This document shows positions 1 through 64,000 of a DNA stretch of 64,000 nucleotides, piece by piece. The DNA is taken from positions 4,865,340 to 4,929,339 of the forward strand of contig OZ257154.1 of assembly GCA_965279325.1 (NCBI GenBank). The letters run 5' to 3'. Each line of letters begins with the position of its first letter. Positions within the stretch are counted from its first letter, which is position 1. Source of the stretch: Burkholderiales bacterium (lineage in GTDB: Bacteria > Pseudomonadota > Gammaproteobacteria > Burkholderiales > Ga0077523). The position numbers were made by a program, and so were the translations under genes. A model generated the notes under the pieces. It searched no databases. It was not told where the DNA came from and saw nothing but the letters and a program-made list of their open reading frames with translations.

Positions 1-1
1 C

Positions 2-445
2 CAGCGTCCGCTCTCCGTGATGATGGTCGACGTGGATCGCTTCAAGACCGTGAACGACACCTACGGTCACGACGTCGGCGACCAGACGCTCCGACACATC
101 GCACTCACCCTGCGCAAGGGTGCGCGCGGCGAAGACGTCATCTGCCGCCTCGGCGGCGAAGAATTTCTCGTGGTCTCCCCGGACACCGGACTCGCGGCCG
201 CCATGCGGCTCGCCGAGCGCCTGCGCGTCGCCGTTGCCGGAGCCCCCGCGATGCTGGGCGCGATCCAGTATTCGGTGACCGTCTCCATCGGGGTTGCCGA
301 GCGAGACGCGGTGATGGTCAAGTTCGACGAACTGCTCAAGGCGGCCGACCAGGTGCTTTATCACTCCAAGCACCTGGGCGGTAATCAGATCCACGCCGCG
401 AATGCATCGGCGATCGGTCCGGCGAGCAGCCCGAACGTCCGCTGA
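2..445 (+). CDS. GGDEF-domain diguanylate cyclase, C-terminal fragment (5' end lies outside the window)
   Basis: ORF 17..445 stays open in frame to the window edge. It contains DVDRFKTVNDTYGHDVGD and the RLGGEEFLV (GGEEF) active-site motif. Confidence 0.85.
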   Translation, partial: QRPLSVMMVDVDRFKTVNDTYGHDVGDQTLRHIALTLRKGARGEDVICRLGGEEFLVVSPDTGLAAAMRLAERLRVAVAGAPAMLGAIQYSVTVSIGVAERDAVMVKFDELLKAADQVLYHSKHLGGNQIHAANASAIGPASSPNVR

Positions 446-462
446 GATCGAGGCCAAAGACA

Positions 463-494
463 AAGCCCCCGGTGAGTCACCTCACCGGGGGCTT
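463..494. terminator. Bidirectional intrinsic terminator hairpin between convergent genes
   Basis: Perfect 14-bp stem AAGCCCCCGGTGAG / CTCACCGGGGGCTT with a TCAC loop. An A-rich run lies upstream and GTCGTTT downstream, so a U-rich tail is available on either strand. Confidence 0.7.
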
Positions 495-524
495 GTCGTT
501 TGCGCGGTCGAGGACCGCGGAAGC

Positions 525-1043
525 TCAGGCGGCCTTCTTGCGCGCGGGCGTCGGAACGCTCGTCTCGACCAGGGTGCTGATGCCCTGGAACGACTTCACG
601 AAGGATTCGTAGGCCTGGTTGGCCGTGCCGAAAGCCTGCTTGAATGCGGCGACAGCGACTTCCGATCCGGCCGGGGAATTCTTCACGACGGAATCCAGGG
701 CCACGACGGCTTGCTTGTTGAACTCGGCAACCTGCGTTTCCAGCAGCTTGGTGAACTCGGCCTGCGTGGTCGCCACGCTTTCGTAGACCTCGCGGGCGTA
801 GGCGGTGGCCTTGTCCACGGCGGGCTGGAACAGCTTGGTCGACAGGGCTTGCAGTTCGGCGGGTTCCTTCACCGCGGCGAACGCCTTCACTTGCTTGACA
901 CCGTCTTCGAAGCCGGACTTTACCGCCTTCAACTGGAGTTCGGTGAAACGCTCGGCACCTTCGGCGGCAACCGTGGCGACACGCACGGCGGTTTCGAACT
1001 GGGCCTTCACGACTGCATTCAGGTCTTGGGAAACAGCATTCAT
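525..1043 (-). CDS. phaP: Phasin family (PHA granule-associated) protein
   Basis: 172-aa Ala/Glu/Lys/Gln-rich helical protein with phasin-like sequence (QFETAVRVATVAAEGAERFTELQLKAVKSGFEDGVKQ). A GGAGG Shine-Dalgarno lies 7 nt upstream of the ATG. Confidence 0.75.
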   Translation of the reverse strand: MNAVSQDLNAVVKAQFETAVRVATVAAEGAERFTELQLKAVKSGFEDGVKQVKAFAAVKEPAELQALSTKLFQPAVDKATAYAREVYESVATTQAEFTKLLETQVAEFNKQAVVALDSVVKNSPAGSEVAVAAFKQAFGTANQAYESFVKSFQGISTLVETSVPTPARKKAA

Positions 1044-1261
1044 GGCAACACCTCCGAGTAAATTGAATATTCAGGGAACCGCCCGGCGGCGGATCGGCGG
1101 CCGGGGAACAGCGCCCGAATTGGAATGTTGCGCTGCACAAAACGGATTATAGGGATGGTCAAGCCCGTGTCAAGGGTTAATTCGAGGGATCTTGAAGGAA
1201 TGGACGAGGTCGGGATGTTGCGACGCGCCATGCCTTGCCAGAAGCCAGGTCAGGTGCCTCG

Positions 1262-2176
1262 TTACGGCTCGGTTCGAGGGCTGTGGGCTACCGCGGACAG
1301 GGATCGGAACGACGGCAATCGGCTGTGATTCCAATGGGTTACAGCCCAGGCGAGCAGCTCGGTGCTCGCAGCGGATTGGAGTTCCAGGGGCGGCTGGAAT
1401 CCCAGGAACGCCAGGGCCGGGGCCAGGGTCATCCAGGGTCGGCTCGGGTCGATGGCGTCTGCCTTCGTCTGCTTCGAGAGCTTTGCGCCGGTGGAATCCA
1501 GCGCGACCGGAAGATGGAGGTACTCCGGCGTCGGCAGGCCGAGCAGGCGTTGCAGGTGGATCTGCCGGGCGGTGGAATCGATCAGATCCGCCCCGCGGAC
1601 GACGTGGGTGAAGCCGGCGTCGGCGTCGTCGACCACGCAGGCGAGGTGGTAGGCATGGACGCCGTCGGTGCGGCGGAGGACGAAATCGCCGGTTGCCAAG
1701 TCGAGCACCTGCCGCACCCGGCCCTGCAACCGGTCGACGAACTCGACGGTCACGCCGCGCACGTCGAGCCGCAGCGCGTGGCCTGCCCGAGGCAGGTCAG
1801 TCCGGTCGCGGCAGGTGCCCGGGTAGCGGGGGCCTTCGATGCCGGGCAGGCCCGCGGCCGCAATCTCCTTGCGGCTGCACGCACAGGGGTAGACGTGCGC
1901 GCGTTGCCCGATCCGTTTCAACGCGTCCGCGTAGGCCGGGCCGCACCTGCTCTGATGGACGACCGGACCATCCCAACGGAGCCCGAGCCGATCGAGATCG
2001 GCGAGGATTGCGTCCGCTGCGCCAGCGACCACTCGAGGTGGATCCAGGTCGTCGATGCGCACGTGCCATTCGCCGCCGTGGGCGCGGGCGTCGAGCCAGC
2101 TGCCCAGCGCGGCGACGATGGAGCCGAAATGCAGGGGTCCGGACGGGGTCGGCGCGAACCGTCCGCGATAGATCAC
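1262..2176 (-). CDS. gluQ: tRNA glutamyl-Q(34) synthetase (GluQRS, YadB family)
   Basis: Truncated class-I GluRS catalytic domain: RGRFAPTPSGPLHFGS (HIGH-type), YHLACVVDD, THVVRGADL, KLSKQ (KMSKS-type). The start is set at the GTG giving (M)IYRGRFAPTPSG, because the Arg-rich N-terminal extension of the 368-aa track ORF looks non-coding. Confidence 0.85.
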   Translation of the reverse strand: MIYRGRFAPTPSGPLHFGSIVAALGSWLDARAHGGEWHVRIDDLDPPRVVAGAADAILADLDRLGLRWDGPVVHQSRCGPAYADALKRIGQRAHVYPCACSRKEIAAAGLPGIEGPRYPGTCRDRTDLPRAGHALRLDVRGVTVEFVDRLQGRVRQVLDLATGDFVLRRTDGVHAYHLACVVDDADAGFTHVVRGADLIDSTARQIHLQRLLGLPTPEYLHLPVALDSTGAKLSKQTKADAIDPSRPWMTLAPALAFLGFQPPLELQSAASTELLAWAVTHWNHSRLPSFRSLSAVAHSPRTEP

Positions 2177-2192
2177 CGCCGTGGCGTCCGGA

Positions 2193-2534
2193 TCAGGCGG
2201 CTGCGCCGCGCCGCGCGTGCACGTAGGCGAGCGAGCTCGCGAACAGCACGAGCGAGAGCGCGATCTCCGTCTGCGCCAGCGTGCGCGCGAGGCCGGTGTC
2301 AGCCCAGCTCCGCACGGCACCTTCGCAGAAATAGCCGAGCGAGAGCAGGCTCGTCCACTGGTACGCACGCACTCTTTCGCGCAACACCCCGAACAGCGGA
2401 ACGAGCAGCGGCAGCGCCTTCAACATGAGCATCGAGCCTCCGGGCCGCAGCGGCGCGAGGAAGGTTTCCCACGTCACGCACAGCAGGGCGAGCAGGCTCA
2501 GGCTGCCGATGGCGCCGAGGTGCGCCGCCTGCAT
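2193..2534 (-). CDS. Small integral membrane protein (DUF2069-like)
   Basis: 113-aa hydrophobic product (MQAAHLGAIGSLSLLALLCVTWETFLAPL...) forming the 3' end of an otherwise spurious 578-aa track ORF. Its ATG overlaps the stop of the upstream gene (ATGA). The family name is from memory. Confidence 0.6.
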   Translation of the reverse strand: MQAAHLGAIGSLSLLALLCVTWETFLAPLRPGGSMLMLKALPLLVPLFGVLRERVRAYQWTSLLSLGYFCEGAVRSWADTGLARTLAQTEIALSLVLFASSLAYVHARRGAAA

Positions 2535-3241
2535 CACAGGCGACGGCTCTCCGTACGCGCCTCCAGGGCCAATGTCACCAGCTGCTTGCGGGCCGCACCG
2601 GCATCGGTGACCGGATTGACGAACTCCATTCGCAGCACGCGGTGATCGGCACGCACATCGAAGCCGTCGCAGTCGATCGTGAGCATCTCCACGTCCTGCG
2701 CTTCGATCCGATGGAAGTGAAGGCAGAAATCGCGCAGCGCCGGCCTGTGGTCGGTGTTCATGTGCTCGACGATGTCGGCCTCGCGATCGTTCAGCGCGCA
2801 GGGCTTGACCATATAGCTGTCGCGGTCGAAGGTCCGGATGTCGCCGAAGCCGCCGATGTAGTGGCCGCCCTGCGGGTCGATGCGGAACAGGTGGAAGTCG
2901 CCGAAGGCGGCGTAGGCGAGGGCATCGGGAAACATCGTGAGGTAGCGCGAGCGCGCCGCGCCGTCGTCGTCGACGATCGACGCGGTGCCGACGATGGTGA
3001 CCCGGCTTCCGGCCAGCACGTCGTCCTGGTGCGCGCACAGGCTCACCTGCGCGTTCTCGCGCATGTTCTGCGTATGCGCCGCGAGGTCGCTCACGAGGAT
3101 CAGCGGGCACCCGATCGGATCCACCGCGTAGGGCAACGCCGAGCCGAACGGGAAGCCGGGAAACTGCACCGAGACGGTGGCGAGGACGCCCTTCCGGAGC
3201 GATCGCAGCAACAGGCGTGCGGTGCGCATGGAGGTGCTCAT
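2534..3241 (-). CDS. HugZ/pyridoxamine-5'-phosphate-oxidase-like FMN-binding split-barrel protein with DUF2470-like C-terminus
   Basis: 235 aa. The N-terminal half resembles PNPOx-like split-barrel proteins (GVLATVSVQFPGFPFGSALPYAVD, VSLCAHQDD). The C-terminal half (IVEHMNTDHRPALRDFC) resembles DUF2470. Confidence 0.6.
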   Translation of the reverse strand: MSTSMRTARLLLRSLRKGVLATVSVQFPGFPFGSALPYAVDPIGCPLILVSDLAAHTQNMRENAQVSLCAHQDDVLAGSRVTIVGTASIVDDDGAARSRYLTMFPDALAYAAFGDFHLFRIDPQGGHYIGGFGDIRTFDRDSYMVKPCALNDREADIVEHMNTDHRPALRDFCLHFHRIEAQDVEMLTIDCDGFDVRADHRVLRMEFVNPVTDAGAARKQLVTLALEARTESRRL

Positions 3242-3244
3242 GGT

Positions 3245-3871
<627 letters not shown>

Positions 3872-3932
3872 TCAGCAAAGCGCCGCGTATTATAGGTGCC
3901 GCGCCGGCGTTCCCGGCCGCGCTCGCCACCCC

Positions 3933-5234
3933 ATGACATCCGTATTCTCGACCGTCCGCAATTTCAGCCGCTTCCTCGTGACGCGATTTCGCGAGGATGC
4001 GCTCGCCCAGGTGGCGGGGAGCCTCACCTTCACCACGCTGCTCGCGCTGGTGCCGATCATCACCATCGCACTGACGGTGTTCTCGGCCTTTCCCGTCTTC
4101 GGGGCGGTTACCGCGTCGCTCAAGACGTTCATCCTGGCCAATTTCGTCCCGGGTTCGGCGAGCAAGCTGATCACGGTCTACATGCAGCAGTTCGCGGACA
4201 AGGCCTCGCGCCTCACCGCAGTGGGTATCGCCTTGCTGGGCGTGACCTCCGTGATGCTGATGCTCACCATCGACCGCGTGTTCAACCGGATCTGGCGCGT
4301 GCGCCGGCCGCGCCCGCTGCTGCAGCGGCTGCTCGTCTACTGGACGGTGCTCACCATCGGACCGCTGCTGATCGGCGTCAGCCTGTACGTGACCTCCTGG
4401 CTGATCACCGCGTCGCTGGGCCTGCTGAACGAACGCGATGCCGGCGGCCTGCTGTTCAAGCTGTTCGCGACGGCGCTCACGTGCGTAGCACTAGCCTTCC
4501 TCTACCGGACCGTGCCCAACCGGAAGGTCGAACCGGTCGATGCACTGATCGGGGGCGTACTCGCGGGCCTCGCGTTCGAGGCGATGAAATCGGCCTTCGC
4601 GAATTTCATCACGCAGTTCGGCAGCTACAAGCTGGTCTACGGCGCCTTCGCCGGGCTGCCGGTGTTCCTGCTGTGGATCTACCTGTCCTGGATCGTGGTG
4701 CTCGCGGGCGCGGTGATCACTGCCGCGATCCCCTTCATTCGCGCCGGCGGCTGGAAGACGCATCGCGTTCCGGGCAGCCGCTTCGTCGAAGCGCTGCAGT
4801 TGCTCAGGCTGCTCACCGACGCGCACCGCGAAGGTCACGTCGTGTCCCTGGATGCGTTGTCGCAGGGTTCGCACCTGTCGCTCGACGATGCCGAGTCGAT
4901 GCTCGATCACATGCGCCGCGAAGGCTGGGTCGCCCGCTCCGGCGCCGACGGCTGGTTGCTCGCGCGCGATCCACGCGCGATCCAGGTGAGCGAGATCTAT
5001 CGCGAGTTCGTATTTCGCGTCGATGTGGTGCGCACCGAAGCGCGGGCCATCGGACTGGAGAGTCTCACCGCGACGCTGGCGCAAGGCATGGAACGCGAGG
5101 CCGCGATGACGCTCGAGGAAGCTTTCACCGCGCTCGCAGCGGAGGGTCGCGGTCCGCTCAGCGGCCCAGAAAGCGCGACAACCACCCGCCGATCGGCCCG
5201 GGCTGCGCCTGGCTCGGTGCGTGCCGCGCCTTGA
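3933..5234 (+). CDS. YihY/BrkB family inner membrane protein with a C-terminal soluble extension
   Basis: AQVAGSLTFTTLLALVPIITIAL, NRIWRVRRPRP and several predicted TM segments match the YihY family. The 3' end overlaps the convergent FkbM gene by 77 nt. Confidence 0.8.
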   Translation: MTSVFSTVRNFSRFLVTRFREDALAQVAGSLTFTTLLALVPIITIALTVFSAFPVFGAVTASLKTFILANFVPGSASKLITVYMQQFADKASRLTAVGIALLGVTSVMLMLTIDRVFNRIWRVRRPRPLLQRLLVYWTVLTIGPLLIGVSLYVTSWLITASLGLLNERDAGGLLFKLFATALTCVALAFLYRTVPNRKVEPVDALIGGVLAGLAFEAMKSAFANFITQFGSYKLVYGAFAGLPVFLLWIYLSWIVVLAGAVITAAIPFIRAGGWKTHRVPGSRFVEALQLLRLLTDAHREGHVVSLDALSQGSHLSLDDAESMLDHMRREGWVARSGADGWLLARDPRAIQVSEIYREFVFRVDVVRTEARAIGLESLTATLAQGMEREAAMTLEEAFTALAAEGRGPLSGPESATTTRRSARAAPGSVRAAP

Positions 5235-6114
5235 AGGTCGCGGCGCGCCTTGCCGCGATCTCGCCCGCGTCGCGGTAGCGGGACGCCAGCTTGGTGCCCG
5301 AGAGTCGATCCGCATGGGAAAGGGCGAGCCACGCCAGGTCCCAGGCATCGTAGAGCGCGTGCGCGATCACGGCGAGCCTGATCCAGCGTTCCGGGGACTG
5401 TGAGGCTGCGTCGGTGAAATCCTTGACGTAGACCACATCCGCCCACAGCACCTGGCTCATGAACGCCGGCGGCGAACTCGGAAAACTGCCGGGCTGCAAC
5501 GTGCGCCCGCCGCTGGTCAGGAACCGATGAACGATGAATCCGTTGGCGCGGAGCAGCGTATCGATTTCGCCGATCGTGGGGGCGTCGCGGTACAACGGCG
5601 TGAGGCTGACCTCGGTATGCACGAACATCGTCTGCTCCAGCAGTCGGGCAGCGTTGGCCAGGGTGTCGCGCTCGGCACCCTGGATGTCCAGCTTGAGGAA
5701 GTCGCAGCCGTGCTCGCGCAGCTCCTCGATGTCGTCCATGCGCAGTGTCCGGACGCGCTGTGTCCCCAGCACCTCCATCAACGGCGCAAGGTCCTGGAAC
5801 AGTTCGAGGAACGGCATGTTCGGCTCGTAGAGCGAGGTGCAGGCGCTGAATCGGGTGATGTGCAGTGTCCGCTCGGCGCCATCGCCGACGGCATAGGGCA
5901 GAAAGCGCATGGGGCCTTCGGCCATCGCGTTCAGCTTGTCGCATTCCGCGGCGACGGGTTCGAAACCGATGACCCGCGCGAGCCCTTCGTCCGCCAGCGG
6001 TTGCCACAGCGGATCGCTGCCGATATCCATCGCGCCCACGTCGACGACATTGATGATCGGCGGGTCCACCAGCGCTTCGGAGACGGTGAAGTGAAAATCC
6101 TGGCCGTCGCTCAT
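5158..6114 (-). CDS. FkbM-family methyltransferase, paralogue 1
   Basis: VVDVGAMDIG glycine-rich motif, FEPVAAEC, KLDIQGAERDTL, RANGFIVHRF. The start is taken at MSDGQDF, whose ATG overlaps the upstream stop as ATGA. Confidence 0.7.
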   Translation of the reverse strand: MSDGQDFHFTVSEALVDPPIINVVDVGAMDIGSDPLWQPLADEGLARVIGFEPVAAECDKLNAMAEGPMRFLPYAVGDGAERTLHITRFSACTSLYEPNMPFLELFQDLAPLMEVLGTQRVRTLRMDDIEELREHGCDFLKLDIQGAERDTLANAARLLEQTMFVHTEVSLTPLYRDAPTIGEIDTLLRANGFIVHRFLTSGGRTLQPGSFPSSPPAFMSQVLWADVVYVKDFTDAASQSPERWIRLAVIAHALYDAWDLAWLALSHADRLSGTKLASRYRDAGEIAARRAATFKARHAPSQAQPGPIGGWLSRFLGR

Positions 6115-6974
6115 GTCGGTAAGCGTTCGAGCGCGGCGGTCTCGTAGGCTGCCAGGTAGCGCGGTGCGAGATCGCCGCCGGAACACGCGTCCGCGTGCCT
6201 GAAAGCGAGGTGGGCGAGGTCGTACGCCTGATACAGTTCATGCGCCAGCACGGCGAGCTTCACCCACCGCTCGCGCGGTTGCGAAGCCGTCTGGGCGAAG
6301 TCCTTCACGTACACGAAATCTCCCCACAACTCCTGGTTGAGATAGGTGCCGGGACCGCCATCGATCGACGGATGGTTCAGCGCGCCTCTTCCGCTCTGTA
6401 GATAGCGATGCACGATGAAACCGTTGCGCCGCAGGAGGCGGTCGATCTCGCCCAGCATCGGCTGGTCGCGATACATCGGCGTGAGAGGCACGCGGAGCTC
6501 GAGGACCATGACACCTTCGAGCAAGTGCGTGCCATGGGCCAGCACATCGTAGGCTGCTCCGCCGACGTCGAGATTCATGAAATCGCACCCCGACCTTCGC
6601 AGTTCATCGACGTCGTCGAGGCGGTGGGTCCGAACGCGCTCCGTCGCAATGACTTCGAAGGGGGCGGCCAGATTCTGGAACAGCAGCAGGAACGGCTGGT
6701 TCGGCTCGTACAGCGAGCTGCAGCCATCGAATGCGGTGCGATACAGCGTCCGCTCCGACCCGTCCGCGATGGCCAGCGGGAGGAACGTATGTCTTGCGCT
6801 TGCCACGTCGCGGAGTTGTGCGCAGGTCTTCTCCAGTGCCTCCAGGCCCACCACGCGCCCGGCATCCACATCCAGCAGGCCTTGCCAGCGCCGCGGGGTA
6901 CCGGGATGGGCCGGACCGACGTCGACGATCACGATGGCTGGTGGCTCCACAAGCATCTGTGTGACGTTGAACAT
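6111..6974 (-). CDS. FkbM-family methyltransferase-like protein, paralogue 2 (motifs degenerate)
   Basis: Colinear with paralogue 1 over its whole length (SSLYEPNQPFL, LTPMYRDQPMLGEIDRLLRRNGFIVHRY). The corresponding motifs read IVDVGPAHPG and NLDVGGAAYDVL. Start taken at MFNVTQ (6974). Confidence 0.65.
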   Translation of the reverse strand: MFNVTQMLVEPPAIVIVDVGPAHPGTPRRWQGLLDVDAGRVVGLEALEKTCAQLRDVASARHTFLPLAIADGSERTLYRTAFDGCSSLYEPNQPFLLLFQNLAAPFEVIATERVRTHRLDDVDELRRSGCDFMNLDVGGAAYDVLAHGTHLLEGVMVLELRVPLTPMYRDQPMLGEIDRLLRRNGFIVHRYLQSGRGALNHPSIDGGPGTYLNQELWGDFVYVKDFAQTASQPRERWVKLAVLAHELYQAYDLAHLAFRHADACSGGDLAPRYLAAYETAALERLPT

Positions 6975-6990
6975 GATGTAAGCCGGCGAC

Positions 6991-7677
6991 TCAACTCTGC
7001 CCGAGGTGGCGCTGCGGACGGGAAGGCGCGGACATGCTCTCGCGCGCCGGTTTCGCCTCCTGTTCGTAGCGCCAGGTCTGCATCCACGCCCGTTGCACCA
7101 GCTTCGGATACTCCGCCTTGCCGAGGCTGCCGTTGTAGCGGCCGAGCGCGCGGAAGACGTTGCCGTGTTCGATGTCGAGGTAGTGCCGCAGGATCGTGCA
7201 GCCATAACGCAGGTTGGTGCGCAGGTTGAAGAGGTTTTGCCCGCTTGCGCCGATGGTGTCGACCCAGAAGGGCATCACCTGCATGTAGCCGCGCGCGCCG
7301 GCGCGCGACACCGCGAACTTGCGAAAGCGGCTTTCCACCTGGATCAATCCGAGCACCATCTGCGGATCCAGCCCTGCCCGCGTGGCTTCGTAATGGATGG
7401 CGGTCAGCAGTTCCGTCCGATCACCATCGTTCGGCACGTAGCGAGCGAGACGCGCGGACATGGTCTTCAACCACACCTGCGCATCGAAGGGATCATCGAA
7501 GGCGAGCCGCGGCGGGGCGTGGTCGGCGATGGCCCGCTGCATTTGAGCCTGCACCGAGGCCGACAGCGGTTCGTAGCGCTGCGCACCGGCGAGCACCAGT
7601 CCCGCGTGCAGCGCCATCGCCACGGCGAGCGCGGCACGCCACTGCCGCCGTGTCAGGCGAGCTTCGCGAGCAGCCAT
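6991..7677 (-). CDS. Lytic transglycosylase (SLT domain), membrane-anchored or exported
   Basis: [26 protein letters not shown] carries the SLT catalytic Glu-Ser motif, and the N-terminus has a hydrophobic anchor ([17 protein letters not shown]). Start at MAAREARL; overlaps the proS 3' end by 25 nt. Confidence 0.8.
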
Positions 7678-9362
7678 GCGGCCGCTCCATCGGCCGGGAT
7701 GGGTTGCGACTTGGCGTCGCGGCGATGCTGGTATTCGAACTCGCCGTTCTTGAGTCCGCGATCGCCGATGGTCACGCGATGCGGAATGCCGGTGAGCTCC
7801 ATGTCCGCGAACATCACGCCCGGGCGCTCGTCGCGATCGTCCATCAGCACTTCGATGCCTGCCTCCGCAAGCGTGCGGTGGAGTTCGTCCGCGGCCTTGC
7901 GCACCGCCTCGCTCTTGCCATAGCCGATCGGCACCAGCGCCACGCGGAACGGCGCCATCGCATCCGGAAAGATGATGCCGCGTTCGTCGTGATTCTGCTC
8001 GATGGCCGCGGCGACGATGCGCGATACGCCGATGCCGTAGCAGCCCATTTCCATCGGCTTCGACTGGCCCTGTTCGTCGAGGTAGGCTGCATTCATCGCG
8101 ACCGAATACTTGGTGCGCAACTGGAACACGTGGCCGACCTCGATGCCGCGGAGGATGTCGAGGCTGCCCTTGCCGTCGGGACTGGGGTCGCCGGCCACGA
8201 CGTTGCGGATGTCTGCGTACTCGGCGGGTTCGGGCAGGTCGCGTCCGAAGTTCACGCCGGTGAGGTGGAAGCCATCGGCGTTCGCGCCGCACACGAAATC
8301 GCTCATGGACATCAAGGCGCGATCGGCGACGATGGGCAGGGATGCGCCAACCGGTCCGACCGACCCGGCTCCGGCACCGAGGCGCGCGCGAATCTCGCCC
8401 TCCGTCGCGAAACGGAAACCTTCCTTCAGGGCGGCCAACTTGCCGGCCTTCACCTCGTTCAGCATGTGATCGCCCCGCAGGAGCAGCAGCACTTCACCGC
8501 CGCCGTTTGCCACCAGCATGAGCGTCTTGACGACCTTCTCGGGCGGCACCTTCAGGAACGCGCTCACTGCGTCGATGGTGTGCGCACTCGGCGTGGCTAC
8601 CTTGCTCATCGGCTGCGCCGGTGCGGCACGCGGCGCCGACGGCGCGACGGCCTCGGCCAGTTCGACGTTGGCCGCGTACTGGGAATCAGGACTGTAGGCG
8701 ATCGCGTCCTCGCCCGAATCGGCAAGCACGTGGAACTCGTGCGAGCCGGTGCCGCCGATGGCGCCGGTGTCGGCGGCCACCGCGCGGAATCCGAGACCGA
8801 GCCGCGTGAAGATGCGCGAGTACGCATCCACCATGTTGCGATACTCGCGTTCGAGATCCTCGAAGCTCGTGTGGAAGGAGTACGCGTCCTTCATGAGGAA
8901 CTCGCGCGCCCGCATGACGCCGAAGCGCGGGCGGATTTCGTCGCGGAACTTGGTCTGGATCTGATAAAAATTCACCGGCAGCTGGCGATAGCTGCGGATC
9001 TCGCGGCGCGCGATGTCGGTGATGACTTCCTCGTGCGTCGGGCCGAAGCAGAAATCGCGGTCGTGGCGATCCTTGATCTTGAGCATCTGCGGGCCGAACA
9101 CCTGCCAGCGGCCGGACTCCTGCCAGAGCTCGGCGGGCTGCACCGCGGGCATCGAGACTTCCACGGCGCCGGCGGCGTTCATTTCCTCGCGGACGACGGC
9201 TTCGACCTTGCGCAGCACGCGCAGGCCGAGCGGCATCCAGGTATAGAGGCCGCTGCCGAGCTTGCGGATGAGGCCGGCACGCAGCATGAGCCGGTGACTG
9301 ACGAGCTCGGCTTCCGCCGGGGCTTCCTTGAGCGTGGAGATGAAGAATTGACTGACGCGCAT
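7653..9362 (-). CDS. proS: Proline--tRNA ligase
   Basis: 569 aa. [46 protein letters not shown] and full-length class-II ProRS architecture with an editing insertion. Confidence 0.95.
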
Positions 9363-9415
9363 GACGGGTGGGGTGGTCGAAAAGCGTTGATTTTAGCGGG
9401 CATAATCGCCGGATC

Positions 9416-10204
9416 ATGAGTCTTTTGTCGAGATTGCGAATCCACCGGGCCCGGACCGGCGATGCTTCGGTCGAGGTAAGCGAGAAGGACGGCCTGCGTT
9501 CCCTGCACCTGGGCAGCTCCACCGTCCAGAGCACCATGCGCATCGACGACCCGGTGGAACTGGTGCTGTCGTACACCCGGGCGATGATGGGGTTCCTGCT
9601 GTTCCATCCACGGCCGCGGCGGATCGCGATGATCGGCCTTGGCGGAGGGTCGCTGGCGAAATTCGCGTATCACCGCATTCCCGATTCGCGCATCGTCGTG
9701 GTGGAGAACAGCGCGCAGGTCATCGGCGCGGCGCGCAGCTACTTCGAAGTACCGCCGGACGACGGGCGGTTCGAAGTGATCCATGGCGACGGCGCCGAGC
9801 ATGTACGCGAGCATCCCGACTCGTGCGACATCCTGATGGTCGACGGCTACGACAGCGAATCCCAGGTCGAAGAGCTCGCCACGGAATCGTTCTATGCCGA
9901 CGCGCGGGCCGCGCTCGAGCGCGAGGGAATCCTCGTGGTCAATCTGTGGAGCTCCGACACGCGCTTCGACACCTACCTCCAGCGCATCGAGCGCGCCTTC
10001 GACAGCCGGGTGGTCTGCCTGCCGGCGGAGCGACGAGGAAACGTGGCGGTGTTCGGCTTCCGGCGCACGCCGGACACCACGGCCTGGGAGGCCCTCAAGA
10101 CCCGAGCGAAGCAGCTGGAGAAGACCTTCGGGCTGGAATTCCCCCGCTTCGTGCCGCGCCTGAAGGACATGAATCCGCACACGGACAAACGCCTGATTAT
10201 CTGA
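9416..10204 (+). CDS. Spermidine-synthase-like SAM-dependent methyltransferase-fold protein
   Basis: IAMIGLGGGSLAKF (GxGxG), VVENSAQVIGAAR, DILMVDGYD, ILVVNLW. Start taken at MSLLSRL. Confidence 0.65.
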   Translation: MSLLSRLRIHRARTGDASVEVSEKDGLRSLHLGSSTVQSTMRIDDPVELVLSYTRAMMGFLLFHPRPRRIAMIGLGGGSLAKFAYHRIPDSRIVVVENSAQVIGAARSYFEVPPDDGRFEVIHGDGAEHVREHPDSCDILMVDGYDSESQVEELATESFYADARAALEREGILVVNLWSSDTRFDTYLQRIERAFDSRVVCLPAERRGNVAVFGFRRTPDTTAWEALKTRAKQLEKTFGLEFPRFVPRLKDMNPHTDKRLII

Positions 10205-10310
10205 CGCAATTCGTAACGGGTTGTGGCGGGTTCCGGGCTCGCCGGCCTTCCTCCGCCCGGGGAAGTGTGAAAGAATTTCGACGGCGCCACGATCGTGAGG
10301 TAAAGGAAGA

Positions 10311-10847
10311 ATGATCGATCGCGACGGTTATCGGCCGAATGTCGGGATCATCCTCGCCAACGCGAGGAACGAGGTCTTCTGGGGCAAGCGCGTTCGTGAA
10401 CACGCCTGGCAGTTTCCGCAGGGTGGGATCAAACCCGGCGAGACCCCGGAGCAGGCCATGTATCGCGAGCTGATGGAAGAGGTCGGGCTCGAGCACTCGC
10501 ACGTGCGCATCCTGGGCCGCACGCGGGACTGGCTGCGCTACGACGTTCCGAAGCACTGGGTACGCCGCGAGGGCCGCAGCCAGTATCGGGGCCAGAAGCA
10601 GATCTGGTATCTCCTGCGGCTCGTGGGCCGCGATTGCGACGTCTGCCTGCGCCGCTCGGAGAAGCCCGAGTTCGACGCCTGGCGCTGGAATCAGTACTGG
10701 GTGCCCCTGGACAGCGTCGTCGACTTCAAGCGCGAGGTCTACCAGATGGCTTTGACCGAATTGTCCCGCTTCATCTTCTCGCGGATCGAACCTGGCTGGG
10801 AGCTATCGATCACCCACGCCCAGAGCCTCGGTGAGCCGGGTCTCTAG
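10311..10847 (+). CDS. rppH: RNA pyrophosphohydrolase (Nudix)
   Basis: [17 protein letters not shown]... with [28 protein letters not shown] (Nudix box) and a [10 protein letters not shown] tail typical of RppH/NudH. Confidence 0.9.
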
Positions 10848-10853
10848 CCGGTC

Positions 10854-11282
10854 CTAGGCTTCCATGCTCGGCAGGTCGGCACCGACCCGTCCGGTCCCGC
10901 CCATCAGGATGAGCAAGCGGCCGCTCCGGGTGCGCCAGAATTCGGCAGCATCCGAAAAAGCCTTGATTCCAATGGATAGTTCCTTGGGGGCTTCGCGAGC
11001 GAATCGGCCCAGGCCCTGGATTTCGATGACCAATCCGGGCACTTTCGCCCGCTCGAGGTCCGTCAGGCAGTCATAGAGCGCGTCCCAATTGACGCCGAAA
11101 TGGTCCGGAAAGGGCAGCGTGGCGGCCAGAGTGTCCAGCAGCGCCCGTTTCCCCGGCGGGGCATCGATCCGGACATGCCCAGGACCGGGGCCCGCCATCC
11201 GCTTCAGGGCATCGGCGCTGTCGCCCTCGAAGCGGAACACCCCGCACCCGTCGCCGGCGAGCACTTCCTGAAGCGTCTTCAT
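10854..11282 (-). CDS. Barstar-family ribonuclease inhibitor with an N-terminal extension
   Basis: LLDTLAATLPFPDHFGVNWDALYDCLTDL is the barstar core. At 142 aa it is about 50 aa longer at the N-terminus than classical barstar. Its ATG overlaps the RNase stop (ATGA). Confidence 0.8.
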   Translation of the reverse strand: MKTLQEVLAGDGCGVFRFEGDSADALKRMAGPGPGHVRIDAPPGKRALLDTLAATLPFPDHFGVNWDALYDCLTDLERAKVPGLVIEIQGLGRFAREAPKELSIGIKAFSDAAEFWRTRSGRLLILMGGTGRVGADLPSMEA

Positions 11283-11644
11283 GGAACCCCCGTGATTCGC
11301 TGAAAGCTGCGGTAATGATCGGCCGTCCAGTAGAACTCCCGGCCCCCGCCCACCACGAGGCGCCGGGCGCCCCTGTCGCTGCGGCCCGGGGTGCGCACGG
11401 TGTATTCGCGATAGAACTTGCGGGAACGGGGTGGCAGCAGCCGTTCCCGGTTGCCGAAGGTGGCGCCGTCCTTTTCGTAGGGAAACGGCCCGCCGGAGCG
11501 GATCAGGGCCAGCGTTTCGTGGGCCTCGGCGGGCAACGAAGCCAAGGCGACCGTGTCCGGAACGACCGGTCCCCGGGCGAATCCTCCCAGCGCCGTAAGC
11601 AGCAGGAGGGCCCCCGCCGAGGCTCGCACAAGGCCTTTCAACAT
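11279..11644 (-). CDS. Secreted guanyl-specific ribonuclease (RNase Sa / barnase N1-T1 family)
   Basis: Signal peptide MLKGLVRASAGALLLLTALGG, then LPAEAHETLALIRSGGPFPYEKDGATFGNRERLLP...YREYTV.TPG...RGARRLV...ADHYRSF. This is colinear with RNase Sa and includes the catalytic Glu, Arg and His positions. Confidence 0.85.
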   Translation of the reverse strand: MLKGLVRASAGALLLLTALGGFARGPVVPDTVALASLPAEAHETLALIRSGGPFPYEKDGATFGNRERLLPPRSRKFYREYTVRTPGRSDRGARRLVVGGGREFYWTADHYRSFQRITGVP

Positions 11645-11752
11645 GGCATAGTGACGCCAAATGGCGACAGTCATCGAAATTGACGTTCTGGAAGTATTCA
11701 GAAACAAGGCATTGGGGTCGATATTTGGAATGAATCCTGCTGGGGTTGTCCC

Positions 11753-12778
11753 TTGGCGGGTACCAGCGTGTCCCACCAACTGCTAAACATGACGATCCGG
11801 CGCAACGATTTCGACGTCACCGACCAGATCCGCACCACCGATCCCCAGGCGGTGCAGGACGAAGTCTCGCGCATCTATGCGCAGTTGTACGAACCGGCGT
11901 CCGACGCAGCCCTGCGGCGTCCCTTCACCGACGCCTGCCGCCTCTACCGCGGCGAGTATCCCGGCTACCGGCCCTGCGATACCGCGTACCACAACCTCCA
12001 GCACATCCTCGACGTGACGCTGGCGATGGCGCGCCTGATGGATGGCTACGAGCGTGCGGCCCGCCGGGTGGCGCCGCTCGGCGAGCGCCTGTTCCGTTTC
12101 GGCGTGGTGCTGGCCCTGTTCCACGATGCCGGCTACATCCGCTTGAAGCACGACTCCCGCAGCCACAACGGCGCGGCCTATACCCGGACCCACGTCTCCA
12201 GGGGCGCTCGCTTCCTCGAGCAATACCTGATCGACATCGGGCTCGGCGACCTCGAACCGCTCGCCCGGCCGCTGGTGCATTTCACCGGCTACGAGATGGC
12301 CGTCGCCGACATCGACGTGAGCGATCCGACGCTGCGCATGCTCGGACAACTGCTCGGTTCCGCGGACATCGTCGCGCAGATGTCTGATCGCTGCTATCTC
12401 GAGAAATGCCGGGATCGGCTGTACCCGGAGTTCGTCATCGGCGGCATCGCGGAGCGCCACCTCCATGACGGCGGCACGGAGATCCTGTTCGCCTCTGCCG
12501 AGGATCTCGTGGTGAAGACGCCGCATTTCTACCGCAGCGCCGCTGCGCGACTCGAGCGCGACCTCCAAGGCGTGTACCGGTTTGCGGAGCCGCATTTCCG
12601 CGGCCAGAATCTCTACCTCGAGGAACTCGAGAAGAACATCCGCCACGCCGAGACCGTTGCGGCCGAACACGATCTGACCTTGCTGCGCCGCACTCCGCCG
12701 CCGGTGACGTCAGAGGATGTTGTCATCGAGCTGCCGCCGTCGTTCGGGTGGCCGGTCAAGTCCCCAGTCGCAGCATGA
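11753..12778 (+). CDS. HD-domain metal-dependent phosphohydrolase-like protein
   Basis: YHNLQHILDV and VLALFHDAGY form an H...HD signature. The start is uncertain (TTG at 11753 or ATG at 11789). The 3' end overlaps the convergent qor by 23 nt. Confidence 0.6.
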   Translation: MAGTSVSHQLLNMTIRRNDFDVTDQIRTTDPQAVQDEVSRIYAQLYEPASDAALRRPFTDACRLYRGEYPGYRPCDTAYHNLQHILDVTLAMARLMDGYERAARRVAPLGERLFRFGVVLALFHDAGYIRLKHDSRSHNGAAYTRTHVSRGARFLEQYLIDIGLGDLEPLARPLVHFTGYEMAVADIDVSDPTLRMLGQLLGSADIVAQMSDRCYLEKCRDRLYPEFVIGGIAERHLHDGGTEILFASAEDLVVKTPHFYRSAAARLERDLQGVYRFAEPHFRGQNLYLEELEKNIRHAETVAAEHDLTLLRRTPPPVTSEDVVIELPPSFGWPVKSPVAA

Positions 12779-13760
12779 TCTTGCCCACGTGCGCGCTCGA
12801 TTCCATGAGCGCGTGGGCCTTCGACGCCTCGGCCAGCGCGAACGTCGAGTGAATCACCGGCCGGATCTTGCCGGCCTCGATCAGCGGCCACACCTTTGCA
12901 CGTAGCGCGGCTGCTATCGCGGTCTTGAACTCGACGGTGCGCGGCCGCAGCGTCGAGCCGGTGATCGTGAGCCGCCGGTAGAGAATGTCGCCCATGTCGA
13001 GCGTCGTCGTGGTGCCACCGAGGAACGCGATGATCGACAGCCGTCCATCGGCGGCCAGGCATTTCAGCTCCCGCGGCACGTAGTCGCCGCCGACCATGTC
13101 GAGGATCACGTCCACGCCCTTGCCGCCGGTCAGCTCCTTCACCACCGCGACGAAATCCGCGGTGCGGTAGTTGATCCCGCGTTCCGCCCCGAGCGCTTCG
13201 CACGCCCGGCATTTTTCATCACTCCCCGCGGTCGCGAACACGCGGTGGCCCATCGCACGCGCGAGCTGGATGGCGGTCACGCCGATGCCGCTCGATCCAC
13301 CCTGCACGAGCAGCGTTTCGCCTGGAGCAAGCCGACCGCGCTCGAACACGTTGATCCACACCGTGAAGAAGGTTTCCGGCAACGACGCGGCTTCGACCAT
13401 GCTGAAACCCTTCGGTACCGGCAGGCAATGTCCCGCCGGCGTCGCGCAATACTGTGCGTAGCCGCCGCCCGGCGTCAGCGCGCACACCGCGTCCCCGATC
13501 TTCCACTGCATCACGTCCGCCCCGACCTGCACGATCGTGCCTGCCACTTCCAGTCCGGGCAGGTCGGATGCTCCCGGCGGCGGGTTGTAGCTGCCCGCGC
13601 GCTGGAAGCAGTCCGGGCGGTTGACGCCGGCCGCCGCCACCTCGATCAGCACTTCATGCGGCTTGATGGCCGGCATGGGTCGCGTCGTGGGCTGAAGCAC
13701 TTCGGGACCGCCCGGTTTCGTGATCTCGATGGCGGTCATGGTGGCGGGCAATGCGGTCAT
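12756..13760 (-). CDS. NAD(P)H:quinone oxidoreductase (zeta-crystallin/PIG3-type MDR family)
   Basis: EVLIEVAAAGVNRPD, LVQGGSSGIGVTAIQLA (Rossmann motif), GKIMLRL C-terminus. An alternative start lies at 13739. Confidence 0.85.
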   Translation of the reverse strand: MTALPATMTAIEITKPGGPEVLQPTTRPMPAIKPHEVLIEVAAAGVNRPDCFQRAGSYNPPPGASDLPGLEVAGTIVQVGADVMQWKIGDAVCALTPGGGYAQYCATPAGHCLPVPKGFSMVEAASLPETFFTVWINVFERGRLAPGETLLVQGGSSGIGVTAIQLARAMGHRVFATAGSDEKCRACEALGAERGINYRTADFVAVVKELTGGKGVDVILDMVGGDYVPRELKCLAADGRLSIIAFLGGTTTTLDMGDILYRRLTITGSTLRPRTVEFKTAIAAALRAKVWPLIEAGKIRPVIHSTFALAEASKAHALMESSAHVGKIMLRLGT

Positions 13761-13982
13761 CGCGGAATCTCCTGGTTCGAAGCCGCGGATTGTAGAGGCC
13801 TATGGCATCATCCCGCGCTTCAACCAGCGTGCATCTTGGCGAAGGCACGATCCCCTCCGCCCTTGAACACGCACCGGGCGCCGGGCCGCCCCAAGCCCGG
13901 TGCGCAAGTATCATCCGGTCGAAGTGCACGTGCATCGGCGGAACGCCGATGCGTACACTTCGGCCGCACCCAAGGAGAGGAC

Positions 13983-14987
13983 ATGGAATATCGCAATCTC
14001 GGCACCAGTGGGCTGAAGGTCTCGCCGCTGTGCGTGGGCACCATGATGTTCGGCGACCGCACCGACTACGCCGAATCGGAACGCATCGTGAAGTCCGCCC
14101 GCGACTCGGGCGTGAACTTCATCGACACCGCCGACCAGTATGCGAAGGGCGAATCCGAACGCATCGTCGGCAAGATCATCAAGAAGGATCGGGACGCCTG
14201 GGTGCTCGCCACGAAGTTCGGCAACGCCATGGGCGAAGGGCCCAACGAGATCGGCCTGAGCCGCGGCTGGATGCACAAGGCCTGCGACGCGAGTCTCAAG
14301 CGCATGGGCACCGACTACATCGACCTGTACTACGTGCATCGCGATTTTTCCGATGCGCCGCTCGACGAGATGGTGCAGGCCATGGGCGACCTGATCCGCT
14401 CGGGCAAGGTGCGCTATTTCGCGGTGTCGAACTTCCGCGGCTGGCGCATCAGCGAGATCGTGTGGCTGTGTCGCCAGTTCGGCGTGCCGCGCCCCGTCGC
14501 CTGCCAGCCCTACTACAACGCCTTCAACCGGATGCCGGAAGTGGAAGTGCTGCCGGTCTGCGAGTATCACGGCCTCGGGGTCGTCCCCTACAGCCCGATC
14601 GCGCGCGGCGTGCTGACCGGCAAGTATCTCCCCGGACAGCAGCCGCCCGGCGACACGCGGGCTGGCCGGGGCGACAAGCGCATGATGCAGACCGAGTTCC
14701 GCCAAGAGTCGCTCGCGATGGCGCAAACCGTCAAGACCCATGCCGAGAAGAAGGGCATCACCACCGGGCAGTTCGCCACCGCCTGGGTATTGGCCAACCG
14801 GATCATCACGAGCGTGATCGCGGGTCCGCGCACGCTGGAACAATGGGTCGACTATCCGAAGGCGCTGGAGTACCGGTGGTCGGCGGACGACGAGGCGCTG
14901 ATCGATTCACTGGTCAGCCCCGGGCATCCGTCCACGCCCGGGTACAACGATCCGCAGTACCCGTTGATCGGGCGGTTCATGCGCTGA
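13983..14987 (+). CDS. Aldo/keto reductase
   Basis: MEYRNLGTSGLKVSPLCVGTMMFG, FIDTADQYAKGESE, YIDLYYVHR, VRYFAVSNF. Only the last 334 codons of the 580-aa track ORF look coding. Confidence 0.9.
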   Translation: MEYRNLGTSGLKVSPLCVGTMMFGDRTDYAESERIVKSARDSGVNFIDTADQYAKGESERIVGKIIKKDRDAWVLATKFGNAMGEGPNEIGLSRGWMHKACDASLKRMGTDYIDLYYVHRDFSDAPLDEMVQAMGDLIRSGKVRYFAVSNFRGWRISEIVWLCRQFGVPRPVACQPYYNAFNRMPEVEVLPVCEYHGLGVVPYSPIARGVLTGKYLPGQQPPGDTRAGRGDKRMMQTEFRQESLAMAQTVKTHAEKKGITTGQFATAWVLANRIITSVIAGPRTLEQWVDYPKALEYRWSADDEALIDSLVSPGHPSTPGYNDPQYPLIGRFMR

Positions 14988-14993
14988 GCGCGC

Positions 14994-15434
14994 CTAGCTG
15001 CCGACGGTGATCCGAAGGAGGGCGATGCGCATCATTTCCGGCAACGCCGTCGGTCGCCGCGTCGCGCGATCCACGTACACGTGGACGAAATGTCCCTGTG
15101 CGGAGGCGAGCGGCTCGTCGTTGCGGAACAGTCCTACTTCGTAGCGGACGCTGCTGGTTCCGAGCTTCACGACCCGCAGCCCCGCGTGCACCAGATCGGG
15201 GAAGCTGATCGGACTGAAATAGTTGCACTGGGTTTCCACGACCAGTCCGACCACGGTGCTGCGTTCGATGTCCAGTACGCCCTGCTCCATCAGATACTGG
15301 TTCACGACCGTGTCGAAGTACGAGTAGTAGACGACGTTGTTCACGTGGCCGTAGACGTCGTTGTCCATCCATCGCGTCGAGATCGAACGGAAGTGATGGT
15401 AATCGGCGCGCGCGTCGGGTTTCGGTTTGGTCAT
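14994..15434 (-). CDS. Acyl-CoA thioesterase, 4HBT/YbgC hotdog fold
   Basis: STRWMDNDVYGHVNNVVYYSYFD is the hotdog thioesterase signature. The start lies 1 nt after the stop of the upstream DMT gene. Confidence 0.8.
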   Translation of the reverse strand: MTKPKPDARADYHHFRSISTRWMDNDVYGHVNNVVYYSYFDTVVNQYLMEQGVLDIERSTVVGLVVETQCNYFSPISFPDLVHAGLRVVKLGTSSVRYEVGLFRNDEPLASAQGHFVHVYVDRATRRPTALPEMMRIALLRITVGS

Positions 15435-15435
15435 G

Positions 15436-16344
15436 TCAGTGGTTTTGTGCCTGGTCTGCGGCGTCGGTCTTGCGACGCATGTGGCGCCAGTTCACGGCGA
15501 GCAGGCCGGCGATGATGATGACCAGCATGCCCGCGAGCGAGCCGCCGTCGGGAAACTCGCGAAACGCGATCCACGCGAGCAGCGTGGACCACACGAGTTG
15601 CGTGTAGACGAAGGGTGCGAGCGCCATGGGCGAGGCGTGTTCCACGGCACGGATCAGGAGGAAGTGGCCGGTGCCGCCCAGTGCGCCGATGGCGAGCATC
15701 ATTCCCACCTGCGGCATCGTCGGCGTCTGCCAGGCCAACGGCAGGGCGAGGCTGGTGAGTCCCGCGCCGACGAGTGCGGTATAGAACAATGTCGTGACCG
15801 GATGATCGCGGCCAGCCACCTTGCGCGTGGCGATCTGGTAGAGCGCGAACAGCAGCGCCGTCGCGAGCGGAAACAGCACCGTGGGACTGAACACCGCGCC
15901 GCCCGGGCGGATGATCACCACCACCCCGATGAAACCCAGCACCACGGCGGCCCACTGCCGGCGCGACACGCGTTCCCTTAACAGCGGCCCCGAAAGGACG
16001 GTGACCAGCACCGGTCCGACGAAGCTGATGGCGGCCGCCTCCGCGAGGGGCAGGAACTTGAGCGACAGGTAGAACATGGCGGTGGAACTCACCAGCAGCA
16101 CGCCGCGCAGGATCTGGAGTCCGGGATGCTCGGTGCGGACCAACCCGAAGCCCATCCGGGGAACGAACAGGATCAGCATGAACAGCAGGTGGGTGCTGTA
16201 GCGGGCCCAGATGAGTGGCCCGAGCGGATACGACTTCAGCATCAGCTTCGCGAGAGTGTCCATGGACGAAAACATGAACACCGCCATCATCATCATGCCT
16301 ACGCCACGAAAGAAGTGCTTATGGTGGTGATCGTGGCTGCTCAT
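15436..16344 (-). CDS. DMT-superfamily (EamA) transporter
   Basis: 302-aa product with about ten hydrophobic helices and a two-EamA-repeat layout. N-terminus MSSHDHHHKH. The ATG overlaps the enolase-like stop (ATGA). Confidence 0.8.
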   Translation of the reverse strand: MSSHDHHHKHFFRGVGMMMMAVFMFSSMDTLAKLMLKSYPLGPLIWARYSTHLLFMLILFVPRMGFGLVRTEHPGLQILRGVLLVSSTAMFYLSLKFLPLAEAAAISFVGPVLVTVLSGPLLRERVSRRQWAAVVLGFIGVVVIIRPGGAVFSPTVLFPLATALLFALYQIATRKVAGRDHPVTTLFYTALVGAGLTSLALPLAWQTPTMPQVGMMLAIGALGGTGHFLLIRAVEHASPMALAPFVYTQLVWSTLLAWIAFREFPDGGSLAGMLVIIIAGLLAVNWRHMRRKTDAADQAQNH

Positions 16345-17642
16345 CGAAGCGGTTGCCCTGCGCCGGCCGGAAGCGCGGCACGTCCCGAGAAGCGCGCCGC
16401 CTTGCCGAGCGATTCCTCGAGCCGCAGCGCTTCGTTCCACTTGGCCATCCGTTCGGAGCGCGTGAACGAGCCGACCTTCAACTGGCCTGCGTCCCAGCCG
16501 GTGGCGAGATGCACGATCGTCACGTCCTCGGTTTCGCCGGAACGCGCGGACACGATGGTCCCGAATCCCGCTGCCTTGCCCGCTTCGAGCGCGGCCCGTG
16601 TCTCGGTGATGGTGCCGGCCTGGTTGGGCTTGATCAGGACCGCGTTGCAGGCGCGATCCGACGCCGCGGCCCGCACGCGATCGGCGTTCGTGACGAGGTA
16701 GTCGTCGCCGATGATCTGGAGGCTGCCGCCCGCCGCCGTGGTGAAGGCGCGCATGCCTTCCGCGTCGTCCTCGGCCAGCGGGTCCTCGATGGAAGCGACG
16801 GGGTAGCGGCGGCACCAGTCGAGCAGCATCGCGATCATGCCGTCGCGATCGAGCTCGCGGCCTTCCAGCCCCAGCGTGTAGCGGCCGTCGCGTCCGAATT
16901 CCGAAGCGGCAATGTCGAGCGAGATGGCGACTTCGTCGCCGGCCCGGTAGCCCGCCTTCTCGATCGCGCGGGCGAGCATCGAGAGTGCGTCCTCGTTCGA
17001 GTCGAACATTGGCCAGAAGCCGCCTTCGTCTGCGACGCCGGCGAGCTTGCCTGCGTCGCTCATCAACTGTCCGGCCGCGCGATACACCTCCGCGGTCATC
17101 ACGAGCGCTTCGTCGAAGCTCTCGGCGCCGAGCGCCATCACCATGAAGTCCTGGATGTCGACGCGCCGGCCCGCATGCGCACCGCCGCCGAAGATCTGGA
17201 TCTCCGGGAGCGGCAGGCGCACGGGACGCCCACCCGCGAGGTAGGACCAGAGCGGTTCGCGCCGAGACGCCGCTGCGGCATGCAGTACCGCCATGGATAC
17301 GGCGATGGTCGCGTTGCCGCCGAGACGTGCCTTGTTCGGCGTGCCGTCGAGCGCGATCAGCGCCGCATCGACGGCGGCCTGGTCGGTCGCGTCCATGCCA
17401 TCGAGACGGTTGGCAATCTCGCCGCTGACGTTCGCGACCGCGCGAGCCACGTCGAGACCACCCAGCAGTGGGCCACCGTCGCGCAGGTCGATGGCCTCAT
17501 GCGTGCCGCGCGAAGCGCCGGCCGGGGCGATGGCGCGGCCGATGGCGCCGCCCGCGAGGTGTACTTCGGCTTCGACGGTGGGGCGGCCGCGGGAGTCCCA
17601 GACACGGCGGCCGAGGATGCGGCTGATGGTGGAGTTGGTCAT
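16341..17642 (-). CDS. Enolase-family paralogue with non-canonical active-site residues
   Basis: Colinear with enolase: DSRGRPTVEAEVHL, AGASRGTHEAIDLRDG, GGGAHAG, VADEGGF, LDIAASEF, SIEDPL, IGDDYLVTN, LIKPNQAGTITE, QLKVGS. However, IQDFMV replaces IQEFMI and VSARSGETED replaces SHRSGETED. Confidence 0.8.
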   Translation of the reverse strand: MTNSTISRILGRRVWDSRGRPTVEAEVHLAGGAIGRAIAPAGASRGTHEAIDLRDGGPLLGGLDVARAVANVSGEIANRLDGMDATDQAAVDAALIALDGTPNKARLGGNATIAVSMAVLHAAAASRREPLWSYLAGGRPVRLPLPEIQIFGGGAHAGRRVDIQDFMVMALGAESFDEALVMTAEVYRAAGQLMSDAGKLAGVADEGGFWPMFDSNEDALSMLARAIEKAGYRAGDEVAISLDIAASEFGRDGRYTLGLEGRELDRDGMIAMLLDWCRRYPVASIEDPLAEDDAEGMRAFTTAAGGSLQIIGDDYLVTNADRVRAAASDRACNAVLIKPNQAGTITETRAALEAGKAAGFGTIVSARSGETEDVTIVHLATGWDAGQLKVGSFTRSERMAKWNEALRLEESLGKAARFSGRAALPAGAGQPLR

Positions 17643-17717
17643 CTGGATCGAAGGTGGCTGCGCAGGGTGCGCGAATGCTGGAACGACGTTGCTGGGGGAT
17701 GTTCGGAGCGGAAACGA

Positions 17718-18116
17718 TCAGGCCGTGAGTTCGATGCGATTGCCGTCGGGGTCGAGGACGACGCTCTCGTAGTAGCCGTCACCCGTGCGGCGCGGTCCAT
17801 CGACGACCGGTACTCCAGCCTCGCGCAGGTGCGCGGTCAGCGAATCGACGGCGGCATCGGAACCGAGCGCCAGCGCGATGTGAGCGTAGCCCGTCGCAGG
17901 AGGTGCAGGCGCATCGCCGACGGCGGGCGTCTGCATCACCTCGATCCTTGCGCCGGAGGTGAAACGCAGGAAATAGGAGCGGAACTGCTTCTTCGGATTT
18001 TCGTAGCCGTCGTTGGACTCGGCGCCGAACCAGCGGACATAGAAATCGCGGAGCTGTTCGATGTTCCGCGACCAAAGGGCGACATGTTCGATGCGGGCCG
18101 ACACGGCGTTCACCAT
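17718..18116 (-). CDS. VOC (glyoxalase/bleomycin-resistance/dioxygenase) family protein
   Basis: 132 aa. RIEHVALWSRNIEQLRDFY...GYAHIALALG...YYESVVLDPDGNRIEL is a typical paired beta-alpha-beta-beta-beta VOC pattern. Overlaps the kinase stop by 7 nt. Confidence 0.75.
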   Translation of the reverse strand: MVNAVSARIEHVALWSRNIEQLRDFYVRWFGAESNDGYENPKKQFRSYFLRFTSGARIEVMQTPAVGDAPAPPATGYAHIALALGSDAAVDSLTAHLREAGVPVVDGPRRTGDGYYESVVLDPDGNRIELTA

Positions 18117-19075
18117 TTCGCGATCTCTGCGCGCCAGGCGTCGCGGATCGCAGCGAGCCTGTCCACCGGTTGCAGCAGCAGCGGGCGCGCCACGCGGCGC
18201 ACCTTCTCGCGGTCGCGGTTGTCGGAGATGTACTCGACCGGCGACTTGCCGTCCACGCGCGCGAGAAACAGCCCGGGCAACAGGTGGGCGACGCGGGCTT
18301 CCAGGCCAGCCACGGGCTCCCACGCGACGCCCGCCAGGTAGGTCTCGAACAGCGTCGTGAAGCCTTGCAGGTAAACGGCCCACCAGCGCGGGCGCCACAC
18401 GCATTTGAGCAGCAGGTGATTCAGGCAGAAGGCCAGGTCGAAGGCCGGGTCTCCGTACCACGCGCACTCCGCATCGACGAACACGGGTCCGTGCGGACCC
18501 ACGAGGATGTTCTTCGGGCTCACGTCACCGTGCACCAGCGTGCGCTTGGTCGATGCCGTCACTCGGACCAGTTCCTCCAGAGCCGGCGCGCAATCGGGAT
18601 GGGCGCGCGCCGTGGCTTCGAGATAGGGCTCGAGGCGGATCGGAAAGAAGATGTGATCGGTGGCGAAACGCGTCGCGAGATCGCTGCGGTCCGCGGTGCG
18701 CGAGTGGATGAGGGCGAGCCGGCGACCCACTTCGCGCGCAGTGGAGCCATCCACGATGCCGTCGCGCAACTGGAGCTTCCACACCGGATGGTCGGCTGGA
18801 TCGAGCCAGGCCATCGCGAACAGGTTCGACTCCGCATCTTCGCCCAGGATCGCCGGTACGGCGTCGGGCGCGATGGCGCCCGCCACCCGCATCCATTCCA
18901 CCTCGAAGCGATTGCGCTCCGTCGGCGCACGCCAGTCGGCCTCGACCTTCAGCTTCGGCAGCGCGCGCTTGATGCAGATCGAGCCCCGCGGCAGGACGGC
19001 GCGGAAGATGTCCGATGAAACGCCCCCCGCCAGCGGCTCCAGTGCGAGCGATTCGCCAGGGTTGAGCAACCCCAT
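18110..19075 (-). CDS. APH-fold phosphotransferase, methylthioribose-kinase-like
   Basis: LEPLAGGVSSDIFRAV (nucleotide loop), ICIKRALPKLKV, catalytic loop LVHGDVSPKNILV, VDAECAWYGDPAFDLAFCLNHLLL. These are the last 321 codons of a spurious 1439-aa track ORF. The start is uncertain (ATG 19075, or an upstream TTG near 19111). Confidence 0.7.
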   Translation of the reverse strand: MGLLNPGESLALEPLAGGVSSDIFRAVLPRGSICIKRALPKLKVEADWRAPTERNRFEVEWMRVAGAIAPDAVPAILGEDAESNLFAMAWLDPADHPVWKLQLRDGIVDGSTAREVGRRLALIHSRTADRSDLATRFATDHIFFPIRLEPYLEATARAHPDCAPALEELVRVTASTKRTLVHGDVSPKNILVGPHGPVFVDAECAWYGDPAFDLAFCLNHLLLKCVWRPRWWAVYLQGFTTLFETYLAGVAWEPVAGLEARVAHLLPGLFLARVDGKSPVEYISDNRDREKVRRVARPLLLQPVDRLAAIRDAWRAEIAKW

Positions 19076-19222
19076 GCGTTCCAGCGCGGGGCGAAAGGCG
19101 GCGTCGTGATCCTCCAAGGCGGTGACGGCGTAACATCGGGGCGTCGCGCGCTCTCTCCGAAACCTGCCCGTCGCGACGAAATGATCGGACTGAAACTCTA
19201 GCACAGCGGACCCCGCGAACCC

Positions 19223-20710
19223 ATGAAGGTCATCCTCGCGCTGGACCAGGGCACCACGAGCTCGCGCGCGCTCGTCTTCGACGCGGCCGGCCGGATCATG
19301 GGACTCGGACAGCGGGAGCTTCCGCAGATATATCCGCAGCCGGGATGGGTCGAGCAGGACCCCGAAACGATCTGGGCCACGCAGCTCGCGACTGCACGCG
19401 AAGCCCTCGGGCAGGCCGGGCTCGCGGCACGCGACGTCGCGGCCATCGGCATCACGAACCAGCGTGAGACCACCGTCGTCTGGGAGCGCGCCACGGGCCG
19501 GCCGATCGCCAACGCCATCGTGTGGCAGGACCGGCGCACGGCCGCCCGGTGCGAACAGCTGCGGGCCGATGGTCTCGAGGGGCTGTTCCAGTCGCGGACG
19601 GGTCTCGTGCTGGATGCCTACTTCTCGGGCACCAAGCTCGCGTGGATCCTCGATCACGTGCCGGGTGCTCGGGCGCGTGCGGAGCGCGGGGAACTCGCCT
19701 TCGGCACCGTGGATGCCTGGCTCATCTGGAAGCTGACCGGTGGCCGGGTGCATGCGACCGACGCGAGCAACGCATCGCGCACGTTGCTCTACGACATCCG
19801 CGCTCGGGGCTGGAGCGACGAGCTGCTCTCGTCCATCGGCGTACCGCGCGCGGTACTGCCCACGGTGTGTGCGTCCAGTGGCGTCGTGGCGGAGACGGAC
19901 GCCGACGTGCTGGGTGCGTCGATCCCCATCGCCGGAATCGCGGGCGACCAGCAGGCCGCGCTCTTCGGTCAGCGCTGCATCACGCCTGGCCGCGTCAAGA
20001 ATACCTACGGCACCGGCTGCTTCATGCTGATGCACACGGGGGAGGTCGTTCCCGAGTCGCGTCACAATCTCCTGGCGACGGTCGCATGGCAAGTCGATGG
20101 CCGGACGGAGTACGCACTGGAAGGCAGCGTCTTCATCGCCGGCGCGGCGGTGCAGTGGTTGCGCGACGGCCTCGGTCTCATCGGGCACGCGGCGGAGGTC
20201 GAAGCGCTCGCGGCTTCGGTGCCGGACACGGACGGCGTGTACTTCGTGCCGGCGTTCACCGGCCTGGGCGCACCGCACTGGGACCCGCACGCGCGTGGCA
20301 CGGTGTGCGGCATCACGCGCGGGACGACTCGCGCGCACCTGGCGCGAGCGGCGCTCGAAGCCATCGCGTTCCAGACTTCGGACATCCTCGACTGCATGCG
20401 CGCGGACGCCGGCATCGAACTGGCTGACCTGCGCGTCGATGGCGGTGCGACACGCAACAATCTGCTGATGCAATTCCAGGCCGACCTGCTCGGCGCACCG
20501 GTGGTGCGGGCGAGCAACCCCGAAGCGACCGCCATGGGGGCGGCGATGCTGGCCGGGCTCGCGGTGGGAACCTGGCCGGACACGGCGGCGCTGGATGCCC
20601 TGTGGCGAACGGAGAAGACCTTCGTGCCTGCGATGGAACGATCCAGGGTCGATCGAATGACCGCCCGCTGGCACGCAGCGGTGGAACGAGCGAAAGGATG
20701 GGCAGCCTGA
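19223..20710 (+). CDS. glpK: Glycerol kinase
   Basis: [57 protein letters not shown]. Full-length FGGY kinase of 495 aa. Confidence 0.95.
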
Positions 20711-20764
20711 GCGCGACGACCGGTCGCGCACACAACAACGAAACCTGATTCGGGGAGGACAGAG

Positions 20765-22816
20765 ATGGCCGCTTACACGACCGAAAGCATCCGAACGGTG
20801 GCCCTGGTCGGTCACGGTGCCGCGGGCAAGACCACACTCGCGGAGGCGCTGCTGCGAGGGTCCGGAACCATCGCGAGCAATGGCAGCGTAGAGCGTGGCA
20901 CCACCGTGAGCGACCATCTGCCGCTCGAGAAGGAATACCGCCACTCGCTGCAATCCTCGGTGCTCCATCTCGAAACCCAGGGGACGCGCGTGCATCTGCT
21001 CGACACGCCCGGATTTCCCGATTTCATCGGCCAGTCCATCGGTGCGCTCGATGCCGTCGAGACCGCGGCGGTGGTGGTGAGCGCGCAGTCCGGCATCGAG
21101 ATGATCACCTCCCGCATGATGCAGTGGGCCGCGAAGCGCAGACTGTGCCGCCTTGTGATCGTCAACAAGATCGACGCCGACAACATCGACTTGCCGGGAC
21201 TGCTGAGCGAGATCCAGGCGACCTTCGGCAAGGAATGCCTGCCCATCAACCTGCCGGCGGGGGGTGGCACACGGGTCGTAGACTGCTTCTTCAATCCCGG
21301 CGGCGAATCGGATTTCCTGTCGGTGGCGCAGGCTCATCGCGCGCTGGTCGACCAGGTGGTGGAGGTCGACGAGGAATTGATGGCGCTGTACCTGGAGCAG
21401 GGCGAGATCGCGCCGGAGCAGTTGCACGCGCCGTTCGAGCAGGCGCTGCGCGACGGCCACCTCATTCCCGTCTGCTTCGTTTCGGCACGCAACGGCGCCG
21501 GCGTCGCGGAGCTGCTCGACGTGTTCGCGAAGTTGCTGCCGAATCCGGCCGAAGGCAACCCGCCGCTGTTCTACAAGGGCGAAGGCGCGGACATCGTCGA
21601 ATTCCGTTCCGATCCCGACCCGGGAAAGCACGTGCTGGCGCACGTCTTCAAGATCGTCATCGACCCTTTCGTCGGCAAGCTGGGCGTGTTCCGCGTGCAC
21701 CAGGGCACGGTCACGCGCGACACGCAGCTCTTCGTCGGCAGCGGCCGCAAGCCTTTCAAGGTCGGGCACCTGTTCCTGTTGCAGGGCAAGGACCACGTCG
21801 AGGTTCCCACCTGCGTCCCGGGCGACATCGCTGCCGTGTCGAAAGTGGAGGAGATCCAGTTCGACTGCGTGCTGCACGATTCCCACGACGAGGATCACAT
21901 CCACATGCGGCCGCTGGAGTTTCCGGTGCCCATGCACGGGCTCGCGATCCAGCCGAAGCGGCGCGGCGAGGAGCAGCGCCTGTCCGATGCCCTGCACAAG
22001 CTGACGGCGGAGGATCCGACCCTGAAGGTCGAACACGATCCGCATCTCAACGAGTCCGTGTTGCGCGGCCTGGGCGAGTTGCATCTGCGTGCGACCATCG
22101 AACGCATGGCCCAGCAGTACAAGGTGGAGATCGAGACGCGGCCGCCGCGCGTGCCCTATCGGGAAACCATCACCGCACCGGCCGAGGGACACAGCCGGCA
22201 CAAGAAGCAGACGGGTGGGGCCGGGCAATTCGGCGAAGTGTTCCTGCGGGTGGAGCCGCTCGGCCGCGGTGAAGGGTTCGAGTTCGTCGACGCGGTGAAA
22301 GGTGGTGTCATTCCCACGCAACTCATTCCGGCCGTGCAGAAAGGTGTGGAGCAGGTGCTCGCCTCGGGACCGTTGGCGGGATTCCCCGTGCAGGATCTGC
22401 GCGTCACGGTTTACGACGGCAAGCATCACCCCGTCGATTCCAAGGAAGTCGCCTTCGTCGCGGCAGGCCGCAAGGCATTCCTCGATGCGTTGGCGAAGGC
22501 CGGTCCGATCGTGCTCGAACCCATCGTCAACGTCGAGGTGTTCTGTCCTGAGGCGAACATGGGTGACATCACCGGCGACCTGTCGGCGCGTCGAGGTCAG
22601 ATCACGGGCACGCGCGCATCGCAGGTATCGACGCTGACGGTAAGCGGCATGGCGCCGCTGGCGGAGTTGAACGGCTACGCCTCACGCCTGAAGGCATTCA
22701 CCGGCGGCCACGGCTCGTACTCGATGGAGCTCAGTCACTACGAGCCCGCACCGCCGACGGTGCAGCAGCAACTCGCGGCCGACTACAAGGCGACGCGGAA
22801 ACAGGAAGAAGACTGA
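20765..22816 (+). CDS. Elongation factor G paralogue (EF-G II-like) with a divergent G domain
   Basis: Five-domain EF-G architecture. G1 is GHGAAGKTT, G3 is DTPGFPDF (Phe at the catalytic His position) and G4 is NKID. Confidence 0.85.
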   Translation: MAAYTTESIRTVALVGHGAAGKTTLAEALLRGSGTIASNGSVERGTTVSDHLPLEKEYRHSLQSSVLHLETQGTRVHLLDTPGFPDFIGQSIGALDAVETAAVVVSAQSGIEMITSRMMQWAAKRRLCRLVIVNKIDADNIDLPGLLSEIQATFGKECLPINLPAGGGTRVVDCFFNPGGESDFLSVAQAHRALVDQVVEVDEELMALYLEQGEIAPEQLHAPFEQALRDGHLIPVCFVSARNGAGVAELLDVFAKLLPNPAEGNPPLFYKGEGADIVEFRSDPDPGKHVLAHVFKIVIDPFVGKLGVFRVHQGTVTRDTQLFVGSGRKPFKVGHLFLLQGKDHVEVPTCVPGDIAAVSKVEEIQFDCVLHDSHDEDHIHMRPLEFPVPMHGLAIQPKRRGEEQRLSDALHKLTAEDPTLKVEHDPHLNESVLRGLGELHLRATIERMAQQYKVEIETRPPRVPYRETITAPAEGHSRHKKQTGGAGQFGEVFLRVEPLGRGEGFEFVDAVKGGVIPTQLIPAVQKGVEQVLASGPLAGFPVQDLRVTVYDGKHHPVDSKEVAFVAAGRKAFLDALAKAGPIVLEPIVNVEVFCPEANMGDITGDLSARRGQITGTRASQVSTLTVSGMAPLAELNGYASRLKAFTGGHGSYSMELSHYEPAPPTVQQQLAADYKATRKQEED

Positions 22817-22819
22817 CCC

Positions 22820-23281
22820 TCAGCAGCTGCCGCTCGCGCAGCGGATCATCCGCTGGGCGCAGGTCACCTGTTCGAAGTCCGCACGCAGCACATACTCGGT
22901 ATCGACGCCGATGTGCTGGACGATGGCGTTGTTGCACTGGGTCCGGCTGGTGACGTACTTGGCCGGAGCGAGCCACTGCACGTTGGCGCAGCCCGGATCG
23001 CCATGGCCGAAGCGCACCCCGACCTCGTAGGTTGCGCACAGCAGCCCCCGGTGCTGGACCCAGGTTTCCACGTACAACTCGCCCTTGCGTGCGAGCCAGC
23101 CCTTGCCGCGATTGCGGCCGAAATCGAATTCGAGCCGATCGGTCTTGCCATCGGCGGTGATGGCTATCGCGGGGACCGCGGGTGCGTTGGCGCGGCGGAT
23201 GGCGGGGTCTTCGTCGTCCTGGGCGAGGAGGGGCAGTGCCCACAGCAGGGCCGGAAGAATCGCAACTCGGGTGACACGCAT
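22820..23281 (-). CDS. Secreted Cys-containing hypothetical protein
   Basis: Signal peptide MRVTRVAILPALLWALPLLAQD, six Cys in the mature part, C-terminus CASGSC. An AAGGAG Shine-Dalgarno lies 7 nt upstream. No recognisable family. Confidence 0.6.
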   Translation of the reverse strand: MRVTRVAILPALLWALPLLAQDDEDPAIRRANAPAVPAIAITADGKTDRLEFDFGRNRGKGWLARKGELYVETWVQHRGLLCATYEVGVRFGHGDPGCANVQWLAPAKYVTSRTQCNNAIVQHIGVDTEYVLRADFEQVTCAQRMIRCASGSC

Positions 23282-23437
23282 CGACAGCTCCTTGGGATCG
23301 GTGCCATGGTAAGGCCTGGCCGATTCGTTCCCAAGTGTCGCGGCCGTCGTGAGGTGCGCGGCCTTGCCGATGCCTGACGAAAGCGAAGGCGCCTCAGGCC
23401 TGCCGAAAGATCGACCGCGCGCCGCGACGAATCCGAT

Positions 23438-23770
23438 TCAGCGGTCGCAGTGCCAGTCGGGGAAGTACGACAATTCGCTCAGCACCGGAGAACCGGATTC
23501 CGTGCCCCTGGGCGGTGTCCGTACGGTGAGGTCCGCAACGGTTCGCCGCGACATCTCTTCGCCTGCCGCTTGCTCGGAGCCATAGGGCCCGGAGTAGTGC
23601 GCATGTGCGTCGAATAGTGGCTCCTCGATGTCTTCGGGCCACGACACCACGTACCAGTAACCCGGCAGCAACGGATGGCCGTCGGCCGTCCGGTAGCGGC
23701 AGTCGTGTCCCATCGTGTCGGTGAGGTGATTGCCGCTGTTCACGAAGACGATGCGCGCGTGTGTGACCAT
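23438..23770 (-). CDS. Hypothetical cytoplasmic protein (110 aa)
   Basis: MVTHARIVFVNSGNHLTDTMGHDCRYRTADGHPLLPGYWYVVSWPED..., preceded by an AGGGGG Shine-Dalgarno. Only the 3' end of a 630-aa track ORF is credible. No recognisable family. Confidence 0.55.
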   Translation of the reverse strand: MVTHARIVFVNSGNHLTDTMGHDCRYRTADGHPLLPGYWYVVSWPEDIEEPLFDAHAHYSGPYGSEQAAGEEMSRRTVADLTVRTPPRGTESGSPVLSELSYFPDWHCDR

Positions 23771-23806
23771 GGTGCCCCCTGCTCGTAGCACTGTCCCTGC
23801 GGCCGC

Positions 23807-23842
23807 AAAAAAATGGTGGCGCGAACGAAGCGAGCGCCCACC
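23807..23842 (-). terminator. Intrinsic terminator (minus strand) with no annotated upstream gene; candidate attenuator or sRNA 3' end
   Basis: Minus strand reads GGTGGGCGC-TCGCTTCGTTC-GCGCCACC followed by A-TTTTTTT. This is an 8-bp GC stem with one bulged G plus a U7 tract. It ends 36 nt upstream of the ATG at 23770. Confidence 0.7.
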
Positions 23843-23979
23843 GCAGTACAGTCGACTGCAAACCTGACAACAGGAAGAATTCGGGGCGCTCATCACACGT
23901 GACCCCCCGATCATGCATCGGCGGATTCGTTTTCCGCCGCCCCGCAGGATCGCCTCGACTTCCCTGTATCCGAACCATC

Positions 23980-24009
23980 CTTTTACTCGCTTTTTCGACT
24001 TTTTGTCAT
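23980..24009 (-). promoter_or_regulatory. Candidate sigma70-type promoter for the leader/sRNA (minus strand)
   Basis: Minus strand has ATGACA, an 18-nt spacer, then TAAAAG in the only AT-rich patch of this intergenic region. The match to consensus is weak. Confidence 0.25.
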
Positions 24010-24151
24010 TGATGCCGATCAAGGCGGATCGCTGGTTCGTCGAGGGCGTTTTCGGCAGCGCGCAGGGATCGACAAGGGCATGGCGATGCCCCGATCCGCG
24101 ACCCGAAACGTTCTCGTACACTGCATCCATTCTCCCCTGGCGAGCCCATCG

Positions 24152-25102
24152 ATGACCGACACCACATTCAATCCCCAGAACACGCCGCGCTACATGGAGA
24201 TCCCCACCTTCATGCGCTCGCCGCTGCAACGCGATCCGGCGGGGCTCGACGTCGCCATGATCGGCGTGCCCTACGACGGCGGCGTCACCTGTCGCGCCGG
24301 CGCGCGCCATGGACCGCGCGAGATTCGCAACCAGTCGTCCATGTGCCGCGGCATCCATCATGTCTCGCGCATCAATCCGTTCGAGATCTGCCGCGTCGCC
24401 GACGTGGGCGACGTCGCTTTCTCGAAGATCTTCGATCGTGATGCCGTGCTCGCCGACATCGAGGGCTTCTATCGACGCGTCCTCGAATCGGGCGCGATGC
24501 CGCTCACCGCCGGCGGCGATCATTCGATCACGTACCCTATCTTCCGCGGCATCGCACGCCATCGACCGATCGGCATGATCCACATCGATGCGCACACCGA
24601 CACCTGGGGCGAGTGGGGCGGCAGCCGCTTTCATCACGGTTCGCCCTTTCGCTATGCGGTGGAGGAGGGCCTGCTCGATCCGAAGCGCACGATCCAGATC
24701 GGGATCCGGGGTGGGCAGGGCGTCGACGACGGCTGGCGCTACTCGGCCGAGTCGGGCATGCGCGTGGTCTTCATCGACGAGTTCGTCGAACTGGGCGTGG
24801 AGCGCGTCATCGCCGAAGCACGCCGCGTGGTGGGCGACGGTCCCACCTACATCACCTTCGACGTGGATGGCCTCGATCCGGTCTATGCGCCGGGTACCGG
24901 CACGCCCGAGATCGGTGGTCTCACCACGCGCGAGGCGCAACAGTTTCTCCGAGGGTTGCGCCATCTCAACCTGATCGGCGGCGACGTCGTCGAAGTGTGT
25001 CCGCCGTTCGATCCTTCGGGCAACACCGCGCTGGTAGGTGCCACGATCATGTACGAGATCCTGTGTCTGCTGGCGGAGGTGGCGGCGAAGCGCAGGGCGT
25101 GA
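24152..25102 (+). CDS. Ureohydrolase of the agmatinase / guanidino-acid hydrolase family
   Basis: GVPYDGG, GARHGPREIR, LTAGGDHSITYPI, IHIDAHTDT, ITFDVDGLDPVYAPGTGTPEIGGLT, DVVEVCPPFD. All arginase-fold Mn-binding motifs are present. Substrate is not assignable by eye. Confidence 0.85.
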   Translation: MTDTTFNPQNTPRYMEIPTFMRSPLQRDPAGLDVAMIGVPYDGGVTCRAGARHGPREIRNQSSMCRGIHHVSRINPFEICRVADVGDVAFSKIFDRDAVLADIEGFYRRVLESGAMPLTAGGDHSITYPIFRGIARHRPIGMIHIDAHTDTWGEWGGSRFHHGSPFRYAVEEGLLDPKRTIQIGIRGGQGVDDGWRYSAESGMRVVFIDEFVELGVERVIAEARRVVGDGPTYITFDVDGLDPVYAPGTGTPEIGGLTTREAQQFLRGLRHLNLIGGDVVEVCPPFDPSGNTALVGATIMYEILCLLAEVAAKRRA

Positions 25103-25200
25103 AGCGTGTGGGGTGAGGCGCGAGGCGTGGTGCCTCATGGGCGAGACAGGACAGGCTATCATCGTCGGTCGTTCCGCGTCCTTCCCAATCGCCGCTCCGC

Positions 25201-26760
<1,560 letters not shown>

Positions 26761-26866
26761 CACGCAATCGCGCCGCGTGACGGCGGTGCGAGGCATCGGG
26801 TATCGTCGGTGCTGCCGGAGGACGCGGAGCGTCCGGCAAACACAATAAGAGGGGGAGGGAAGAAGC

Positions 26867-27817
26867 ATGACCAGAATGCTCGAGCTCAAGGGTCGGGAGG
26901 TGACGTCCGGTTTGCAGTTTCCGGAAGGGCCGGTGGCGATGCCGGACGGTTCCGTGCTCGTCGTGGAGATCGCCCGCGGCACGCTCACGCGCGTGCGGCC
27001 TGACGGGCGCAAGGAAGTCGTGGCCGAGGTTGGCGGTGGGCCGAACGGTGCGGCCATCGGCCCCGACGGCAAGTGCTACGTGTGCAACAACGGCGGGTTC
27101 GTGTTCGGCCGCGAGGCCGACGGCCTGGTGCGCCCCGTCCGGCGCTCCGACGACTACAGCGGCGGTCGCATCGAGCGGATCGATCTCGATAGCGGCAAAG
27201 TCGAGGTGCTCTACACCGAATGCGACGGCGTATCGCTCAAGGGCCCCAACGACATCGTGTTCGATGACCAGGGCGGGTTCTGGTTCACCGACCTCGGCAA
27301 GATCTACGACCGGAAGATGGATCGCGGCGCGGTGTACTACGCGCGCACCGACGGCAGTCTCATCCGTGAAGTCGTGCATCCGATCCTCACGCCCAATGGC
27401 ATCGGTCTGTCGCCTGACGGCCGCACGCTCTACGTGGCCGAGACCGAGACCAGCCGCCTGTGGTCGTTCGAAGTCGTCGGCCCGGGCGAATTGCGGAAAC
27501 TCCCGTTCCCTTCGCCCCACGGCGGTACGCTCGTGGCGGGCCTGCCCGGCTATCAGCGCTTCGATTCGCTGAAGGTCGAGGCCGGCGGCAATATCTGCGT
27601 CGCGACGTTGATCCGCGGCGGCGTGAGCGTGATCTCGCCCGGCGGTGAACTGCTCGAGTTCTACAACGCTCCCGAAATCTACTGCACCAACCTCGCCTTC
27701 GGCGGCGCGGACCTGCGCAAGGTCTACGTGACGCTGTCCGGCTTCGGCACGTTGCTCGAAGTGGACTGGCCGCGTGCCGGGTTGAAACTGCCCGGACAGG
27801 TGTTGCCGAAGCATTGA
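26867..27817 (+). CDS. SMP-30/gluconolactonase/LRE-family lactonase-like protein
   Basis: FPEGPVAMPDGSVLVVE, GGPNGAAIGPDGKCYVCNNGG, GPNDIVFDDQGGFWFTD, PNGIGLSPDGRTLYVAET. Six-bladed propeller lactonase pattern. Confidence 0.8.
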   Translation: MTRMLELKGREVTSGLQFPEGPVAMPDGSVLVVEIARGTLTRVRPDGRKEVVAEVGGGPNGAAIGPDGKCYVCNNGGFVFGREADGLVRPVRRSDDYSGGRIERIDLDSGKVEVLYTECDGVSLKGPNDIVFDDQGGFWFTDLGKIYDRKMDRGAVYYARTDGSLIREVVHPILTPNGIGLSPDGRTLYVAETETSRLWSFEVVGPGELRKLPFPSPHGGTLVAGLPGYQRFDSLKVEAGGNICVATLIRGGVSVISPGGELLEFYNAPEIYCTNLAFGGADLRKVYVTLSGFGTLLEVDWPRAGLKLPGQVLPKH

Positions 27818-27837
27818 GCGAACAGAGGAACCAACCC

Positions 27838-28509
27838 ATGACCCCCGCACAGGAATCCATCCGCAGCCGCTTTCTCGCCGTAGACACCACCACGGTGTCG
27901 GATGTGCTGGAGAAAGTCGGTCTCTTCGACCAGGCGCTTTCCACCGCACTGACGCCGATCGCGGAGGCGCAACCGAAGCTCGCAGGCTTCGCCTACACCG
28001 TGCGTATGCACATGCTGCCCTACGAGGGCCCGGGCGATCCGGACAAGATGCAGGCCATCAACGGCATGATGCCCGGCGTCGTGTCGGTATGGGCGGGCGA
28101 CGCGGAGGGCATGGCTTCCTTTGGCGAGTTGCTCGCACTCGGCATGAAGGTGCGGGGCTGCACGGGAATCGTCGTCAACGGCGGCGTGCGCGATAGCGCG
28201 TGGATCGCGAAGCACGGCATGCCGGTCTACGCGAAGTACCGTTCGCCGGTGCAATCCATCGGACGGTTGAAAGTCACCGGCTGCCAGGTGCCCGTCGTCA
28301 TGCCAGGCGCCACGAGCCGCCGTGTCGAGATACACCCCGGCGATTTCATCCTGGGTGACGCCGATGGCGTCGTCGTCGTGCCAGCCGAACACATCGAGCC
28401 CGTGCTCGCCGAGGCGGAGAAGATCACCGAGCGGGAAAAGAGCATCCGCATCGACATCGACAGCGGAGCACCGCTGGACATCATCCTGAAGCGGTACGGG
28501 AGGATCTGA
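27838..28509 (+). CDS. RraA-family protein (RNase E inhibitor / HMG-CHA aldolase-like)
   Basis: VDTTTVSDVLEKVG, GELLALGMKVRGCTGIVVNGGVRDS, GDFILGDADGVVVVP. Start placed at the ATG with an AGAGGAA Shine-Dalgarno; the TTG at 27814 is an alternative. Confidence 0.75.
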   Translation: MTPAQESIRSRFLAVDTTTVSDVLEKVGLFDQALSTALTPIAEAQPKLAGFAYTVRMHMLPYEGPGDPDKMQAINGMMPGVVSVWAGDAEGMASFGELLALGMKVRGCTGIVVNGGVRDSAWIAKHGMPVYAKYRSPVQSIGRLKVTGCQVPVVMPGATSRRVEIHPGDFILGDADGVVVVPAEHIEPVLAEAEKITEREKSIRIDIDSGAPLDIILKRYGRI

Positions 28510-28525
28510 GCCGTTTCCGAGGGGA

Positions 28526-28549
28526 GAACGTCGCCGGAAAGCGACGTTC
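28526..28549 (+). terminator. Stem-loop downstream of the RraA-like gene (no U tract)
   Basis: GAACGTCGC-CGGAAA-GCGACGTTC, a 9-bp perfect stem 17 nt after the stop. With no T run, it is at best a weak or factor-dependent terminator. Confidence 0.35.
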
Positions 28550-28571
28550 CGTCGAGCGACTTCGCTTTTCG

Positions 28572-28592
28572 CTATTCGCGATTCGCGAATAG
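28572..28592. promoter_or_regulatory. Perfect palindrome overlapping a -10-like TAGAAT; candidate operator
   Basis: CTATTCGCG-ATT-CGCGAATAG (9-bp arms). TAGAAT at 28590..28595 lies only 9 nt before the ATG at 28605, and no Shine-Dalgarno lies between them. Confidence 0.5.
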
Positions 28593-28604
28593 AATGGGCG
28601 CACC

Positions 28605-29237
28605 ATGCTCAAGCCTCAGGACGTGTGCCTCCTGCTCAAGATCGTGGCTCGCGGCCCCGAGCCGTGGAGCTACAACCAGCTCGCCTGGGAGCTGGGCATG
28701 TCCGCGTCTGAAGTGCACGCGGCGGTCAAGCGCTCCGGCGAGGCGGGACTGCTGCGGCTGAATGAAGGCTGGGGCGTCCCGGACGCCAAGGGCCTCGACG
28801 AGTTGCTGATCTACGGCGTGCGCTACGTCTGGGCGGCGGACCGTGGCGGGCTGGTGCAGGGCATGCCGACGGCCGAGTCGACCTCGCCGCTCGTGGACCT
28901 GCTGCCGCCGAGCGACGAGCCGCCCGCCGTATGGCCCGACCCTTCGGGCGATGTTCGTGGCGTGGCGCTGGAGCCGCTCTACAAGTCGGTCCCCATCGCG
29001 GCCTCCCGCGACCCCGTGCTGCACGAGCTGTTTGCACTCGTCGATGCGATCCGGGGTGGGCCGGAGGCGGTGCGGACCATCGCGATCCGCGAGCTGCGCA
29101 AGCGCCTCGGCACCGACCAGCCGGCGGTTGCGCCCAAGATTTCCCATGCCGCCGGCCAACGCCACGCGGCACACCAGGTTCTCTCGAAAGAAAAAGATGG
29201 CAAGGAAAGACAACGCGTACACCGCGGAAGACATTGA
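28605..29237 (+). CDS. Hypothetical protein with a winged-helix-like N-terminus
   Basis: MLKPQDVCLLLKIVARGPEPWSYNQLAWELGMSASEVHAAVKRSGEAGLL resembles a wHTH DNA-binding domain. The 3' end overlaps parE by 41 nt. No named family recognised. Confidence 0.55.
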   Translation: MLKPQDVCLLLKIVARGPEPWSYNQLAWELGMSASEVHAAVKRSGEAGLLRLNEGWGVPDAKGLDELLIYGVRYVWAADRGGLVQGMPTAESTSPLVDLLPPSDEPPAVWPDPSGDVRGVALEPLYKSVPIAASRDPVLHELFALVDAIRGGPEAVRTIAIRELRKRLGTDQPAVAPKISHAAGQRHAAHQVLSKEKDGKERQRVHRGRH

Positions 29238-31188
29238 GATCCTCGAGGATCTTTCGCCGATCCTGCATCGGCCGGGGATGTACACCGACCCGGTCAACCC
29301 GAATCACGCCCTGGTCGAGATCGTCGACAACTCGGCGGACGAGGGCCTGGCGGGTTTTGCAAAGAACGTCGCGGTAACGCTGTGGGAGGATGGTTCCGCG
29401 GAAGTCGTGGACGACGGCCGCGGCATCCCGGTGGACATCCACCCGAAGAAGAAGGTGCCGGCGGTGCAGGTGATCTTCACCACGCTGCATTCGGGCGGCA
29501 AGTTCCGCAAGACCGACAAGGATGCGGTCTATCGCATCGCCGGCGGCCTGCACGGGGTGGGCGTATGCGTGAGCAACGCGCTGTCCACCAAACTCGAGGT
29601 GGACGTAAAGCGCGACGGCGCGGCCTGGCGCATCGTGTTCGCGCCGAACGGGCAGTTGAAGGAACCACTGCGCAAGACCGGCAACGCCGGCCCGCGCGAG
29701 AGCGGCACGCGGGTGCGATTCTGGCCCGACGCCAAGTATTTCGATTCGCCGAAGATCGTTCCGGCAGACATCGCCGCGCTGCTGCGCGCGAAGGCGATGC
29801 TGCTCCCCGGCGTGAAATTCACGCTGAACATCGAGAAGAACGGCAAGCTCGAAACGACCCAGTGGCATTTTCCCGAAGGCATCCGCGGCTACTTCGCCAA
29901 TGCCATGGCGGGCGCCGAGCCGGTTGCCTCGAGCTTCTTCGGCGAGCGCTACGTCACCGCGCAGTCCGAATCGGATAGCTTCGCGGAGGGCGAAGGCGCG
30001 CTGTGGGCGATCGCATGGACGCCCGATGGCGAGCTGGTGAACGAAGGCTACGTCAACATGATCCCGACACGGCACGGCGGCACGCACGTGTCCGGTTTGC
30101 GCGAAGGCGTCTACAACGCGATCCGCAATTTCATCGATCTGCACGCGATGGGCCAGCGTGGATTGAAGGTGGTGCCCGAGGATGTCTGGTCGCGCGCGAG
30201 CTATGTGCTCGCCGTGAAGATGCTCGATCCGCAGTTCAAGGGGCAGGTGAAGAACGAACTCATTTCACGCGATGCCGTGAAGCTCGTGGCGCAGATGGTG
30301 CGCGATCCGTTCGAGCTGTGGTTGAACCAGCACGTGGACGAGGCCAAGCGCATCGCCGAGCTGGTGATCCGCCAGGCCATGGCGCGCACGCGGGCGGCGC
30401 AGAAAGTGGAGCGGCGCAAGAGTTCCGGCGTGGCCGTGCTGCCCGGCAAGCTGACCGATTGCGCCTCGGACGATCCGGATCGCAACGAGCTCTTCATCGT
30501 CGAAGGCGACAGCGCGGGCGGGTCCGCGAAGCAGGCGCGCGACAAGGAATTCCAGGCGGTGCTGCCGCTCAAGGGCAAGCCCAAGAACACCTGGCAGGAT
30601 TCGCCCGACACGCTGTACGCGAACAAGGAGATCGAGGCTATCGCGCTGGCGGTGGGCGTGGATCATCACAAGCCCGGCGACAGTCCCGATCTCTCGGGCC
30701 TGCGCTATCGCAAGGTCATCATCCTCGCGGATGCCGACGTGGACGGGTCGCACATCCAGGTGCTACTGCTCACGCTGTTCTTCCGGCATTTCCCGAAGCT
30801 GATCGAGAAGGGCAACGTCTACGTGGCGCAGCCGCCGCTGTTCCGGATCGACGTGCCCGCCCACGGCAAGAACAAGCCGGCGCGCAAGCTCTATGCGCTC
30901 GACAAGCAGGAACTCGTGAGCCTCGAAGAGAAGCTCGCCGACGAAGGCGTGAAGGAAGGTTCGTGGGCGGTGAGCCGCTTCAAGGGCCTGGGCGAGATGA
31001 GCCCCGAACAGTTGTGGGAGACCACGCTCAACCCCGATACGCGGCGCATGCTGCCGGTGCTGGTGGAAGACGGGCAGATGGAAATCTCCAACGACATCTT
31101 CAACATGATGATGGCGAAGGAGAACGCGTCGCAGCGGCGGGAGTGGATGGAGACCTACGGCAATCTGGTGGATGCGGATATCTCATGA
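29197..31188 (+). CDS. parE: DNA topoisomerase IV subunit B
   Basis: LEDLSPILHRPGMYT, EIVDNSADE, VVDDGRGIPVD, LHGVG, EGDSAGGSAKQARD, IILADADVDGSHI. GHKL plus TOPRIM layout, adjacent to parC. Start at MARKDNAY. Confidence 0.9.
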   Translation: MARKDNAYTAEDIEILEDLSPILHRPGMYTDPVNPNHALVEIVDNSADEGLAGFAKNVAVTLWEDGSAEVVDDGRGIPVDIHPKKKVPAVQVIFTTLHSGGKFRKTDKDAVYRIAGGLHGVGVCVSNALSTKLEVDVKRDGAAWRIVFAPNGQLKEPLRKTGNAGPRESGTRVRFWPDAKYFDSPKIVPADIAALLRAKAMLLPGVKFTLNIEKNGKLETTQWHFPEGIRGYFANAMAGAEPVASSFFGERYVTAQSESDSFAEGEGALWAIAWTPDGELVNEGYVNMIPTRHGGTHVSGLREGVYNAIRNFIDLHAMGQRGLKVVPEDVWSRASYVLAVKMLDPQFKGQVKNELISRDAVKLVAQMVRDPFELWLNQHVDEAKRIAELVIRQAMARTRAAQKVERRKSSGVAVLPGKLTDCASDDPDRNELFIVEGDSAGGSAKQARDKEFQAVLPLKGKPKNTWQDSPDTLYANKEIEAIALAVGVDHHKPGDSPDLSGLRYRKVIILADADVDGSHIQVLLLTLFFRHFPKLIEKGNVYVAQPPLFRIDVPAHGKNKPARKLYALDKQELVSLEEKLADEGVKEGSWAVSRFKGLGEMSPEQLWETTLNPDTRRMLPVLVEDGQMEISNDIFNMMMAKENASQRREWMETYGNLVDADIS

Positions 31189-31223
31189 GGTTTCCTGCGT
31201 ACGACGAAAGGAACCGCTTTCAA

Positions 31224-31325
31224 CACAGAGGGCACAGAGGATCACAGAGGAAGAACATGAGGATGAGGATGACCCCGATTCGACGCAAGGATGGTTTTCC
31301 TCTGTGGACCTCTGTGTCCTCTGTG
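31224..31325. repeat. Mirrored array: 3x CACAGAGG, 48-nt centre, 3x CCTCTGTG
   Basis: CACAGAGG at 31224, 31233 and 31243. CCTCTGTG at 31299, 31309 and 31318. The 27-nt arms are complementary at 24 of 27 positions, differing only in the spacer bases. Confidence 0.85.
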
Positions 31326-31769
31326 GTGAAAGCGTTTGCCCTTCTTTGCCTGGTATCTACCCCGTTCCCTGCGCAAGCCCAGGGCGTGCCATCCGGAAAG
31401 ATTTCCGAGTTCGGCCTCTACAAGATAGTGGACGGCAAGCCCGTGCTGGAGAAGCAGACCAACCGCATTCCGGCCCGCAAGGGCGTGCGCTTCGGTTTCT
31501 GTGCCGATCTTGCGGGTCTGAACGAGGTCGACGGCAAGACGATGCTGTCCGAATTCGTGCGGCATCCCGTGTTGACGCAACCCAACGGCATCGAGAGCAA
31601 CGGTTGGAACGCCCCGCACATGGTTGCCGTGACGAACGGTCGCGGCCGCTGGTGCGGAGGCCATGAACTGCGCAACGACTGGCAGCTCGTGCCCGGCAAG
31701 TGGCGTTTCGCCGTCACCGACGGCGTGCGCGACATCGTGGTGCAGGATTTCGAATTGGTAGCTGATTGA
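31257..31769 (+). CDS. Exported hypothetical protein
   Basis: Hydrophobic signal-like segment [19 protein letters not shown], then a beta-rich body ([11 protein letters not shown]...WRFAVTDG). The ATG at 31257 has a GAGGAA Shine-Dalgarno. The GTG at 31326 is an alternative that would leave the whole repeat array untranslated. Confidence 0.6.
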
Positions 31770-31785
31770 TCGCAAGGACGCAAGT

Positions 31786-34233
31786 ATGGAAGACCAGGGA
31801 GATCTCTTCGCCAACGCGGGCGGCAACACCGCCATAGCCGAAGCTCCGCCCAAGGACGAAGCACCGAAGCCGCCGCGGGCTCCTGCAGGCGGTGGGGGAG
31901 GCGACGGCAAGCTGCCGCCGCATTTCGCGCCCATGGAGGGCGAGTTCGGCGACGCGCTGCCCATCGGGCGCTATGCGTCGCTGCAATACCTGCAGTACGC
32001 CATCGCCACGGTGAAGGATCGCGCGCTGCCGCGCGTGGGTGACGGTCAGAAGCCGGTGCAGGCGCGCATCCTTTACGCGATGTGGGAGATGGGCGGTCGC
32101 GCCGGTACACCACGGAAGAAGTCCGCGCGTGTCGTCGGTGACGTGCTCGGCAAATTCCACCCGCACGGCGATCAGTCGGTGTACGACGCCCTGGTGCGGC
32201 TCGCGCAGGATTTCACGCTGCGCTATCCGCTCATCGACGGCGAAGGCAACTTCGGTTCACGCGATGGCGACGAGCCGGCGGCCATGCGTTACACGGAAGC
32301 GCGGCTGACGAAGTTCTCCGAGGTGCTGCTGGCCGAGCTCGACCAGGGTACGGTCGATTTCGTTCCCAACTACGACGGCTCCACGCAGGAACCCGCCGTG
32401 CTGCCGGCACGGCTGCCGGTGTTGTTGCTGAACGGTGCGTCGGGCATCGCGGTCGGCATGGCCACCGAGATCCCGAGCCACAACCTGGTGGAAGTGGGCA
32501 ATGCGGCGATCGCGATGATCCGCGATCCGAAGCTCGACACGGCCGGCATCGTGCAGTACATCCAGGGCCCCGACTTCCCGGGCGGCGCGCAGATCATCAC
32601 GCCGCGAGAGGAGATGATCGCGGCCTACGAGAGCGGTCGCGGCTCGGTGCGGGTGCGCGCGCGCTGGACCATCGAGCGCCTCGCACGCGGCCAGTGGCAG
32701 GTGGTCGTGACCGAGATGCCGCCGGGCGCTTCGGCCCGCAAGGTGCTGGAGGAGATCGACGCGCTCACCAATCCGCAGCCCAAGCCGGGCAAGAAGTCGC
32801 TCACGCCCGAGCAGCAGCGCGAGAAGGCGCTGATGCTGTCGATGCTCGACAAGGCGCGCGACGAATCCGACCGCACGCATCCCGTGCGGCTGGTGCTGGA
32901 ACCCAAGACCTCGAAGGTCGACGAGACCGAATTCGTCAACCTGCTGCTGGCGAAGACGAGCCTCGAAGGCAACGCGTCCATCAACATGGTGATGGTCGGC
33001 CTCGATGGGCGGCCCACCGGCAAGTCGTTGCGGGAGCTGCTGCTCGAATGGACCGAATTCCGGCTCGCAACCGTCACGCGGCGATCGCAGTATCGGCTCG
33101 ACCAGGTACTCGACCGCATCCACGTGCTCGAAGGCCGGATGATCGTCCTGCTCAACGTGGACAAGGTCATCAAGGTCATCCGCAATGCCGACGAACCGAA
33201 GGCCGAGCTGATGGCCGAGTTCGGGCTGACCGACCGCCAGGCCGAGGACATCCTGGAGATGCGGCTGCGGCAGTTGGCCAAGCTCGAGCACATCAAGGTG
33301 GAGAAGGAACTGGGCGAGAAGCGCAAGGAGCAGAAGGATCTCGAGAAGATCCTCGGTTCGCGCAAGACGCTGGAGAACCTGGTGGTGAAGGAGATCGAGG
33401 CCGACATCAAGGCCTTCGGCGATGCGCGGCGCACGGTCATCGAGGTGTCCGAGAAGGCCGTCATGGCGAAGCCGATCATCGACGAACCGGTGACGGTGAT
33501 CTTCTCCCGCAATGGCTGGATTCGCGGCCGGCAGGGTTGGGAGGTGGATCCGTCCGCGTTGTCGTTCAAGGAAGGCGACGGCCTGCAGACGCTCATCCAG
33601 TGCCGCACCGTCGACCCGGTCGTGTTCCTCGACTCGAAGGGTCGCGCGTATTCCGTCGACGCCTCGACCTTGCCGTCCGGTCGCGGCGATGGTGTGCCGG
33701 CTTCGTCGCTGGTGGAAGTCCAGGACGGCGCGAAGATCCTGTATTGCCTAGCGGGCAAGCCGGACACGCAGGTGCTGGTGGCCTCCACCGGCGGCTATGC
33801 GTTCCACACGAAGCTCGCCGACATGGTGTCCAACCGGCGCGCGGGCCGCGAGTTCATGACGCTGGAGGCATCGGAAGCGCCGGTGCCGCCGATGGTGTTC
33901 ACGGACACCCCAGGCAGCTACGTCGCCTCCGTCTCCGAAGGCGGGAAGCTGCTGCTCGTACAGCTCGCCGAACTCAAATATCAGCCGAAGGGACGAGGCC
34001 TGATCCTGATGGGTCTCGACAAGGGCGAGAAGCTGGTCGCGGTGATGGTGTCGGATCAGCCGACGCTGACCGTCCTGGGCATCGGGCGCGGCGGCAAGGA
34101 CAAGGAAGTCGTGGTGGGCAAGAAGGACATCGGCCACTTCGCGAGCACGCGCGCGCACAAGGGGCGGGTGCTGCCGGAAAAGGTGAAGCCGACGGGATTC
34201 AAGGCGGCGCCGAAGCTGGAGTTGAATGGGTGA
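31786..34233 (+). CDS. parC: DNA topoisomerase IV subunit A
   Basis: [50 protein letters not shown] (catalytic Tyr). No GyrA-box seen in the C-terminal domain. Carries a Pro/Ala/Gly-rich N-terminal extension of about 55 aa. Confidence 0.9.
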
Positions 34234-34252
34234 TTGCCGAGTAGCGGCCGCG

Positions 34253-34342
34253 GCCCCCACCCCAGCCCTCCCCCGACGAAGTCGGGGGAGGGAGCGGTAC
34301 ACCCCTTCCTCCGCGATAGCGGGGGAAGGTTGGGATGGGGGC
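34253..34342. repeat. GC-rich nested-hairpin REP-like element, two-hairpin copy
   Basis: Outer arms GCCCCCACCCCAGCC / GGTTGGGATGGGGGC enclose the hairpins CCCTCCCCCGAC-GAA-GTCGGGGGAGGG and CCTTCCTCCGC-GATA-GCGGGGGAAGG. It starts 20 nt after the parC stop. Confidence 0.85.
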
Positions 34343-34386
34343 AACCATCTCTCGCCAACGACGAAGACGACATCAGGTCCCGGACG

Positions 34387-35406
34387 ATGAAGCTGCTATC
34401 AACCCTGCTGCTCGCGCTGATCGCAACAGCTATCGCCGCGCCGACCACCCACGCCGCACCACCCGAGAAACCCAACCTCACCATCGCCGTTGGCGGCAAG
34501 ACGACGCTCTACTACCTGCCGCTCACGCTCGCGGAGCGGCTGGGCTATTTCAAGGACGAGGGCCTCGAAGTGGAGGTCCTCGACTTCCCCGGCGGCGCCA
34601 AGGCCCTGCAGGCGCTGATCGGCGGCAGCGCCGACATCGTGTCGGGTGGTTTCGAGCACACGCTCCAGATGCAGGCGAAGGGGCAGAAGGTGCAGGCCTT
34701 CGTGCTCCAGGGCAATGCAGCGCTCGCGCTCGGGTTGGTGAAAGGCAAGTTCGCGTCCTACGCCGGACCGCAGGACCTCAAGGGACGCAAGATCGGAGTG
34801 ACCGCACCCGGATCGAGCACGCACACGTTCCTCAACCAGTTGCTCGCTGCGGCGAAGCTCAAGCCTGAGGATGTGTCCGCGATCGGCGTCGGCACGGGTG
34901 CGACCGCTGTCGCTGCGGGACGCAGCGGCCAGCTCGATGCCATCGCCAACGTCGAGCCCGCCATCGTGATGCTGGAAAAATCCGGCGACCTCAAGGTGGT
35001 CCACGAGACTTTCAGCGATGCCGGTACGCGTGCGGTCTACGGTGGTCCCGTGCCATCGGCTTGCCTGTATGCCAGGGACACGTTCATCCAGGCGAACCCG
35101 AAGACGGTGCAGGCGTTGACCAATGCGATGGTGCGCGCGCTGCGCTGGCTGCGGAAGGCCTCGGCGGACGAGGTGATGAAGGCGGTTCCGCCGGAGTACG
35201 CGCTCGGTGATCGCGCGGTGTACGCAGCGGCACTGGAGCGGTTGAGGTCCGTGTACTCCGCCGATGGCATGTTCTCCCCGGATGGCGTGGAACGGTCCTA
35301 CAGGATGACCGCCGCGAGCGACGCATCGGTGCGCGACGCAGGCGCGAATATCCGCCTCGATCAGGCCTGGACCAACGCGTTCGTCGAGAAGGTGCCGGCG
35401 CGCTAG
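34387..35406 (+). CDS. ABC-transporter substrate-binding protein (NMT1/THI5, sulfonate-nitrate-type), orphan
   Basis: Signal peptide MKLLSTLLLALIATAIAAPTTHA, then LTIAVGGKTTLYYLPLTLAERLGYFKDEGLEVEV..FPGGAKALQALIGGSADI. No permease or ATPase gene is adjacent. Confidence 0.75.
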   Translation: MKLLSTLLLALIATAIAAPTTHAAPPEKPNLTIAVGGKTTLYYLPLTLAERLGYFKDEGLEVEVLDFPGGAKALQALIGGSADIVSGGFEHTLQMQAKGQKVQAFVLQGNAALALGLVKGKFASYAGPQDLKGRKIGVTAPGSSTHTFLNQLLAAAKLKPEDVSAIGVGTGATAVAAGRSGQLDAIANVEPAIVMLEKSGDLKVVHETFSDAGTRAVYGGPVPSACLYARDTFIQANPKTVQALTNAMVRALRWLRKASADEVMKAVPPEYALGDRAVYAAALERLRSVYSADGMFSPDGVERSYRMTAASDASVRDAGANIRLDQAWTNAFVEKVPAR

Positions 35407-35666
35407 CCTCCTGACCATCATGGGGCTATCGCGGCTGTCGTGTCGGCGTCCAGCGTCGACTCTCCTGTCTGTCGATCCCCGTTCTCCGAACGGGGCGGCG
35501 AACGCGGCGGAGCAGGGGCCACAACGTTTGGGGATGCGACCCGCGGTTCGGCGCAAGGGGATCGCCGCCCCGACGATCGATTCCGCGGTCAGATCCCCAT
35601 CTTGCGATGGGGCCCCTCTTCCGCGCTGCATCGATCCCCTCGCCAGGTGGCTCGCGCCGCTAGCCC

Positions 35667-38600
35667 TCAGGGCTTCGGGGCAGGCTCGGTCTTCGCACCC
35701 TTCCCGTTGGCTTCCGTCGACATCGTGGTCACGAGATCCACGGGCAGCTTCACCGTGTTCCCAATGATGTCTACGAGGCGGGAGGCGACAGCCCGGGCGC
35801 CGAGCGGAATGATGATGGGCTTGTCGAAGGTTCCGCCCACTCGCACGGGGAGTGCCAGCACCGTACCGCCAAAGATCCGGCCGATGATGGGCAATTTGTC
35901 GAGGAACCGGTTGGCTGTCTGCAGCGGGGCCACCAGCACGTTGACATCCACCTTGCGCGTGCCGTAGCTGGCGCTGCCCTGCGCGGCGATCTTGACGCCG
36001 GTCGCGTCGAGCACCGCTTCGTCGAAGTGGACCGTCCGCCCGGCAATGCGGCCCTTGATACTGGCGGAGCGGTAGGCCATGCCCTTGGTCTTCAGATCGG
36101 GAAGGGAGCCGTTCACGACCTCGGTCACGTTGAGCAGGTCGAAGACCTTGGTGAGCGTGTCGAACTTCTCGATGCGGCCGTCGCGCGACAGGGCCGAGAA
36201 CATTCCCTCCACGTGATCGAGCAGCGCGCCAGGCTCGCCTTGCGCCTTCATCTCGATGTCGACGTCCACGCGGCCGGTCACGCTCAGGCGTTGCTCCGTG
36301 AGACAGGCGACCGACTTGTCCAGATCGACGTCCCGGGCATGCGCGGCGATTTCGAGGCTCATCGTGGTCGACGTGAGGCCTCCGCTACCCACGAGCGAGA
36401 TGGCGCACACCGACGCTTCCCGGATCCGCAGATCGAGGTGCCCGGTTTCCAGGGCGGCACTGCCAACGAGGGGCGTGACCTCGAGCGGACCGCGGCGCAG
36501 CCGGCGGATGTCGAACCGTACTTCGCCCGTCAGCGGAACCCGATCCAGAATGCTGAGATTTTGGCGAGTCTCGGCTGCAGCGGTAGTCTGATCGGGCTTG
36601 GTTTCGGTCGTTTCCTTCGGCGCCGGCAGCGTGATCTCATCGGAGCGCAGATCAGCATCCACGCGGTACTTCTCCTTCGACCGATCGATGCTGCCGCTGA
36701 TCGCCAGTCGATTCGGACCCGCTTCGAGCATCGCCGACTGGATCGTGATCAGGGATCCCTTCGCTTCGAGCGAGAACGCCTCGATGTTCAGAGGTTCGGG
36801 CACGCGCAGCGGCAGGTGGATGCCCGATCCGCTGAGGAAGCCCGTGCCCGTGCCGTGACCGGCCCTTTTCCAATCACCGTCGATCTGCAGGTCGCCGCTC
36901 ATTTCGGTGAGCGTGACCGGTGGCTGCATGAACATGTTCGCGATGCTGGTGCCGGCCAGCTTTCCCTTGAACGTCGCTTCGAAACGAGTGCCTTCCAGGC
37001 GGCCGCCCAGCGTGGCATCGGAACCGTCGTCGCGCACCGTGAGGTTCGACAGTTCGATCCGGTCAGGCGTCCGGCTGACTGCGAATCCGATGGCTGGCCC
37101 ACCCGTGACCGCCACTTTCCCACTCGCATTCATTGCGCCGCTCTTGCGCCATTTTGCGCTCACGTCCGACAGGGCGACTGCGCCCCGCAATCGCAAGCCA
37201 TCGGGGAGGCTTGCCTTCATGTGAAGCCATCCGAGCAATTCGAGACCGAGGCGTCCGGCGACGTTCGCTTCGAGTTCGTCGATGCCGTCGCGATAGTCGT
37301 CCGTGTGTCCGGAAATCTCGAGCCTTCCATCGAGTGCGGATACGCTCACGCCGCTGGCCGCGAGGGCGCGAGGATCGACAGCGATCGTACCGCCATGGAG
37401 CGTGACCGGTGGCGCCAGGGTCGGTGCCTTGATCGTCACTTGTTGCGGCGAGGCTGTCACGCGGAACAGCAGGTCCTTCGGCGTGCGCACGGAGCCTTCG
37501 AGTCCGGACAACTTCACCACGAGGTTGCCGGAGGCACTGGTCAGGGGCTCGAGGCTCTGCTTGAAGTCGGGCTGCTGCTTCGCCCACCGAAGCAGAGGCT
37601 CGAGCGCGATGATCGCAGACCCGTGCCCGCCGATGACCCGATACGGCGATTTCAGGGCGAGGTGCGCACCCAGGCCGTCGAACGCGATCGGACCAAGGGA
37701 TCCATCGACACCCTCCGCGGAGATCGCGGTGTCCGCATAGAGCACCGTGCCGCGTGCGATCCGGAGCGGAAACGGAAGGGTGTCGTGCGTCATCGTCCCA
37801 TTCAACGACTGAACGAGGACTGACGGGCGCATGTGCTCGACATCGCCCGCGAGCATGACGCGCACGACAGCGCTGCCTTCGAGTTGCTTCAGGCGATCCA
37901 TCTGCTCGCGGGCGCCGCGATCGGTGACTACGCGCTTCGAAATCGCCAGGGCTTCCGGCAGATTCGTATCGACGACGAGCTCGACGTGCAGTGGCATCGG
38001 CGTTGCGCCCAGCCGGGTCACGAACAGGCCATCGCGTGCCTTCGATTGCTCCAGCCGTGCACCGACCTGTTCCACGCGCAGTTCTCCCTCCTTCAGGGAG
38101 GCTGTCGCTGTCACCTCGTGCAGGTGGAGATCGTAGGCCGGCACGACGAGCTCGACACCGGCGATCTCTCCCTGGGCCTGCATCGCGGCGGGTTGCGCCA
38201 GCCCATCGATCGTGAGCGCATGACTGGCGAATTGCAGCGTGAGAATGGTGCCCGCCGCCAGGCTTGCCGGTGGATGTGCGAGCCAGTCGACATCCGGTGC
38301 GAGGCCCTGCGCCAAGGAATGCAAGACGGGAATGTCCAGATCGCCGGTCCGCGCTTCCACCTGGTAGCCGGCAGCTTCGCTCCACTTGAGGTTTGCCGTT
38401 GCCGCGATCTCGGGCGTCTCCAGTGACGCTCGACCTACCGTCACCGACATCACACCGCCATGGATGCGTGCCGTAGCGTCGATGGCAGCGCCTTGGGCGT
38501 CGAGGCGTCCCTTGCCGGCGCGGACGACGAGCGAAGGCGAGGTGAGGGACGCCTCGGCCTGTGCGTCGACGAGTCCGCGCATCTGCCACTTGAGCGTGCC

Positions 38601-39335
38601 CTGCACCGTGGCCCGTTCCACCGGCCATTGGTCACCGAGACCCGCGATCGCGCCGATCCTGTCCAACGCCAGCCCGGCGATTTCGATACGGCCTTCACCC
38701 GCAAGGCTGTCGCGTGCCAGTCGAGCCGTGGCGTCCAGTTTCTGCCACAGGTCGGCGGTGCCGGACACATGGGCCTCGAGCGTGCCATCGACTACGGCGA
38801 AACGGATGCCGACGTTGCGCGCCTGCAACGGCGCACGCGAGCCGATGCGAAATTCGAGATTTCCGTCGACGATCTCGACGACCGCGTCCGGCGCTGCGTC
38901 TGCGATCGCGGCCACGACCTTGCGCAGACTGTCCTCCGTCTGCTTGAGGGAGAACGGTGTCGGATCGGGTTCCGGTTCCGGGAGGCTCACCCGAACCGTC
39001 GGATGTTCCAGGCGGACGCTGCGGGGCTGGACCCGCCCTCGCAGAAGCGCCAGGAAATCCAGATCGATCGTGCCCGACTTCGCGGCGACCTCGACCATGC
39101 CAGGCATCGAGTAGCCGGGCTCGATGAGCACGATGCCCGGCAGCGGCAGGTAGTGCAGGTCGACGCGGGCGAAGCGGGCGTGGCCTCCCGATGCCTCGCC
39201 GACCCACTGCGCGACCTTCGCCTGCACGCTGCCGGCGTCGATCCAGAGGGGTGCACACAGCACCAGCACCACGACGGCCAGCAGCGACACCGCACATGCG
39301 GCGGCGATCCATCGCAGGACGGACCATCGCGCCAT
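35667..39335 (-). CDS. AsmA-like / YhdP-like giant envelope protein
   Basis: 1222 aa with an N-terminal membrane anchor (WIAAACAVSLLAVVVLVLCAPLW), a long repetitive beta-rich body, and a C-terminal PIIGRIFGGTVLALPVRVGGTFDKPII segment typical of AsmA-like C-terminal regions. Confidence 0.7.
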   Translation of the reverse strand: MARWSVLRWIAAACAVSLLAVVVLVLCAPLWIDAGSVQAKVAQWVGEASGGHARFARVDLHYLPLPGIVLIEPGYSMPGMVEVAAKSGTIDLDFLALLRGRVQPRSVRLEHPTVRVSLPEPEPDPTPFSLKQTEDSLRKVVAAIADAAPDAVVEIVDGNLEFRIGSRAPLQARNVGIRFAVVDGTLEAHVSGTADLWQKLDATARLARDSLAGEGRIEIAGLALDRIGAIAGLGDQWPVERATVQGTLKWQMRGLVDAQAEASLTSPSLVVRAGKGRLDAQGAAIDATARIHGGVMSVTVGRASLETPEIAATANLKWSEAAGYQVEARTGDLDIPVLHSLAQGLAPDVDWLAHPPASLAAGTILTLQFASHALTIDGLAQPAAMQAQGEIAGVELVVPAYDLHLHEVTATASLKEGELRVEQVGARLEQSKARDGLFVTRLGATPMPLHVELVVDTNLPEALAISKRVVTDRGAREQMDRLKQLEGSAVVRVMLAGDVEHMRPSVLVQSLNGTMTHDTLPFPLRIARGTVLYADTAISAEGVDGSLGPIAFDGLGAHLALKSPYRVIGGHGSAIIALEPLLRWAKQQPDFKQSLEPLTSASGNLVVKLSGLEGSVRTPKDLLFRVTASPQQVTIKAPTLAPPVTLHGGTIAVDPRALAASGVSVSALDGRLEISGHTDDYRDGIDELEANVAGRLGLELLGWLHMKASLPDGLRLRGAVALSDVSAKWRKSGAMNASGKVAVTGGPAIGFAVSRTPDRIELSNLTVRDDGSDATLGGRLEGTRFEATFKGKLAGTSIANMFMQPPVTLTEMSGDLQIDGDWKRAGHGTGTGFLSGSGIHLPLRVPEPLNIEAFSLEAKGSLITIQSAMLEAGPNRLAISGSIDRSKEKYRVDADLRSDEITLPAPKETTETKPDQTTAAAETRQNLSILDRVPLTGEVRFDIRRLRRGPLEVTPLVGSAALETGHLDLRIREASVCAISLVGSGGLTSTTMSLEIAAHARDVDLDKSVACLTEQRLSVTGRVDVDIEMKAQGEPGALLDHVEGMFSALSRDGRIEKFDTLTKVFDLLNVTEVVNGSLPDLKTKGMAYRSASIKGRIAGRTVHFDEAVLDATGVKIAAQGSASYGTRKVDVNVLVAPLQTANRFLDKLPIIGRIFGGTVLALPVRVGGTFDKPIIIPLGARAVASRLVDIIGNTVKLPVDLVTTMSTEANGKGAKTEPAPKP

Positions 39336-39428
39336 GCGGTTACAGCCCGGGCGCGACCGAAGCTGCGCCAGGGTCGCGGAACATCACCGACCCATGGCGC
39401 GAAGCGGAGGGGGGCGCCTCGTCTGCGA

Positions 39429-39965
39429 TCAGTACTTCACCTTGGCGGTGATCGGCTTGCCGGACACGGCATCCACTTCCACGGTTGCCTGTTGCCCGCC
39501 GGGCAGCGTGAGCGTGTAGGTGTAGTAGGGAGAGCCGCGGACGCTGATGGACAGCTCCATCCTCGTGAACTTGACCGGAGGCAGGAAGACCGCCGGTGCG
39601 ACCGCCCGGGCCGCCGGCTCCGCCACCTTGACGCGTTCGTACATCTCGTACCGGACCAGCCCCGTCTTCTTGGTGAAATCCAGCGGGGCCTCGCTGGCCG
39701 GCCGGCACTCCGTCAGTCCGATACCGCCGTCCTTGCTGACGATGCGTACGTAGTAGCCTTCATCGGACGTGCTGGACAGCTCCTGCCAGCCCGTGATGAT
39801 GCCGGGACGCGCAGCCGCTGCCTTCGCCAGGCACTGGTCCAGCGTGCCTGAGGGGGCGGAGACGGGGGCAGGCGCAGGCGCAGGGGCTTCGTCCGCCCGC
39901 GCAACCATCGACAGCGGAATGCAAAGCATCAGCGCCCAGCGGCGCCATTGGTGAAAACGGATCAT
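39429..39965 (-). CDS. Exported PepSY-like domain protein
   Basis: Signal peptide MIRFHQWRRWALMLCIPLSMVARA and a C-terminal TVEVDAVSGKPITAKVKY PepSY-like end. A GAGGAG Shine-Dalgarno lies upstream. Confidence 0.5.
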   Translation of the reverse strand: MIRFHQWRRWALMLCIPLSMVARADEAPAPAPAPVSAPSGTLDQCLAKAAAARPGIITGWQELSSTSDEGYYVRIVSKDGGIGLTECRPASEAPLDFTKKTGLVRYEMYERVKVAEPAARAVAPAVFLPPVKFTRMELSISVRGSPYYTYTLTLPGGQQATVEVDAVSGKPITAKVKY

Positions 39966-40029
39966 GGAATCTCCTCGTTGAACGTGCGATGTGACCGCAA
40001 ATCCGACAGCGCGCATCGCCGAAACGTTC

Positions 40030-40446
40030 TCAGGGCTTGAACACGTCCACTGCCACGACCACCGTCGGCACGGTACCCTTGTTCTCCGCCCAATGGGTCA
40101 CGTCCTTGCCCTCGGTCCAGCTCTCGCCCGGCTGATGCACCTTCACCCAGTCGCCTTCGCGCCGCTCGGTGAGCACGCCACTCACCAGATGCGCCACCGT
40201 CGGACGGCCCTTGTGGCTGTGGTTGGCCACGACGCCACCCGGTTCGATGGTGACGATGCGCAGGCGCAATTGTCGGCCGTCGAGATTATCCAGTTCCTGA
40301 GGCAGATCGAGGAAGGTGGCCGGACCGACGATCACGCCCTGGTTCGCCGCGGGCGGTGTCTGTTGGCCGACGGCGACACCGATGCCGAAGGCGGCGGCCG
40401 CGATGGCGGTTCCCGCCAGAACGGCGAGGGAAGTGCGCTGATTCAT
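40030..40446 (-). CDS. Exported cupin-domain protein
   Basis: Signal-like N-terminus MNQRTSLAVLAGTAIAAAAFGIG. Cupin core IEPGGVVANHSHKGRPTVAHLVSG...THWAENKG. An AGGAGA Shine-Dalgarno lies upstream. Confidence 0.65.
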   Translation of the reverse strand: MNQRTSLAVLAGTAIAAAAFGIGVAVGQQTPPAANQGVIVGPATFLDLPQELDNLDGRQLRLRIVTIEPGGVVANHSHKGRPTVAHLVSGVLTERREGDWVKVHQPGESWTEGKDVTHWAENKGTVPTVVVAVDVFKP

Positions 40447-40657
40447 GGGGGTCTCCTGGAATCGTTGTTGTTGTGACGACGAGGCGTACCGGTCTCGTTT
40501 CGAGACCGAGTCCGACGACCCGTGACCATACGCCGATCCGCCCGCGCCTGCAGCCGTCCATCGCCACGGCGCCCCGCTCGCGCTACGATGCCGGCTTGTG
40601 GCCCGGGTGCGGGCCGAAAGAGCCCGCCTTGTCGTGACCCAAGCCGGAGGAAATACC

Positions 40658-41977
40658 GTGATTCCCGATCGTATCGAAGTGAGCATCGCAGGCGGACTCG
40701 ATTTTCCGCTGCCGTCCATGGCCCGGGTGCGCCAGAAGTTCGATCCGGCCCGGCTGGACGACATCGCCGGTGCGGTGCGACGCGAGTTCCAGCGGCCGGA
40801 GATCCGGGCGCGGGTGAAACCCGGGCAATCGATCGCCGTGGGTTGCGGGAGCCGCGGTGTCGCGAACATCGGGCTCATCGCCCGGACGGTCGTCGAGGAG
40901 CTGCGCGGGCTCGGCGCCAAACCCTTCATCTTCCCCTGCATGGGCAGCCATGGTGCCGCTACTGCCGAAGGTCAGCGCAAGGTGCTCGAGACCTACGGCA
41001 TCACGGAAGAGGCCACCGGCGTGCCGATCCGCGCCAGCATGGACACCGTCATCACCGGGACGCTCGACGACGGCACGCCGGTGCACATGGACCGCAATGC
41101 TTCCGAGGCCGACGGCATCGTCGTCATCAATCGCATCAAGCCCCACACCGGTTTTCGCGGGCCCACCGAAAGCGGCCTCACCAAGATGCTGTCCATCGGC
41201 ATCGGCAAGATCGTCGGCGCGGCGACGTATCACCGGCACGGCATGGATCGCTTCCCCGACCTGCTGCCGAAGATCCGCGACGTGCATCTCGCGCATCGCA
41301 ACGTGCTGTTCGGCGTGGGCATCGTCGAGAACGCCTACGACGAAACCGCGCGGATCGAACTGGTGCCGTCGGAACAGCTCGCGACCCGCGAGCCGGTGCT
41401 CCAGGACATGGCCAAGAAGATGATGCCGCAACTGTTCTTCGACGAGATCGACGTGCTGATCATCGAGGAGATGGGCAAGAACATCTCGGGAGCAGGCTTC
41501 GACCCGAACATCACCGGACGCAACCGTCGCAACGTGCAGTGGACGCCGAAGCCGCTGGTCAAGAAGATCGTCGTGCTGGGGCTCACGCGCGTCTCGCACG
41601 GCAACGCCACCGGCATCGGCGGAGCGGACGTGATCACGATGCGGCTGTTCCGTGACCTCGATGTGTCGTCCACCTACGCCAACGTGATCACCGCGGGCAA
41701 TCTCGACGGTGCGGCGATCCCGATCGTCATGAACAACGATCACGACGCCATTGCGCTGGCAGTGAAGACCGTCGTGCGCGTGAAGCCGGAGGATTGCCGG
41801 GTGGTGCGCATCCGCAACACGCTGCACCTGTCCGAGATCGAGGTGTCGGCCCCGATGCTCGCCGAGGTTCGTGCGCAGCAGGAGCGGTTCGAACTGGTTG
41901 GGGATGCTCGTGGGTGGAGCTTCGATGCGCAGGGGAATCTGGGGCCGTTGACGGGGCATATTGAGGCGGCGGCGTGA
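40658..41977 (+). CDS. LarA-N-terminal-like (DUF2088-type) protein; function uncertain
   Basis: IAVGCGSRGVANI...GAKPFIFPCMGSHGAATAEGQ...INRIKPHTGF resembles lactate-racemase-domain proteins, from memory only. The start is set at a GTG with a GGAGG Shine-Dalgarno 8 nt upstream. Confidence 0.4.
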   Translation: MIPDRIEVSIAGGLDFPLPSMARVRQKFDPARLDDIAGAVRREFQRPEIRARVKPGQSIAVGCGSRGVANIGLIARTVVEELRGLGAKPFIFPCMGSHGAATAEGQRKVLETYGITEEATGVPIRASMDTVITGTLDDGTPVHMDRNASEADGIVVINRIKPHTGFRGPTESGLTKMLSIGIGKIVGAATYHRHGMDRFPDLLPKIRDVHLAHRNVLFGVGIVENAYDETARIELVPSEQLATREPVLQDMAKKMMPQLFFDEIDVLIIEEMGKNISGAGFDPNITGRNRRNVQWTPKPLVKKIVVLGLTRVSHGNATGIGGADVITMRLFRDLDVSSTYANVITAGNLDGAAIPIVMNNDHDAIALAVKTVVRVKPEDCRVVRIRNTLHLSEIEVSAPMLAEVRAQQERFELVGDARGWSFDAQGNLGPLTGHIEAAA

Positions 41978-41989
41978 GGCACTGCCTCC

Positions 41990-42118
41990 GCCCCCTCCCC
42001 GGCCCTCCCCCATCTTCGACGGGGGAGGGGGTACTTGCACTCCTTCCCCCACCAATGGTGAGGGAAGGGATGTACGTCCCCTCCCCCGGCTTTGCCGGGG
42101 GAGGGTCAGGGTGGGGGC
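41990..42118. repeat. GC-rich nested-hairpin REP-like element, three-hairpin copy
   Basis: Outer arms GCCCCCTCCCCGGCC / GGTCAGGGTGGGGGC enclose three hairpins: CCCTCCCCC..GGGGGAGGG, CCTTCCCCCACC-AAT-GGTGAGGGAAGG and CCCTCCCCCGGC-TTT-GCCGGGGGAGGG. Same family as the copy at 34253..34342. Confidence 0.85.
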
Positions 42119-42210
42119 TGCACGCAATTCTGGCGAGCGTTCACAGCGGCAGCGACCTGCCACGGTTTGCGGCGTAACCGACTTCAGATCGACACCCGCG
42201 GGGGGACGCA

Positions 42211-42603
42211 TTGGCCGGGCACGAGCGACGTCGTTATTTCGTGAAAGCAGGAGAAGTCCCTGGATATCATCCCGCCAATCACACCGGCACGACCAACCAT
42301 CGGTTGATCGGCGCCGATACCGTCGGCGCGAGGCAGGTCGAGGTCATTCTCGGTGTCATCGAGAAGGGAAAAGGCGCGATGCCGCACGCCCATCCCGGCA
42401 TCGAGCAGGTCTGCTACCTGCTGGAGGGTGAAGCCCGCGCGGAAGTCGGTGGCGAGGCTTGCGACCTGAGCCCCGGCGATTGCTGCTTCTTTCCGGCCGA
42501 CGTGCCGCACAGCTTCACGGTGTTGAGCGACACACCGGTCAAGGTGCTCGTCATCTATTCGCCACCCTACGAAGAGCAACCGGATCGTGTGGTCCGGTAC
42601 TGA
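42211..42603 (+). CDS. Cupin-domain protein
   Basis: GAMPHAHPGIEQVCYLLEGEA...GDCCFFPADVPHSF are cupin motifs 1 and 2. TTG start with a GGGGGA Shine-Dalgarno. Confidence 0.7.
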   Translation: MAGHERRRYFVKAGEVPGYHPANHTGTTNHRLIGADTVGARQVEVILGVIEKGKGAMPHAHPGIEQVCYLLEGEARAEVGGEACDLSPGDCCFFPADVPHSFTVLSDTPVKVLVIYSPPYEEQPDRVVRY

Positions 42604-42619
42604 ATCGCGCGGATCGTCG

Positions 42620-43591
42620 ATGCGGGGTCGCGGAATTCTCTGCGTGCTCGCGGTCGTGTGCGCCGTTGCCACGGCACCGTGCATGTCTGCGGAGCCGTCG
42701 AACTATCCGGCCCGTCCCATCCGTCTGGTCGTGCCGTTCGCGGCCGGCAGCGCGACCGACAGCATGGCGCGCGTCCTGGCGCAGGAGCTGGGCCAGCGCC
42801 TTGGCCAGAACGTCGTGGTGGACGACCGGCCCGGTGCGTTCGGCCAGATCGCGGCCGTGTTCGTCGCGAAGAGCAAACCCGATGGATACACGATCTTCGT
42901 CACGACCAACACCACGCACTCCGCGAATCCGCATCTCTACAAGTCGCTGCCGTACGATCCGGTGAAGGATTTCGAGCCCGTGGCGCGTACCGCGACGCTG
43001 CCCTTCATGCTGGTGGTGAATCCTGCGTTGCCGGTCAAGTCCACGGCGGAATTCATCACCCATGCCCGTGCCAATCCAGGCAAGCTCGCCTACGCCACGG
43101 CCAGCAGCACTTCCCTCGTCGCCGCGGAGAGTCTCAACGTCCAGGCCAGGATCGCGATGACCGGCGTCACGTACAAGTCGAGTCCGCAGGCGATGCTCGA
43201 CGTGGTGTCCGGCGAGGTGCCCGTGATGGTGGCGGACTTCGCCACTGCCCTTCCGCACATCGCGGGCGGACGCGTGAAAGTGCTCGGCGTCACGACTGCG
43301 AAACGCTCCGCGCTCGTGCCCGAAGCGCCGCCGATCGCGGACACGGTGAAGGGTTTCGACGTGACGTCCTGGAACGGCCTGTTCGTTCCGGCCGGTACCC
43401 CGAAGGCCATCGTGGAGCGCCTCGCGCGCGAGACGCTGGATATCCTCGCCAGGAAGGACGTCGTCGATCGGCTGGCGACGATCGGTTTCGAAGTGGACCC
43501 TCTCGGTCCCAATGATTTTTCACAGTACTTGCGAGCGCAGCTCGAGTACTGGGGCAAGCTGATCCACGACGCCGGCATCAAACCCGAGTAA
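42620..43591 (+). CDS. Bug-family (TctC-like) tripartite tricarboxylate transporter substrate-binding protein
   Basis: Signal peptide, then YPARPIRLVVPFAAGSATDSMARVLAQEL...KPDGYT...ANPGKLAYATASSTS...VTSWNGLFVPAGTP. This is a classical Bug signature. Confidence 0.85.
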   Translation: MRGRGILCVLAVVCAVATAPCMSAEPSNYPARPIRLVVPFAAGSATDSMARVLAQELGQRLGQNVVVDDRPGAFGQIAAVFVAKSKPDGYTIFVTTNTTHSANPHLYKSLPYDPVKDFEPVARTATLPFMLVVNPALPVKSTAEFITHARANPGKLAYATASSTSLVAAESLNVQARIAMTGVTYKSSPQAMLDVVSGEVPVMVADFATALPHIAGGRVKVLGVTTAKRSALVPEAPPIADTVKGFDVTSWNGLFVPAGTPKAIVERLARETLDILARKDVVDRLATIGFEVDPLGPNDFSQYLRAQLEYWGKLIHDAGIKPE

Positions 43592-43604
43592 CAAACACGC
43601 ATCC

Positions 43605-44801
43605 ATGGCAGGCCCTCTTTCCGGCATCAGGATCCTGGACCTCACGACCGTCGTGATGGGTCCTTTCGCCACGCAGATCCTCGCCGAACTCGGTGCGGAC
43701 GTGATCAAGGTCGAACCGCGCGAGGGCGACAACATGCGGTACGTCGGCCCCATGAAGTCCGCAGGCATGGGGCATCTTTACCTGCACTTGAATCGCGGCA
43801 AGCGCGATCTCGTGCTGGATCTGAAGCAGCCCGAGGGGCGCGAGGCGTTGTTGCGGCTCGCGAAGAGCGCAGACGTACTCATCTACAACGTGCGCCCGTC
43901 GGCCATGAAGCGGCTGGGGCTTTCCTACGACGACATTCGCGCGGTGAACCCGCGCATCATCTACGTGGGCGCTTATGGCTATTCCGAGCGCGGACCGAAC
44001 GCCGGCAAGGCCGCTTACGACGATCTGATCCAGGGCGGCACCGGCTTGCCCTGGCTCGCTTCGCGCAACGGTGCCTCCACGCCGCAGTACGCGCCCGTCA
44101 ACCTCGCCGACCGCGTCACGGGTCTGCACGTCACCTATGCCGTGACGGCCGCGCTGTTTCATCGCGAACGCACCGGCGAGGGACAATCCGTCGAGGTCCC
44201 GATGTACGAGAGCGTCGCGCAGTTCGTGCTCGGCGATCATCTGGCCGGACTGTCGTATCTGCCACCCATCGGTGGCACCGGCTACGCGCGTCTGCAGGAG
44301 CGCCGGCCCTACGCGACGAAGGACGGCTGGCTATGCGTGCTTGTCTACAACGACAAGCAGTGGGGCAAGTTTCTCCAGGCCGTTGGTCGCGCGGATCTGC
44401 TGGAGGACGAGCGCTTCACGTCCCACGGCAAGCGCGCTGAACACATCGCGGACATCTACGCGTTTCTCGCCGACCTGCTCAAGACCCGTACCAACGCGGA
44501 GTGGGTGACGTTGCTCGAAACGCTCGACATTCCCGTGGGGCCGATGCACACGGTCGCCGACCTGGTGACCGATCCCCATCTGGTACAGAGCGGCTTCTTC
44601 GAGACCGAGCAGCATCCGACCGAAGGCGAAGTGCTGGCGCCGCGAACACCCACGGACTGGTCGGCCTCGAAACCCGGTCCACGTCAGCCGGCACCAAGGT
44701 TGGGTGAGCACTCGGTGGAGATTCTCCGTGAAGCGGGGTATACGGATGCCGAGATCGCCGAACTCGCGCGCAAGCGGGTGACGCAGGTCATCGACCGGTA
44801 G
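43605..44801 (+). CDS. CaiB/BaiF family III CoA-transferase
   Basis: GPLSGIRILDLTTVVMGPFATQILAELGADVIKVEP, LNRGKR and an interlocked-dimer family III layout. Confidence 0.85.
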   Translation: MAGPLSGIRILDLTTVVMGPFATQILAELGADVIKVEPREGDNMRYVGPMKSAGMGHLYLHLNRGKRDLVLDLKQPEGREALLRLAKSADVLIYNVRPSAMKRLGLSYDDIRAVNPRIIYVGAYGYSERGPNAGKAAYDDLIQGGTGLPWLASRNGASTPQYAPVNLADRVTGLHVTYAVTAALFHRERTGEGQSVEVPMYESVAQFVLGDHLAGLSYLPPIGGTGYARLQERRPYATKDGWLCVLVYNDKQWGKFLQAVGRADLLEDERFTSHGKRAEHIADIYAFLADLLKTRTNAEWVTLLETLDIPVGPMHTVADLVTDPHLVQSGFFETEQHPTEGEVLAPRTPTDWSASKPGPRQPAPRLGEHSVEILREAGYTDAEIAELARKRVTQVIDR

Positions 44802-44807
44802 TCGGCA

Positions 44808-45974
44808 TTGGACTTCGCCTTCACTCCGGAACAACGCTCGATCCACGACGCGATCGTTCGTCTGTGCGAGCCGTTCGACGCACAGTACTGGCTCGAGCGC
44901 GATCGCAATGGCGGTTTCCCTGACGACTTTCACGCCGCGATCGCTCGCGATGGCTGGCTGGGCATCGCGATGCCCGAGGCGTACGGCGGTGCAGGCCTGG
45001 GCATCGCCGAAGCGGCGGTGATGATGCAGGCAGTGAGCGAATCGGGCGCCGGGTTCTCGGGCGCTTCCGCGATTCACATGAACATCTTCGGCCTGAATCC
45101 GGTCGTGGTGTTCGGCTCGGAGGAACAGAAGGCACGCTGGCTGCCGCCGCTGATACGCGGGGAGGAGAAGGCGTGCTTCGCCGTGACCGAACCGAACGTG
45201 GGTCTCAACACGACGCGCATCGAGACCATCGCGCGGCGCAATGGCGACCGGTACGTGCTGCAGGGGCGCAAGATCTGGATCTCGACCGCGCAGGTCGCCG
45301 AGCGGATGCTGATCCTCGCAAGGACGACGCCGTTGGCCGAGTGCCGGAAACCGACCGAAGGCCTGTCGCTGTTCTATACCCGGCTCGATCGTGATCGCGT
45401 GGAAGTGCGCGAGATCGAGAAGATGGGTCGCAAGGCGGTGGACTCCAACCTGCTGTTCATCGAGGATCTGTCGGTGCCGATGGAGGATCGCATCGGTGAA
45501 GAAGGCAAAGGCTTCGAATGCATCCTCCACGGCATGAACCCCGAGCGCATTCTCATCGCGGCCGAGGCCGTCGGGCTGGGCCGGGCCGCGCTGAAGCGCG
45601 CGGTCGACTATGCGAACGAGCGGATCGTGTTCGACCGCCCCATCGGCCAGAACCAGGCGATCCAGCATCCGCTCGCGGCCAGCTGGATGGAACTCGAGGC
45701 CGCGAATCTCATGGTGTTCAAGGCCGCATCGCTCTACGACGCAGGTCAGCCCTGCGGGGCGGAAGCGAATGCCGCCAAGTACCTCTCGGCCGAAGCGTGC
45801 TTCCGCACCTGCGAGCAGGCGATGCTCACGCTCGGGGGCATGGGCTACGCGAAGGAGTACCACGTGGAGCGCTACCTACGCGAAGCGATGGTCCCCCGAC
45901 TCGCGCCCGTGAGTCCGCACCTCATCCTGTGCTTCATCGCCGAGAAGGTGCTGGGACTGCCGAAGTCGTACTGA
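44808..45974 (+). CDS. Acyl-CoA dehydrogenase
   Basis: FTPEQRSIHDA, CFAVTEPNVGLNT, GRKIWISTA, GGMGYAKEYHVERYLREA. TTG start 6 nt after the CoA-transferase stop. Confidence 0.85.
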   Translation: MDFAFTPEQRSIHDAIVRLCEPFDAQYWLERDRNGGFPDDFHAAIARDGWLGIAMPEAYGGAGLGIAEAAVMMQAVSESGAGFSGASAIHMNIFGLNPVVVFGSEEQKARWLPPLIRGEEKACFAVTEPNVGLNTTRIETIARRNGDRYVLQGRKIWISTAQVAERMLILARTTPLAECRKPTEGLSLFYTRLDRDRVEVREIEKMGRKAVDSNLLFIEDLSVPMEDRIGEEGKGFECILHGMNPERILIAAEAVGLGRAALKRAVDYANERIVFDRPIGQNQAIQHPLAASWMELEAANLMVFKAASLYDAGQPCGAEANAAKYLSAEACFRTCEQAMLTLGGMGYAKEYHVERYLREAMVPRLAPVSPHLILCFIAEKVLGLPKSY

Positions 45975-45998
45975 ACGGCCTCCCAACGCGAGGAAAAA

Positions 45999-46370
45999 TT
46001 ACGCTCGGCCGAAGTCGTCGTCGCCGAGCACGATCGGCTTGCCGTGCGGTGTCGCGCGCGCCGCACGATCCCAAGCGTCCTTGCAGGAAAGCAGCTCACC
46101 CACGGACACCAGTTGCTTCTGCGTGGTGAGCCGCTCCAACGTTGCGAGCCAGTGCTCGTAGTAGCGGGTGCCGTCGTCGGGACCCTCGCGCTCGGTGGCG
46201 GCAGTGATCTCCGCACCGAGCGTCGCTGCCCATTCCTGCCAGGTGAATGCCCCCCGTTCATAGAGGGCAAGTGCGAGTCCGAACGCCTGCGCTTCCCAAG
46301 GCGCGCGGAACACCGGGCCGTCGTCGTCGATGCGCAGGCCGGGAGACTGCGAGAGGTCCGGGGGATTCAT
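45999..46370 (-). CDS. Nitrile hydratase accessory (activator) protein
   Basis: 123 aa. GPVFRAPWEAQAFGLALALYERGAFTWQEWAATLG resembles the beta-subunit N-terminus, as NHase accessory proteins do. ATGA overlap with the beta subunit gene. Confidence 0.75.
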   Translation of the reverse strand: MNPPDLSQSPGLRIDDDGPVFRAPWEAQAFGLALALYERGAFTWQEWAATLGAEITAATEREGPDDGTRYYEHWLATLERLTTQKQLVSVGELLSCKDAWDRAARATPHGKPIVLGDDDFGRA

Positions 46371-47026
46371 GCCGGATCGAGGTGATCGTTCCAGAGGTCG
46401 ATCAGCACGCGGTCGGCGACCGGTGCCTCGGGACCGAACAGTTCCCGCGCAGCGAATCGCACGGAGTAAAGGTGCTGCGGCTTGTCGCCCAGTTTCGAGC
46501 CGCTCGCATCCGCGAAGATGAAGACGCCATGGACCCTTTCGATCACACCCTGGCGAGCGCGTGCGTAGCGCGGCAGACGCGTATGGCCGAGCGGATGATC
46601 GTTGCGGGTCACGATCGCGTCGCCGACGCGGAAGCGGGGCTCGATGTCGGCCTCCACGCGGAAGTTGCGGCCCGTCGCCGCGATCCTGTCGACGTCGTCC
46701 GGTGCCGGCACGCGCAGCGACGCCGGTGCCGCTCCCGCGGGTACCCCGGAGTCGATTTCCTCCCGCGTCGCGAGCCCGGCCTCGATCAGCAGCGTCTCCA
46801 GGCTGGCCAGCCAGCGTTCGTAGTAGGTCGAAGCGAGATAGTCGGCCGGATCCATGCGCTCCACGGCGTGGCGGCCGATGTCGATGTTCCAGCGGCCGAG
46901 CATGCTCGCGGCGAGGCGCATCGCGAATACGCGGCCTTCCCATGCGTGATGGAACACCGGCTCGTCACCCTCAGGCCCGACGGGTCCGAACCCGTGCATG
47001 CCGCCCATGTCGTGGACGCCGTTCAT
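46367..47026 (-). CDS. Nitrile hydratase beta subunit
   Basis: [16 protein letters not shown]...[15 protein letters not shown]...[10 protein letters not shown]...[20 protein letters not shown] overlap with the alpha subunit gene. Confidence 0.9.
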
Positions 47027-47670
47027 GGGTGGGTGCCTGCGCGGCCGGCGCGCGCCACGCCGATCATCGAATCGCGCGAGACCAGATCGGCGAGTGCATT
47101 CTCGTCCAGTCCTGCAGACCCTTCGGGGCGCTCCGGCAACACCAGATAGCGAATCTCGGCAGTGCTGTCCCAGACCCGCACCTCGACCTTCGGATCCAGC
47201 GTGAGCCCGAACTCCGCGAGGACGCCGCGCGGATCGATCACCGCCCTGGAGCGGTACGCATAGGATTTGTACCAGACGGGTGGCAGACCGAGCACGGGCC
47301 AGGGGTAGCACGAGCACAGCGTGCAGACCACGAGGTTGTGCACCTGCGGCGTGTTCTCCACGACCACCATGTGCTCCCCCTGAAGGCCGGTGTAGCCCAG
47401 TTCCGCGATGGCGGCGGTGGCGTCCTCGAACAGGCGGTGCCGGTAGGCGGGGTCGGTCCACGCACGCGCAACCACCCGGGCACCGTTGCGTGGCCCGATC
47501 CGCGTTTCGTAGGTCTCGACCAGCCGGTCCAGCGTGGCCGGGTCCACCAGGCCCTTGCGCACGAGCAGGGATTCCAGCGCCTTGACGCGCAGCTCCACGT
47601 CGGAGAAGCGCGAGCCCGCGTCGTGATCGTGATGATCATGAGGATGATCGTGGTGGTCTTGGTCGCTCAC
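47023..47670 (-). CDS. Nitrile hydratase alpha subunit, cobalt type, with a His/Asp-rich N-terminal tail
   Basis: The metal-binding claw [17 protein letters not shown] carries the Thr/Tyr variant typical of Co-type enzymes. The N-terminus is [17 protein letters not shown]. Confidence 0.9.
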
Positions 47671-47775
47671 GGGTCCCGTCCTGGTGCGAAGGTCTCGTGG
47701 CGCGAATGATAGACCGCCTGGCGTGAGGGAGGCGAAGGGGCGCGAGGGGAGGTGCGTTCCAAGTGCCGGCAGGCC

Positions 47776-48621
47776 CTAGTCGGGCGTTTCGACCTTCGTT
47801 CCCGACTCCGAAAACACCCAGGCGATCGCAATGCCGCCAGCCAGCGCCGTGTTCTGCCGCACGAGCGGACTCGGCTCGAACGTCGCGCCGTTCAACAGAT
47901 CGTAGCGGAGGTAGGCACCGACCCACACCTTGCCGATATGACGACTGATGGAGGCGAGGAACATGGTTCCCGAATAGCCGCCGTGCGCTTCGTAGGCCGG
48001 CCGATCGGGCGTCGCGTACTGCGGCGCAACGCCATAGAAGTACTGATGAAACTTCTGCGTGCCGAACAGCGGGCCGGCGTTGAAGCCGACGTTCCAGCGG
48101 CCACCGAGAAATTCAGGACGCAGGTCGAGGTTGAGGTGTGGATAGGTCACCCAGCCCTCGGCATGTACCTGTCGGAAGTCCGTTGCGATCACGGCACGGA
48201 CCGGGAGCCGCAGCCGCAGCCGGTAGGTGTAGTCGATCTCGCGGTCGCGTGCGAGCACGATGCCGAGCACGGGACCGACTTCGATGGTGGCATTGAGGTC
48301 GGGCATGCCCTGCCGCGCCTGATTCTTCTCGCTGTTCACCGGCTGCGTGGCGTACAGGCTCACGTCCAGTTCGACGCGGTCGGACGTGAAGAAGATGCCG
48401 CGGATGCCTTCGCGGTCCATCCTGAACCGATCGCCCCGATAGACGACGAGCGGGAGCGGGTACACGTAGCTTCGCCCCTGGTCCGAGCCGCGATAGTCCG
48501 GCAGGTAGAGGCCGACGGGTCCGACCCCGAATTCCCAAAGCGGTCGTTGTTCCCCGTGTCCGAGTCGCGGCAGGACGGCGATGGCGAACGCGAGCACCGA
48601 GAGAGCGGCGAGCTTCCTCAA
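47776..48621 (-). CDS. MipA/OmpV family outer-membrane protein
   Basis: Signal peptide, then WEFGVGPVGLYLPDYRGSDQ...YPLPLVVYRGD and alternating beta-strand patterns. TTG start. Confidence 0.75.
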   Translation of the reverse strand: MRKLAALSVLAFAIAVLPRLGHGEQRPLWEFGVGPVGLYLPDYRGSDQGRSYVYPLPLVVYRGDRFRMDREGIRGIFFTSDRVELDVSLYATQPVNSEKNQARQGMPDLNATIEVGPVLGIVLARDREIDYTYRLRLRLPVRAVIATDFRQVHAEGWVTYPHLNLDLRPEFLGGRWNVGFNAGPLFGTQKFHQYFYGVAPQYATPDRPAYEAHGGYSGTMFLASISRHIGKVWVGAYLRYDLLNGATFEPSPLVRQNTALAGGIAIAWVFSESGTKVETPD

Positions 48622-48869
48622 TGCGTCAGCACCGAACGCAAGGGGCCTGCAGGGTGATCAGCGCGTGAGACCGATGCTGTCGGGCACTTGCCGTTGCATG
48701 GGTGTGCAGGCGGGAGCAAGAAGATACCGTCGTGGACGACCGCGGCTGACCAGGAAGTCCACCGTACCACGCCCTCCAGGTGGACTCAAGGTAACGTCGG
48801 AGATCCTGCGGGTCGGTTGCCCCGTCTGCGCAGTGCCTTCGCCGCGCCGGTCCGGCGACGGCGCGAGGC

Positions 48870-49352
48870 TCAACGCGAGTCGAGGGCTTCCTCGATGGCT
48901 TCCCGCTCCAGCGTCTGCTGCAGCAGGCGCTCGAGCATGTCGACGCGTTGTTCCATCTTCTTGTGCATCTTCATCATGCCGCCCCCTTTCATCATGTCCC
49001 CGTCCTTCTTCTCCGGCGGTTTCATGGCGGTCTTCATGCTCGCCCCCTGGCTGCGCAGCCGCTTCATCTGGTCGAGCAGCGCGCGCAGGTGTTCCCCGAG
49101 CAGCGCGCGCTTGCGATCGGGCTCTTCGGCCTGCTGAATCTGCTTCATCGAGGCTTCGATGCGCTGCATGTTCTCCTGCAACGGATCGGATTTCGCCGCG
49201 CCGTGGTCATGTTCGGCCGGTGGTGCCGCCTCCTCGGGTTGGCCGGCAGGCGGATGATGGGCCGAGTGATCTTCCTCTTCCGCGGCCTGGGTGACGGCAG
49301 CCGGTGCCGCGCAGATCAGACCGAGGGTGAGCAATAGTGATGATGGCTTCAT
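48870..49352 (-). CDS. Periplasmic His/Met-rich helical protein (possible metal-binding or CpxP/Spy-like)
   Basis: Signal peptide MKPSSLLLTLGLICAAPAAVTQA, EEDHSAHHPP...AEHDHG, DGDMMKGGGMMKMHKKM, and coiled-coil-like heptads. A GGAGG Shine-Dalgarno lies upstream. Confidence 0.55.
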   Translation of the reverse strand: MKPSSLLLTLGLICAAPAAVTQAAEEEDHSAHHPPAGQPEEAAPPAEHDHGAAKSDPLQENMQRIEASMKQIQQAEEPDRKRALLGEHLRALLDQMKRLRSQGASMKTAMKPPEKKDGDMMKGGGMMKMHKKMEQRVDMLERLLQQTLEREAIEEALDSR

Positions 49353-49701
49353 GGTGCACCTCCTTCGGAAGCCGATGCTCCGTCCACAGCGACCGTACTG
49401 AAAAGCACCCGACGTGGAATCGGCGGTTTCCGCAAGGTGCAGCGTAAGCCGCCGGAGCGGCCACCCATTGACGCAGGTCAAGGGACGACGATCCGGCGTG
49501 CGCGAATCACTCGGGATACTTGATCGTCGTCGTCCCGATCGTTACGTGGCCACCGCACGCGTTTTTTCATCGACCCTTGATCCATCACAGGAGGAAAGGC
49601 GCGGTGCATGGCCTATGCTTGCGCGAATCACTGGATGAGCGGGTGATACACCCATGGTGTGTCCGCGCCTTCGATCTGGGCCGGAATTCAAGGGGGACGT
49701 C

Positions 49702-50334
49702 ATGAGCTTTACATACGAGCATCCGATCCGCATCGGTTCGGTGCTGCTCGCTGCGATCCTGGCATGGAGCAGTTCGGCCATGGCGCAATCGGATCAGGCG
49801 ATCTCCGAGGCCGCCTTGCGCGAGCCCTGGAATCTCGAACTCGCGGTCCTGCAATCGCTGGCGGCCACGATGTCCACGGCCGACGCCGGCACTCGCACCC
49901 GGCTCGACCCTGTGCTCACCTTGCTCGAGACCGATCTCGCGAAGTTCGAGGAGCGGGTGGACCGTGTGATCGACCGTGTCGTGGGCGATCCGCAGTTCTC
50001 CTACGCTGCCGCGGAAGTTTCGCAGGAGCTGGCGGTTCGGATCGGCGAAGTCCACGCGCGATTCGAGACGCTGTACGCCACGCTCGATGCGGGGAACCGT
50101 ACGGATGTGCGGGAGGCGCAGGCTTCGCTGGAGTCGCTTCGGCAGACTCTGGAAGCCAGGGTGCACTTCGAGCGCGACGTCGTGGGCGCACTCGGTTCGG
50201 GATCCCGCCAGCAGATCGTGGAACTCGCGACGCGCTGGTGGTACGGCGAGGAAAGGGCGATCGCGGTGAAGCGCGAGGTGGCGGACCTGCGCCGGAAGCT
50301 GGGGGCCGGAGCCGAAGGCGACAAGACCCACTGA
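49702..50334 (+). CDS. Exported helical hypothetical protein
   Basis: MSFTYEHPIRIGSVLLAAILAWSSSAMA signal-like N-terminus, then a Leu/Glu/Arg-rich helical body. A GGGGGA Shine-Dalgarno lies upstream. No family recognised. Confidence 0.5.
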   Translation: MSFTYEHPIRIGSVLLAAILAWSSSAMAQSDQAISEAALREPWNLELAVLQSLAATMSTADAGTRTRLDPVLTLLETDLAKFEERVDRVIDRVVGDPQFSYAAAEVSQELAVRIGEVHARFETLYATLDAGNRTDVREAQASLESLRQTLEARVHFERDVVGALGSGSRQQIVELATRWWYGEERAIAVKREVADLRRKLGAGAEGDKTH

Positions 50335-50486
50335 CGAATCGACGGGTGCGGCCGGCGTGGTCATCGAAACGCTGGTCCGATGCGCGTGCACTGCACCGGT
50401 GCGTGGATGGACAGCGACGATGGGGACCGGCACGATTCGAGCGGCCACGAGCACCCGGCCCGGGTGCGGCCCACCGGAGAGAAGCC

Positions 50487-51125
50487 TTGTACCGACTGCA
50501 CTACGCGCCCGGCTACAGCAGCATGGCGCCGCACATGGTCCTGCGTCACATCGGCGCGCCTTTCGAGCTGGTGGTCGTGGACACGGCCAACGGCGAGCAT
50601 CTGCGCGAGCCGTTTCTTCGGCTCAATCCGCTCGGCCGTATCCCGGTGCTGGAGGACGGGCCACTCGTGCTGACCGAGTCCGCGGCGATCTGCCTGCATC
50701 TGGCGGACCAGCATCCCGAAGCGGGATTGATGCCGCCGGTCGGCACTCCGGAGCGGGCCGAGCTGTATCGCTGGCTTTTCTACCTCAGCAACACGCTGCA
50801 GGCGGAAATGTTCACCTGGTTCTATCCGGATCGGTTGACCGACGACGAAGCGGCCGCTGTGCAGGTGAAGGCGCATGCGGAAACCCGGATCGCGGGAATG
50901 TTCGACTACCTCGCAGATCACTTGTCGATGCGCGGGCCGAATCTCTGCGGCGATCGTTTCACGGTGGCGGACCCGTTCCTGGTGATGCTCACGTACTGGG
51001 CGCTCGACATGAAGCGCCCGGCTCGGGAGGTGACGCATCTCGGCGACTACCTGACGAGGCAGACGGAGGTTCCGTCGGTTCGCGCGGCCCTGGATGCGGA
51101 GGGGTTGGTCGGACCGTGGTTCTGA
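50487..51125 (+). CDS. Glutathione S-transferase
   Basis: (M)YRLHYAPGYSSMAPHMVL...NPLGRIPVLEDGPLVLTESAAICLHLA is a GST N-terminal thioredoxin-like motif. TTG start with a GGAGAG Shine-Dalgarno. Confidence 0.8.
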   Translation: MYRLHYAPGYSSMAPHMVLRHIGAPFELVVVDTANGEHLREPFLRLNPLGRIPVLEDGPLVLTESAAICLHLADQHPEAGLMPPVGTPERAELYRWLFYLSNTLQAEMFTWFYPDRLTDDEAAAVQVKAHAETRIAGMFDYLADHLSMRGPNLCGDRFTVADPFLVMLTYWALDMKRPAREVTHLGDYLTRQTEVPSVRAALDAEGLVGPWF

Positions 51126-51192
51126 ACGTAGACAGGCGCTAGGCTCGAACGAGAGCTGCTGCCGCGGCGCCCGGACCGCGGCGTTGCGGCCT

Positions 51193-52143
51193 TCAGGCAA
51201 CCGCCCGCCGTCGTAGCGGCGGCACATTCGGCGCGATGCGTTCCACCGCCGACGGCAGTGTCGTGAGGACGACCTCCGCCAGCCGCTTGATCGTCTTCTC
51301 GCGCGGATAGCGGTGCCGCCACGCGATGCCGATCACGCGATAAGGTACTGGTGCCTTGAAGGGACGGATCTGCACGAGCCCATCGCGTACCGAGCTCACG
51401 CCCGGCAGCGTCGCGAGCGCGGGCAGCAACGTACAGCCCACGCCCGCCGCCACCATCTGGCGCAGGGTTTCGAGGCTGGTGGCTTTCAGTTCCTCACGAT
51501 CGTGCGACGTCGTGGTGCCGCAGATCGCCAGCGCCTGATCCCGCATGCAGTGTCCTTCCTCGAGCAACAGCACGTTCTGGCCGGCCAGCTCGCCTTCCTC
51601 GATCTCCTGATTGTGTCCGAGCGGATGGCCTGCCGGCAGCGCCATGCAGAACGGCTCGCGAAACAGTTCGATGAATTCGAGGTCGTCTCCGTGAACCGGC
51701 AACGCGAGCAGCAGCGCATCGAGTCGGCCTTGACGCAACCGCTCCAGCAGATTGGCCGTGAGATCCTCGCGCAGGAACAGCCGCAACTTCGGATACGCCT
51801 CACGTATGGTCGGTATCAGGTGAGGTACGAGGTAGGGGCCGAGGGTGGGGATCACGCCCAGGCGCACGGCGCCGTCCATCGGATCGTCTCCCTGGCGCGC
51901 AAGTTGCCGGATCTGTTCCACCACGTCGAGCGCGATCCGCGCGCGTTCGATGATGTGTTCCCCGACCGGGGTCGGCAGCAGGTAGTGCTTGTTGCGTTCG
52001 AACAGCGTGACGCCGAGATAGTCCTCCAGCTTCTTGAGCTGCGTGCTTACGGTGGGTTGCCCCACGTGACAGGCCTCGGCGGCGCGGACGAAACGCCCCT
52101 GGTCCGCGACCGCAACGAGATAACGTAGCTCTTTCAACGTCAT
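51193..52143 (-). CDS. oxyR: LysR-family hydrogen-peroxide-responsive regulator OxyR
   Basis: MTLKELRYLVAVADQGRFVRAAEACHVGQPTVSTQLKKLE (HTH) and LLEEGHCMRDQALAIC, which carries the two redox Cys spaced as in OxyR C199/C208. Confidence 0.85.
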   Translation of the reverse strand: MTLKELRYLVAVADQGRFVRAAEACHVGQPTVSTQLKKLEDYLGVTLFERNKHYLLPTPVGEHIIERARIALDVVEQIRQLARQGDDPMDGAVRLGVIPTLGPYLVPHLIPTIREAYPKLRLFLREDLTANLLERLRQGRLDALLLALPVHGDDLEFIELFREPFCMALPAGHPLGHNQEIEEGELAGQNVLLLEEGHCMRDQALAICGTTTSHDREELKATSLETLRQMVAAGVGCTLLPALATLPGVSSVRDGLVQIRPFKAPVPYRVIGIAWRHRYPREKTIKRLAEVVLTTLPSAVERIAPNVPPLRRRAVA

Positions 52144-52381
52144 GGCTGTCTCCCCCACGTTTCGTGTGTTTTATCTCCGGTCGATTGCGGCTTACCCCAA
52201 GCCTCCCGACAACCCCTCGACCGAATCCTCCGGACGTCGTCCAGCGCGAGCCACCTCCGGTTCGGCCCCCGTGCGACGCCATCGGCAATCTACCCATTCC
52301 CCGCACATGAGGGAATAAGAAAACACGCCTCCATTGACGTTATCGATAGTAGATATCGAGTGCCGCGTTGATACATCCGTT

Positions 52382-52459
52382 TCGATATCCAACATTCAAA
52401 CATTGAATTTGCGGGCCAATGACGATGTTTGGTTCACTAGGGGAGGTGAAGAACGCGTA
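52382..52459. promoter_or_regulatory. AT-rich control region with TCGATA/TATCGA half-sites and an ATTCAA-ACA-TTGAAT palindrome
   Basis: TATCGATA (52441..52448), TCGATA-GTAGA-TATCGA (52443..52459), TCGATATC (52382..52389) and the palindrome at 52394..52408. All lie 30-110 nt upstream of the ATG at 52492. Confidence 0.45.
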
Positions 52460-52491
52460 GCAGTGCGACAAGAAAAAGGGGAGATCGGTCG

Positions 52492-53211
52492 ATGAAGCGC
52501 ACTCTGTCTGCAGCGAACTGTCTGTTTCTCGTCACTTCGTCGTTGCTGGGTGCATCTGCCCAAAGCTATGACGTCGTCACGGTCTCCGGCGGCGGTTCGA
52601 TCGAAGGCAAGGTCATCTACCAGGGTGCCGTGCCGATCAAGAAGATCATTCCGACCAAGGACAAGGAAGTGTGCGGCAGTGCGCGCGACGAGCCGCAGGT
52701 GCGCGTCGGTGGGGACAAGAGTGTCCAGGACGCCGTGGTCTATCTGAAGGAAGTGCCCAAGGGCAAGGCCTGGGGCAAGCAGGATGCGGCTCCGGTGCTG
52801 GATCAGGAGCACTGCCAGTTCCATCCCGCGGTGCAGGTGATCCGCGCCGGCCCCGTCGACGTGCTCAACTCCGATCCCGTGCTGCACAACACGCACGGTT
52901 TCTACGGCAAGCGCACGGCCTTCAATCTCGCGCTGCCCAACAAGGGCGTCAAGATAGCCGCGGATCTGCCCAGGCCGGGGCTGGTGCGAGTCGAATGCGA
53001 CGCGCACGGCTGGATGCTGGCTCACATCTACGTGGCGGACAGCCCCTACTACGCACTCACCGGCAAGGACGGCGGCTTCAGTCTGGCCGACGTGCCGCCC
53101 GGAGACTACACGCTGGTGGTGTCGCAGTACTTCCTCGGCGACCAGGAGATACCGGTGACGGTCAAGGGTGGTGAGACCGTCAAGCTCCCGGTCGAACTCA
53201 AGAAGAAATAG
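52492..53211 (+). CDS. Exported cupredoxin-like protein with a C-terminal CarboxypepD_reg-like beta-sandwich
   Basis: Signal peptide MKRTLSAANCLFLVTSSLLGASA. Candidate type-1 Cu ligands are H132/H135 (LHNTHG), C169, H172 and M175 (ECDAHGWM). C-terminus GFSLADVPPGDYTLVV. An AAGGGGAG Shine-Dalgarno lies upstream. Confidence 0.6.
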   Translation: MKRTLSAANCLFLVTSSLLGASAQSYDVVTVSGGGSIEGKVIYQGAVPIKKIIPTKDKEVCGSARDEPQVRVGGDKSVQDAVVYLKEVPKGKAWGKQDAAPVLDQEHCQFHPAVQVIRAGPVDVLNSDPVLHNTHGFYGKRTAFNLALPNKGVKIAADLPRPGLVRVECDAHGWMLAHIYVADSPYYALTGKDGGFSLADVPPGDYTLVVSQYFLGDQEIPVTVKGGETVKLPVELKKK

Positions 53212-53263
53212 TGCCGGCGGCGACCGGCGTAGCACCTACCGCAGCTCAAAGGAGGACATTCAG

Positions 53264-54388
53264 ATGAGCGAACGTGAACGGATGCGACGCGAGATGGACC
53301 GCATGCTGCGGCCGGCGGGAGAACATCCCGACGCCTGTACCTCGATCACCCGCAGGACTTTCCTGCACAAGTCGGCCGTGCTCGGCACCGGCGTGGCCGC
53401 GTGTGGCCTGTTCCCGAGCTTGAGCACCATCGATCTCGCCTTCGGCGCGGACGGACCGGCCTTCAAGTTCGCGTGGATTTCCGATACGCATCTCTATCCC
53501 AAGGAGCTGAATTCCCGCTTCGTGGAGAAGACGGTTCGTGCGGTGAAGGAAGTGCAGGCGATGAATCCGCCGGCCGATTTCCTCGTCTTCGGCGGCGACA
53601 TCGCCCAGCTCGGCGACCCGGTGGAGTTGCGCCTGGGGGCGGAGCTGCTGAAGGAGATCAAGATCAAGAAGGTCTACATCCCGGGCGAGCACGACTGGTA
53701 CCTGGACATGGGCGCGACCTGGAACAAGATGTTCGGCGCGTCGCCCTGGACGTTCGATCACAAGGGCGTGCGCTTCATCGGACTCGACACCGTCAGTCGC
53801 GCAGAGGATTTCTGGACATCGAGAAAGATGTCGCCGAAGGAGCGCATGGGCCACATGGCGACCCTCGACGGTACGCTGGGCGGCGCCTGGGCCGCGGTCG
53901 GTCCCGAGCAGCTCAAGTGGCTCAACAGCACGCTGGCGAGCTGGCCCAAGGACAAGCCGGTGATCATCTTCACCCACAACCCGCTGTGGGAGTACTACCC
54001 GCCGTGGAACTTCTGGGTGCGCGACTGGCGCGAGACGCAGGAGATCCTGAAGCCCTTCGCCAACGTCACCAACATCCATGGTCACGTGCACCAGCCGCTC
54101 TACAACGAGATCGGGAAAGTGCGCTCGATCGGGATGCTCGCGACCTCCTGGCCGTGGCCCTATGCGCCCGAAGGTGCTCCGCCTTTGACCAAGCCGATGA
54201 TCCGCGTCGACCCGGGTGATCATTTCGACGGCGTGGGCTGGGGCAAGTTGAGCATGTCGGGTGCGGCGAAGATCGACGGCGAATACATGATGTGGCGCAA
54301 GGAGGTGTTCGCTTCGGCGGACGTGGATTCCGGCACGGGCGACAACCGCAACCAGGTGCTGACCCCGCGGATCGCGGACCGTCCATGA
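53264..54388 (+). CDS. Tat-exported calcineurin-like metallophosphoesterase
   Basis: Twin-arginine motif TRRTFLHKSAVLG. Metallophosphoesterase motifs are ISDTH, FGGDI, PGEHDW (Glu where GNHD/E usually has Asn), FTHNP and GHVH. An AAGGAGG Shine-Dalgarno lies upstream. Confidence 0.75.
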   Translation: MSERERMRREMDRMLRPAGEHPDACTSITRRTFLHKSAVLGTGVAACGLFPSLSTIDLAFGADGPAFKFAWISDTHLYPKELNSRFVEKTVRAVKEVQAMNPPADFLVFGGDIAQLGDPVELRLGAELLKEIKIKKVYIPGEHDWYLDMGATWNKMFGASPWTFDHKGVRFIGLDTVSRAEDFWTSRKMSPKERMGHMATLDGTLGGAWAAVGPEQLKWLNSTLASWPKDKPVIIFTHNPLWEYYPPWNFWVRDWRETQEILKPFANVTNIHGHVHQPLYNEIGKVRSIGMLATSWPWPYAPEGAPPLTKPMIRVDPGDHFDGVGWGKLSMSGAAKIDGEYMMWRKEVFASADVDSGTGDNRNQVLTPRIADRP

Positions 54389-54426
54389 CGAAACGCAGCG
54401 CAACCAGGTCAAGAGGAGGGGACAAG

Positions 54427-54885
54427 ATGACTCGCAAATGGTTTCGCTATTCGCTCATCGCGGCAGGCATCGCGGCGTTGATCGTCGGCGGCGGCAGCGC
54501 GCACCTGGCGTTTGCCCACAAGGAGAAGCATTCGAGCGAACAGTTGCAGGCCTTCGAGGACGTGTTCATCGAACAGGTGAAGACCGGCGACCTGCTGTTC
54601 CATGGCGACGGAGCCACGGAGAAACGGCTCGGCGTGAAGCTCTCCAACACGGGAATGGCCTGTGCGATGTGCCATCCGTTCACGTCGGATACGCATCCGC
54701 ACGAGTTCCCGAAGTTCCAGGAACAGATGAACGAGTTCGCGGCGCTGCGCAACATGATCAACTGGTGCATCGAGAAGCCGAACGAGGGCGAGAAGATCGA
54801 TCCGGACGGCGAGGCGATGAAGGCGCTGGAAGCCTACATCTACTGGTCGAACCGCAACTCGAAGTTGGACCCCGGGCGGCACTGA
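54427..54885 (+). CDS. Membrane-anchored or exported monohaem cytochrome c
   Basis: N-terminal hydrophobic segment. Single CAMCH (C79, C82, H83) followed by FPKFQEQMNEFAALRNMINWCIEKP (C114). An AGAGGAGGGG Shine-Dalgarno lies upstream. Confidence 0.8.
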   Translation: MTRKWFRYSLIAAGIAALIVGGGSAHLAFAHKEKHSSEQLQAFEDVFIEQVKTGDLLFHGDGATEKRLGVKLSNTGMACAMCHPFTSDTHPHEFPKFQEQMNEFAALRNMINWCIEKPNEGEKIDPDGEAMKALEAYIYWSNRNSKLDPGRH

Positions 54886-54889
54886 TCCG

Positions 54890-54925
54890 TCGATTCCCTC
54901 CGTCGCTCAGGCGGTGGAGGGAATC
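54890..54925 (+). promoter_or_regulatory. Strong intercistronic stem-loop between the cytochrome c gene and ccoN
   Basis: CGATTCCCTCC-(14 nt)-GGAGGGAATCG, an 11-bp perfect stem starting 5 nt after the stop. No U tract follows. Confidence 0.5.
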
Positions 54926-55034
54926 GGTTGGTGACCGGGAGGATGCGTCCATGACCCGCTCGGCGTGCAGCCGGCGCGGTGGGGACGCTCGCACCAGACG
55001 ACGAACAGGAAATCGCCAGTGAGGAGCCCAGACG

Positions 55035-56471
55035 ATGGCCAGTGCAGGTGAAGCCCAAGCCGCGTTCCCGGATCTCGATTCGCTGATCGACCGGGAACTC
55101 ATCCTGAAGTGGCTGTACTGGGGTCTGTTCTGGCTGATGTTCACGCCCACGATCGGCGTGACCATCTCGACGCTGTTCAACTATCCCGACTATCTCGGCA
55201 GCTCGCCGTACCTCACGTTCGGGCGGTTGCGGCCGATGCACGTGAACGGCGTGATCTTCGGCGCCTTCTCCACCCTGTTCATCGGGCTGTGCTACTACCT
55301 GCTGCCGCGCCTGTGCGGCGTGCGCATCTGGAACGGTCACTGGGGGCACTGGCTGGTGTGGGTGTGGAACCTCGGGCTGGCCGCGGGGATGCTCTCGCTG
55401 TTCCTCGGCTACAACCAGGGCCTCGAGGCCGGCGAGTTTCCGCTGCCGATCGACGCGCTGATCTTCGTCGTGCTCACCATCGTCACGGTGCAGTTCCTCG
55501 TGACCATCGCCAGGCGCCGCGAGCCGCAGCTCTACGTGGCGCTGTGGTACCTCATCGGTGCCTTCGTCTGGACGGTGATCAACCTGATCCTGGGCAGCTT
55601 CATCCTTCCCTACTCGTTCACCGGGATCAACAGCGCGGCGTTCCACGGCCTGTTCATCCACTACATCGTCGGCCTGTGGATCACGCCGGCGGGTTACGTG
55701 CTGATCTACTACTTCCTCCCGGCCAGCGTCAGGAACCCCGTGTACAGCCACAAACTGTCCCTCGTCGGTTTCTGGTCGCTGGCTCTGTTCTATCCGTTCG
55801 TGGGCATCCACCACTACCTGTTCAGTCCCATCGCGGACTGGGCGGAGACGCTCGCGATCATCACCTCCATGCTGCTGATCGTGCCGGTGTGGACCGTGTT
55901 GCAGAACTTCTTCGGAACGATGATTGGCCGATGGCACACCTTCGGGACCAACCTGACGGCGAAGTTCATGATCATGGGCTCGCTCATGTACCTCGTCGGC
56001 TGCTTCCAGGGCTCGACCGAGGCATTGCGCTCGATCCAGGAACCCACCCACTTCAGCGATTTCGTCATCTCGCATTCGCACCTGACGGTGTTCGGCACCT
56101 TCGTCGTGTGGGCCATCGGCGGCACGGTCTACGTGATTCCCAAGCTGGCAGGCCGACCGTTGTGGTCGTTCAAGATGGGCAACTGGTCCTTCTGGCTCAT
56201 CACCTGCGGCATCTCGCTCATGGGACTGGATCTGACCATGGCGGGTCTGCAGCAGGGCTACATGCTGATGGCCGGCGCGGAGTGGCTCGACACGCTCGTG
56301 GCGATCAGGCCCTACTGGCTGATACGAACCGTCGCCGGCGCCAGCATGGACATCGGCATGTCGTTGCTGGTGATCAACCTGATGCGCACCGTGCTTTCCG
56401 CGTCCAGTGCGGCAGCGGCGGTCTCGCGACCTTCGCCCGGTAACGCTGCAACGCAGGGAGCGGCGTCATGA
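55035..56471 (+). CDS. ccoN: cbb3-type (C-family) haem-copper oxidase subunit I, divergent
   Basis: Twelve-helix protein colinear with CcoN. H69 (haem b), H209 (CuB), Y253 six residues before H259/H260 (cross-link Tyr and CuB), H347/H349 (b3 and b). The helix-VI signature reads FHGLFIHYIVGL. Confidence 0.85.
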   Translation: MASAGEAQAAFPDLDSLIDRELILKWLYWGLFWLMFTPTIGVTISTLFNYPDYLGSSPYLTFGRLRPMHVNGVIFGAFSTLFIGLCYYLLPRLCGVRIWNGHWGHWLVWVWNLGLAAGMLSLFLGYNQGLEAGEFPLPIDALIFVVLTIVTVQFLVTIARRREPQLYVALWYLIGAFVWTVINLILGSFILPYSFTGINSAAFHGLFIHYIVGLWITPAGYVLIYYFLPASVRNPVYSHKLSLVGFWSLALFYPFVGIHHYLFSPIADWAETLAIITSMLLIVPVWTVLQNFFGTMIGRWHTFGTNLTAKFMIMGSLMYLVGCFQGSTEALRSIQEPTHFSDFVISHSHLTVFGTFVVWAIGGTVYVIPKLAGRPLWSFKMGNWSFWLITCGISLMGLDLTMAGLQQGYMLMAGAEWLDTLVAIRPYWLIRTVAGASMDIGMSLLVINLMRTVLSASSAAAAVSRPSPGNAATQGAAS

Positions 56472-58186
56472 GCAGCAACCGATACGGTCTTCGTTTTTAC
56501 GCCCTGGTCGGCGGCTTCTTCTGCATCACGCTGGCCGCGTTCGTCCAGGGCGTTCTTCCCATGCTCGAGCCGCAGTCGCGCACGACCAAGGTCACGAAGG
56601 TCGTCCGCAACGACCTGGGCGAGCTGAAGTGGATGGAGCATCAGGCGAGCGACTACACGGCGCTCGAGCAGCGCGGCCGTCACGTCTACACGCGCGAAGG
56701 CTGCTGGTATTGCCACTCGCAGTACGTGCGGCCGGTGACGGGCGAGACGCGGCGCTGGGGGCCGGTGACGCAGGCGGGCGAGTACGCCTTCGACATGCCC
56801 CACCTGTTCTCCACGCGGCGCATCGGTCCCGACCTGTCGCGCGTCGGGCTCAAGTACAGCGATGCCTGGCACCTCGCGCACTTCTGGAATCCGCGCATGC
56901 TCTCGCCGGACTCGATCATGCCGCGCTTCCGGGCGCTGTTCGAAGGACCCTACCAGGCGAAGGTCGCGAAGGATGCGAGCGGCAACGTCACGCTGGAGCA
57001 GACACCGGCCACGCAGAAGCTGTTCGACTTCAAGAGCGACAAGCAGATCCTCCTCACGCCCAATGCCGACGGCCTGCTGTTCGTGCCGGAGCGCGGCCGG
57101 TATCCGGTCATCTTCACGCCGAACAAGGAATTCACCGGCGACACGGTGACCCTGGTGGCCGACAGCGAGGACCTGAAGGCGGTGATCGCCTATCTGCAGA
57201 AGCTCGGCACCAACCGGGGCAAGTGGCGTGATCGCTTCGAGCCGCAGTTGATGGAGGCGTCCCAGGTCACGGTACCGCGCTCGGAAGAATGGACCGCCTA
57301 CGGCAAGAATGTCTACGAGCGCCGCTGTCTCGGTTGCCACGGCGTGAACGGCGACGGCAACGGCCCGGCGGCCGCCTTCATGCAGCACGACCGGCCGCGC
57401 AATTTCAGCCTCGGCGTATTCAAGTTCCGGCTCACCCCTTCGGGCTCGCTGCCCGATGACGGCGACCTGCTGCGCACCATCACGCGCGGCGTGCGCGGCA
57501 CCTCGATGCCCACGTGGCACGAACTCCAGGAGAAGGACCGGCTCGCGGTGATCCAGTACATCAAGTATCACCTCGCTGCCGATCGCAGCGATGCGAGCAA
57601 GCCGTACCTGTATTTCGTGGAGGAGCCGGCGAAGGCACCGATCTTCATCGGCCAGCCGCCCAAGCCGTCGATGGAACTGGTGAAGCGCGGCCACGACGTA
57701 TGGAAGGACGCCAAGTGCTGGGAGTGCCATGGCGACGGCGGCAAGGGCGACGGCCAGAAAGCGGCGGGGCTCAAGGACGATCTCGGTTTCCCGATTCCGC
57801 CTGCCAATCTGACCACCGGGCAATTCAAGTCCGGCGCGAGCGTGAAGGACATCTTCCGCACCATGTCGACCGGATTGTCCGGGACGCCGATGCCCTCGTT
57901 CAGCGATTCACTGTCGGAGGCCGATCGATGGGCTCTGTCCTACTACGTGCTGTCGTTGTCGGCGTTTACCGATCCGCTGACCGGCGAGAAGATGCAGATC
58001 TCCGACAAGGATCGTGCGGCGCTCAACGATCCGGCCGTGACGGCAGCGGAGTCCCACTACGCCTACAAGTCGCAGACGGAGGTGCCGCCCACGCTGTTCG
58101 CGGGTGCGGCCTGGGCCCGCAAGCACGGCTTCGATTTTGCCGTGGCTCGGCCGTTGGCGGATGTCACGGATCCACGTCCAAGATAG
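56468..58186 (+). CDS. ccoO: CcoO (monohaem subunit II) fused to a C-terminal dihaem cytochrome c domain
   Basis: N-terminal TM segment, then GCWYCHSQYVRP...RRIGPDLSRVG...WHLAHFWNPR...SIMP...AVIAYLQKLG (CcoO). Two further CXXCH motifs follow (CLGCH 287-291, CWECH 417-421). 572 aa; ATGA overlap with ccoN. Confidence 0.85.
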   Translation: MSSNRYGLRFYALVGGFFCITLAAFVQGVLPMLEPQSRTTKVTKVVRNDLGELKWMEHQASDYTALEQRGRHVYTREGCWYCHSQYVRPVTGETRRWGPVTQAGEYAFDMPHLFSTRRIGPDLSRVGLKYSDAWHLAHFWNPRMLSPDSIMPRFRALFEGPYQAKVAKDASGNVTLEQTPATQKLFDFKSDKQILLTPNADGLLFVPERGRYPVIFTPNKEFTGDTVTLVADSEDLKAVIAYLQKLGTNRGKWRDRFEPQLMEASQVTVPRSEEWTAYGKNVYERRCLGCHGVNGDGNGPAAAFMQHDRPRNFSLGVFKFRLTPSGSLPDDGDLLRTITRGVRGTSMPTWHELQEKDRLAVIQYIKYHLAADRSDASKPYLYFVEEPAKAPIFIGQPPKPSMELVKRGHDVWKDAKCWECHGDGGKGDGQKAAGLKDDLGFPIPPANLTTGQFKSGASVKDIFRTMSTGLSGTPMPSFSDSLSEADRWALSYYVLSLSAFTDPLTGEKMQISDKDRAALNDPAVTAAESHYAYKSQTEVPPTLFAGAAWARKHGFDFAVARPLADVTDPRPR

Positions 58187-58195
58187 GGAGCAGCG

Positions 58196-58351
58196 ATGGC
58201 GGAACTCACCCTGATCCAGTTCTTCGTAGCCCTGTGCATGGGCCTGGGCGCGGTGTGCCTGTTCATCTGGGGCGTGCTGTCCGGTTCGTTCAACGATGTC
58301 GAGGCCATCAAGTTGAGAGCCTATCGCACGGAGGTCAACGAGGATGAGTGA
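58196..58351 (+). CDS. ccoS: CcoS/FixS-like cbb3 oxidase maturation protein (51 aa; not in the ORF track)
   Basis: Hand translation gives MAELTLIQFFVALCMGLGAVCLFIWGVLSGSFNDVEAIKLRAYRTEVNEDE. One TM helix followed by W..SG.F.D.E, as in CcoS. An AGGGAG Shine-Dalgarno lies upstream. Confidence 0.65.
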   Translation: MAELTLIQFFVALCMGLGAVCLFIWGVLSGSFNDVEAIKLRAYRTEVNEDE

Positions 58352-58553
58352 CGACACGCACCAGGCAGGGAGCCCTGGCCACGAGGACATTCCTCACCAT
58401 CAGCAGGTCGAGAGCTACGGCGGCGGAGACGTGCAGGCGCGCCACGGGCGCATCAACGGCTGGCTGCTCGTGGTCTACGCGATCATGTGGGTGTGGGCGC
58501 TCTACTACGGCATCACCTACTGGGGCGGGCTCGGGCCCGGGCTCGATTTCTAG
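58344..58553 (+). CDS. Small single-pass membrane protein (69 aa)
   Basis: His-rich N-terminus (HQAGSPGHEDIPHHQQ), then the TM helix INGWLLVVYAIMWVWALYYGITYW. The ATG overlaps the ccoS-like stop region. Confidence 0.5.
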   Translation: MSDDTHQAGSPGHEDIPHHQQVESYGGGDVQARHGRINGWLLVVYAIMWVWALYYGITYWGGLGPGLDF

Positions 58554-58574
58554 CCGGCGAGGAGGGCGAAGACG

Positions 58575-58682
58575 ATGGAAAACCACATGGGAGCCAAGGT
58601 CGTGCTGGCGATCGCGATCGTGAACCTGATCTTCCTGTTCAGCGAGCTGGCGCTCAACGTGTTCGGCGTGGCGTTGTCGTAG
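58575..58682 (+). CDS. Tiny hydrophobic ORF (35 aa; not in the ORF track)
   Basis: Hand translation gives MENHMGAKVVLAIAIVNLIFLFSELALNVFGVALS. A GAGGAGGG Shine-Dalgarno lies 6-8 nt upstream. Confidence 0.45.
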   Translation: MENHMGAKVVLAIAIVNLIFLFSELALNVFGVALS

Positions 58683-58707
58683 GAAGCGGCGTTCGAGAGG
58701 GGAAATC

Positions 58708-58800
58708 ATGACCACGTCTGAAAGCATCGCGTTCTGGATCTTCGTCGTCATGACGATGACGTTCTTCCTCTGGGTCTGCTACCTCGCGTTCAGGAAGTAG
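58708..58800 (+). CDS. Tiny hydrophobic ORF (30 aa), CcoQ-like in shape (not in the ORF track)
   Basis: Hand translation gives MTTSESIAFWIFVVMTMTFFLWVCYLAFRK. A GAGAGGGG Shine-Dalgarno lies upstream. Single TM helix ending in a W..Y..(R/K)K-like tail. Confidence 0.45.
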   Translation: MTTSESIAFWIFVVMTMTFFLWVCYLAFRK

Positions 58801-58828
58801 CGCGGCACCGGTACCCGGGAAGGCAAAC

Positions 58829-59575
58829 GTGCTCCAGTACCTGCTGGTGTTTCTCGCGGGCCTGGCGGGGAGCGTCCACTGTATCGGCATGTGCGGTGGC
58901 TTCGCCTGCGCGCTGGGCAGCGACCCGCGCGGCGCCGCCGCCAGTCTGCGCCGCCACCTGATCTACAACTTCGGCCGGGCCACGACCTACTGCTTCATCG
59001 GTGCGATCGTGGGATTCCTGGGATTGCTGCTGGTGGGTCACCAGGGCGAGAACACGACGGCGAGCCTGGCGCAACGTCTCCTGGCACTGATCTCCGGCCT
59101 GCTCATCATCTTCGTGGGCTTGCAGTTTCTCGGGGTTTCATTCGCGAGGCGGTGGCGGCTCGGCGACGCCGGCGCGCTGCGAATCACCAGCGCGCTATCC
59201 CGTTTGCTCAAAGCGCCCGGCAGCGGTGCGCCACTCGTGCTCGGCGTGCTCAATGGCTTCCTGCCCTGTCCGCTCGTGTACGCCTTTGCCGCGCAGGCGG
59301 CCGGCACGGGCGGCCCGCTGCCGGGTTTTCTCACCATGGCGGCGTTCAGCCTGGGGACCTTCCCCGCGATGCTCGCGATGGGTGGGGCGGGCCTCTGGAT
59401 GCGTTCCCGAAGCGCAACCGCCGTTTCCGTCCGTGCGCGAGGTGGCACCGTGTTGCTGCGGGCTGATCGTCGCCAACAGATCCTCCGCGTTGCCGGCGGT
59501 CTCATCATCGTGCTCGGCCTCGTCACGGTCGGTCGCGGCCTGATGCCCATGAGCGCCCATCTGCACGGGCCATGA
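58829..59575 (+). CDS. HCxxMCGG membrane protein (TauE/SafE- or DsbD_2-like), commonly linked to cbb3 or metal maturation
   Basis: GSVHCIGMCGGFACALG near the N-terminus, six hydrophobic helices, LNGFLPCPLVYAF. GTG start; ATGA overlap with the ATPase gene. Confidence 0.7.
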   Translation: MLQYLLVFLAGLAGSVHCIGMCGGFACALGSDPRGAAASLRRHLIYNFGRATTYCFIGAIVGFLGLLLVGHQGENTTASLAQRLLALISGLLIIFVGLQFLGVSFARRWRLGDAGALRITSALSRLLKAPGSGAPLVLGVLNGFLPCPLVYAFAAQAAGTGGPLPGFLTMAAFSLGTFPAMLAMGGAGLWMRSRSATAVSVRARGGTVLLRADRRQQILRVAGGLIIVLGLVTVGRGLMPMSAHLHGP

Positions 59576-61683
59576 GCGAAACCTGCAGCCATTGCCTGCT
59601 GCCGCTCGGTCGTCTGGCGCAACGCCGGGAGGTCAGCGGCGAGCCGTACCAGTTCTGCTGCTACGGCTGTTGCCTCGCCTACCAGGTGCACCACGGCGAA
59701 CGGGACGAGCCAGAAGCAGCGGCGCTGTTGATTCGACTGGGCGCGGGTGCGTTCCTGGCCATGAACATCATGCTGTTCAGCGTGCTGCTGTACTCCGGCA
59801 CTTTCGGTCCGGGTGACGGTCTGGCCGTTCGGATGGTGCATTGGCTGCTGTGGATCCTGGCCACTCCGCTGGTCGTCGTGCTGGGCGGTCCGTTCCTCGC
59901 TGGTGCGTGGCTGGCGGCCCGGCAGCGTCAGGTGGGCACCGACACCCTGGTCAGTGTTGCCGTACTGGCGGCCTATGGCTACTCGGCCTGGCAGGTCGTC
60001 TCCGGCGCCTCGGCGGTGTACTTCGATACCGTCACCATGGTGCTCGTCCTTTTCGTGCTCGGACGTTATCTGGAGGCGCGCGCGCGGGTGCAGGCTGCAC
60101 GCAGCCTCGCGCCGATGCTCGCAGCCGAACGCGCGCAGGTACGCGTGGTCGAGGACGGCGTCGAGACCCAGCGGCAGGTCACCGGTGTCCCGGCGGGTGC
60201 CGTGGTTCGCATCCTTCCCGGCGAGCGTATCCCCGTGGACGGCGTGGTGCTGGAGGGTCGTTCCGAGTGCGACGAAGCCATCCTCACGGGTCAGGCCGAG
60301 CGCGAGCCCAAGATGCCATCTGCGCGTGTCCACGCAGGCAGCATCAACGGGGCGGGGCAGTTGGTGGTGCGCGCTACGGTCGCAGGCTCGGCCACGCGCT
60401 GGATCCGGATCAGCCGGCAGGTGCAACAGGCGCTGGCGCGCAAATCGGCGCTCGGCAACGCGGTGGATCGCCTGGCGGCGACCTTTCTTCCGCTGGTGCT
60501 GCTGGTCGCGATCGGGACGGTGGCGTTCTGGAGCATGACAGTGCCCCTGGATCAGGCGCTGCTCATCGGGTTGGCGGTGCTGGTGGTCGCGTGTCCCTGT
60601 TCGCTCGGGCTGGCGGCGTCCCTGGCCACCACGCTGGCCATCGCGCAGGCAGCCCAGCGCGGCATCCTGGTGCGAGGCGGCGGCGTCCTGGAGCGACTGG
60701 CGCTAGTGCGGGCGGTCGCTTTCGACAAGACCGGGACCCTGACCCAGGGGCGACCGCAGGTGACCGCTGTTGCGCTCGATGCAGCGACCGAACGCGTGGC
60801 ACTGGCCCGTGCTTCAGCGCTGGCGATGACTTCCGATCACCCGCTGTCGAAAGCGATCGCCCGGTTCTGCCATGACAGTGGTGCAGACACGGTTCCCGCA
60901 TCGGGAGCAACGACACTCCCTGGTGCCGGTGTTGGCGGAACGGTGGACGGCGAGCCCCTGGTGCTGGGGTCCGCTGCGTTCATGGCCGCGCAAGGCCTGG
61001 AATTGCCCCGCGCATGGAGGACACCCGGCGACGGCACGGACACGCACGTATTCCTCGCGTGGGCCGGCAAGGTCCGTGCACGGTTCAGTCTCGCCGACCA
61101 GCCCATTCCCGAAGCGAGTGGCGTGACGGCGACCCTGGGCAAGCGTGGAATGCATCTGATCGTCCTGAGCGGCGATCGCGAGGCCGCGGTGGCGAGTACG
61201 GCGCGAGCGCTGGGCATTCCCGACTGGCGCTCGGGGCTCCTGCCCGAGGCGAAGGTGGCGGCCATCGCGGCACTGACCGAACATCATGGTCCCGTCGCGA
61301 TGGTGGGCGACGGGCTGAACGACGGCCCGGTGCTGGCCGCCGCATCGGTGGGTATCGCAGTAGGTGGCGCCGCCGACCTGGCGCGCGAGAGCGCGGACAT
61401 CGTCCTGCCGGAGCGGGCGCTCGAAAGTCTGCCCTGGGTGCTGGATCTGGCGGCGCGGGCGCGCCGATCCGTACTGGCCAACATCGCCTGGGCGCTCGGG
61501 TACAACTCGATCGCACTGACGCTGGCCGTTGCGGGGGTGTTGCAACCAGTCATCGCGGCAGCCCTCATGGCGGGTTCCAGCCTGCTGGTCGTAGCGAGGT
61601 CGTTGCGCTCCAATCGCGCCGGGGCCGATCGCTCCACTGCAGGCAATTCGCTCGGCATGGTTGCGGTGCCGGCGCGGCCCTGA
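59572..61683 (+). CDS. ccoI: Copper-translocating P1B-type ATPase, CcoI/FixI-like
   Basis: N-terminal Cys-rich domain CSHC...FCCYGCCLAY, TM CPC motif (VVACPCSLGLA), DKTGTLT, GDGLNDGP. Confidence 0.85.
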   Translation: MSETCSHCLLPLGRLAQRREVSGEPYQFCCYGCCLAYQVHHGERDEPEAAALLIRLGAGAFLAMNIMLFSVLLYSGTFGPGDGLAVRMVHWLLWILATPLVVVLGGPFLAGAWLAARQRQVGTDTLVSVAVLAAYGYSAWQVVSGASAVYFDTVTMVLVLFVLGRYLEARARVQAARSLAPMLAAERAQVRVVEDGVETQRQVTGVPAGAVVRILPGERIPVDGVVLEGRSECDEAILTGQAEREPKMPSARVHAGSINGAGQLVVRATVAGSATRWIRISRQVQQALARKSALGNAVDRLAATFLPLVLLVAIGTVAFWSMTVPLDQALLIGLAVLVVACPCSLGLAASLATTLAIAQAAQRGILVRGGGVLERLALVRAVAFDKTGTLTQGRPQVTAVALDAATERVALARASALAMTSDHPLSKAIARFCHDSGADTVPASGATTLPGAGVGGTVDGEPLVLGSAAFMAAQGLELPRAWRTPGDGTDTHVFLAWAGKVRARFSLADQPIPEASGVTATLGKRGMHLIVLSGDREAAVASTARALGIPDWRSGLLPEAKVAAIAALTEHHGPVAMVGDGLNDGPVLAAASVGIAVGGAADLARESADIVLPERALESLPWVLDLAARARRSVLANIAWALGYNSIALTLAVAGVLQPVIAAALMAGSSLLVVARSLRSNRAGADRSTAGNSLGMVAVPARP

Positions 61684-61686
61684 GCC

Positions 61687-62274
61687 ATGACAAGAAGCAG
61701 ATTCGCGGTGCTGGCCCTGCTGTTCTTCGGTCTGGTTTCGACCGTATCCGCCGACACACGCAGTCCACAGCGCGTGACGCGCGTCAACGGCGGCTGGCCG
61801 CTCGACGCCTTCAAGCTGGTTGACCAGAACGGCCGGAAGTTCACGCACGAGCAGCTTCGGGGGCAGTGGACCCTGGTGCTCATGGGCGATACCCGCTGCG
61901 GTGAACGCTGCGCGGCACCGTTGTCTGCGCTCACGGGCATGTACGAGCGGATCGCGCGCACGCAGAAGCTGCAGACCACGCAGGTGCTGTTCGTTTCCGT
62001 TGCCGGCGACTCGCCGGAGCAACTACGGCAATACCTCGCGCCGTTCGATCAGCACTTCCTCGGCGTTACCGGCACGCCGAAGACCCTGACGAAGCTGGCG
62101 GAAGACCTGGGGATCAGCGAATCGCTACCCGCTTCGCTCGTCCTGCCGAACGGCGACTACCCCGGCGTGCTGTCGGTGGTGGATCCCGAAGGTGTCGTGT
62201 GGGGCCAGTACCTGCCGCCGTTCGATGTAAAGCTCCTTACCGCCCGGTACTTGAAGACGCGCGTCGGACGGTAG
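61687..62274 (+). CDS. SCO1/SenC-family copper chaperone
   Basis: Signal/anchor MTRSRFAVLALLFFGLVS. Thioredoxin-like fold with the CxxxC motif TRCGERC. Starts 3 nt after the ATPase stop. Confidence 0.8.
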   Translation: MTRSRFAVLALLFFGLVSTVSADTRSPQRVTRVNGGWPLDAFKLVDQNGRKFTHEQLRGQWTLVLMGDTRCGERCAAPLSALTGMYERIARTQKLQTTQVLFVSVAGDSPEQLRQYLAPFDQHFLGVTGTPKTLTKLAEDLGISESLPASLVLPNGDYPGVLSVVDPEGVVWGQYLPPFDVKLLTARYLKTRVGR

Positions 62275-62324
62275 CTGTCGGGAACGCAGGAAGACGTAGC
62301 GGGCGTGCATCGAGGCTGCGTCGA

Positions 62325-63320
62325 TCACTTCGACTGCGCGGCCTCGTCCCTCGCGCCCTGAACGAACTTCACCACGTCCTCGGCGATACGCTTCGTCGCT
62401 CCCGGCGAGAGGATGTCCCCGGCCAGCACGTGCTGCATGGGGTCTTCCGCGTAGTCGACCACCACGAGCTGCTTGCGGGGTGCCCCGATCTGCGAGAAGC
62501 GTCGTTCGATCGCCTTCGGATCCACCAGCTGGTCGCCGTGCGCATAGAAAGCGAGAGTGGGCGTTTTCACGGTCCGTAGATCGAGAGCATCGAGCATCGC
62601 GATGCTCTGCATCATCGGAATCAGCGCACGCACGGGATAGCGCATGGTCCAGTGTTCCGCCTGCCGTGCATTGGTCGCTTCCCAGGTGCGGTAGTCGCCG
62701 ACGATCAGCCTGGCGATCTGTTCGCCCCAGGGCCAGAGGATGATCGGTGCGTTCCACTGCCGCACGCCGAAGTTGGGTGACAGGAGCACGAGCGCGTGCA
62801 TGTCCTTCGCTTCCGGGCGCGCCGCGAGCAGGGTCGCGAGGCCTCCACCTGTCGAGGTCCCCATGACGATGACGCGATCGCCGAGCCGCTGGCCGATGGT
62901 GTAGGCCTCGAGGACGTCGTTGAGCCAGGCGCTCAGCGTGGCCTCGCCCATCGCGTCGTCGCTGCGGCCATGGCCGGCCAGGCGGGTGAAGAAGAGGTTC
63001 GCGCCGAGCTTTTTCGCGACCGTTTCTTCCAGTGGACTCGTTTCCATCCTCGTGGCCGAAAAGCCATGGATGTAGACGATTGCATAGCGGGTGCGCGCTT
63101 TCGAGGCCCGGTTGGCCCAGACGATGCGCTTGCCGGCGTCGCGCCGCAGATCCGTGTAGCGGGATTCGGATTGCGCGATCCACGCATCCAGGTCGGCCGG
63201 CAACACCACGGGATCGATCCGGATGTCGACACGCGCCCGGGGGCCGAGCGTGAAGGCCAGCGCCATGGCGAGCAGGACCCCGGCGATCCACCACTCGATT
63301 CTCTTGATTCTCGTGCTCAT
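62325..63320 (-). CDS. Alpha/beta hydrolase (lysophospholipase / S33-like), membrane-anchored
   Basis: N-terminal TM segment (WWIAGVLLAMALAF), HGFSATR, nucleophile elbow GTSTGG, and a C-terminal Asp/His region (HGDQLVD, MQHVL). Confidence 0.75.
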   Translation of the reverse strand: MSTRIKRIEWWIAGVLLAMALAFTLGPRARVDIRIDPVVLPADLDAWIAQSESRYTDLRRDAGKRIVWANRASKARTRYAIVYIHGFSATRMETSPLEETVAKKLGANLFFTRLAGHGRSDDAMGEATLSAWLNDVLEAYTIGQRLGDRVIVMGTSTGGGLATLLAARPEAKDMHALVLLSPNFGVRQWNAPIILWPWGEQIARLIVGDYRTWEATNARQAEHWTMRYPVRALIPMMQSIAMLDALDLRTVKTPTLAFYAHGDQLVDPKAIERRFSQIGAPRKQLVVVDYAEDPMQHVLAGDILSPGATKRIAEDVVKFVQGARDEAAQSK

Positions 63321-64000
63321 GCCTTCGCACCCGTCCGTGCGGGGCGCAGGCTCATGCCCACGGCCACCAGCATCAACGCCGCGCCGAGAAACTCGAGCGC
63401 GGTGTAGCGCTCTCCTGCGAGCGCGATGCCGACGCCCACGGCGATGATCGGCGACACGAACGCGTAGGTGCCGGCGCGATACGGGCCCCAGTCGCGCAGC
63501 AGGCGCAGGAAGACGGTGAACGCGACCAGCGAGGCGAACAGGATCAGGAAGGCCAGGCTCGCGAGGACCGGTGGCTCGGCAAGCCGGCGGACGGCGTCGG
63601 CATCTACCTGCTCGAACGCGAGCGACAACACGGCCAGACCCGCGCCGCCGATGACGTTGTGCACGGCGGCGAGCGACAGGGCGGGTACTCGATCCAGCAA
63701 CGGCCGGCTCAGGACCGACCCGAGACAGTACGAGAAGGTCGCGGCGATGACGGCGAGCGAGCCCGCCACCGCCATCGGCGAGGGTTCGATCGACAATCGC
63801 GCGCGCATCAGCACCAGCAGGCCGACCACGCCCAGCGCCAGTGCCGCGGCGCGCGCCCGGGTGAAGCGCTCCAGGCCGAAGAAGATGCCCAGTACGAACA
63901 GCGTGATCGGGATCAGCGAAAGATTCACCACGCCCGCGAATCCGGAAGGCACGTACTGCATGCCCCAGAACAAGGTGGCGTAGCAGCCGGTGTTGATCAG
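63317..64000 (-). CDS. DMT-superfamily (EamA) transporter, N-terminus outside the window
   Basis: Hydrophobic multi-helix product (FAGVVNLSLIPITLFVLGIFFGLERF...). The frame stays open to position 64000. The stop overlaps the hydrolase ATG (ATGA). Confidence 0.75.
   Translation of the reverse strand: MINTGCYATLFWGMQYVPSGFAGVVNLSLIPITLFVLGIFFGLERFTRARAAALALGVVGLLVLMRARLSIEPSPMAVAGSLAVIAATFSYCLGSVLSRPLLDRVPALSLAAVHNVIGGAGLAVLSLAFEQVDADAVRRLAEPPVLASLAFLILFASLVAFTVFLRLLRDWGPYRAGTYAFVSPIIAVGVGIALAGERYTALEFLGAALMLVAVGMSLRPARTGAKA

Follow-up and report, generated by a model that had tools for sequence, protein, structure and literature searches.

An MtnK-like kinase and a divergent enolase encoded side by side: a possible two-step route from a glycerate-like acid to phosphoenolpyruvate

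A kinase of the aminoglycoside phosphotransferase (APH) fold and a specialised enolase, encoded next to each other in several bacterial phyla, may constitute an undescribed two-step route from a glycerate-like acid to phosphoenolpyruvate (PEP), a reading to which we assign a probability of about one half. In the proposed scheme, the MtnK-like kinase would transfer phosphate from ATP to the 2-hydroxyl of a free 2,3-dihydroxy C3 acid, most likely D-glycerate, with L-glycerate or another 3-substituted lactate as possible substrates. The partner enolase would then remove the 3-substituent by Mg-dependent enolase chemistry to yield PEP, and the pair would funnel the leftover acid of oxidative sugar, sugar-acid and other catabolic routes directly into PEP. 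In the window, the 64-kb stretch of DNA analysed here, the pair lies back to back with glpK and in the company of three probable passengers, a VOC protein, a DMT transporter and a thioesterase.

Open reading frames and their translations define five co-directional genes on the minus strand at positions 14994-19075, in the order kinase, VOC, enolase-like protein, DMT/EamA transporter and hotdog thioesterase. The successive junctions are a 7-nt overlap, a 75-nt gap, an ATGA overlap and a 1-nt gap. Upstream of the kinase and divergent from it lies a true glpK (19223-20710; TIGR01311, 710.9 bits versus a cut-off of 590), which is context and lies outside the conserved kinase-enolase pair. The original prediction had described this order, strand and set of junctions, the divergent glpK, an APH/MtnK-like kinase with an HGDxxxxN loop and an atypical, probably paralogous enolase, and each of these descriptions was borne out by the analyses presented here. 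The features are as follows.

14994..15434, minus strand: hotdog-fold YbgC/4HBT-type acyl-CoA thioesterase, 146 aa (PF13279 and PF03061)
15436..16344, minus strand: DMT/EamA-family membrane transporter, 302 aa (two EamA repeats, PF00892)
16341..17642, minus strand: divergent enolase-clade protein, 433 aa (Enolase_N and Enolase_C; TIGR01060)
17718..18116, minus strand: single-domain VOC/glyoxalase-like protein, 132 aa (PF00903, 75 bits)
18110..19075, probably 18110..19117, minus strand: APH-fold MtnK-like kinase (PF01636), 321 aa from ATG or 335 aa from TTG
19195..19205, minus strand: extended -10-like element TGTGnTAnAGT between glpK and the kinase (positions invariant when 9 intergenic regions were aligned)
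19223..20710, plus strand: glpK, glycerol kinase, divergent from the kinase operon (TIGR01311)

The TGTGnTAnAGT element, which a two-hexamer consensus scan missed, is a candidate promoter element of the kinase operon. A sequence scan found neither a sigma-70 consensus nor an intrinsic terminator inside the cluster, which is compatible with, but no proof of, co-transcription as a single transcript. Rfam scans of the window and the leader returned no RNA elements, and the 64-kb window is devoid of a canonical eno.

The conserved unit is the kinase-enolase pair and not the five-gene set. The kinase flanks the clade enolase in 79 of 84 loci, with contig-edge cases among the five exceptions, and the two reading frames typically overlap by 4 nt. 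Percent identities of the two proteins co-vary (r = 0.89), and natural kinase-enolase fusion proteins exist (P0362, P0506 and P0397), the single-polypeptide form being known from 6 contigs of one lineage and 2 of a second, divergent one. At both canonical eno loci examined (E. coli and Azospirillum p3) the kinase neighbour is absent. Adjacency, overlaps, co-variation, fusions and the kinase-free canonical loci together argue for functional coupling. Among 185,579 species-representative genomes the module occurs at no fewer than 580 places, and hosts of the pair include Burkholderiales, Hyphomicrobiales, Rhodospirillales, Streptomyces, Acidobacteriota and Chloroflexota. When the immediate neighbours were clustered across loci, they proved to be mostly unrelated and often housekeeping genes; such a solitary position in many genomes would be natural for a module that needs only two steps to feed into central metabolism. 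Full-text literature searches found nothing on the kinase-enolase pair, and neither the NCBIfam models nor the PDB covers it.

The enolase-like protein shares its two-domain architecture (PF03952, 152.9 bits; PF00113, 293.6 bits) with the housekeeping enolase (EC 4.2.1.11; E. coli Eno, yeast Eno1) and scores 477.7 bits against TIGR01060, whose equivalog cut-off is 300. Clade members are 62-91% identical to one another and 44-49% identical to canonical enolases, whereas canonical enolases of different phyla are 64-75% identical, closer to each other than the divergent clade is to them. Residues were compared in an alignment with the E. coli and Azospirillum enolases. Glu168 and His373 are invariant in the canonical enolases compared; in the clade, Asp replaces the former in 320 of 321 members and Ala the latter in all 321, and the canonical motifs QEF (Glu168) and SHRSGETED (His373) occur only in the two canonical controls. 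The clade signature further comprises an Arg-Arg after His159, a Trp in DEGGxWP, GDDYL and NQAG. Retained in all aligned clade members, as in housekeeping enolase, the metal ligands Asp246, Glu295 and Asp320 (yeast numbering), the catalytic residues Lys345, Glu211 and Lys396, the phosphate binders Arg374, Ser375 and His159, and Ser39. Because the metal, base and phosphate-binding residues are kept, the clade enolase is predicted to bind and deprotonate a 2-phospho carboxylate as enolase does, and to turn the kinase product into PEP. Positions 168 and 373 lie on the leaving-group side, judging from the yeast enolase structure, and from the added Arg-Arg and Trp one may suspect that the substrate differs from 2-phosphoglycerate (2-PG).

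The genomic setting also differs from that of the housekeeping enzyme, the clade enolase being found outside the pyrG-eno type of context and either partnered by or fused to the kinase. In Azospirillum brasilense Sp7 a clade member and a canonical eno reside on separate replicons, and an accessory plasmid of B. pseudomallei carries a clade member. Together with the low identity to canonical enolases, these occurrences support the view that the window enolase is atypical and behaves as a paralogue. The PDB holds no solved structure of the clade, the best match being the ordinary enolase 4rop.

The kinase matches the APH family PF01636 with 55.1 bits (Pfam gathering score, 23.2). Its catalytic loop reads LVHGDVSPKN, in agreement with HGDxxxxN, and it also carries VDAECAWYGDPAFDLAFCLNHLLL; Lys36, Glu58, Asp184, Asn189 and Asp201 are invariant across 77 family members. 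Only MtnK entries match it in a search of PDB sequences. An AF2 model (pLDDT 93) was compared with known structures by Foldseek, which gave MtnK 2pyw as the best match (TMq 0.82, 16-19% identity) and TMq values of 0.78-0.84 for the leading matches 2pyw and 2olc. The nearest structures are small-molecule kinases, namely MtnK, PsiK and choline kinases, with PRPK/Bud32-type proteins at low rank. MtnK and the window kinase share the HGDxxxxN loop and the D-x-E ... GDP-FD segment; the window kinase, however, is about 65-80 residues shorter than MtnK (about 400 aa) and has an enolase partner. A role as MtnK in methionine salvage was ruled out by a TIGR01767 score of 56.2 bits against a cut-off of 275 and by the lack of salvage genes (mtnA, mtnB and others) among the neighbours in the window or the annotated related loci. 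The protein is thus an MtnK-like APH-fold enzyme, but not MtnK. Its start is probably TTG 19117, 14 codons upstream of ATG 19075, since the added stretch shows protein-level conservation among relatives and aligns with the fusion proteins, and most homologues have 333-340 aa.

Three classes of glycerate kinase have been distinguished: GlxK/GarK (K00865), MOFRL (K11529) and the plant type (K15918) (GapMind 2026 preprint). The window kinase has no homology to any of the three, Pfam and NCBIfam giving APH-type matches only. Its predicted reaction is nonetheless the phosphorylation of glycerate, or of a closely similar acid, at the 2-hydroxyl, and the pair may act in a glycerate-kinase-like manner, yet outside the known glycerate kinase families. 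Several points weigh against the proposed scheme. The nearest relatives of the kinase phosphorylate the anomeric hydroxyl of a sugar rather than an acid, APH-fold kinases fall outside the three known classes, the window operon contains no glycerate-producing enzyme, and the linkage to PEP carboxylase described below is confined to three genera.

Substrate clues come from the genes that accompany the pair elsewhere. The gene that most frequently shares an operon with the pair encodes a D-2-hydroxyacid dehydrogenase akin to glyoxylate/hydroxypyruvate reductases and PGDH, present at 29 of 94 loci and both adjacent and co-directional at 18. In the sugar clusters, FAH hydrolases of the 2,4-diketo-3-deoxy-aldonate type, closest to 2,4-didehydro-3-deoxy-L-rhamnonate hydrolase (426 and 352 bits), are accompanied by aldose dehydrogenase-type SDRs, a lactonase, a true UxuA and sugar ABC transporters. 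Such FAH-type hydrolases release pyruvate and a 2-hydroxy acid, lactate or glycolate (PMC6336799); by analogy, a 6-hydroxy sugar as the source would give glycerate. One of the fusions comes after a KDG-type operon containing DHDPS-family, PfkB and KDPG-aldolase genes, an arrangement that resembles the branch of the non-phosphorylative Entner-Doudoroff pathway ending in glycerate, 2-PG and PEP. A cluster on Rhizobium plasmids has the order ppc, 2-hydroxyacid dehydrogenase, kinase, and in a Microvirga cluster PEP carboxylase is present and citrate synthase follows; PEP carboxylase is linked to the pair only in Hyphomicrobiales clusters of three genera. Its presence in these clusters suggests PEP as the product. 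In Paracoccus and Roseibium the pair is bordered by TTT carboxylate transporters, and some of the pair-bearing catabolic operons are under LacI or GntR regulators. Taken together, the dehydrogenase, FAH hydrolases, sugar transporters and PEP carboxylase point to glycerate, or an acid much like it, being converted first to a 2-phospho acid and then to PEP.

The proposed order of reactions is identical to that of glycerate 2-kinase and enolase in the non-phosphorylative Entner-Doudoroff, serine-cycle and glucarate/tartrate pathways. The GlxK/GarK and MOFRL/TtuD pathways are likewise encoded in sugar-acid clusters, with hydroxypyruvate-reductase-like dehydrogenases and PEP carboxylase; their kinases, however, are unrelated in fold to that of the pair, and these pathways use the housekeeping enolase. 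Were the substrate plain D-glycerate, the housekeeping enolase would suffice, as in E. coli, and there would be no explanation for the universal pairing or for the consistent loss of Glu168 and His373.

A tentative alternative, less probable than the general scheme, is that the kinase produces a non-canonical 2-phospho acid that the housekeeping enolase cannot use, and that a remodelled enolase is needed to convert it to PEP or a PEP analogue. The acid could be 2-phospho-L-glycerate, 2-phospho-3-sulfolactate (with loss of sulfite) or a C4 compound, for instance 2-phospho-2,3-dihydroxybutanoate or 2-phosphotartrate. Such an intermediate would account for the obligate pairing and the fusions as well as for the changes of Glu168 to Asp and His373 to Ala and the new Arg-Arg and Trp, and it agrees with the distance of the clade from canonical enolases, the affinity of the FAH partners to an enzyme of an L-sugar pathway and the TTT carboxylate transporters beside the pair. 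On the other hand, the commonest partner dehydrogenase is D-specific, and the true D-mannonate dehydratase and the KDG-type operons point to D-glycerate. The Arg-Arg motif and the TTT transporters had brought sulfolactate into consideration. It is only a minor variant, as none of the annotated contexts contains a sulfite exporter or sulfite oxidase, and the retained acidic Glu211 and Asp168 suit a hydroxyl rather than a sulfonate leaving group. C4 products are argued against by the PEP carboxylase linkage. To our knowledge, the enolase family proper has long been held to be single-function. It is possible, though we lean against it, that the pair represents a new reaction in that family together with a fourth, APH-fold class of hydroxy-acid 2-kinase, in which the Asp168/Ala373/Arg-Arg enolase would turn, for example, 2-phospho-L-glycerate or 2-phospho-3-sulfolactate into PEP. 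In phosphinothricin biosynthesis, an enolase-family paralogue reportedly forms carboxyphosphonoenolpyruvate, acting on a 2-PG analogue in a specialised pathway. That case is biosynthetic, belongs to a Streptomyces phosphonate cluster and has no APH kinase partner, and no phosphonate genes were found in the contexts of the pair that were examined.

The original prediction had read the whole operon as a single pathway devoted to some unusual hydroxy or sugar acid. Its chemical core, phosphorylation followed by enolase-type dehydration, fits the data best and can be narrowed by the active-site substitutions, the fusion proteins and the sugar-acid and PEP-carboxylase contexts. The extension to all five genes fared poorly and is improbable. 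Tight junctions, a common strand and the failure to find an internal terminator in the window favour it, and the same five genes recur in the two closest relatives (L001 and L024), but among the related loci the set is complete only in these two, whereas the pair extends across phyla. Synteny of the five genes in relatives, on which the prediction had been staked beforehand, is largely lacking: among related loci, VOC occurs in 3 (L001, L010 and L024), DMT in 9, the thioesterase in 12 and glpK in 12. Most close relatives lack VOC, which is a lineage-specific insert between kinase and enolase; synteny of VOC, DMT, thioesterase and glpK with the pair is confined to one Burkholderiales clade, outside which DMT and thioesterase are missing; and in other phyla the pair stands alone or keeps quite different company. 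For both VOC and thioesterase the only resemblance is to structural-genomics proteins that are themselves uncharacterised, the nearest PDB entries being 3e5d ("putative glyoxalase I") and 2av9/2o5u (uncharacterised thioesterases), respectively. We propose that VOC, DMT transporter and thioesterase are clade-specific passengers picked up by the pair.

Least probable of all is a spare glycolytic isozyme that the kinase either regulates, for instance by protein phosphorylation, or has no functional relation to: the enolase does exceed the NCBIfam equivalog cut-off and is named phosphopyruvate hydratase by all sources, and the APH fold is related to protein kinases, as the low-rank PRPK/Bud32-type matches illustrate, but the structures nearest the kinase are those of small-molecule kinases, the fusion, the 4-nt overlaps and the LacI/GntR-regulated catabolic operons fit consecutive metabolic steps, and the active-site substitutions are unexpected in a simple isozyme.

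In present annotation the enolase goes by that name or by "phosphopyruvate hydratase", and the kinase by "aminoglycoside phosphotransferase family protein" or some comparably generic kinase name. Metabolic reconstructions hence list a second glycolytic enolase plus a kinase of antibiotic type in place of a probable coupled catabolic module. If the kinase is truly a glycerate 2-kinase, it represents a fourth, unrelated class that would fill a gap in genomes without the known ones. If the intermediate is instead non-canonical, the pair would add a rare new substrate inside the enolase family itself and an ATP-neutral route by which an otherwise dead-end acid enters central metabolism. In Streptomyces, rhizobia and Burkholderiales the module also marks several sugar and ring-cleavage-like clusters that are as yet uncharacterised, and could help to identify their end product.

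In a second type of cluster, a two-domain VOC protein follows the enolase; a kinship of the window VOC to it was considered and rejected, as the two have no specific relationship. The DMT protein gives weak matches to carboxylate and amino-acid DMT models, and it might carry the acid substrate.

The kinase and enolase of the pair lie in a run of five co-directional minus-strand genes, and the reading frames and Pfam/NCBIfam families agree with the original prediction:

18110-19075, minus strand, kinase (APH)
17718-18116, minus strand, VOC protein (Glyoxalase/VOC)
16341-17642, minus strand, enolase-like protein (Enolase_N and Enolase_C)
15436-16344, minus strand, DMT transporter with two EamA repeats
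14994-15434, minus strand, hotdog thioesterase (4HBT)
19223-20710, plus strand, genuine glpK, divergent from the kinase

The junctions are exactly those described (7-nt overlap, 75-nt gap, ATGA overlap and 1-nt gap), and the operon does diverge from glpK. Genes for an aldo-keto reductase and a PIG3-type quinone oxidoreductase lie convergently downstream of the cluster, inside which a promoter/terminator scan showed no terminator or sigma-70 consensus. Rfam families gave zero matches in the window. The motif TGTGnTAnAGT (19195-19205), invariant in nine related loci at a distance of 18-28 nt from the start codon of glpK, may serve the kinase operon as an extended -10 promoter or be a regulatory site shared with glpK. 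Directly 3' of glpK is an EF-G gene (20765-22816, plus strand; NF009891, 1010 bits). A 341-aa protein with no NCBIfam match (11753-12778, plus strand) is kept in about eight of the related loci that were clustered (cluster c19), mostly close to the PIG3-type quinone oxidoreductase (12756-13760); its pattern YHNLQHILDVT ... FHDAGY appears HD-domain-like by eye.

In a scan with one genome per species, genes for close relatives of the enolase turned up at 580 places or more, 80 of which were fetched. The hosts include Burkholderiales, Bosea, Labrys, Methylobacterium, Mesorhizobium, Rhodospirillales, many Streptomyces, Vicinamibacterales and one Dehalococcoidia genome, and their enolases are 64-91% identical to that of the window. 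Of 84 clade loci searched by tblastn with the window proteins, 79 have the kinase next to the enolase, and the remaining five include contig-edge cases. Where genomes have been called or annotated, a 4-nt overlap joins the two genes, and their identities co-vary across loci (r = 0.89). In the same searches the VOC gene was found in only three loci, the DMT gene in nine, and the thioesterase gene and glpK in 12 each, all within one Burkholderiales clade. Five-gene synteny did not hold up in relatives, the full set being present only in loci L001 and L024. Since the VOC, DMT and thioesterase genes are confined to one clade and the pair is kept, the five-gene operon is a local elaboration and selection acts on the kinase-enolase pair as a unit. 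Three MAG records with a Burkholderiales-type locus (L019, L042 and L006) are titled 'uncultured Bifidobacterium sp.' or 'Bordetella parapertussis', which look like binning or labelling errors.

The window enolase shares 44-49% identity with those of E. coli and Azospirillum; the Azospirillum enzyme shares 64-75% with its canonical counterparts in Listeria, Bacillus, Bacteroides and Streptomyces, and clade members from different phyla share 62-91%. Like the housekeeping enzyme, it keeps in alignment (yeast numbering) the Mg ligands D246, E295 and D320, the base K345, and the phosphate-binding R374, S375 and H159, together with E211, K396 and S39. In contrast, the clade differs from housekeeping enolases at four places, counted in 321 sequences: Glu168 is Asp (320/321), His373 is Ala (321/321), the HA-DNN-type segment after His159 becomes HA-x-RR (approximately 316/321), and DEGGxAP becomes DEGGxWP (321/321). 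Most members also replace GDDLF with GDDYL and NQIG with NQAG. In canonical enolase, the hydroxyl that leaves 2-phosphoglycerate (2-PG) is flanked by Glu168 and His373. Their joint loss and the gain of two arginines and a tryptophan suggest an altered C3 side of the pocket. No solved structure of the clade exists in the PDB, NCBIfam has no model dedicated to it, and every naming source calls its members phosphopyruvate hydratase or enolase. The enolase behaves as a paralogue, as had been proposed: Azospirillum brasilense Sp7 carries a clade member on replicon p1 and canonical eno on p3, an accessory B. pseudomallei plasmid carries another, and the window holds no second enolase.

The start of the kinase is ambiguous because its frame remains open far upstream, as a 1439-aa ORF (18110-22429, minus strand) antisense through glpK and part of the EF-G gene; this ORF is a high-GC artefact and not a gene. 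Translation probably begins at TTG 19117, 14 codons upstream of 19075, which yields 335 aa and would make the annotated 321-aa form too short. The protein sequence of the extra codons is conserved in relatives, can be aligned with distant fused homologues and forms a confident helix in the structure model, and most kinase homologues have 333-340 aa. The codon at this position is TTG in the window, GTG in L001 and L024, and ATG in more distant relatives. The predicted resemblance to MtnK stands at the level of fold: the AlphaFold model (pLDDT 93) superposes best on MtnK (TMq 0.78-0.84), followed by PsiK, LxmK and choline kinases, and PDB matches by sequence are restricted to plant and Bacillus MtnK. 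However, identity in the superposition is 16-19%, the best NCBIfam model, MTRK, scores 56 bits against a cut-off of 275, and no methionine-salvage genes lie beside the kinase. Thus, the protein is a small-molecule kinase that resembles MtnK without being MtnK. Invariant features of the family are the Lys/Glu pair, HGDxxxxN, the Mg-binding Asp and also several Arg/Lys residues away from the nucleotide site. A preprint of July 2026 still lists only three classes of glycerate kinase, none with the APH fold.

An exhaustive search over 1.84 billion cluster representatives found single polypeptides, on metagenome contigs, in which an N-terminal APH domain is followed by an enolase at the C-terminus. 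P0362 (770 aa) has a 90% cluster mate, P0506, on five further contigs (P0362/P0506 in L097 and L099-L101), and P0397 (745 aa; L098) occurs on two contigs. The window kinase is 40% (E = 5e-57) and 35% (E = 2e-47) identical to the fusion kinase halves. The enolase halves keep Asp168 and have Ala or Gly at 373, with EGA (P0362) or PGG (P0397) in place of Arg-Arg. Such fusions are classic evidence for consecutive steps. One fusion ends an operon for a D-serine-dehydratase-like PLP enzyme, RidA, an SDR, a DHDPS-family enzyme, PfkB and a KDPG-type aldolase, which resembles an amino-sugar-acid/KDG route with a non-phosphorylative branch; that branch classically ends in glycerate, 2-PG and PEP. The gene for the other is flanked by those for a LacI regulator and an FAH hydrolase, and its cluster also encodes a sugar ABC transporter, an MR_MLE dehydratase and a 2-hydroxyacid dehydrogenase. 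Canonical-type enolases occur in other apparent fusions, with PGK, a PGI fragment, guanylate kinase, MerR and GT2 (P0434, P0415, P0436, P0393 and P0490).

The neighbours of the pair are highly diverse, and many genomes have it on its own amid housekeeping genes. Of 94 loci, 29 contain a D-isomer-specific 2-hydroxyacid dehydrogenase whose relatives are glyoxylate/hydroxypyruvate reductases and PGDH; in 18 loci its gene is adjacent and has the same orientation. In L096, kinase, enolase and dehydrogenase genes follow in that order, joined by 4-nt overlaps. FAH-family hydrolases occur in 27 of the 94. In the sugar clusters of B. pseudomallei and Paracoccus, their closest match is 2,4-didehydro-3-deoxy-L-rhamnonate hydrolase (426 and 352 bits), and they neighbour aldose-dehydrogenase-type SDRs, an SMP-30 lactonase, a true UxuA, LacI/GntR regulators and sugar ABC transporters. 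Such hydrolases yield pyruvate and a 2-hydroxy acid, which is lactate in the case of 6-deoxy sugars and glycolate in that of pentoses (PMC6336799); by analogy, a 6-hydroxy hexonate would give glycerate. Two Rhizobium plasmids carry ppc, dehydrogenase and kinase genes in that order in one cluster, and in Microvirga PEP carboxylase, then citrate synthase, lies in the cluster of the pair. This clustering of PEP carboxylase points to PEP as the product.

We propose a two-step shunt to PEP, which, with glycerate as substrate, has a probability of about 0.5: the kinase would phosphorylate glycerate or a very close analogue at its 2-hydroxyl, and the product would be converted by the dedicated enolase. 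Plain D-glycerate leaves the obligate pairing and the active-site signature unexplained. The same mechanism acting on L-2-PG, phosphosulfolactate or a C4 acid would account for both the replacement of Glu168 and His373 and the bypassing of the housekeeping enolase; it is nevertheless the less probable version, as the dehydrogenase that accompanies the pair is specific for D-isomers, D-sugar acids are the substrates of UxuA and of the KDG-type operon, there is the link to PEP carboxylase, and no sulfite-handling genes were seen in annotated contexts. The originally predicted five-gene pathway fits poorly and is improbable; the window VOC protein, DMT transporter and thioesterase remain putative passengers, and import of the acid by the DMT protein is only a guess. 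A regulatory or functionally unrelated kinase fits poorly too and is more improbable still.

Full-text literature searches found no description of the kinase-enolase pair. What is new is an enolase-family clade with a fixed partner kinase, both of known kinds, and there is a realistic chance of a new reaction within the enolase family proper.

In three unrelated genomes (L093, L095 and L096) the kinase or the pair has a family III CoA-transferase (formyl-CoA transferase-like, 306 bits) nearby; taken with the window thioesterase, this hints faintly at an upstream CoA-ester step. A second, widely shared cluster type surrounds the same enolase in Streptomyces (L029, L046, L047, L055, L062, L067 and L070), Rhizobium plasmids (L081 and L088), Pandoraea (L089), Pseudoduganella (L091), Microvirga (L093) and Cupriavidus (L095). 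It comprises a cupin, the enolase, a two-domain VOC protein (HpaD-like, 290 bits against a cut-off of 321), a CMD-family protein, Zn-ADH, FMN reductase, an HpaG-like FAH protein, a LacI regulator, a BCAA-type ABC or MFS transporter, a 2-hydroxyacid dehydrogenase and the kinase, sometimes with PEP carboxylase and citrate synthase, and looks like an uncharacterised catabolic pathway of the ring-cleavage type.

Follow-up and report, generated by a model that had tools for sequence, protein, structure and literature searches.

A widely conserved twelve-gene cluster encoding a divergent cbb3-type oxidase, its own maturation set and a putative periplasmic electron-input line

Analysis of the 64-kb window (the whole stretch of DNA examined) identified a genuine and widely conserved cluster of 12 genes, all on the plus strand between positions 52492 and 62274 (Table 1), of which a search of the literature found no description. 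The oxidase at its core is predicted to be a catalytically complete yet deeply divergent C-family (cbb3-type) O2 reductase and, judged by its sequence, represents an unstudied branch of the cbb3-type respiratory oxidases. We consider it reasonably probable that the whole cluster is a conserved respiratory module, in which this cbb3-type core is combined with its own maturation set and a dedicated periplasmic electron-input line (P1, P2 and P3). As members of the clade include cultivable strains, the cluster is open to experimental testing.

The earlier note on this DNA reported 14 co-directional open reading frames in the interval; their common direction stands, but the count does not, as there are 12 genes and the note's own list had 12 items. 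Intergenic spacing ranges from -8 to +52 nt, with the exception of the 149 nt between P3 and ccoN; ccoN and ccoO overlap by ATGA (56468-56471), as do the DsbD_2 and ATPase genes (59572-59575). Pfam and NCBIfam searches agreed with the domains previously assigned to P1 (with the qualification given below), P2, P3, CcoN, the CcoO fusion, CcoS, P10, P11 and P12, and found neither FixG nor FixH in the locus, from which ccoG and ccoH had been said to be missing.

Table 1. Features of the cluster and of the region upstream of it, with positions in the 64-kb window.
Feature	Position	Strand	Evidence
LysR-type regulator, OxyR-like, divergently transcribed	51193..52158	-	Pfam HTH_1 and LysR_substrate
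Conserved intergenic block, GATA/TATC dyads cattgacgTTATCGATAgtaGATATCGA ... tTTCGATATCCAacATTCaAACATTGAATTTG	52332..52412	.	Alignment of 14 orthologous intergenic regions
P1, Sec-exported, cupredoxin-like domain and C-terminal transthyretin/CarboxypepD_reg beta-sandwich	52492..53211	+	CarboxypepD_reg 32.5 bits
P2, Tat-exported metallophosphoesterase-fold dimetal protein	53264..54388	+	Metallophos 44 bits
P3, periplasmic monohaem cytochrome c, SoxA/TsdA type	54427..54885	+	SoxA-TsdA_cyt-c PF21342 35 bits (cut-off 27)
CcoN, catalytic subunit I, divergent C-family haem-copper oxidase	55035..56471	+	COX1 244 bits (Pfam), ligands, tree
CcoO (TM anchor and monohaem FixO domain) fused to C-terminal dihaem cytochrome c domain, Kuenenia Kustc0457 type	56468..58186	+	FixO 156 bits, two Cytochrom_C/CBB3 domains
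CcoS/FixS-like maturation peptide, 51 aa	58196..58351	+	FixS 25.4 bits (cut-off 23.1); 54/56 loci
P7, 69 aa, single TM, conserved	58344..58553	+	56/56 loci; Shine-Dalgarno 5' of gene
P8, TM peptide, 35 aa	58575..58682	+	Shine-Dalgarno AGGAGGG 5' of gene; tblastn matches in 14/56 loci
P9, TM peptide, 30 aa	58708..58800	+	Shine-Dalgarno-like GAGAGGGG 5' of gene; tblastn matches in 24/56 loci
P10, DsbD_2/TauE-SafE-like polytopic membrane protein, HCxxMCGG motif in TM1	58829..59575	+	DsbD_2 147 bits
P11, CcoI-like Cu(I)-translocating P1B-type ATPase	59572..61683	+	TIGR01511 440 bits (cut-off 397); E1-E2_ATPase, Hydrolase
P12, SCO1/SenC copper chaperone	61687..62274	+	SCO1-SenC 72.6 bits

Synteny comparison recovered the identical gene order in dozens of unrelated genomic contexts, with flanking genes that vary from genome to genome, and this recurrence is more than chance. 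The front end was counted in 71 loci and the downstream genes in the 56 loci having sufficient sequence on the 3' side. P1 adjoins CcoN in 68 of the 71, and the P1-P2-P3 trio lies ahead of the oxidase in 49, from Beta-, Gamma- and Alphaproteobacteria and SAR324 and also on rhizobial plasmids; these 49 include two loci (L043 and L056) in which the trio is inverted and still adjoins the oxidase genes. The association of the three upstream genes with the oxidase, on which the earlier reading depended, is therefore conserved. Downstream, the CcoO-dihaem fusion and P7 were present in all 56 loci, and CcoS, the DsbD_2 protein and the ATPase in 54 each.

In the alignment of CcoN, residues H69, H209, Y253, H259/H260 and H347/H349, all previously listed as intact redox ligands, line up with the P. 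stutzeri-type ligands; no haem or CuB ligand has been lost, nor has the helix-VII Tyr. The helix-VI signature is altered as had been noticed, with FHGLFIHYIVGL in place of (Q)WWYGHNAVGF and HN replaced by HY. Identity to P. stutzeri-type CcoN is ~31%, the score against the ccoN equivalog TIGR00780 (235) is far under its cut-off of 583, and the CcoN clade is separate in the phylogeny (bootstrap 100/100), all of which places CcoN outside the characterised clades and agrees with the distinct C-family lineage proposed before. The sister of this clade is the N-O-c fusion clade P0121 (bootstrap 98/100), and relatives of the CcoN clade were found in 301 reference species genomes.

The CcoO fusion contains three CxxCH motifs, P3 having one. 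Its residues 61-250 match CcoO chains and residues 273-497 match PDB 6h5l_B (E 9e-55), and the ccoP model TIGR00782 reached just 58 bits on the dihaem domain (cut-off 180). The fusion, for which a frameshift artefact had been considered, is real, since it was found in 56/56 loci, by independent gene calls and in PGAP annotation. The fused dihaem domain would stand in for CcoP, so that a single three-haem subunit would partner CcoN. Of the small membrane peptides, P7 has no Pfam or NCBIfam match and is a candidate small subunit with a possibly CcoQ-like role; P8, without a family match, was detectable only patchily by tblastn, and P9 has no significant family match.

The maturation set of the oxidase consists of CcoS, the DsbD_2-type membrane protein with its Cys motif, the CcoI-like Cu(I)-ATPase and SCO. 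P10, whose orthologue is labelled 'sulfite exporter TauE/SafE family protein' by PGAP, lies immediately 5' of the ATPase gene in 54/56 loci and is presumed to be a maturation factor. The ATPase has a CPC motif and a Cys-rich N-terminus and no HMA domain; PF12156 (ATPase-cat_bd) was not detected in the Pfam search of the locus, and the protein is called CcoI-like on the basis of its gene context. A SCO gene occurs somewhere in 24 of the 56 loci, divergent and upstream in some. The frequencies of CcoS, DsbD_2 and Cu-ATPase bear out the suggestion that the oxidase travels with its own copper-delivery set.

Within the front end, P1 has the ligands of a type-1 copper site (H132, C169, H172 and M175), with N133 right after the first His, and these H, N, C, H and M residues show no variation across 36-68 orthologues, the most distant at 36% identity. 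P1 had been described as cupredoxin-like with a CarboxypepD_reg domain. The latter was recovered by Pfam, which gave no cupredoxin match; similarity to type-1 copper proteins and amicyanins came instead from a profile search of the PDB (residues 108-181, E 1e-3 to 0.2), and some orthologues are called 'plastocyanin' by JGI. AlphaFold produced only poor models (pLDDT 57 for P1, 47 for P2), which lend no structural support. Whereas the earlier note had included P1 in an electron-donating enzyme, we propose that it may rather be an electron shuttle to the oxidase.

P2 has DxH, GD, G-E-H-D (Glu replacing the canonical Asn of GNHD), H and GHxH motifs, and both its RRxF signal and its metal motifs are invariant among orthologues; the closest solved structure, the phosphodiesterase GpdQ, was matched at only E 1e-3. 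Distant paralogues with the GEHD and Tat features adjoin small cupredoxin genes, the products of which have CuA-type (CxxxCxxxHxxM) or type-1 (CxxHxxM) motifs, and in Ralstonia solanacearum, Cupriavidus campinensis and Caballeronia the cupredoxin gene is directly 3' of the paralogue. By its anatomy and comparative context, P2 may act as a dimetal enzyme of the putative electron-input line. The paralogue-cupredoxin pairs have no oxidase alongside and ECF sigma/anti-sigma genes upstream, with bfd and ferritin genes near the pair in Ralstonia.

The open reading frame of P3 is open from 54385, but a strong Shine-Dalgarno sequence, AGAGGAGGGG, precedes 54427, and the 152-aa product from that position matches the length of the orthologues. 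For these reasons 54427 is likely to be the true start, and the 'ATGA overlap' read between P2 and P3 is probably not real. Numbered from 54385, P3 has CAMCH at 93-97 and an invariant C128, which aligns with the haem-ligand Cys of SoxA (Cys114) and of TsdA (Cys96), and its haem is probably His/Cys-ligated. Profile matches were to SoxA (1h31, E 8e-6; 2c1d, 1e-3) and TsdA (4wq7, 5.6e-3), the sole characterised relatives of P3, and the likeness is to the N-terminal haem domain of SoxA, not to its catalytic domain. In the alignment P3 lacks Arg at the positions of the Arg residues that we take to line the TsdA substrate pocket, and no SoxX-like partner is encoded with it. P3 was never found apart from P2, the pair occurring in 49/71 loci.

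A soxZ and/or FCC-like gene, mostly with soxY also, lies within 10 kb (≤10 kb) in 11 loci, all of which have P2 and ten of which have P2 and P3 (L056 shows P2 only); no such neighbours were seen among the loci without P2/P3. In SAR324, soxYZ/FCC-type genes are directly 3' of the ATPase gene on the same strand, and soxYZ was not found in the 64-kb window. Because soxYZ and a flavocytochrome-type gene are near in 11 loci, although these are only 11 of about 49 and are not phylogenetically independent, the best-supported guess for the substrate of P2/P3 is a reduced form of inorganic sulfur, either thiosulfate or sulfur bound to SoxYZ, a tentative one that we would expect to be right about a third of the time.

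Other members of the clade carry a different front end. In five loci the order is AioB-AioA (TIGR02693, 473 bits, cut-off 359), a dihaem cytochrome c, a P1-like gene, Cox11, DUF4382 and CcoN, and ~10 others have an uncharacterised 500-aa protein together with a P1-like gene and two dihaem cytochromes c. In these alternative front ends the free dihaem cytochromes c are 36-43% identical to the domain fused to CcoO. AioBA, a bona fide arsenite oxidase, and its dihaem cytochrome c thus occupy the position of P2/P3, and the P1-like copper protein is retained. Arsenite oxidase reduces azurin or cytochrome c, and the NCBIfam model for it bears the name 'arsenate reductase (azurin)'. This swap strengthens, short of proof, the idea that a dedicated periplasmic enzyme donates electrons here, and we read the oxidase as modular and probably substrate-dedicated. 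P2 and P3 would make up a substrate-oxidising unit that is interchangeable with at least two others, and P1, as a type-1 (blue) copper protein, would be the constant adaptor from which the fused dihaem domain of CcoO receives electrons. Electrons would run from substrate through P2/P3, the P1 copper, the dihaem c domain, the CcoO haem c, haem b and haem b3-CuB to O2, and the cluster would probably tie oxidation of the P2/P3 substrate directly to oxygen.

The best NCBIfam match of the divergent regulator is OxyR (NF008361, 278.6 bits, cut-off 329; next family 197), and the two redox Cys of its EEGHCxRDQAxxxC motif are intact. This divergent gene recurs in 15 betaproteobacterial loci, and in the Betaproteobacteria it appears to control the cluster. 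The conserved intergenic block, in which neither a sigma-70 consensus nor an FNR/FixK box was found, is likely to be the binding region of the regulator and the promoter of the cluster. The 149-nt gap 5' of ccoN could be the site of a separate promoter, and terminator and promoter predictions were uninformative either way.

The OxyR-like regulator and the ECF sigma factors beside the paralogue pairs would also fit a role in stress or detoxification. P1-P3 might then be a periplasmic oxidant-reducing system, such as a cupredoxin-fed dimetal P2 reducing H2O2 or another oxidant, co-regulated with a stress-induced oxidase. We regard this as unlikely: the intact redox Cys pair, the conserved dyads in the shared promoter region and the oxidase-free pairs (near bfd and ferritin in Ralstonia) speak for it, but the OxyR-like gene adjoins only ~15 betaproteobacterial loci, sister arrangements place a known electron-donating enzyme, AioBA, at the same position, soxYZ and FCC neighbours suggest substrate oxidation, and we know of no peroxidase-partner role for a His/Cys haem. 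It is quite improbable that P1-P3 replace CcoG, CcoH and PCuAC in assembly, with P1 as copper chaperone and P2/P3 acting in cofactor insertion or copper redox control. The H-N...C-x2-H-x2-M pattern characterises type-1 sites used in electron transfer, not the PCuAC or Cox11 chaperones, 19 loci without P2/P3 retain the same oxidase and maturation genes, and P2 paralogues are paired with CuA-type cupredoxins far from oxidases; such a role would nevertheless suit a locus without ccoG and ccoH, the near-constant position of P1 beside ccoN, the Cox11/CtaG homologue that in one variant separates ccoN from the P1-like gene, and the SCO gene frequently close by.

That the CcoN-like enzyme is a NO reductase or another C-branch derivative is very unlikely. 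Its low TIGR00780 score and the HN to HY change leave room for this, and NO reductases arose repeatedly from the C branch (PMC11214002); however, the three CuB His are all retained together with the helix-VII Tyr, which marks O2 reductases and is absent from NO reductase families (PMC11214002), the Cu-ATPase, SCO and CcoS suit CuB rather than FeB, and NorB was matched only at E 3e-5. Fortuitous or strain-specific adjacency of two unrelated operons is extremely improbable and already contradicted by the synteny data: the 149 nt between P3 and ccoN would permit it and the promoter and terminator calls favour neither side, but the order is repeated in 49/71 loci across four lineages with unrelated flanks, and on rhizobial plasmids.

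Compared with the canonical cbb3 oxidases, CcoNOQP with ccoGHIS (P. stutzeri 3mk7/5djq, R. capsulatus 6xkw), the cluster shares the six His ligands and the helix-VII Tyr of CcoN, a monohaem CcoO anchored in the membrane, a total of three c-haems, and nearby genes for CcoS and a CcoI-like Cu-ATPase. It differs in having no separate CcoP, recognisable CcoQ, ccoG or ccoH, in its Kustc0457-type dihaem domain fused to CcoO, in the added DsbD_2 and SCO genes and periplasmic front end, and in that no FNR/FixK box was found. A CcoO-cytochrome c fusion is of a recognised kind, as the top NCBIfam matches are PRK14485 (subunit I/II fusion; CcoN, 259 bits) and PRK14486 (subunit II/cytochrome c fusion; CcoO fusion, 186 bits), but these scores are far under the cut-offs of 1080 and 447, and PRK14486 has 294 positions against the 572 aa of the CcoO fusion with its two extra haems. 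The sister clade P0121 has N, O and the dihaem domain in one 971-aa protein, without front end or maturation genes. Among solved structures, Kustc0457 of Kuenenia stuttgartiensis (6h5l_B) comes closest to the C-terminal 225 residues in the CcoO fusion; it is related also to the free dihaem cytochromes c of the alternative front ends, and is a soluble partner of a HAO-like octahaem enzyme, whereas the domain is here tethered to CcoO.

P3 belongs to the same cytochrome domain family as SoxA and TsdA, with the haem-ligand Cys aligned, but is single-domain, scores 28.5 against the SoxA equivalog (cut-off 110), and lacks a SoxX partner and the second TsdA domain. SoxB, like P2 as predicted here, is exported by the Tat system and is a dimetal member of the metallophosphoesterase superfamily, and Foldseek gave weak matches; P2, however, lacks the 5'-nucleotidase C-terminal domain of SoxB and is nearer to GpdQ-type enzymes. 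In the rus operon of Acidithiobacillus ferrooxidans (cyc2-cyc1-coxBACD-rus), the genes of a terminal oxidase stand together with those of its own cytochromes c and of a blue copper protein, all serving a dedicated lithotrophic donor. The likeness of the cluster to this operon is by analogy, the oxidase there being A-family aa3 rather than C-family, with another donor module and no sequence relationship to P1-P3. The 64-kb window, without Aio genes, has P2 and P3 at the position where five clade members have AioB-AioA and a dihaem cytochrome c, followed by the P1-like gene directly before the same oxidase genes, which makes up a full substrate-to-O2 chain.

The cluster at 52492-62274 was found to comprise 12 genes, all on the + strand, rather than the fourteen ORFs counted in the earlier note, whose own list holds twelve items. 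Intergenic gaps range from -8 to +52 nt, except for 149 nt ahead of ccoN, and a GGAG-type ribosome-binding site precedes most of the genes, the three tiny ORFs included. Every domain that had been named by eye was also recognised by Pfam and NCBIfam, the families being CarboxypepD_reg, Metallophos and a SoxA/TsdA-type cytochrome c in the three front-end genes (P1, P2 and P3), followed by COX1, FixO with two cytochrome c domains, FixS, DsbD_2, a copper P-type ATPase (TIGR01511, 440 bits vs a cut-off of 397) and SCO1/SenC. The reported absence of ccoG and ccoH from the locus was borne out, with no FixG or FixH domain found in the cluster by Pfam or NCBIfam, and PF12156 was not detected by Pfam in the cluster proteins. 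Of the ccoGHIS maturation set, the cluster in this one genome encodes FixS and the Cu-ATPase only.

The rest of the window is ordinary chromosome with a GC content of ~65% throughout, carrying parE/parC-like topoisomerase IV genes and those for prolyl-tRNA synthetase, a TctC-family receptor, CoA-transferase and acyl-CoA dehydrogenase. About 5 kb upstream of the cluster, and apparently unrelated to it, is a gene for a nitrile hydratase alpha subunit (PF02979, E 9e-91). Further away is a 1,439-codon ORF, a putative gene with coding-like GC3 (0.74) and no Pfam match at E <= 1e-4, which overlaps the end of a long ORF on the + strand.

The CcoN protein carries the ligands of a C-family subunit I, namely two His for low-spin haem b, one for high-spin haem b3 and three for CuB. 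Alignment on the P. stutzeri-type ligands and the helix-VII tyrosine confirmed the retention of H69, H209, Y253, H259/H260 and H347/H349, and also the altered helix VI, which reads FHGLFIHYIVGL in place of WWYGHNAVGF. The His ligands are invariant among 13 clade members, and Y253 stands six residues ahead of H259, the spacing of Y251 to H257 in P. stutzeri. Full-length alignment was obtained with solved cbb3 subunits (9g6b_A, E 5e-58, and 3mk7_A), and NorB was matched at E 3e-5 only. The helix-VII tyrosine is regarded as the discriminator of O2 reductases from NO reductases (PMC11214002). Together with the copper-delivery genes, it argues for the predicted enzyme being an O2 reductase rather than a NO reductase.

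CcoN is only ~31% identical to the P. stutzeri-type protein. It scores 235.5 against the cut-off of 583 of the ccoN equivalog TIGR00780, and the CcoO fusion scores 134 against 201 for the ccoO equivalog TIGR00781; both thus fall below the NCBIfam equivalog cut-offs and are assigned to the C-family at superfamily level only. Among 1.84 billion cluster representatives, the nearest to CcoN were its own 50%-identity cluster, then a 971-aa protein (55%), one protein at 42% and many others below 40%. A neighbour-joining tree of 81 full-length C-family sequences recovered the window clade as monophyletic (100/100), with the 971-aa protein (98/100) and next P0126 (91/100) as sisters and with canonical proteobacterial CcoN placed elsewhere. 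The proposal of a distinct C-family lineage was upheld in this tree, where the window CcoN forms a separate clade outside the characterised ones. An HY pair after the CuB histidine was found only in this clade and in the groups of the 971-aa protein and P0126. The 971-aa protein itself, from the nearest sister clade, consists of CcoN, CcoO and the dihaem domain in one polypeptide, and none of the front-end or maturation genes is present near its gene.

The second subunit is a fusion of CcoO (an N-terminal anchor and a FixO domain, PF02433, 156 bits, with CWYCH at 79) with a dihaem domain of 225 residues (CLGCH, CWECH); the CcoO chains 3mk7_B and 6xkw_o align to residues 61-250. In contrast to the proteobacterial ccoNOQP arrangement, there is no separate dihaem CcoP here, the dihaem domain sitting on CcoO. 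This domain scores 57.6 bits against the cut-off of 180 of the CcoP model TIGR00782, and its closest solved relative is the Kuenenia dihaem cytochrome Kustc0457 (6h5l_B, E 9e-55). The fusion is genuine and not an assembly artefact, since it occurs in all orthologous loci and in independent gene calls and PGAP annotation. In two loci of uncultured Alphaproteobacteria (L045 and L051), the ccoO-dihaem gene lies upstream of ccoN, and no P1-like gene was detected in either. The small ORFs matched neither FixQ nor any other family of Pfam or NCBIfam, and for this reason CcoQ and CcoM were dropped as candidates.

More than 1,700 proteins match CcoN at E <= 1e-10, the best 120 of which are 75-89% identical, and a relative is encoded in 301 GTDB species genomes. 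The best matches are from Burkholderiales MAGs and Pseudothauera (87-91%). Hosts of the clade include Cupriavidus necator A5-1, C. oxalaticus, Ralstonia pickettii, Thiocapsa sp. KS1, Pseudothauera rhizosphaerae, Bradyrhizobium, Mesorhizobium and Phyllobacterium, as well as MAGs of SAR324, Acidobacteriota and many Gamma- and Alphaproteobacteria, and the cluster is also found on large rhizobial plasmids (S. meliloti, S. fredii, Rhizobium gallicum and Phyllobacterium zundukense). Synteny was scored by tblastn of twelve window proteins against 80 loci, with enough flank for the downstream genes in 56 and for the front end in 71 (see table). The earlier claim that the lineage has its own copper-delivery set is supported, with CcoS, the DsbD_2 protein and the ATPase each missing from only two of the loci scored. 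Co-conservation of the three upstream genes with the oxidase was likewise supported: P1 was absent from three loci only and the full trio was present in 49 of the 71, P2 never occurring without P3 among loci with complete sequence. In loci L043 and L056 the trio is inverted with its adjacency to the oxidase genes kept. As the genes flanking the cluster vary among genomes and the cluster is constant, the travelling unit is the cluster itself. Upstream of it in rhizobia, hemA (5-aminolevulinate synthase) recurs in 8 loci and an extra groEL in 7, a hint that genes for haem supply and folding are transferred with it as an island on symbiosis-type replicons.

Positions of features discussed in the text and conservation of cluster genes (L numbers denote orthologous or paralogous loci from other genomes)
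Feature	Position or count	Source or context
Long ORF overlapped at its end	16353-18341 (+)	window
1,439-codon ORF	18110-22429 (-)	window
Nitrile hydratase alpha subunit gene	47023-47670 (-)	window
Divergent LysR regulator gene	51193-52158 (-)	window
Conserved intergenic block	52332-52412	window
Stand-alone GEHD metallophosphoesterase + cupredoxin	L087 5881-7190	R. solanacearum megaplasmid
Stand-alone GEHD metallophosphoesterase + cupredoxin	L088 4927-7165	C. campinensis
Stand-alone GEHD metallophosphoesterase + cupredoxin	L089 5629-7193	Caballeronia
971-aa N-O-dihaem fusion	L090 8001-10916	nearest sister clade
Predicted arsenite-to-oxygen operon	L052 1983-11419	Hyphomicrobiales MAG
Third front end	L058 5875-9855	gammaproteobacterial locus
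hemA + extra groEL	L084 1496-4467	Phyllobacterium zundukense plasmid
CcoO-dihaem	56/56 loci	tblastn
P7 (tiny membrane ORF)	56/56 loci	tblastn
CcoS	54/56 loci	tblastn
DsbD_2	54/56 loci	tblastn
ATPase	54/56 loci	tblastn
SCO	24/56 loci	tblastn
P1	68/71 loci	tblastn
P1+P2+P3	49/71 loci	tblastn
P1 alone	19/71 loci	tblastn

The most constant front-end protein, P1, has a Sec signal and a central region with the residues H132-N133 ... C169-x2-H172-x2-M175, which are invariant in 36 orthologues of 36-71% identity, as are two more Cys. The predicted ligand pattern is that of an amicyanin-type type-1 copper site. No Pfam cupredoxin model matched P1, and its cupredoxin fold is inferred from the motif and from profile searches of the PDB only, in which residues 108-181 aligned with a Nitrosopumilus type-1 copper protein (5fc9, E 1.3e-3), amicyanins (0.014-0.5), the cupredoxin domain of nitrite reductase and plastocyanin. 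At the C-terminus of P1 lies a transthyretin/CarboxypepD_reg sandwich. For P1 and P2, AlphaFold2 was run on alignments of 23-24 close homologues, and neither the models nor their Foldseek matches were used as evidence: that of P1 is unreliable (pLDDT 57, and <50 in the cupredoxin-like region), with Foldseek recovering the C-terminal beta-sandwich only, and that of P2 (pLDDT 47) retrieved generic metallophosphoesterase folds at TM ~0.3.

P2 belongs to the metallophosphoesterase (calcineurin-like) superfamily (PF00149, 44 bits vs a cut-off of 21.5), and its twin-arginine signal is invariant among orthologues. The metal motifs DxH, GD, GNH(D/E), H and GHxH are all present and invariant, with the Asn of GNHD replaced by Glu (GEHD) in every orthologue. 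It scores far below the cut-offs of the CpdA and SpdA equivalogs (47 vs 225 and 24 vs 400, respectively), and its nearest solved relative is GpdQ, at E 1e-3 only. Distant paralogues of 29-41% identity were found on plasmids by tblastn; four were examined, all with GEHD and three with the twin-arginine signal (the Methylocystis start is ambiguous). Directly 3' of the paralogue in Ralstonia solanacearum, Cupriavidus campinensis and Caballeronia lies a small cupredoxin gene in an overlapping or abutting frame, two of the three products having a CuA-type CxxxCxxxHxxM and one a type-1 CxxHxxM motif. Both CuA and type-1 sites serve in electron transfer, and this recurrent pairing suggests that the subfamily of P2 works with a redox partner. 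The scan for ECF sigma genes upstream of the pairs, which covered Ralstonia and Caballeronia, identified a sigma/anti-sigma pair in the former (PGAP annotation) and a sigma gene in the latter (Pfam). Genes for bfd and ferritin are also found near the Ralstonia pair.

The likely start of P3 is 54427, behind AGAGGAGGGG, and not the ATGA overlap at 54385, as it yields 152 aa, the length of the orthologues. P3 is a small periplasmic monohaem cytochrome (PF21342, 35.2 vs a cut-off of 27) with a CxxCH motif and profile matches to SoxA (1h31, E 8e-6; 2c1d, 1e-3) and to the N-terminal domain of TsdA (4wq7, 5.6e-3). Its Cys128, invariant in 29 orthologues, aligns with the haem-ligating Cys114 of SoxA 1h31 and Cys96 of TsdA 4wq7, and His/Cys ligation of the haem is therefore likely. 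P3 was rejected as a full TsdA or SoxA, since it has one haem domain only and does not reach the cut-offs (28.5 vs 110 for the SoxA equivalog TIGR04484). No Arg was found at the P3 positions aligned with the arginines lining the TsdA substrate pocket.

The 19 loci with P1 alone are not bare. In five of them (L039, L044, L049, L052 and L063; hosts, taken together, Methyloligellaceae, Geminicoccaceae, Hyphomicrobiales, Burkholderiales and one unclassified proteobacterium), an ECF sigma/anti-sigma pair is accompanied by a Tat-Rieske AioB, AioA (TIGR02693, 473 bits vs a cut-off of 359) and a free dihaem cytochrome c that is 36-43% identical to the fused CcoO domain, followed toward ccoN by a P1-like protein, a Cox11/CtaG homologue and a DUF4382 protein. 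The downstream part is the same divergent ccoN/ccoO-dihaem/ccoS/DsbD_2/ATPase set, and each of the five represents a complete predicted arsenite-to-oxygen operon. A third front end was identified in L058 and about nine similar loci of soil Gammaproteobacteria, where a conserved 500-aa protein is encoded ahead of two dihaem cytochromes c and a P1-like protein. The 500-aa protein has no Pfam or NCBIfam match and, ending in F, is possibly an outer-membrane barrel; a Cyc2-type cytochrome-porin was considered and rejected, there being no CxxCH and no family match. The fused CcoO dihaem domain and the free dihaem cytochromes of these variants are members of one family.

Arsenite oxidase acts in the periplasm as a donor enzyme, with azurin or cytochrome c as electron acceptor. 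That AioBA takes exactly the position of P2 and P3 is the strongest comparative argument for P2/P3 as donor enzyme and P1 as common shuttle. The earlier note had proposed a dedicated periplasmic electron-donating enzyme encoded by the first three genes; on the basis of this exchange, the proposal probably holds for P2 and P3, and P1 is better read as an adaptor than as part of the enzyme. P1 would be a constant blue-copper adaptor between donor unit and oxidase, and P2+P3 one of several plug-in donor units. Taken together, the cluster represents a C-family lineage of its own that comes with its copper-delivery genes and is probably wired to a periplasmic donor dedicated to it.

As to the donor, 11 loci have, within 10 kb, soxZ and/or the gene of a sulfide dehydrogenase of the flavocytochrome c type (FCC), in most cases together with soxY and in some with a small cytochrome c gene. 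P2 is present in all 11 and P2+P3 in 10, and no such neighbour was found in loci without P2/P3. According to PGAP, these genes are convergent to the cluster in Bradyrhizobium, Mesorhizobium, Phyllobacterium and other Alphaproteobacteria; in SAR324 (L033), a soxY-like gene, soxZ (91.5 bits vs a cut-off of 76) and genes for a redoxin, a cytochrome c and the flavoprotein directly follow the ATPase gene on the same strand. SoxB, too, is exported by Tat and is a dimetal enzyme of the metallophosphoesterase superfamily. The neighbours, the family of P3 and the likeness to SoxB make a sulfur donor the best guess for P2/P3. Support for it is modest, because the loci are not independent, SoxY, SoxZ and FCC were all missing from the 64-kb window by tblastn, no SoxX-like gene is present in the locus, and P2 is not a true SoxB orthologue, being without the 5'-nucleotidase C-terminal domain and nearest to GpdQ.

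A stress-related role of P1-P3 is a less likely but live alternative to electron donation. The divergent LysR regulator next to the cluster resembles OxyR (278.6 bits, against 149 for HcaR, the next family outside OxyR) with both redox Cys kept, which fits a peroxide or persulfide sensor, and such a gene adjoins the cluster in 15 betaproteobacterial loci. Between the two, a conserved GATA/TATC dyad block followed by ACATTGAATTTG is common to 14 orthologous loci. The promoter and terminator scan gave nothing beyond chance and, unlike in canonical cbb3 operons, there is no FNR/FixK box in either candidate promoter region. A bolder form of the donor reading is that GEHD metallophosphoesterases are unrecognised periplasmic redox enzymes and that P2+P3 pass electrons from an inorganic donor through P1 to a private cbb3-type oxidase in a new chemolithotrophic pathway; we consider this rather unlikely. 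The dimetal centre of the Tat-exported GEHD proteins would then exchange electrons with cupredoxins, and candidate donors would be a sulfur oxyanion, sulfur bound to SoxYZ or, as more exotic options, phosphite or Fe(II). If true, such a plug-in pathway would exist in hundreds of soil, marine and symbiotic bacteria, and a metallophosphoesterase acting as donor enzyme would be new chemistry for the fold.

C-family oxidases serve as markers of microaerobic respiration in genome surveys, and the clade, abundant as it is, is annotated simply as 'cbb3'. No description of it was found in the literature searched, though it may have been mentioned elsewhere, and for C. necator H16 the literature reports one cbb3 oxidase only. 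The module is present in cultivable and genetically tractable bacteria, namely Cupriavidus necator, C. oxalaticus, Ralstonia pickettii, strains of Sinorhizobium meliloti and S. fredii, Bradyrhizobium, Mesorhizobium, Phyllobacterium and Thiocapsa sp. KS1. The swappable front ends, i.e., arsenite oxidase, the 500-aa protein and the metallophosphoesterase with its probable His/Cys cytochrome, suggest a private terminal oxidase coupled to varied periplasmic donors via a common blue-copper adaptor. The cbb3-type oxidase is known as a kind; its subunit architecture here, the maturation set and above all the metallophosphoesterase/cupredoxin/His/Cys-cytochrome input are not. C-family oxidases are usually seen as a compact and well-understood family (PMC6431628). 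Compared with canonical cbb3, the subunit composition, maturation genes and regulation of this clade are different, and so apparently is its electron input.

Follow-up and report, generated by a model that had tools for sequence, protein, structure and literature searches.

The genes P1, P2 and P3 of the window (the whole 64-kb stretch of DNA analysed) form one conserved module, predicted to be periplasmic and co-inherited with a distinct cbb3-type oxidase and with copper-supply genes. The module was never characterised before; no paper describing it was found in the literature, and its genes are currently labelled "metallophosphoesterase / Icc", "carboxypeptidase regulatory-like" and "hypothetical". 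The trio probably feeds its own oxidase with electrons from an inorganic compound, most likely a sulfur compound. As to how it would do so, our tentative proposal, a serious possibility rather than a probability, is that P1, P2 and P3 make up a Sox-like but non-canonical electron-donor module in the periplasm, serving a dedicated cbb3-type oxidase.

Gene organisation and conservation of the module

The preliminary description of this DNA had given P1, P2 and P3 (Table 1) gaps of 52 and 38 nt and a strong Shine-Dalgarno sequence each. Both points were confirmed: the three genes all lie on the + strand with these intergenic gaps, and the ribosome-binding motifs GGGGAG, AGGAGG and GAGGAGG are found 6-9 nt upstream of the ATGs of P1, P2 and P3, respectively. 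Export signals had been claimed for all three products, and this held, with a small amendment for P3. As read from the sequence, the N-terminus of P1 is a Sec-type leader ending between GASA and QS, and P2 displays TRRTFLHK followed by the hydrophobic stretch SAVLGTGVAACGLF, in agreement with the Tat consensus (S/T)RRxFLK plus hydrophobic region. The RR pair is invariant in the homologues, and a weak TAT_signal Pfam match was recorded for a relative. From this motif, P2 is predicted to be Tat-exported. In P3, where an anchor had been proposed, a charged N-terminus is followed by a hydrophobic stretch and then by a junction between AFA and HK, which looks like a cleavable Sec signal and not necessarily like a membrane anchor. 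Downstream of P3, the inverted repeat is not followed by a T-run and may thus be an intercistronic stem-loop.

Table 1. Features of the module and of its surroundings in the window
Feature	Position	Strand	Remarks
OxyR-like LysR-family regulator	51193-52158	-	Pfam HTH_1 and LysR_substrate; divergent from the trio
Perfect palindrome TCGATA-N5-TATCGA	52343-52359	.	Candidate operator; regulator/P1 intergenic region
P1	52492-53211	+	239 aa ORF; amicyanin-type His/Cys/His/Met ligand set, residues ~97-181; transthyretin-like CarboxypepD_reg domain, residues 177-236
P2	53264-54388	+	374 aa ORF
P3	54427-54885	+	152 aa ORF
Inverted repeat	54891-54926	+	Arms of 16 nt, loop of 4 nt; separates P3 from the oxidase genes
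CcoN-like catalytic subunit	55035-56471	+	Distinct C-family (cbb3-type) haem-copper oxidase clade; COX1 Pfam 3e-72
Fused CcoO-CcoP	56468-58186	+	572 aa; Pfam FixO (9e-46), Cytochrom_C x2, Cytochrome_CBB3
Small membrane protein	58344-58553	+	69 aa; no Pfam match; homologue at this position in most related loci
DsbD_2 / TauE-SafE-type membrane protein	58829-59575	+	PF13386 8e-43; cluster-conserved
P-type (CcoI-like) cation ATPase	59572-61683	+	Cluster-conserved
SCO1/SenC copper chaperone	61687-62274	+	PF02630 4e-20; end of the conserved cluster

The co-occurrence of the three genes in other genomes had been named as a check. P1, P2 and P3 follow one another in the same order in all the species-level loci with room for the three genes (69/69), and the distinct CcoN-like gene is also present, together with the fused CcoO-CcoP gene, in 43 of 46 trio loci. 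When the scan was reversed and started from CcoN, the trio was found upstream in 38 of the 39 informative metagenome loci. Gene order thus supports the view that the trio is an obligate unit tied to its downstream oxidase. The whole cluster is common to Cupriavidus and Thiocapsa, and the related loci come from Proteobacteria, Rokubacteria, Methylomirabilota, Nitrospirae, Acidobacteria and Entotheonella, P2 being 64-88% identical across phyla. Among the carriers are a Mn-oxidising Nitrospirae MAG and numerous lineages from soil or groundwater; many carriers are microaerophiles or anaerobes. Since culturable carriers exist, namely Cupriavidus necator, C. oxalaticus, Ralstonia pickettii and Sinorhizobium meliloti SM11 and Rm41, the function of the trio is directly testable.

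P2 belongs to a metallophosphoesterase branch with predicted Tat export

P2 matched PF00149 (Metallophos) with 44.1 bits for a cut-off of 21.5, and a Foldseek search with its structural model returned GpdQ (2e-12), Rv0805 (4e-10) and purple acid phosphatase (1.5e-9). The match to GpdQ reached a TM of 0.70 of the target with a model whose mean pLDDT is only 56.9. By its predicted fold, P2 is a member of the calcineurin-like metallophosphoesterase superfamily, with a putative ligand set that is a variant. Out of the five motifs DxH, GD, GNH(D/E), H and GHxH, four are present (D74/H76, G111-D112, H238 and H272-G-H274) and the third reads G141-E142-H143-D144, exactly as previously noted. E142 aligns with the metal-ligand Asn of the GpdQ motif IPGNHD. 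The Asn to Glu change is invariant and common to relatives down to 30% identity, and the motifs SDtHLYP, GGD, IPGEHDWY, H238 and HGH.HQ are at least 97% conserved in about 80 homologues. GEHD was ruled out as a peculiarity of the trio, for it marks a whole subfamily with predicted Tat export, the 'PGEHD' branch of metallophosphoesterases, to which P2 belongs by its motifs.

P2 had been likened to SoxB, a kinship that survives at the superfamily level only. No SoxB model matched P2 (NCBIfam gave only weak CpdA and SpdA matches, Pfam only Metallophos), a 5'-nucleotidase-type structure ranked 22nd in the fold search, and the closest folds are those of GpdQ and Rv0805. Membership of the SoxB family was rejected, so that any role common to P2 and SoxB is a matter of analogy.

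P2 might instead be an ordinary phosphoesterase, for example a periplasmic phosphate-scavenging phosphodiesterase, the carriers serving to keep or reset a mixed-valent metal centre. Its hydrolytic motifs are all intact except for the Asn, its family is labelled CpdA or Icc in databases, and its nearest folds include, next to GpdQ and Rv0805, the purple acid phosphatases, which switch on and off by one-electron redox changes and offer a model for a redox-set metal centre. The score of P2 against the CpdA model (46.9 bits) is nevertheless far under the cut-off of 225, pho or pst genes were seen in none of the inspected loci, and it would remain unexplained why the genes are so strictly linked to a terminal oxidase or to SoxYZ. 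We regard this explanation as highly improbable.

Relatives of P2 with 36-45% identity are followed by a SoxA-TsdA_cyt-c gene, one of them having a HiPIP gene downstream as well; the metallophosphoesterase-cytochrome pair is thus older than the trio. Among the matches listed, 118 of the 120 homologues of another P2 relative, P0332, carry a cupredoxin fusion. A Rieske domain and a CxxCH domain also occur as fusion partners in the branch, and some members adjoin cupredoxins with an identical C-x2-H-x2-M loop. Fusions and neighbourhoods support the view that the branch was repeatedly partnered with, or fused to, one-electron carriers. It may be, more speculatively, that the PGEHD metallophosphoesterases are an unrecognised redox enzyme class on a hydrolase scaffold, which in the window would belong to a self-contained respiratory chain. 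The dimetal site would then swap single electrons with a cupredoxin, a HiPIP, a Rieske centre or a Cys-ligated haem, and the enzyme, together with haem and copper relays and a cbb3-type oxidase of its own, would run on an inorganic donor in at least eight phyla. Thousands of cupredoxin, Rieske and haem fusions annotated as phosphoesterases may be redox enzymes.

P3 is a SoxA/TsdA-type cytochrome

P3 matched PF21342 (SoxA/TsdA family) with 35.5 bits for a cut-off of 27, and the profile search retrieved SoxA (1h31, 2.7e-5; 2c1d, 1.8e-4) and TsdA (4wq7, 4e-3). Its haem motif C79-A-M-C82-H83 is invariant, as is its Cys114 in 77 homologues, and the motifs ACAMCHP and NWCIE are at least 97% conserved in some 80 homologues of diverse phyla. 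The counterparts of Cys114 in the alignments are the axial Cys ligands of SoxA (Cys114 in 1h31) and TsdA (Cys96 in 4wq7), and on this basis the haem probably has a His/Cys axial pair. By sequence, P3 is a single-domain monohaem c-type cytochrome of the SoxA/TsdA family. SoxA proper was considered and rejected: the SoxA equivalog TIGR04484 (NCBIfam) gave 28.8 bits for a cut-off of 110 and was matched over model positions 18-95 only. To our knowledge, every characterised member of the SoxA/TsdA-type family acts on sulfur.

P1 carries a conserved copper-type ligand set

P1 had been described as blue-copper-like from its residues H132, H135, C169, H172 and M175. All five are present, and the amicyanin-type ligands H132, C169, H172 and M175 are invariant in 45 close homologues and at least 97% conserved when about 80 homologues spanning many phyla are aligned. 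P1 thus displays the type-1 copper ligand set, formed of an upstream His and a Cys-xn-His-xn-Met loop. Using hhalign, the four ligands were found in register with amicyanin, weakly (P 0.053), and with the cupredoxin domain fused to P0332 (P 0.008). The fold implied by that description fared less well. Pfam recognised in P1 the C-terminal CarboxypepD_reg domain only, with no cupredoxin match even at E<=10 (45 members). A PDB profile search gave a weak match to 5u7n (0.22), Foldseek matched the C-terminal domain only, and in the AF2 model (mean pLDDT 72.5) the site loop 129-149 falls below 50. A cupredoxin fold for P1 is weakly supported.

The oxidase and its copper-supply genes

The CcoN-like protein aligns with the solved CcoN chains 9g6b and 3mk7 at 5e-58, with modest bit scores (about 200 for the entire length). 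It retains the haem and CuB histidines (HxxVG-region His, Y-x5-HH and HxH) and the cross-link Tyr, which, with the FixO subunit, identify a C-family oxidase. Its genes depart from the canonical four-gene ccoNOQP layout: CcoO and CcoP are fused here and in related loci, where the fusion is kept beside CcoN. Further downstream, the DsbD_2 protein has an S. meliloti homologue labelled in RefSeq as sulfite exporter TauE/SafE family protein, the homologues of the ATPase in three related loci (L001-L003) contain E1-E2_ATPase and Hydrolase domains, and the SCO1/SenC gene also terminates the cluster in Cupriavidus and Thiocapsa.

The trio could also consist of biogenesis or accessory factors (copper or haem handling) for this oxidase clade, in replacement of CcoG and CcoH. 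It always adjoins the oxidase genes, with the Cu-ATPase, SCO1 and DsbD_2 genes as further neighbours in many loci, P1 bears a putative copper-type site, and the cluster showed no gene resembling CcoG or CcoH. Such a role is however at odds with the relatives of the P2-P3 pair that stand beside HiPIP or CCP genes with no oxidase on the recovered contigs, and with the metallophosphoesterase-cupredoxin fusions, which are a large free-standing family. We moreover know of no precedent in oxidase assembly for an intact dimetal hydrolase site or for a SoxA-type haem, and consider this role very unlikely.

Sulfur, metal and regulatory context

SoxY/SoxZ carrier genes were found in 32 of the 80 related genome loci (~40%). 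In 12 alphaproteobacterial genome loci and 8 marine metagenome loci, the module has SoxY and SoxZ at its flanks, with or without a FCSD-like flavocytochrome; about 20 further loci have a SoxY(GGC)-SoxZ fusion between P3 and CcoN. In S. meliloti, the annotated locus comprises SoxY, SoxZ, a cytochrome c and a flavoprotein, and neither SoxXA nor SoxB was found within 11 kb. In the 64-kb window, SoxY and SoxZ gave no match even at E<=10, and a complete Sox-type system, in which SoxYZ is encoded with the enzymes, is not present there. Both carriers are also absent from most beta- and gammaproteobacterial related loci.

The same donor-to-oxidase architecture might serve a non-sulfur substrate, the P2 dimetal site oxidising a metal ion or an oxyanion, such as Fe(II), Mn(II), phosphite or arsenite, and the electrons leaving via P3 and P1 to the oxidase. 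The Asn to Glu change would give P2 a 4 His / 1 Glu / 2 Asp ligand set, which we take to resemble redox-active di-iron sites, and high-potential one-electron carriers are what the P2 branch is fused to or found beside. The Mn-oxidising Nitrospirae MAG and the soil and groundwater lineages point the same way, as do distant P2 relatives found in an iron context (Fur-family genes, Bfd and bacterioferritin, siderophore NRPS and receptor genes). These relatives, however, are only 33-41% identical to P2 and lack the cytochrome. The constant partner in the trio is a SoxA/TsdA-type cytochrome, and SoxYZ genes accompany some 40% of the trio loci. A metal or oxyanion donor appears unlikely to us.

The OxyR-like regulator carries GHCMRDQALAIC (read from the sequence), which resembles the two redox cysteines of OxyR, by comparison with E. 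coli OxyR. Of 70 genome loci, 18, from beta- and gammaproteobacteria, have a homologue of this regulator (at least 50% identity) no more than 2.5 kb upstream of P2. The palindrome TCGATA-N5-TATCGA occurs once in the window for 0.03 expected and was recovered, allowing at most 2 mismatches, in 31 of 39 intergenic regions between an OxyR-like gene and P1 at other loci. Loci of deltaproteobacteria and of Ralstonia contain genes for ECF sigma and zf-HC2 anti-sigma factors. Moreover, a CCP/MauG-type peroxidase gene is directly upstream of one 45%-identical P2 relative, and the fused SoxY-like domain scores above the Desulfoferrodoxin cut-off, with the superoxide reductase H-x5-H and C-x2-H positions kept. 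These observations, like the microaerophiles or anaerobes among many carriers, would suit an electron-accepting periplasmic oxidative-stress module in which the cytochrome c pool would supply electrons, by way of P1 and P3, to the P2 dimetal site, H2O2, superoxide or NO being reduced there beside an O2-scavenging high-affinity oxidase. But a stress reductase would not need one-to-one inheritance with one CcoN clade, the canonical-type SoxY and SoxZ of alphaproteobacteria are devoid of superoxide-reductase-like residues, and a low-potential His/Cys haem would be an odd relay between a cupredoxin and an oxidant. We deem such a module distinctly unlikely.

Proposed function

Our proposal of a Sox-like donor module is based on the obligate linkage to the oxidase, the family of P3 with its Cys114, the redox partners of the P2 branch and the SoxY/SoxZ neighbours. 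The preliminary description had suggested a redox module that may deliver electrons to the oxidase; the same evidence supports this reading in part, and its comparison of P2 with SoxB holds at the superfamily level only. P3, with its SoxA/TsdA-type Cys/His haem, would oxidise an inorganic sulfur species, either by coupling it to the cysteine of a SoxY-type carrier or by a TsdA-like S-S coupling. P2, a two-metal hydrolase loaded before Tat export, would hydrolyse the bound sulfonate in a SoxB-like role, by analogy only since P2 is not SoxB-like beyond the superfamily; alternatively, its dimetal site would bind the oxyanion. P1, type-1-copper-like, would play a SoxX- or HiPIP-like role, passing single electrons to the CcoO-CcoP haems and then to O2. 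The carrier not being encoded nearby in the window, it would come from elsewhere in the genome or be dispensable.

Several observations stand against this proposal: SoxY and SoxZ are missing from the window and from most beta- and gammaproteobacterial loci, the regulators point elsewhere (OxyR-like here, ECF sigma/zf-HC2 in other loci, Fur-family at distant relatives), some relatives lie beside CCP/MauG-type peroxidase, bacterioferritin or siderophore genes, the fused SoxY-like domain has superoxide-reductase-like His/Cys positions, and support for the cupredoxin fold of P1 is weak. If true, the proposal would reveal a widespread, very strongly conserved and so far unrecognised path by which electrons from an inorganic donor, probably sulfur, reach oxygen through a high-affinity oxidase of the module's own, and would change the reading of microaerobic sulfur cycling from soil, groundwater and marine genomes.

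Comparison with known systems

With the canonical cbb3 oxidase (ccoNOQP and ccoGHIS), the cluster has in common the CcoN haem and copper ligands, the cross-link Tyr, the FixO domain and a copper supply by a CcoI-like ATPase and SenC/SCO. It differs in that CcoO and CcoP are fused, CcoG and CcoH were not seen and the trio adjoins the oxidase genes. The P1 loop shares its C-x2-H-x2-M spacing and the register of the upstream His with amicyanin (the type-1 copper protein that accepts electrons from methylamine dehydrogenase), a likeness that is statistically weak (P 0.05). Unlike amicyanin, P1 possesses an extra N-terminal part and a C-terminal transthyretin-like domain, and no methylamine dehydrogenase genes are found near it.

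GpdQ and Rv0805, class III phosphodiesterases of the CpdA/Icc family, are the closest solved folds to P2 and share its metal-binding motifs. They carry GNHD where P2 carries GEHD, are cytoplasmic or without Tat export whereas P2 has a Tat signal, lack the Trp-rich PWNFW and SWPWPY segments of P2 and, unlike the P2 branch, have no redox partners. The flavodiiron proteins, built on the metallo-beta-lactamase fold, would be a parallel to a redox enzyme class of PGEHD metallophosphoesterases.

The catalytic domain of the thiosulfate dehydrogenase TsdA holds a His/Cys haem and is of the same Pfam family as P3. TsdA is however a dihaem protein that needs no hydrolase partner, whereas P3 is a monohaem protein always paired with a metallophosphoesterase. 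TsdA donates to TsdB or to HiPIP, the latter being its acceptor in Allochromatium vinosum, and a HiPIP gene follows one relative of the P2-P3 pair. The rus operon of Acidithiobacillus ferrooxidans, made of cytochromes, rusticyanin and an aa3 oxidase, is a self-contained downhill chain for one inorganic donor and, by analogy, likewise groups a cupredoxin, c-type cytochromes and a dedicated terminal oxidase. Its proteins are unrelated to those described here, its oxidase is of the A-family instead of the C-family, and a dimetal hydrolase-fold component is missing from it.

PMC2864759 summarises what SoxXA, SoxYZ and SoxB do in Sox, a thiosulfate-oxidising multienzyme system. The trio, by prediction, is periplasmic like this system and, like it, combines a Cys-ligated SoxA-family haem protein with a Tat-exported two-metal hydrolase of the metallophosphoesterase superfamily; in both, on our reading of the trio, electrons would go to a c-type cytochrome chain. 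P3 nonetheless is a one-domain protein that falls well short of the SoxA equivalog cut-off, P2 belongs with the GpdQ/Rv0805 type and lacks the 5'-nucleotidase-like part of SoxB, a copper-type protein takes the place of SoxX and no SoxYZ is found in the window. Unlike the Sox system, the trio is hard-linked to its own oxidase.

Gene organisation and export signals

The trio consists of P1, a copper-type protein, P2, a Tat-exported protein of the metallophosphoesterase fold, and P3, a cytochrome of the SoxA/TsdA family. We confirmed the three co-oriented ORFs of the preliminary description at the positions listed in the table, together with the gaps of 52 and 38 nt between them and a purine-rich ribosome-binding site before each ATG. 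All three products had been credited with export signals. The Sec-type leader of P1 and, in P2, the TRRTFLHK motif followed by a hydrophobic stretch were retained. The P3 N-terminus, proposed before as an anchor, reads as a charged segment, a hydrophobic stretch and then AFA/HK (the slash marking the predicted cut), which is probably a cleavable signal peptide and not necessarily an anchor.

This AxA-type signal-peptidase site directly abuts the invariant His31 (AFA/HKEKH, residues 28-35), so that mature P3 would begin with a histidine, a second conserved histidine lying four residues further on. Such a predicted N-terminus is reminiscent of the N-terminal histidine-brace copper sites. Residues 1-28 of P2 (53264-53350) form an unusually long charged extension (MSERERMRREMDRMLRPAGEHPD..) ahead of the twin-arginine motif. 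It is kept among close homologues, the peptide MRREMDRM having worked as a search pattern, and may be a chaperone-binding or proofreading segment.

An OxyR-like LysR regulator gene lies 5' of the trio in divergent orientation and is lineage-specific (18 of 70 loci). Of the 39 equivalent intergenic regions in loci with the regulator, 31 contain the perfect palindrome found between this gene and P1 or a version of it with no more than 2 mismatches, for a chance expectation roughly calculated at about 0.015 per 400-bp region. This recurrence marks the palindrome as a likely operator site for that regulator. At the other end of the trio, an inverted repeat sits just past the P3 stop codon, 109 nt ahead of ccoN; it may act as an intercistronic stem-loop setting the trio/oxidase expression ratio.

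Features of the trio and its surroundings in the window
Feature	Position	Strand	Remarks
P1	52492-53211	+	239 aa
P2	53264-54388	+	374 aa
P3	54427-54885	+	152 aa
Perfect palindrome TCGATA-N5-TATCGA	52343-52359		between OxyR-like gene and P1
Inverted repeat	54891-54926		16-nt arms, 88% complementary, 4-nt loop, no T-run
CcoN-like subunit	3' of trio		cbb3 haem and copper ligands and cross-link Tyr positions kept
Fused CcoO-CcoP subunit	3' of trio
Conserved membrane protein	3' of trio		69 aa
DsbD_2/TauE-type protein	3' of trio
P-type ATPase	3' of trio
SCO1/SenC	3' of trio
Exported protein	48870-49481	-	203 aa, Met/His-rich tail (..KKDGDMMKGGGMMKMHKKM..), 2 kb upstream of cluster

Genes past the cluster borders are unrelated (TctC, CoA transferase, acyl-CoA dehydrogenase, hydrolase). 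The exported 203-aa protein encoded upstream of the cluster has no significant Pfam family and resembles periplasmic proteins that bind copper or other metals.

Co-occurrence with a C-family oxidase

A scan seeded with P2 and restricted to one genome per species yielded 80 loci, with P2 identities of 64-88%. They originate from alpha-, beta-, gamma- and deltaproteobacteria, Rokubacteria, Methylomirabilota, Nitrospirae (including the MAG of a Mn-oxidiser), Acidobacteria and Entotheonella. Every one of the 69 loci with enough sequence to either side of P2 keeps the order P1-P2-P3, and of the 46 that extend at least 4.5 kb in each direction, 43 also contain the CcoN-like gene. Conversely, when metagenomes were scanned with the CcoN query, 38 of 39 informative loci had the complete trio immediately upstream. 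The three genes thus do not occur independently of one another, as their description as a unit had supposed, and the three exported metalloproteins constitute a conserved module inherited together with a distinct C-family oxidase. This one-to-one linkage with one oxidase clade speaks for electrons being delivered directly to that oxidase. Another relation between the two, in which the trio would supply biogenesis factors for the oxidase, is in our view very improbable.

A different oxidase set follows the trio in an Arenicellales locus (L068, local positions 11712-15887) and likewise in L066, L070, L072, L074 and L083, in the order dihaem c, monohaem c, 190-aa membrane protein, CcoN-like gene, FixO-like gene. 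The CcoN-like gene is there only 30% identical to that of the window; more than one type of C-family oxidase can therefore accompany the trio. The oxidase genes of Sinorhizobium run divergently from the trio (S. meliloti pSymA, L179, local positions 5604-9875), from which they are separated by SCO, hemA (5-aminolevulinate synthase) and a groEL copy, an IS630-family element lying directly 3' of P3. The oxidase clusters of C. metallidurans CH34 (PMC2864759) and those listed for T. denitrificans are ordinary cco clusters.

Characterization of P3 and P1

P3 scores above the cut-off of the SoxA/TsdA cytochrome domain (35.5 bits vs 27). A profile built from 18 diverse homologues matches SoxA (1h31, 2.7e-5; 2c1d, 1.8e-4) and TsdA (4wq7, 4e-3), and the invariant Cys114 of P3 aligns with the axial cysteine ligands SoxA Cys114 and TsdA Cys96. 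Against the NCBIfam SoxA equivalog model, P3 reaches 28.8 bits for a cut-off of 110, and is therefore a single-domain relative within the family and not SoxA itself.

P1 had been described as blue-copper-like. The residues named in support, H132, H135, C169, H172 and M175, are present, and the ligand residues H132, C169, H172 and M175 are conserved across about 80 diverse homologues. The cupredoxin fold, on the other hand, was matched neither in Pfam nor with Foldseek. The only Pfam match of P1 is a C-terminal CarboxypepD_reg (transthyretin-like) domain (residues 177-236), the cupredoxin family is absent from the matches of 45 P1 homologues even at E<=10, and the NCBIfam search gave no named family. 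Foldseek with the AF2 model (mean pLDDT 72.5, loop 129-149 below 50) matched this C-terminal domain only, outside which phmmer and profile searches of the PDB gave just a marginal match to the CuA-domain chain 5u7n. Using hhalign, residues 97-181 nevertheless aligned with amicyanin end to end, all four copper ligands being in register (P 0.053), and aligned better with a bona fide Cupredoxin_1 domain fused to a P2 relative (P 0.008). P1 likely carries a type-1-copper-like site, on a candidate cupredoxin fold.

P2 and the PGEHD subfamily

P2 is a metallophosphoesterase (PF00149, 44.1 bits vs a cut-off of 21.5) and reads G141-E142-H143-D144 in its third metal motif, as reported before. Its nearest solved folds are GpdQ (2e-12), Rv0805 and the purple acid phosphatases, the model itself being of low confidence (pLDDT 56.9), and NCBIfam returned a sub-threshold CpdA match only. 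In these fold and NCBIfam searches, P2 shows no likeness beyond the superfamily level to SoxB, with which it had formerly been compared, and was rejected as a SoxB homologue. IPGEHD of P2 aligns on IPGNHD of the solved glycerophosphodiesterase GpdQ, and E142 therefore takes the place of the GpdQ Asn that coordinates the second metal. From GpdQ Asn80 variants, a carboxylate in place of this Asn is expected to tighten binding of that metal, in keeping with an assembly of P2 in the cytoplasm before Tat export. P2 also contains two invariant Trp-rich segments, PWNFWVRDW and SWPWPY.

An exhaustive search of 1.84 billion representatives retrieved 1480 P2 relatives at E<=1e-3, including 84 at E<=1e-30. 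The twin-arginine leader, PGEHD, HGHxHQ and segments resembling PWNFW and WPWPY are preserved in full-length relatives with as little as about 30% identity. GEHD is therefore a hallmark of the whole Tat-exported subfamily, and the possibility that it is a quirk of this locus was rejected.

The partners of this PGEHD subfamily, in which Glu replaces Asn in the third metal motif, are recurrently redox proteins. A SoxA-TsdA_cyt-c gene comes next downstream of a 41% relative, and a SoxA-TsdA_cyt-c gene then a HiPIP gene follow a 36% relative, while a true cupredoxin with a CTIHPFM loop is encoded just upstream of a 34% relative. Other relatives are fused to a cupredoxin, to a Rieske [2Fe-2S] domain (P0359) or to a C-terminal CxxCH segment (P0367). 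Among the matches listed for P0332, out of at least 8000 candidates, 118 of 120 were Tat-exported PGEHD-cupredoxin fusions, a large family found for example in Gemmatimonadales. The cupredoxin is C-terminal in the fusion members P0332, P0327 and P0386; the loop of P0332 is the short C-x2-H-x2-M also seen in P1, and P0327 has a CuA-like motif, C-x3-C-x3-H-x2-M. The phosphoesterase branch is thus habitually partnered with electron carriers, its oldest partner appearing to be a Cys-ligated cytochrome. These "Rosetta-stone" fusions and neighbours are the strongest evidence that the phosphoesterase-fold protein may trade electrons with one-electron carriers. There is a considerable, though less than even, chance that this component represents a redox enzyme of an entirely new category. 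An ordinary phosphodiesterase is disfavoured by the one-to-one linkage with one oxidase clade, and we think it highly unlikely that P2 acts as a genuine phosphoesterase, with the carriers maintaining the redox state of its metal centre.

In two loci (L172, local positions 5667-8832, and L173), a 45% relative is preceded by a 438-aa CCP/MauG-type dihaem gene and followed by a 226-aa SoxA/TsdA-type cytochrome, the arrangement being flanked by LysR regulators. A MauG-type link of such neighbours to aromatic-residue modification is possible. On the Ralstonia solanacearum megaplasmid (L180, local positions 5079-9370), a divergent ECF sigma/anti-sigma pair precedes a 33% PGEHD relative, downstream of which come a 125-aa 'cytochrome c oxidase subunit II'-like (COX2-like) cupredoxin, then Bfd-like (2Fe-2S) and ferritin genes. 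More than 130 Ralstonia plasmid records show this gene order. More distant relatives are solitary, beside Fur-family or siderophore genes. The iron-related contexts of distant relatives would suit the same architecture serving a donor other than sulfur, for instance Fe(II), Mn(II), phosphite or arsenite, which we consider unlikely.

Association with SoxYZ carriers

A protein with a Tat signal is encoded between P3 and CcoN in loci of deltaproteobacteria, Rokubacteria, Methylomirabilota, Acidobacteria and Entotheonella. In about 20 loci it is a SoxY-SoxZ fusion (e.g. L029 11870-12718, L050 11566-12489, L034 about 8816-9520, local positions), matching SoxY, SoxZ and, more weakly, Desulfoferrodoxin, and scoring above the Pfam cut-offs of both SoxY and Desulfoferrodoxin. 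It bears H-x5-H and C-x2-H at the iron-ligand positions of superoxide reductase, usually with Lys at the position of the first His ligand. A plain Tat-exported superoxide reductase was rejected on account of this Lys, the full-length SoxY alignment and the invariant GGC at the carrier-cysteine position, now internal. The fusion may act as a hybrid carrier that binds metal.

With tblastn, SoxY and SoxZ were detected as separate genes in 12 genome loci of alphaproteobacteria and 8 loci from marine metagenomes, where they usually come next to the ATPase on its 3' side. According to the RefSeq annotation of S. meliloti pSymA, SoxY, SoxZ, a c-type cytochrome and an FCSD-like flavoprotein adjoin the trio, with no SoxXA or SoxB within 11 kb. 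Overall, SoxY/SoxZ, separate or fused, were present in 32 of the 80 genome loci, and SoxYZ carriers are thus recurrently associated with the trio. The 64-kb window itself holds no SoxY/SoxZ genes; some Cupriavidus, e.g. C. metallidurans CH34 (PMC2864759), encode a canonical sox cluster at another genomic location.

The superoxide-reductase-like residues, the CCP neighbour of one P2 relative and the OxyR-like, ECF/zf-HC2 and Fur-type regulators would also be compatible with an electron-accepting module reducing peroxide, superoxide or NO. A free-standing stress enzyme is disfavoured by the one-to-one linkage with one oxidase clade, and we judge such a reductase module quite unlikely.

Proposed function and comparison with known systems

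Our tentative reading, a real possibility though short of probable, is that the trio forms a compact Sox-like donor system. P3 would play the SoxA/TsdA role, performing oxidative S-S coupling at its Cys-ligated haem, and P2 a SoxB-like role, the bound sulfonate being hydrolysed at a pre-loaded dimetal site. P1, in a SoxX- or HiPIP-like role, would relay the electrons via the three CcoO-CcoP haems to O2.

No account of the trio, the PGEHD subfamily or metallophosphoesterase-cupredoxin fusions turned up in full-text literature searches, and papers on Paraburkholderia, Thiobacillus denitrificans and alphaproteobacterial oxidases contained nothing bearing on the trio. Database labels read "metallophosphoesterase / Icc / CpdA", "carboxypeptidase regulatory-like / plastocyanin" and "hypothetical".

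We read the trio tentatively as a dedicated periplasmic donor chain of Sox type. In the window, assignment to SoxB, to SoxA proper or to the canonical Sox system failed. P3 belongs to the SoxA/TsdA cytochrome family, P2 to the metallophosphoesterase superfamily with a variant third motif, and the oxidase to the C family, with fused subunits. In its working, the trio with its oxidase would come closest to Sox or TsdA combined with an arrangement like that of the rus operon, in which donor chain and oxidase share one operon.
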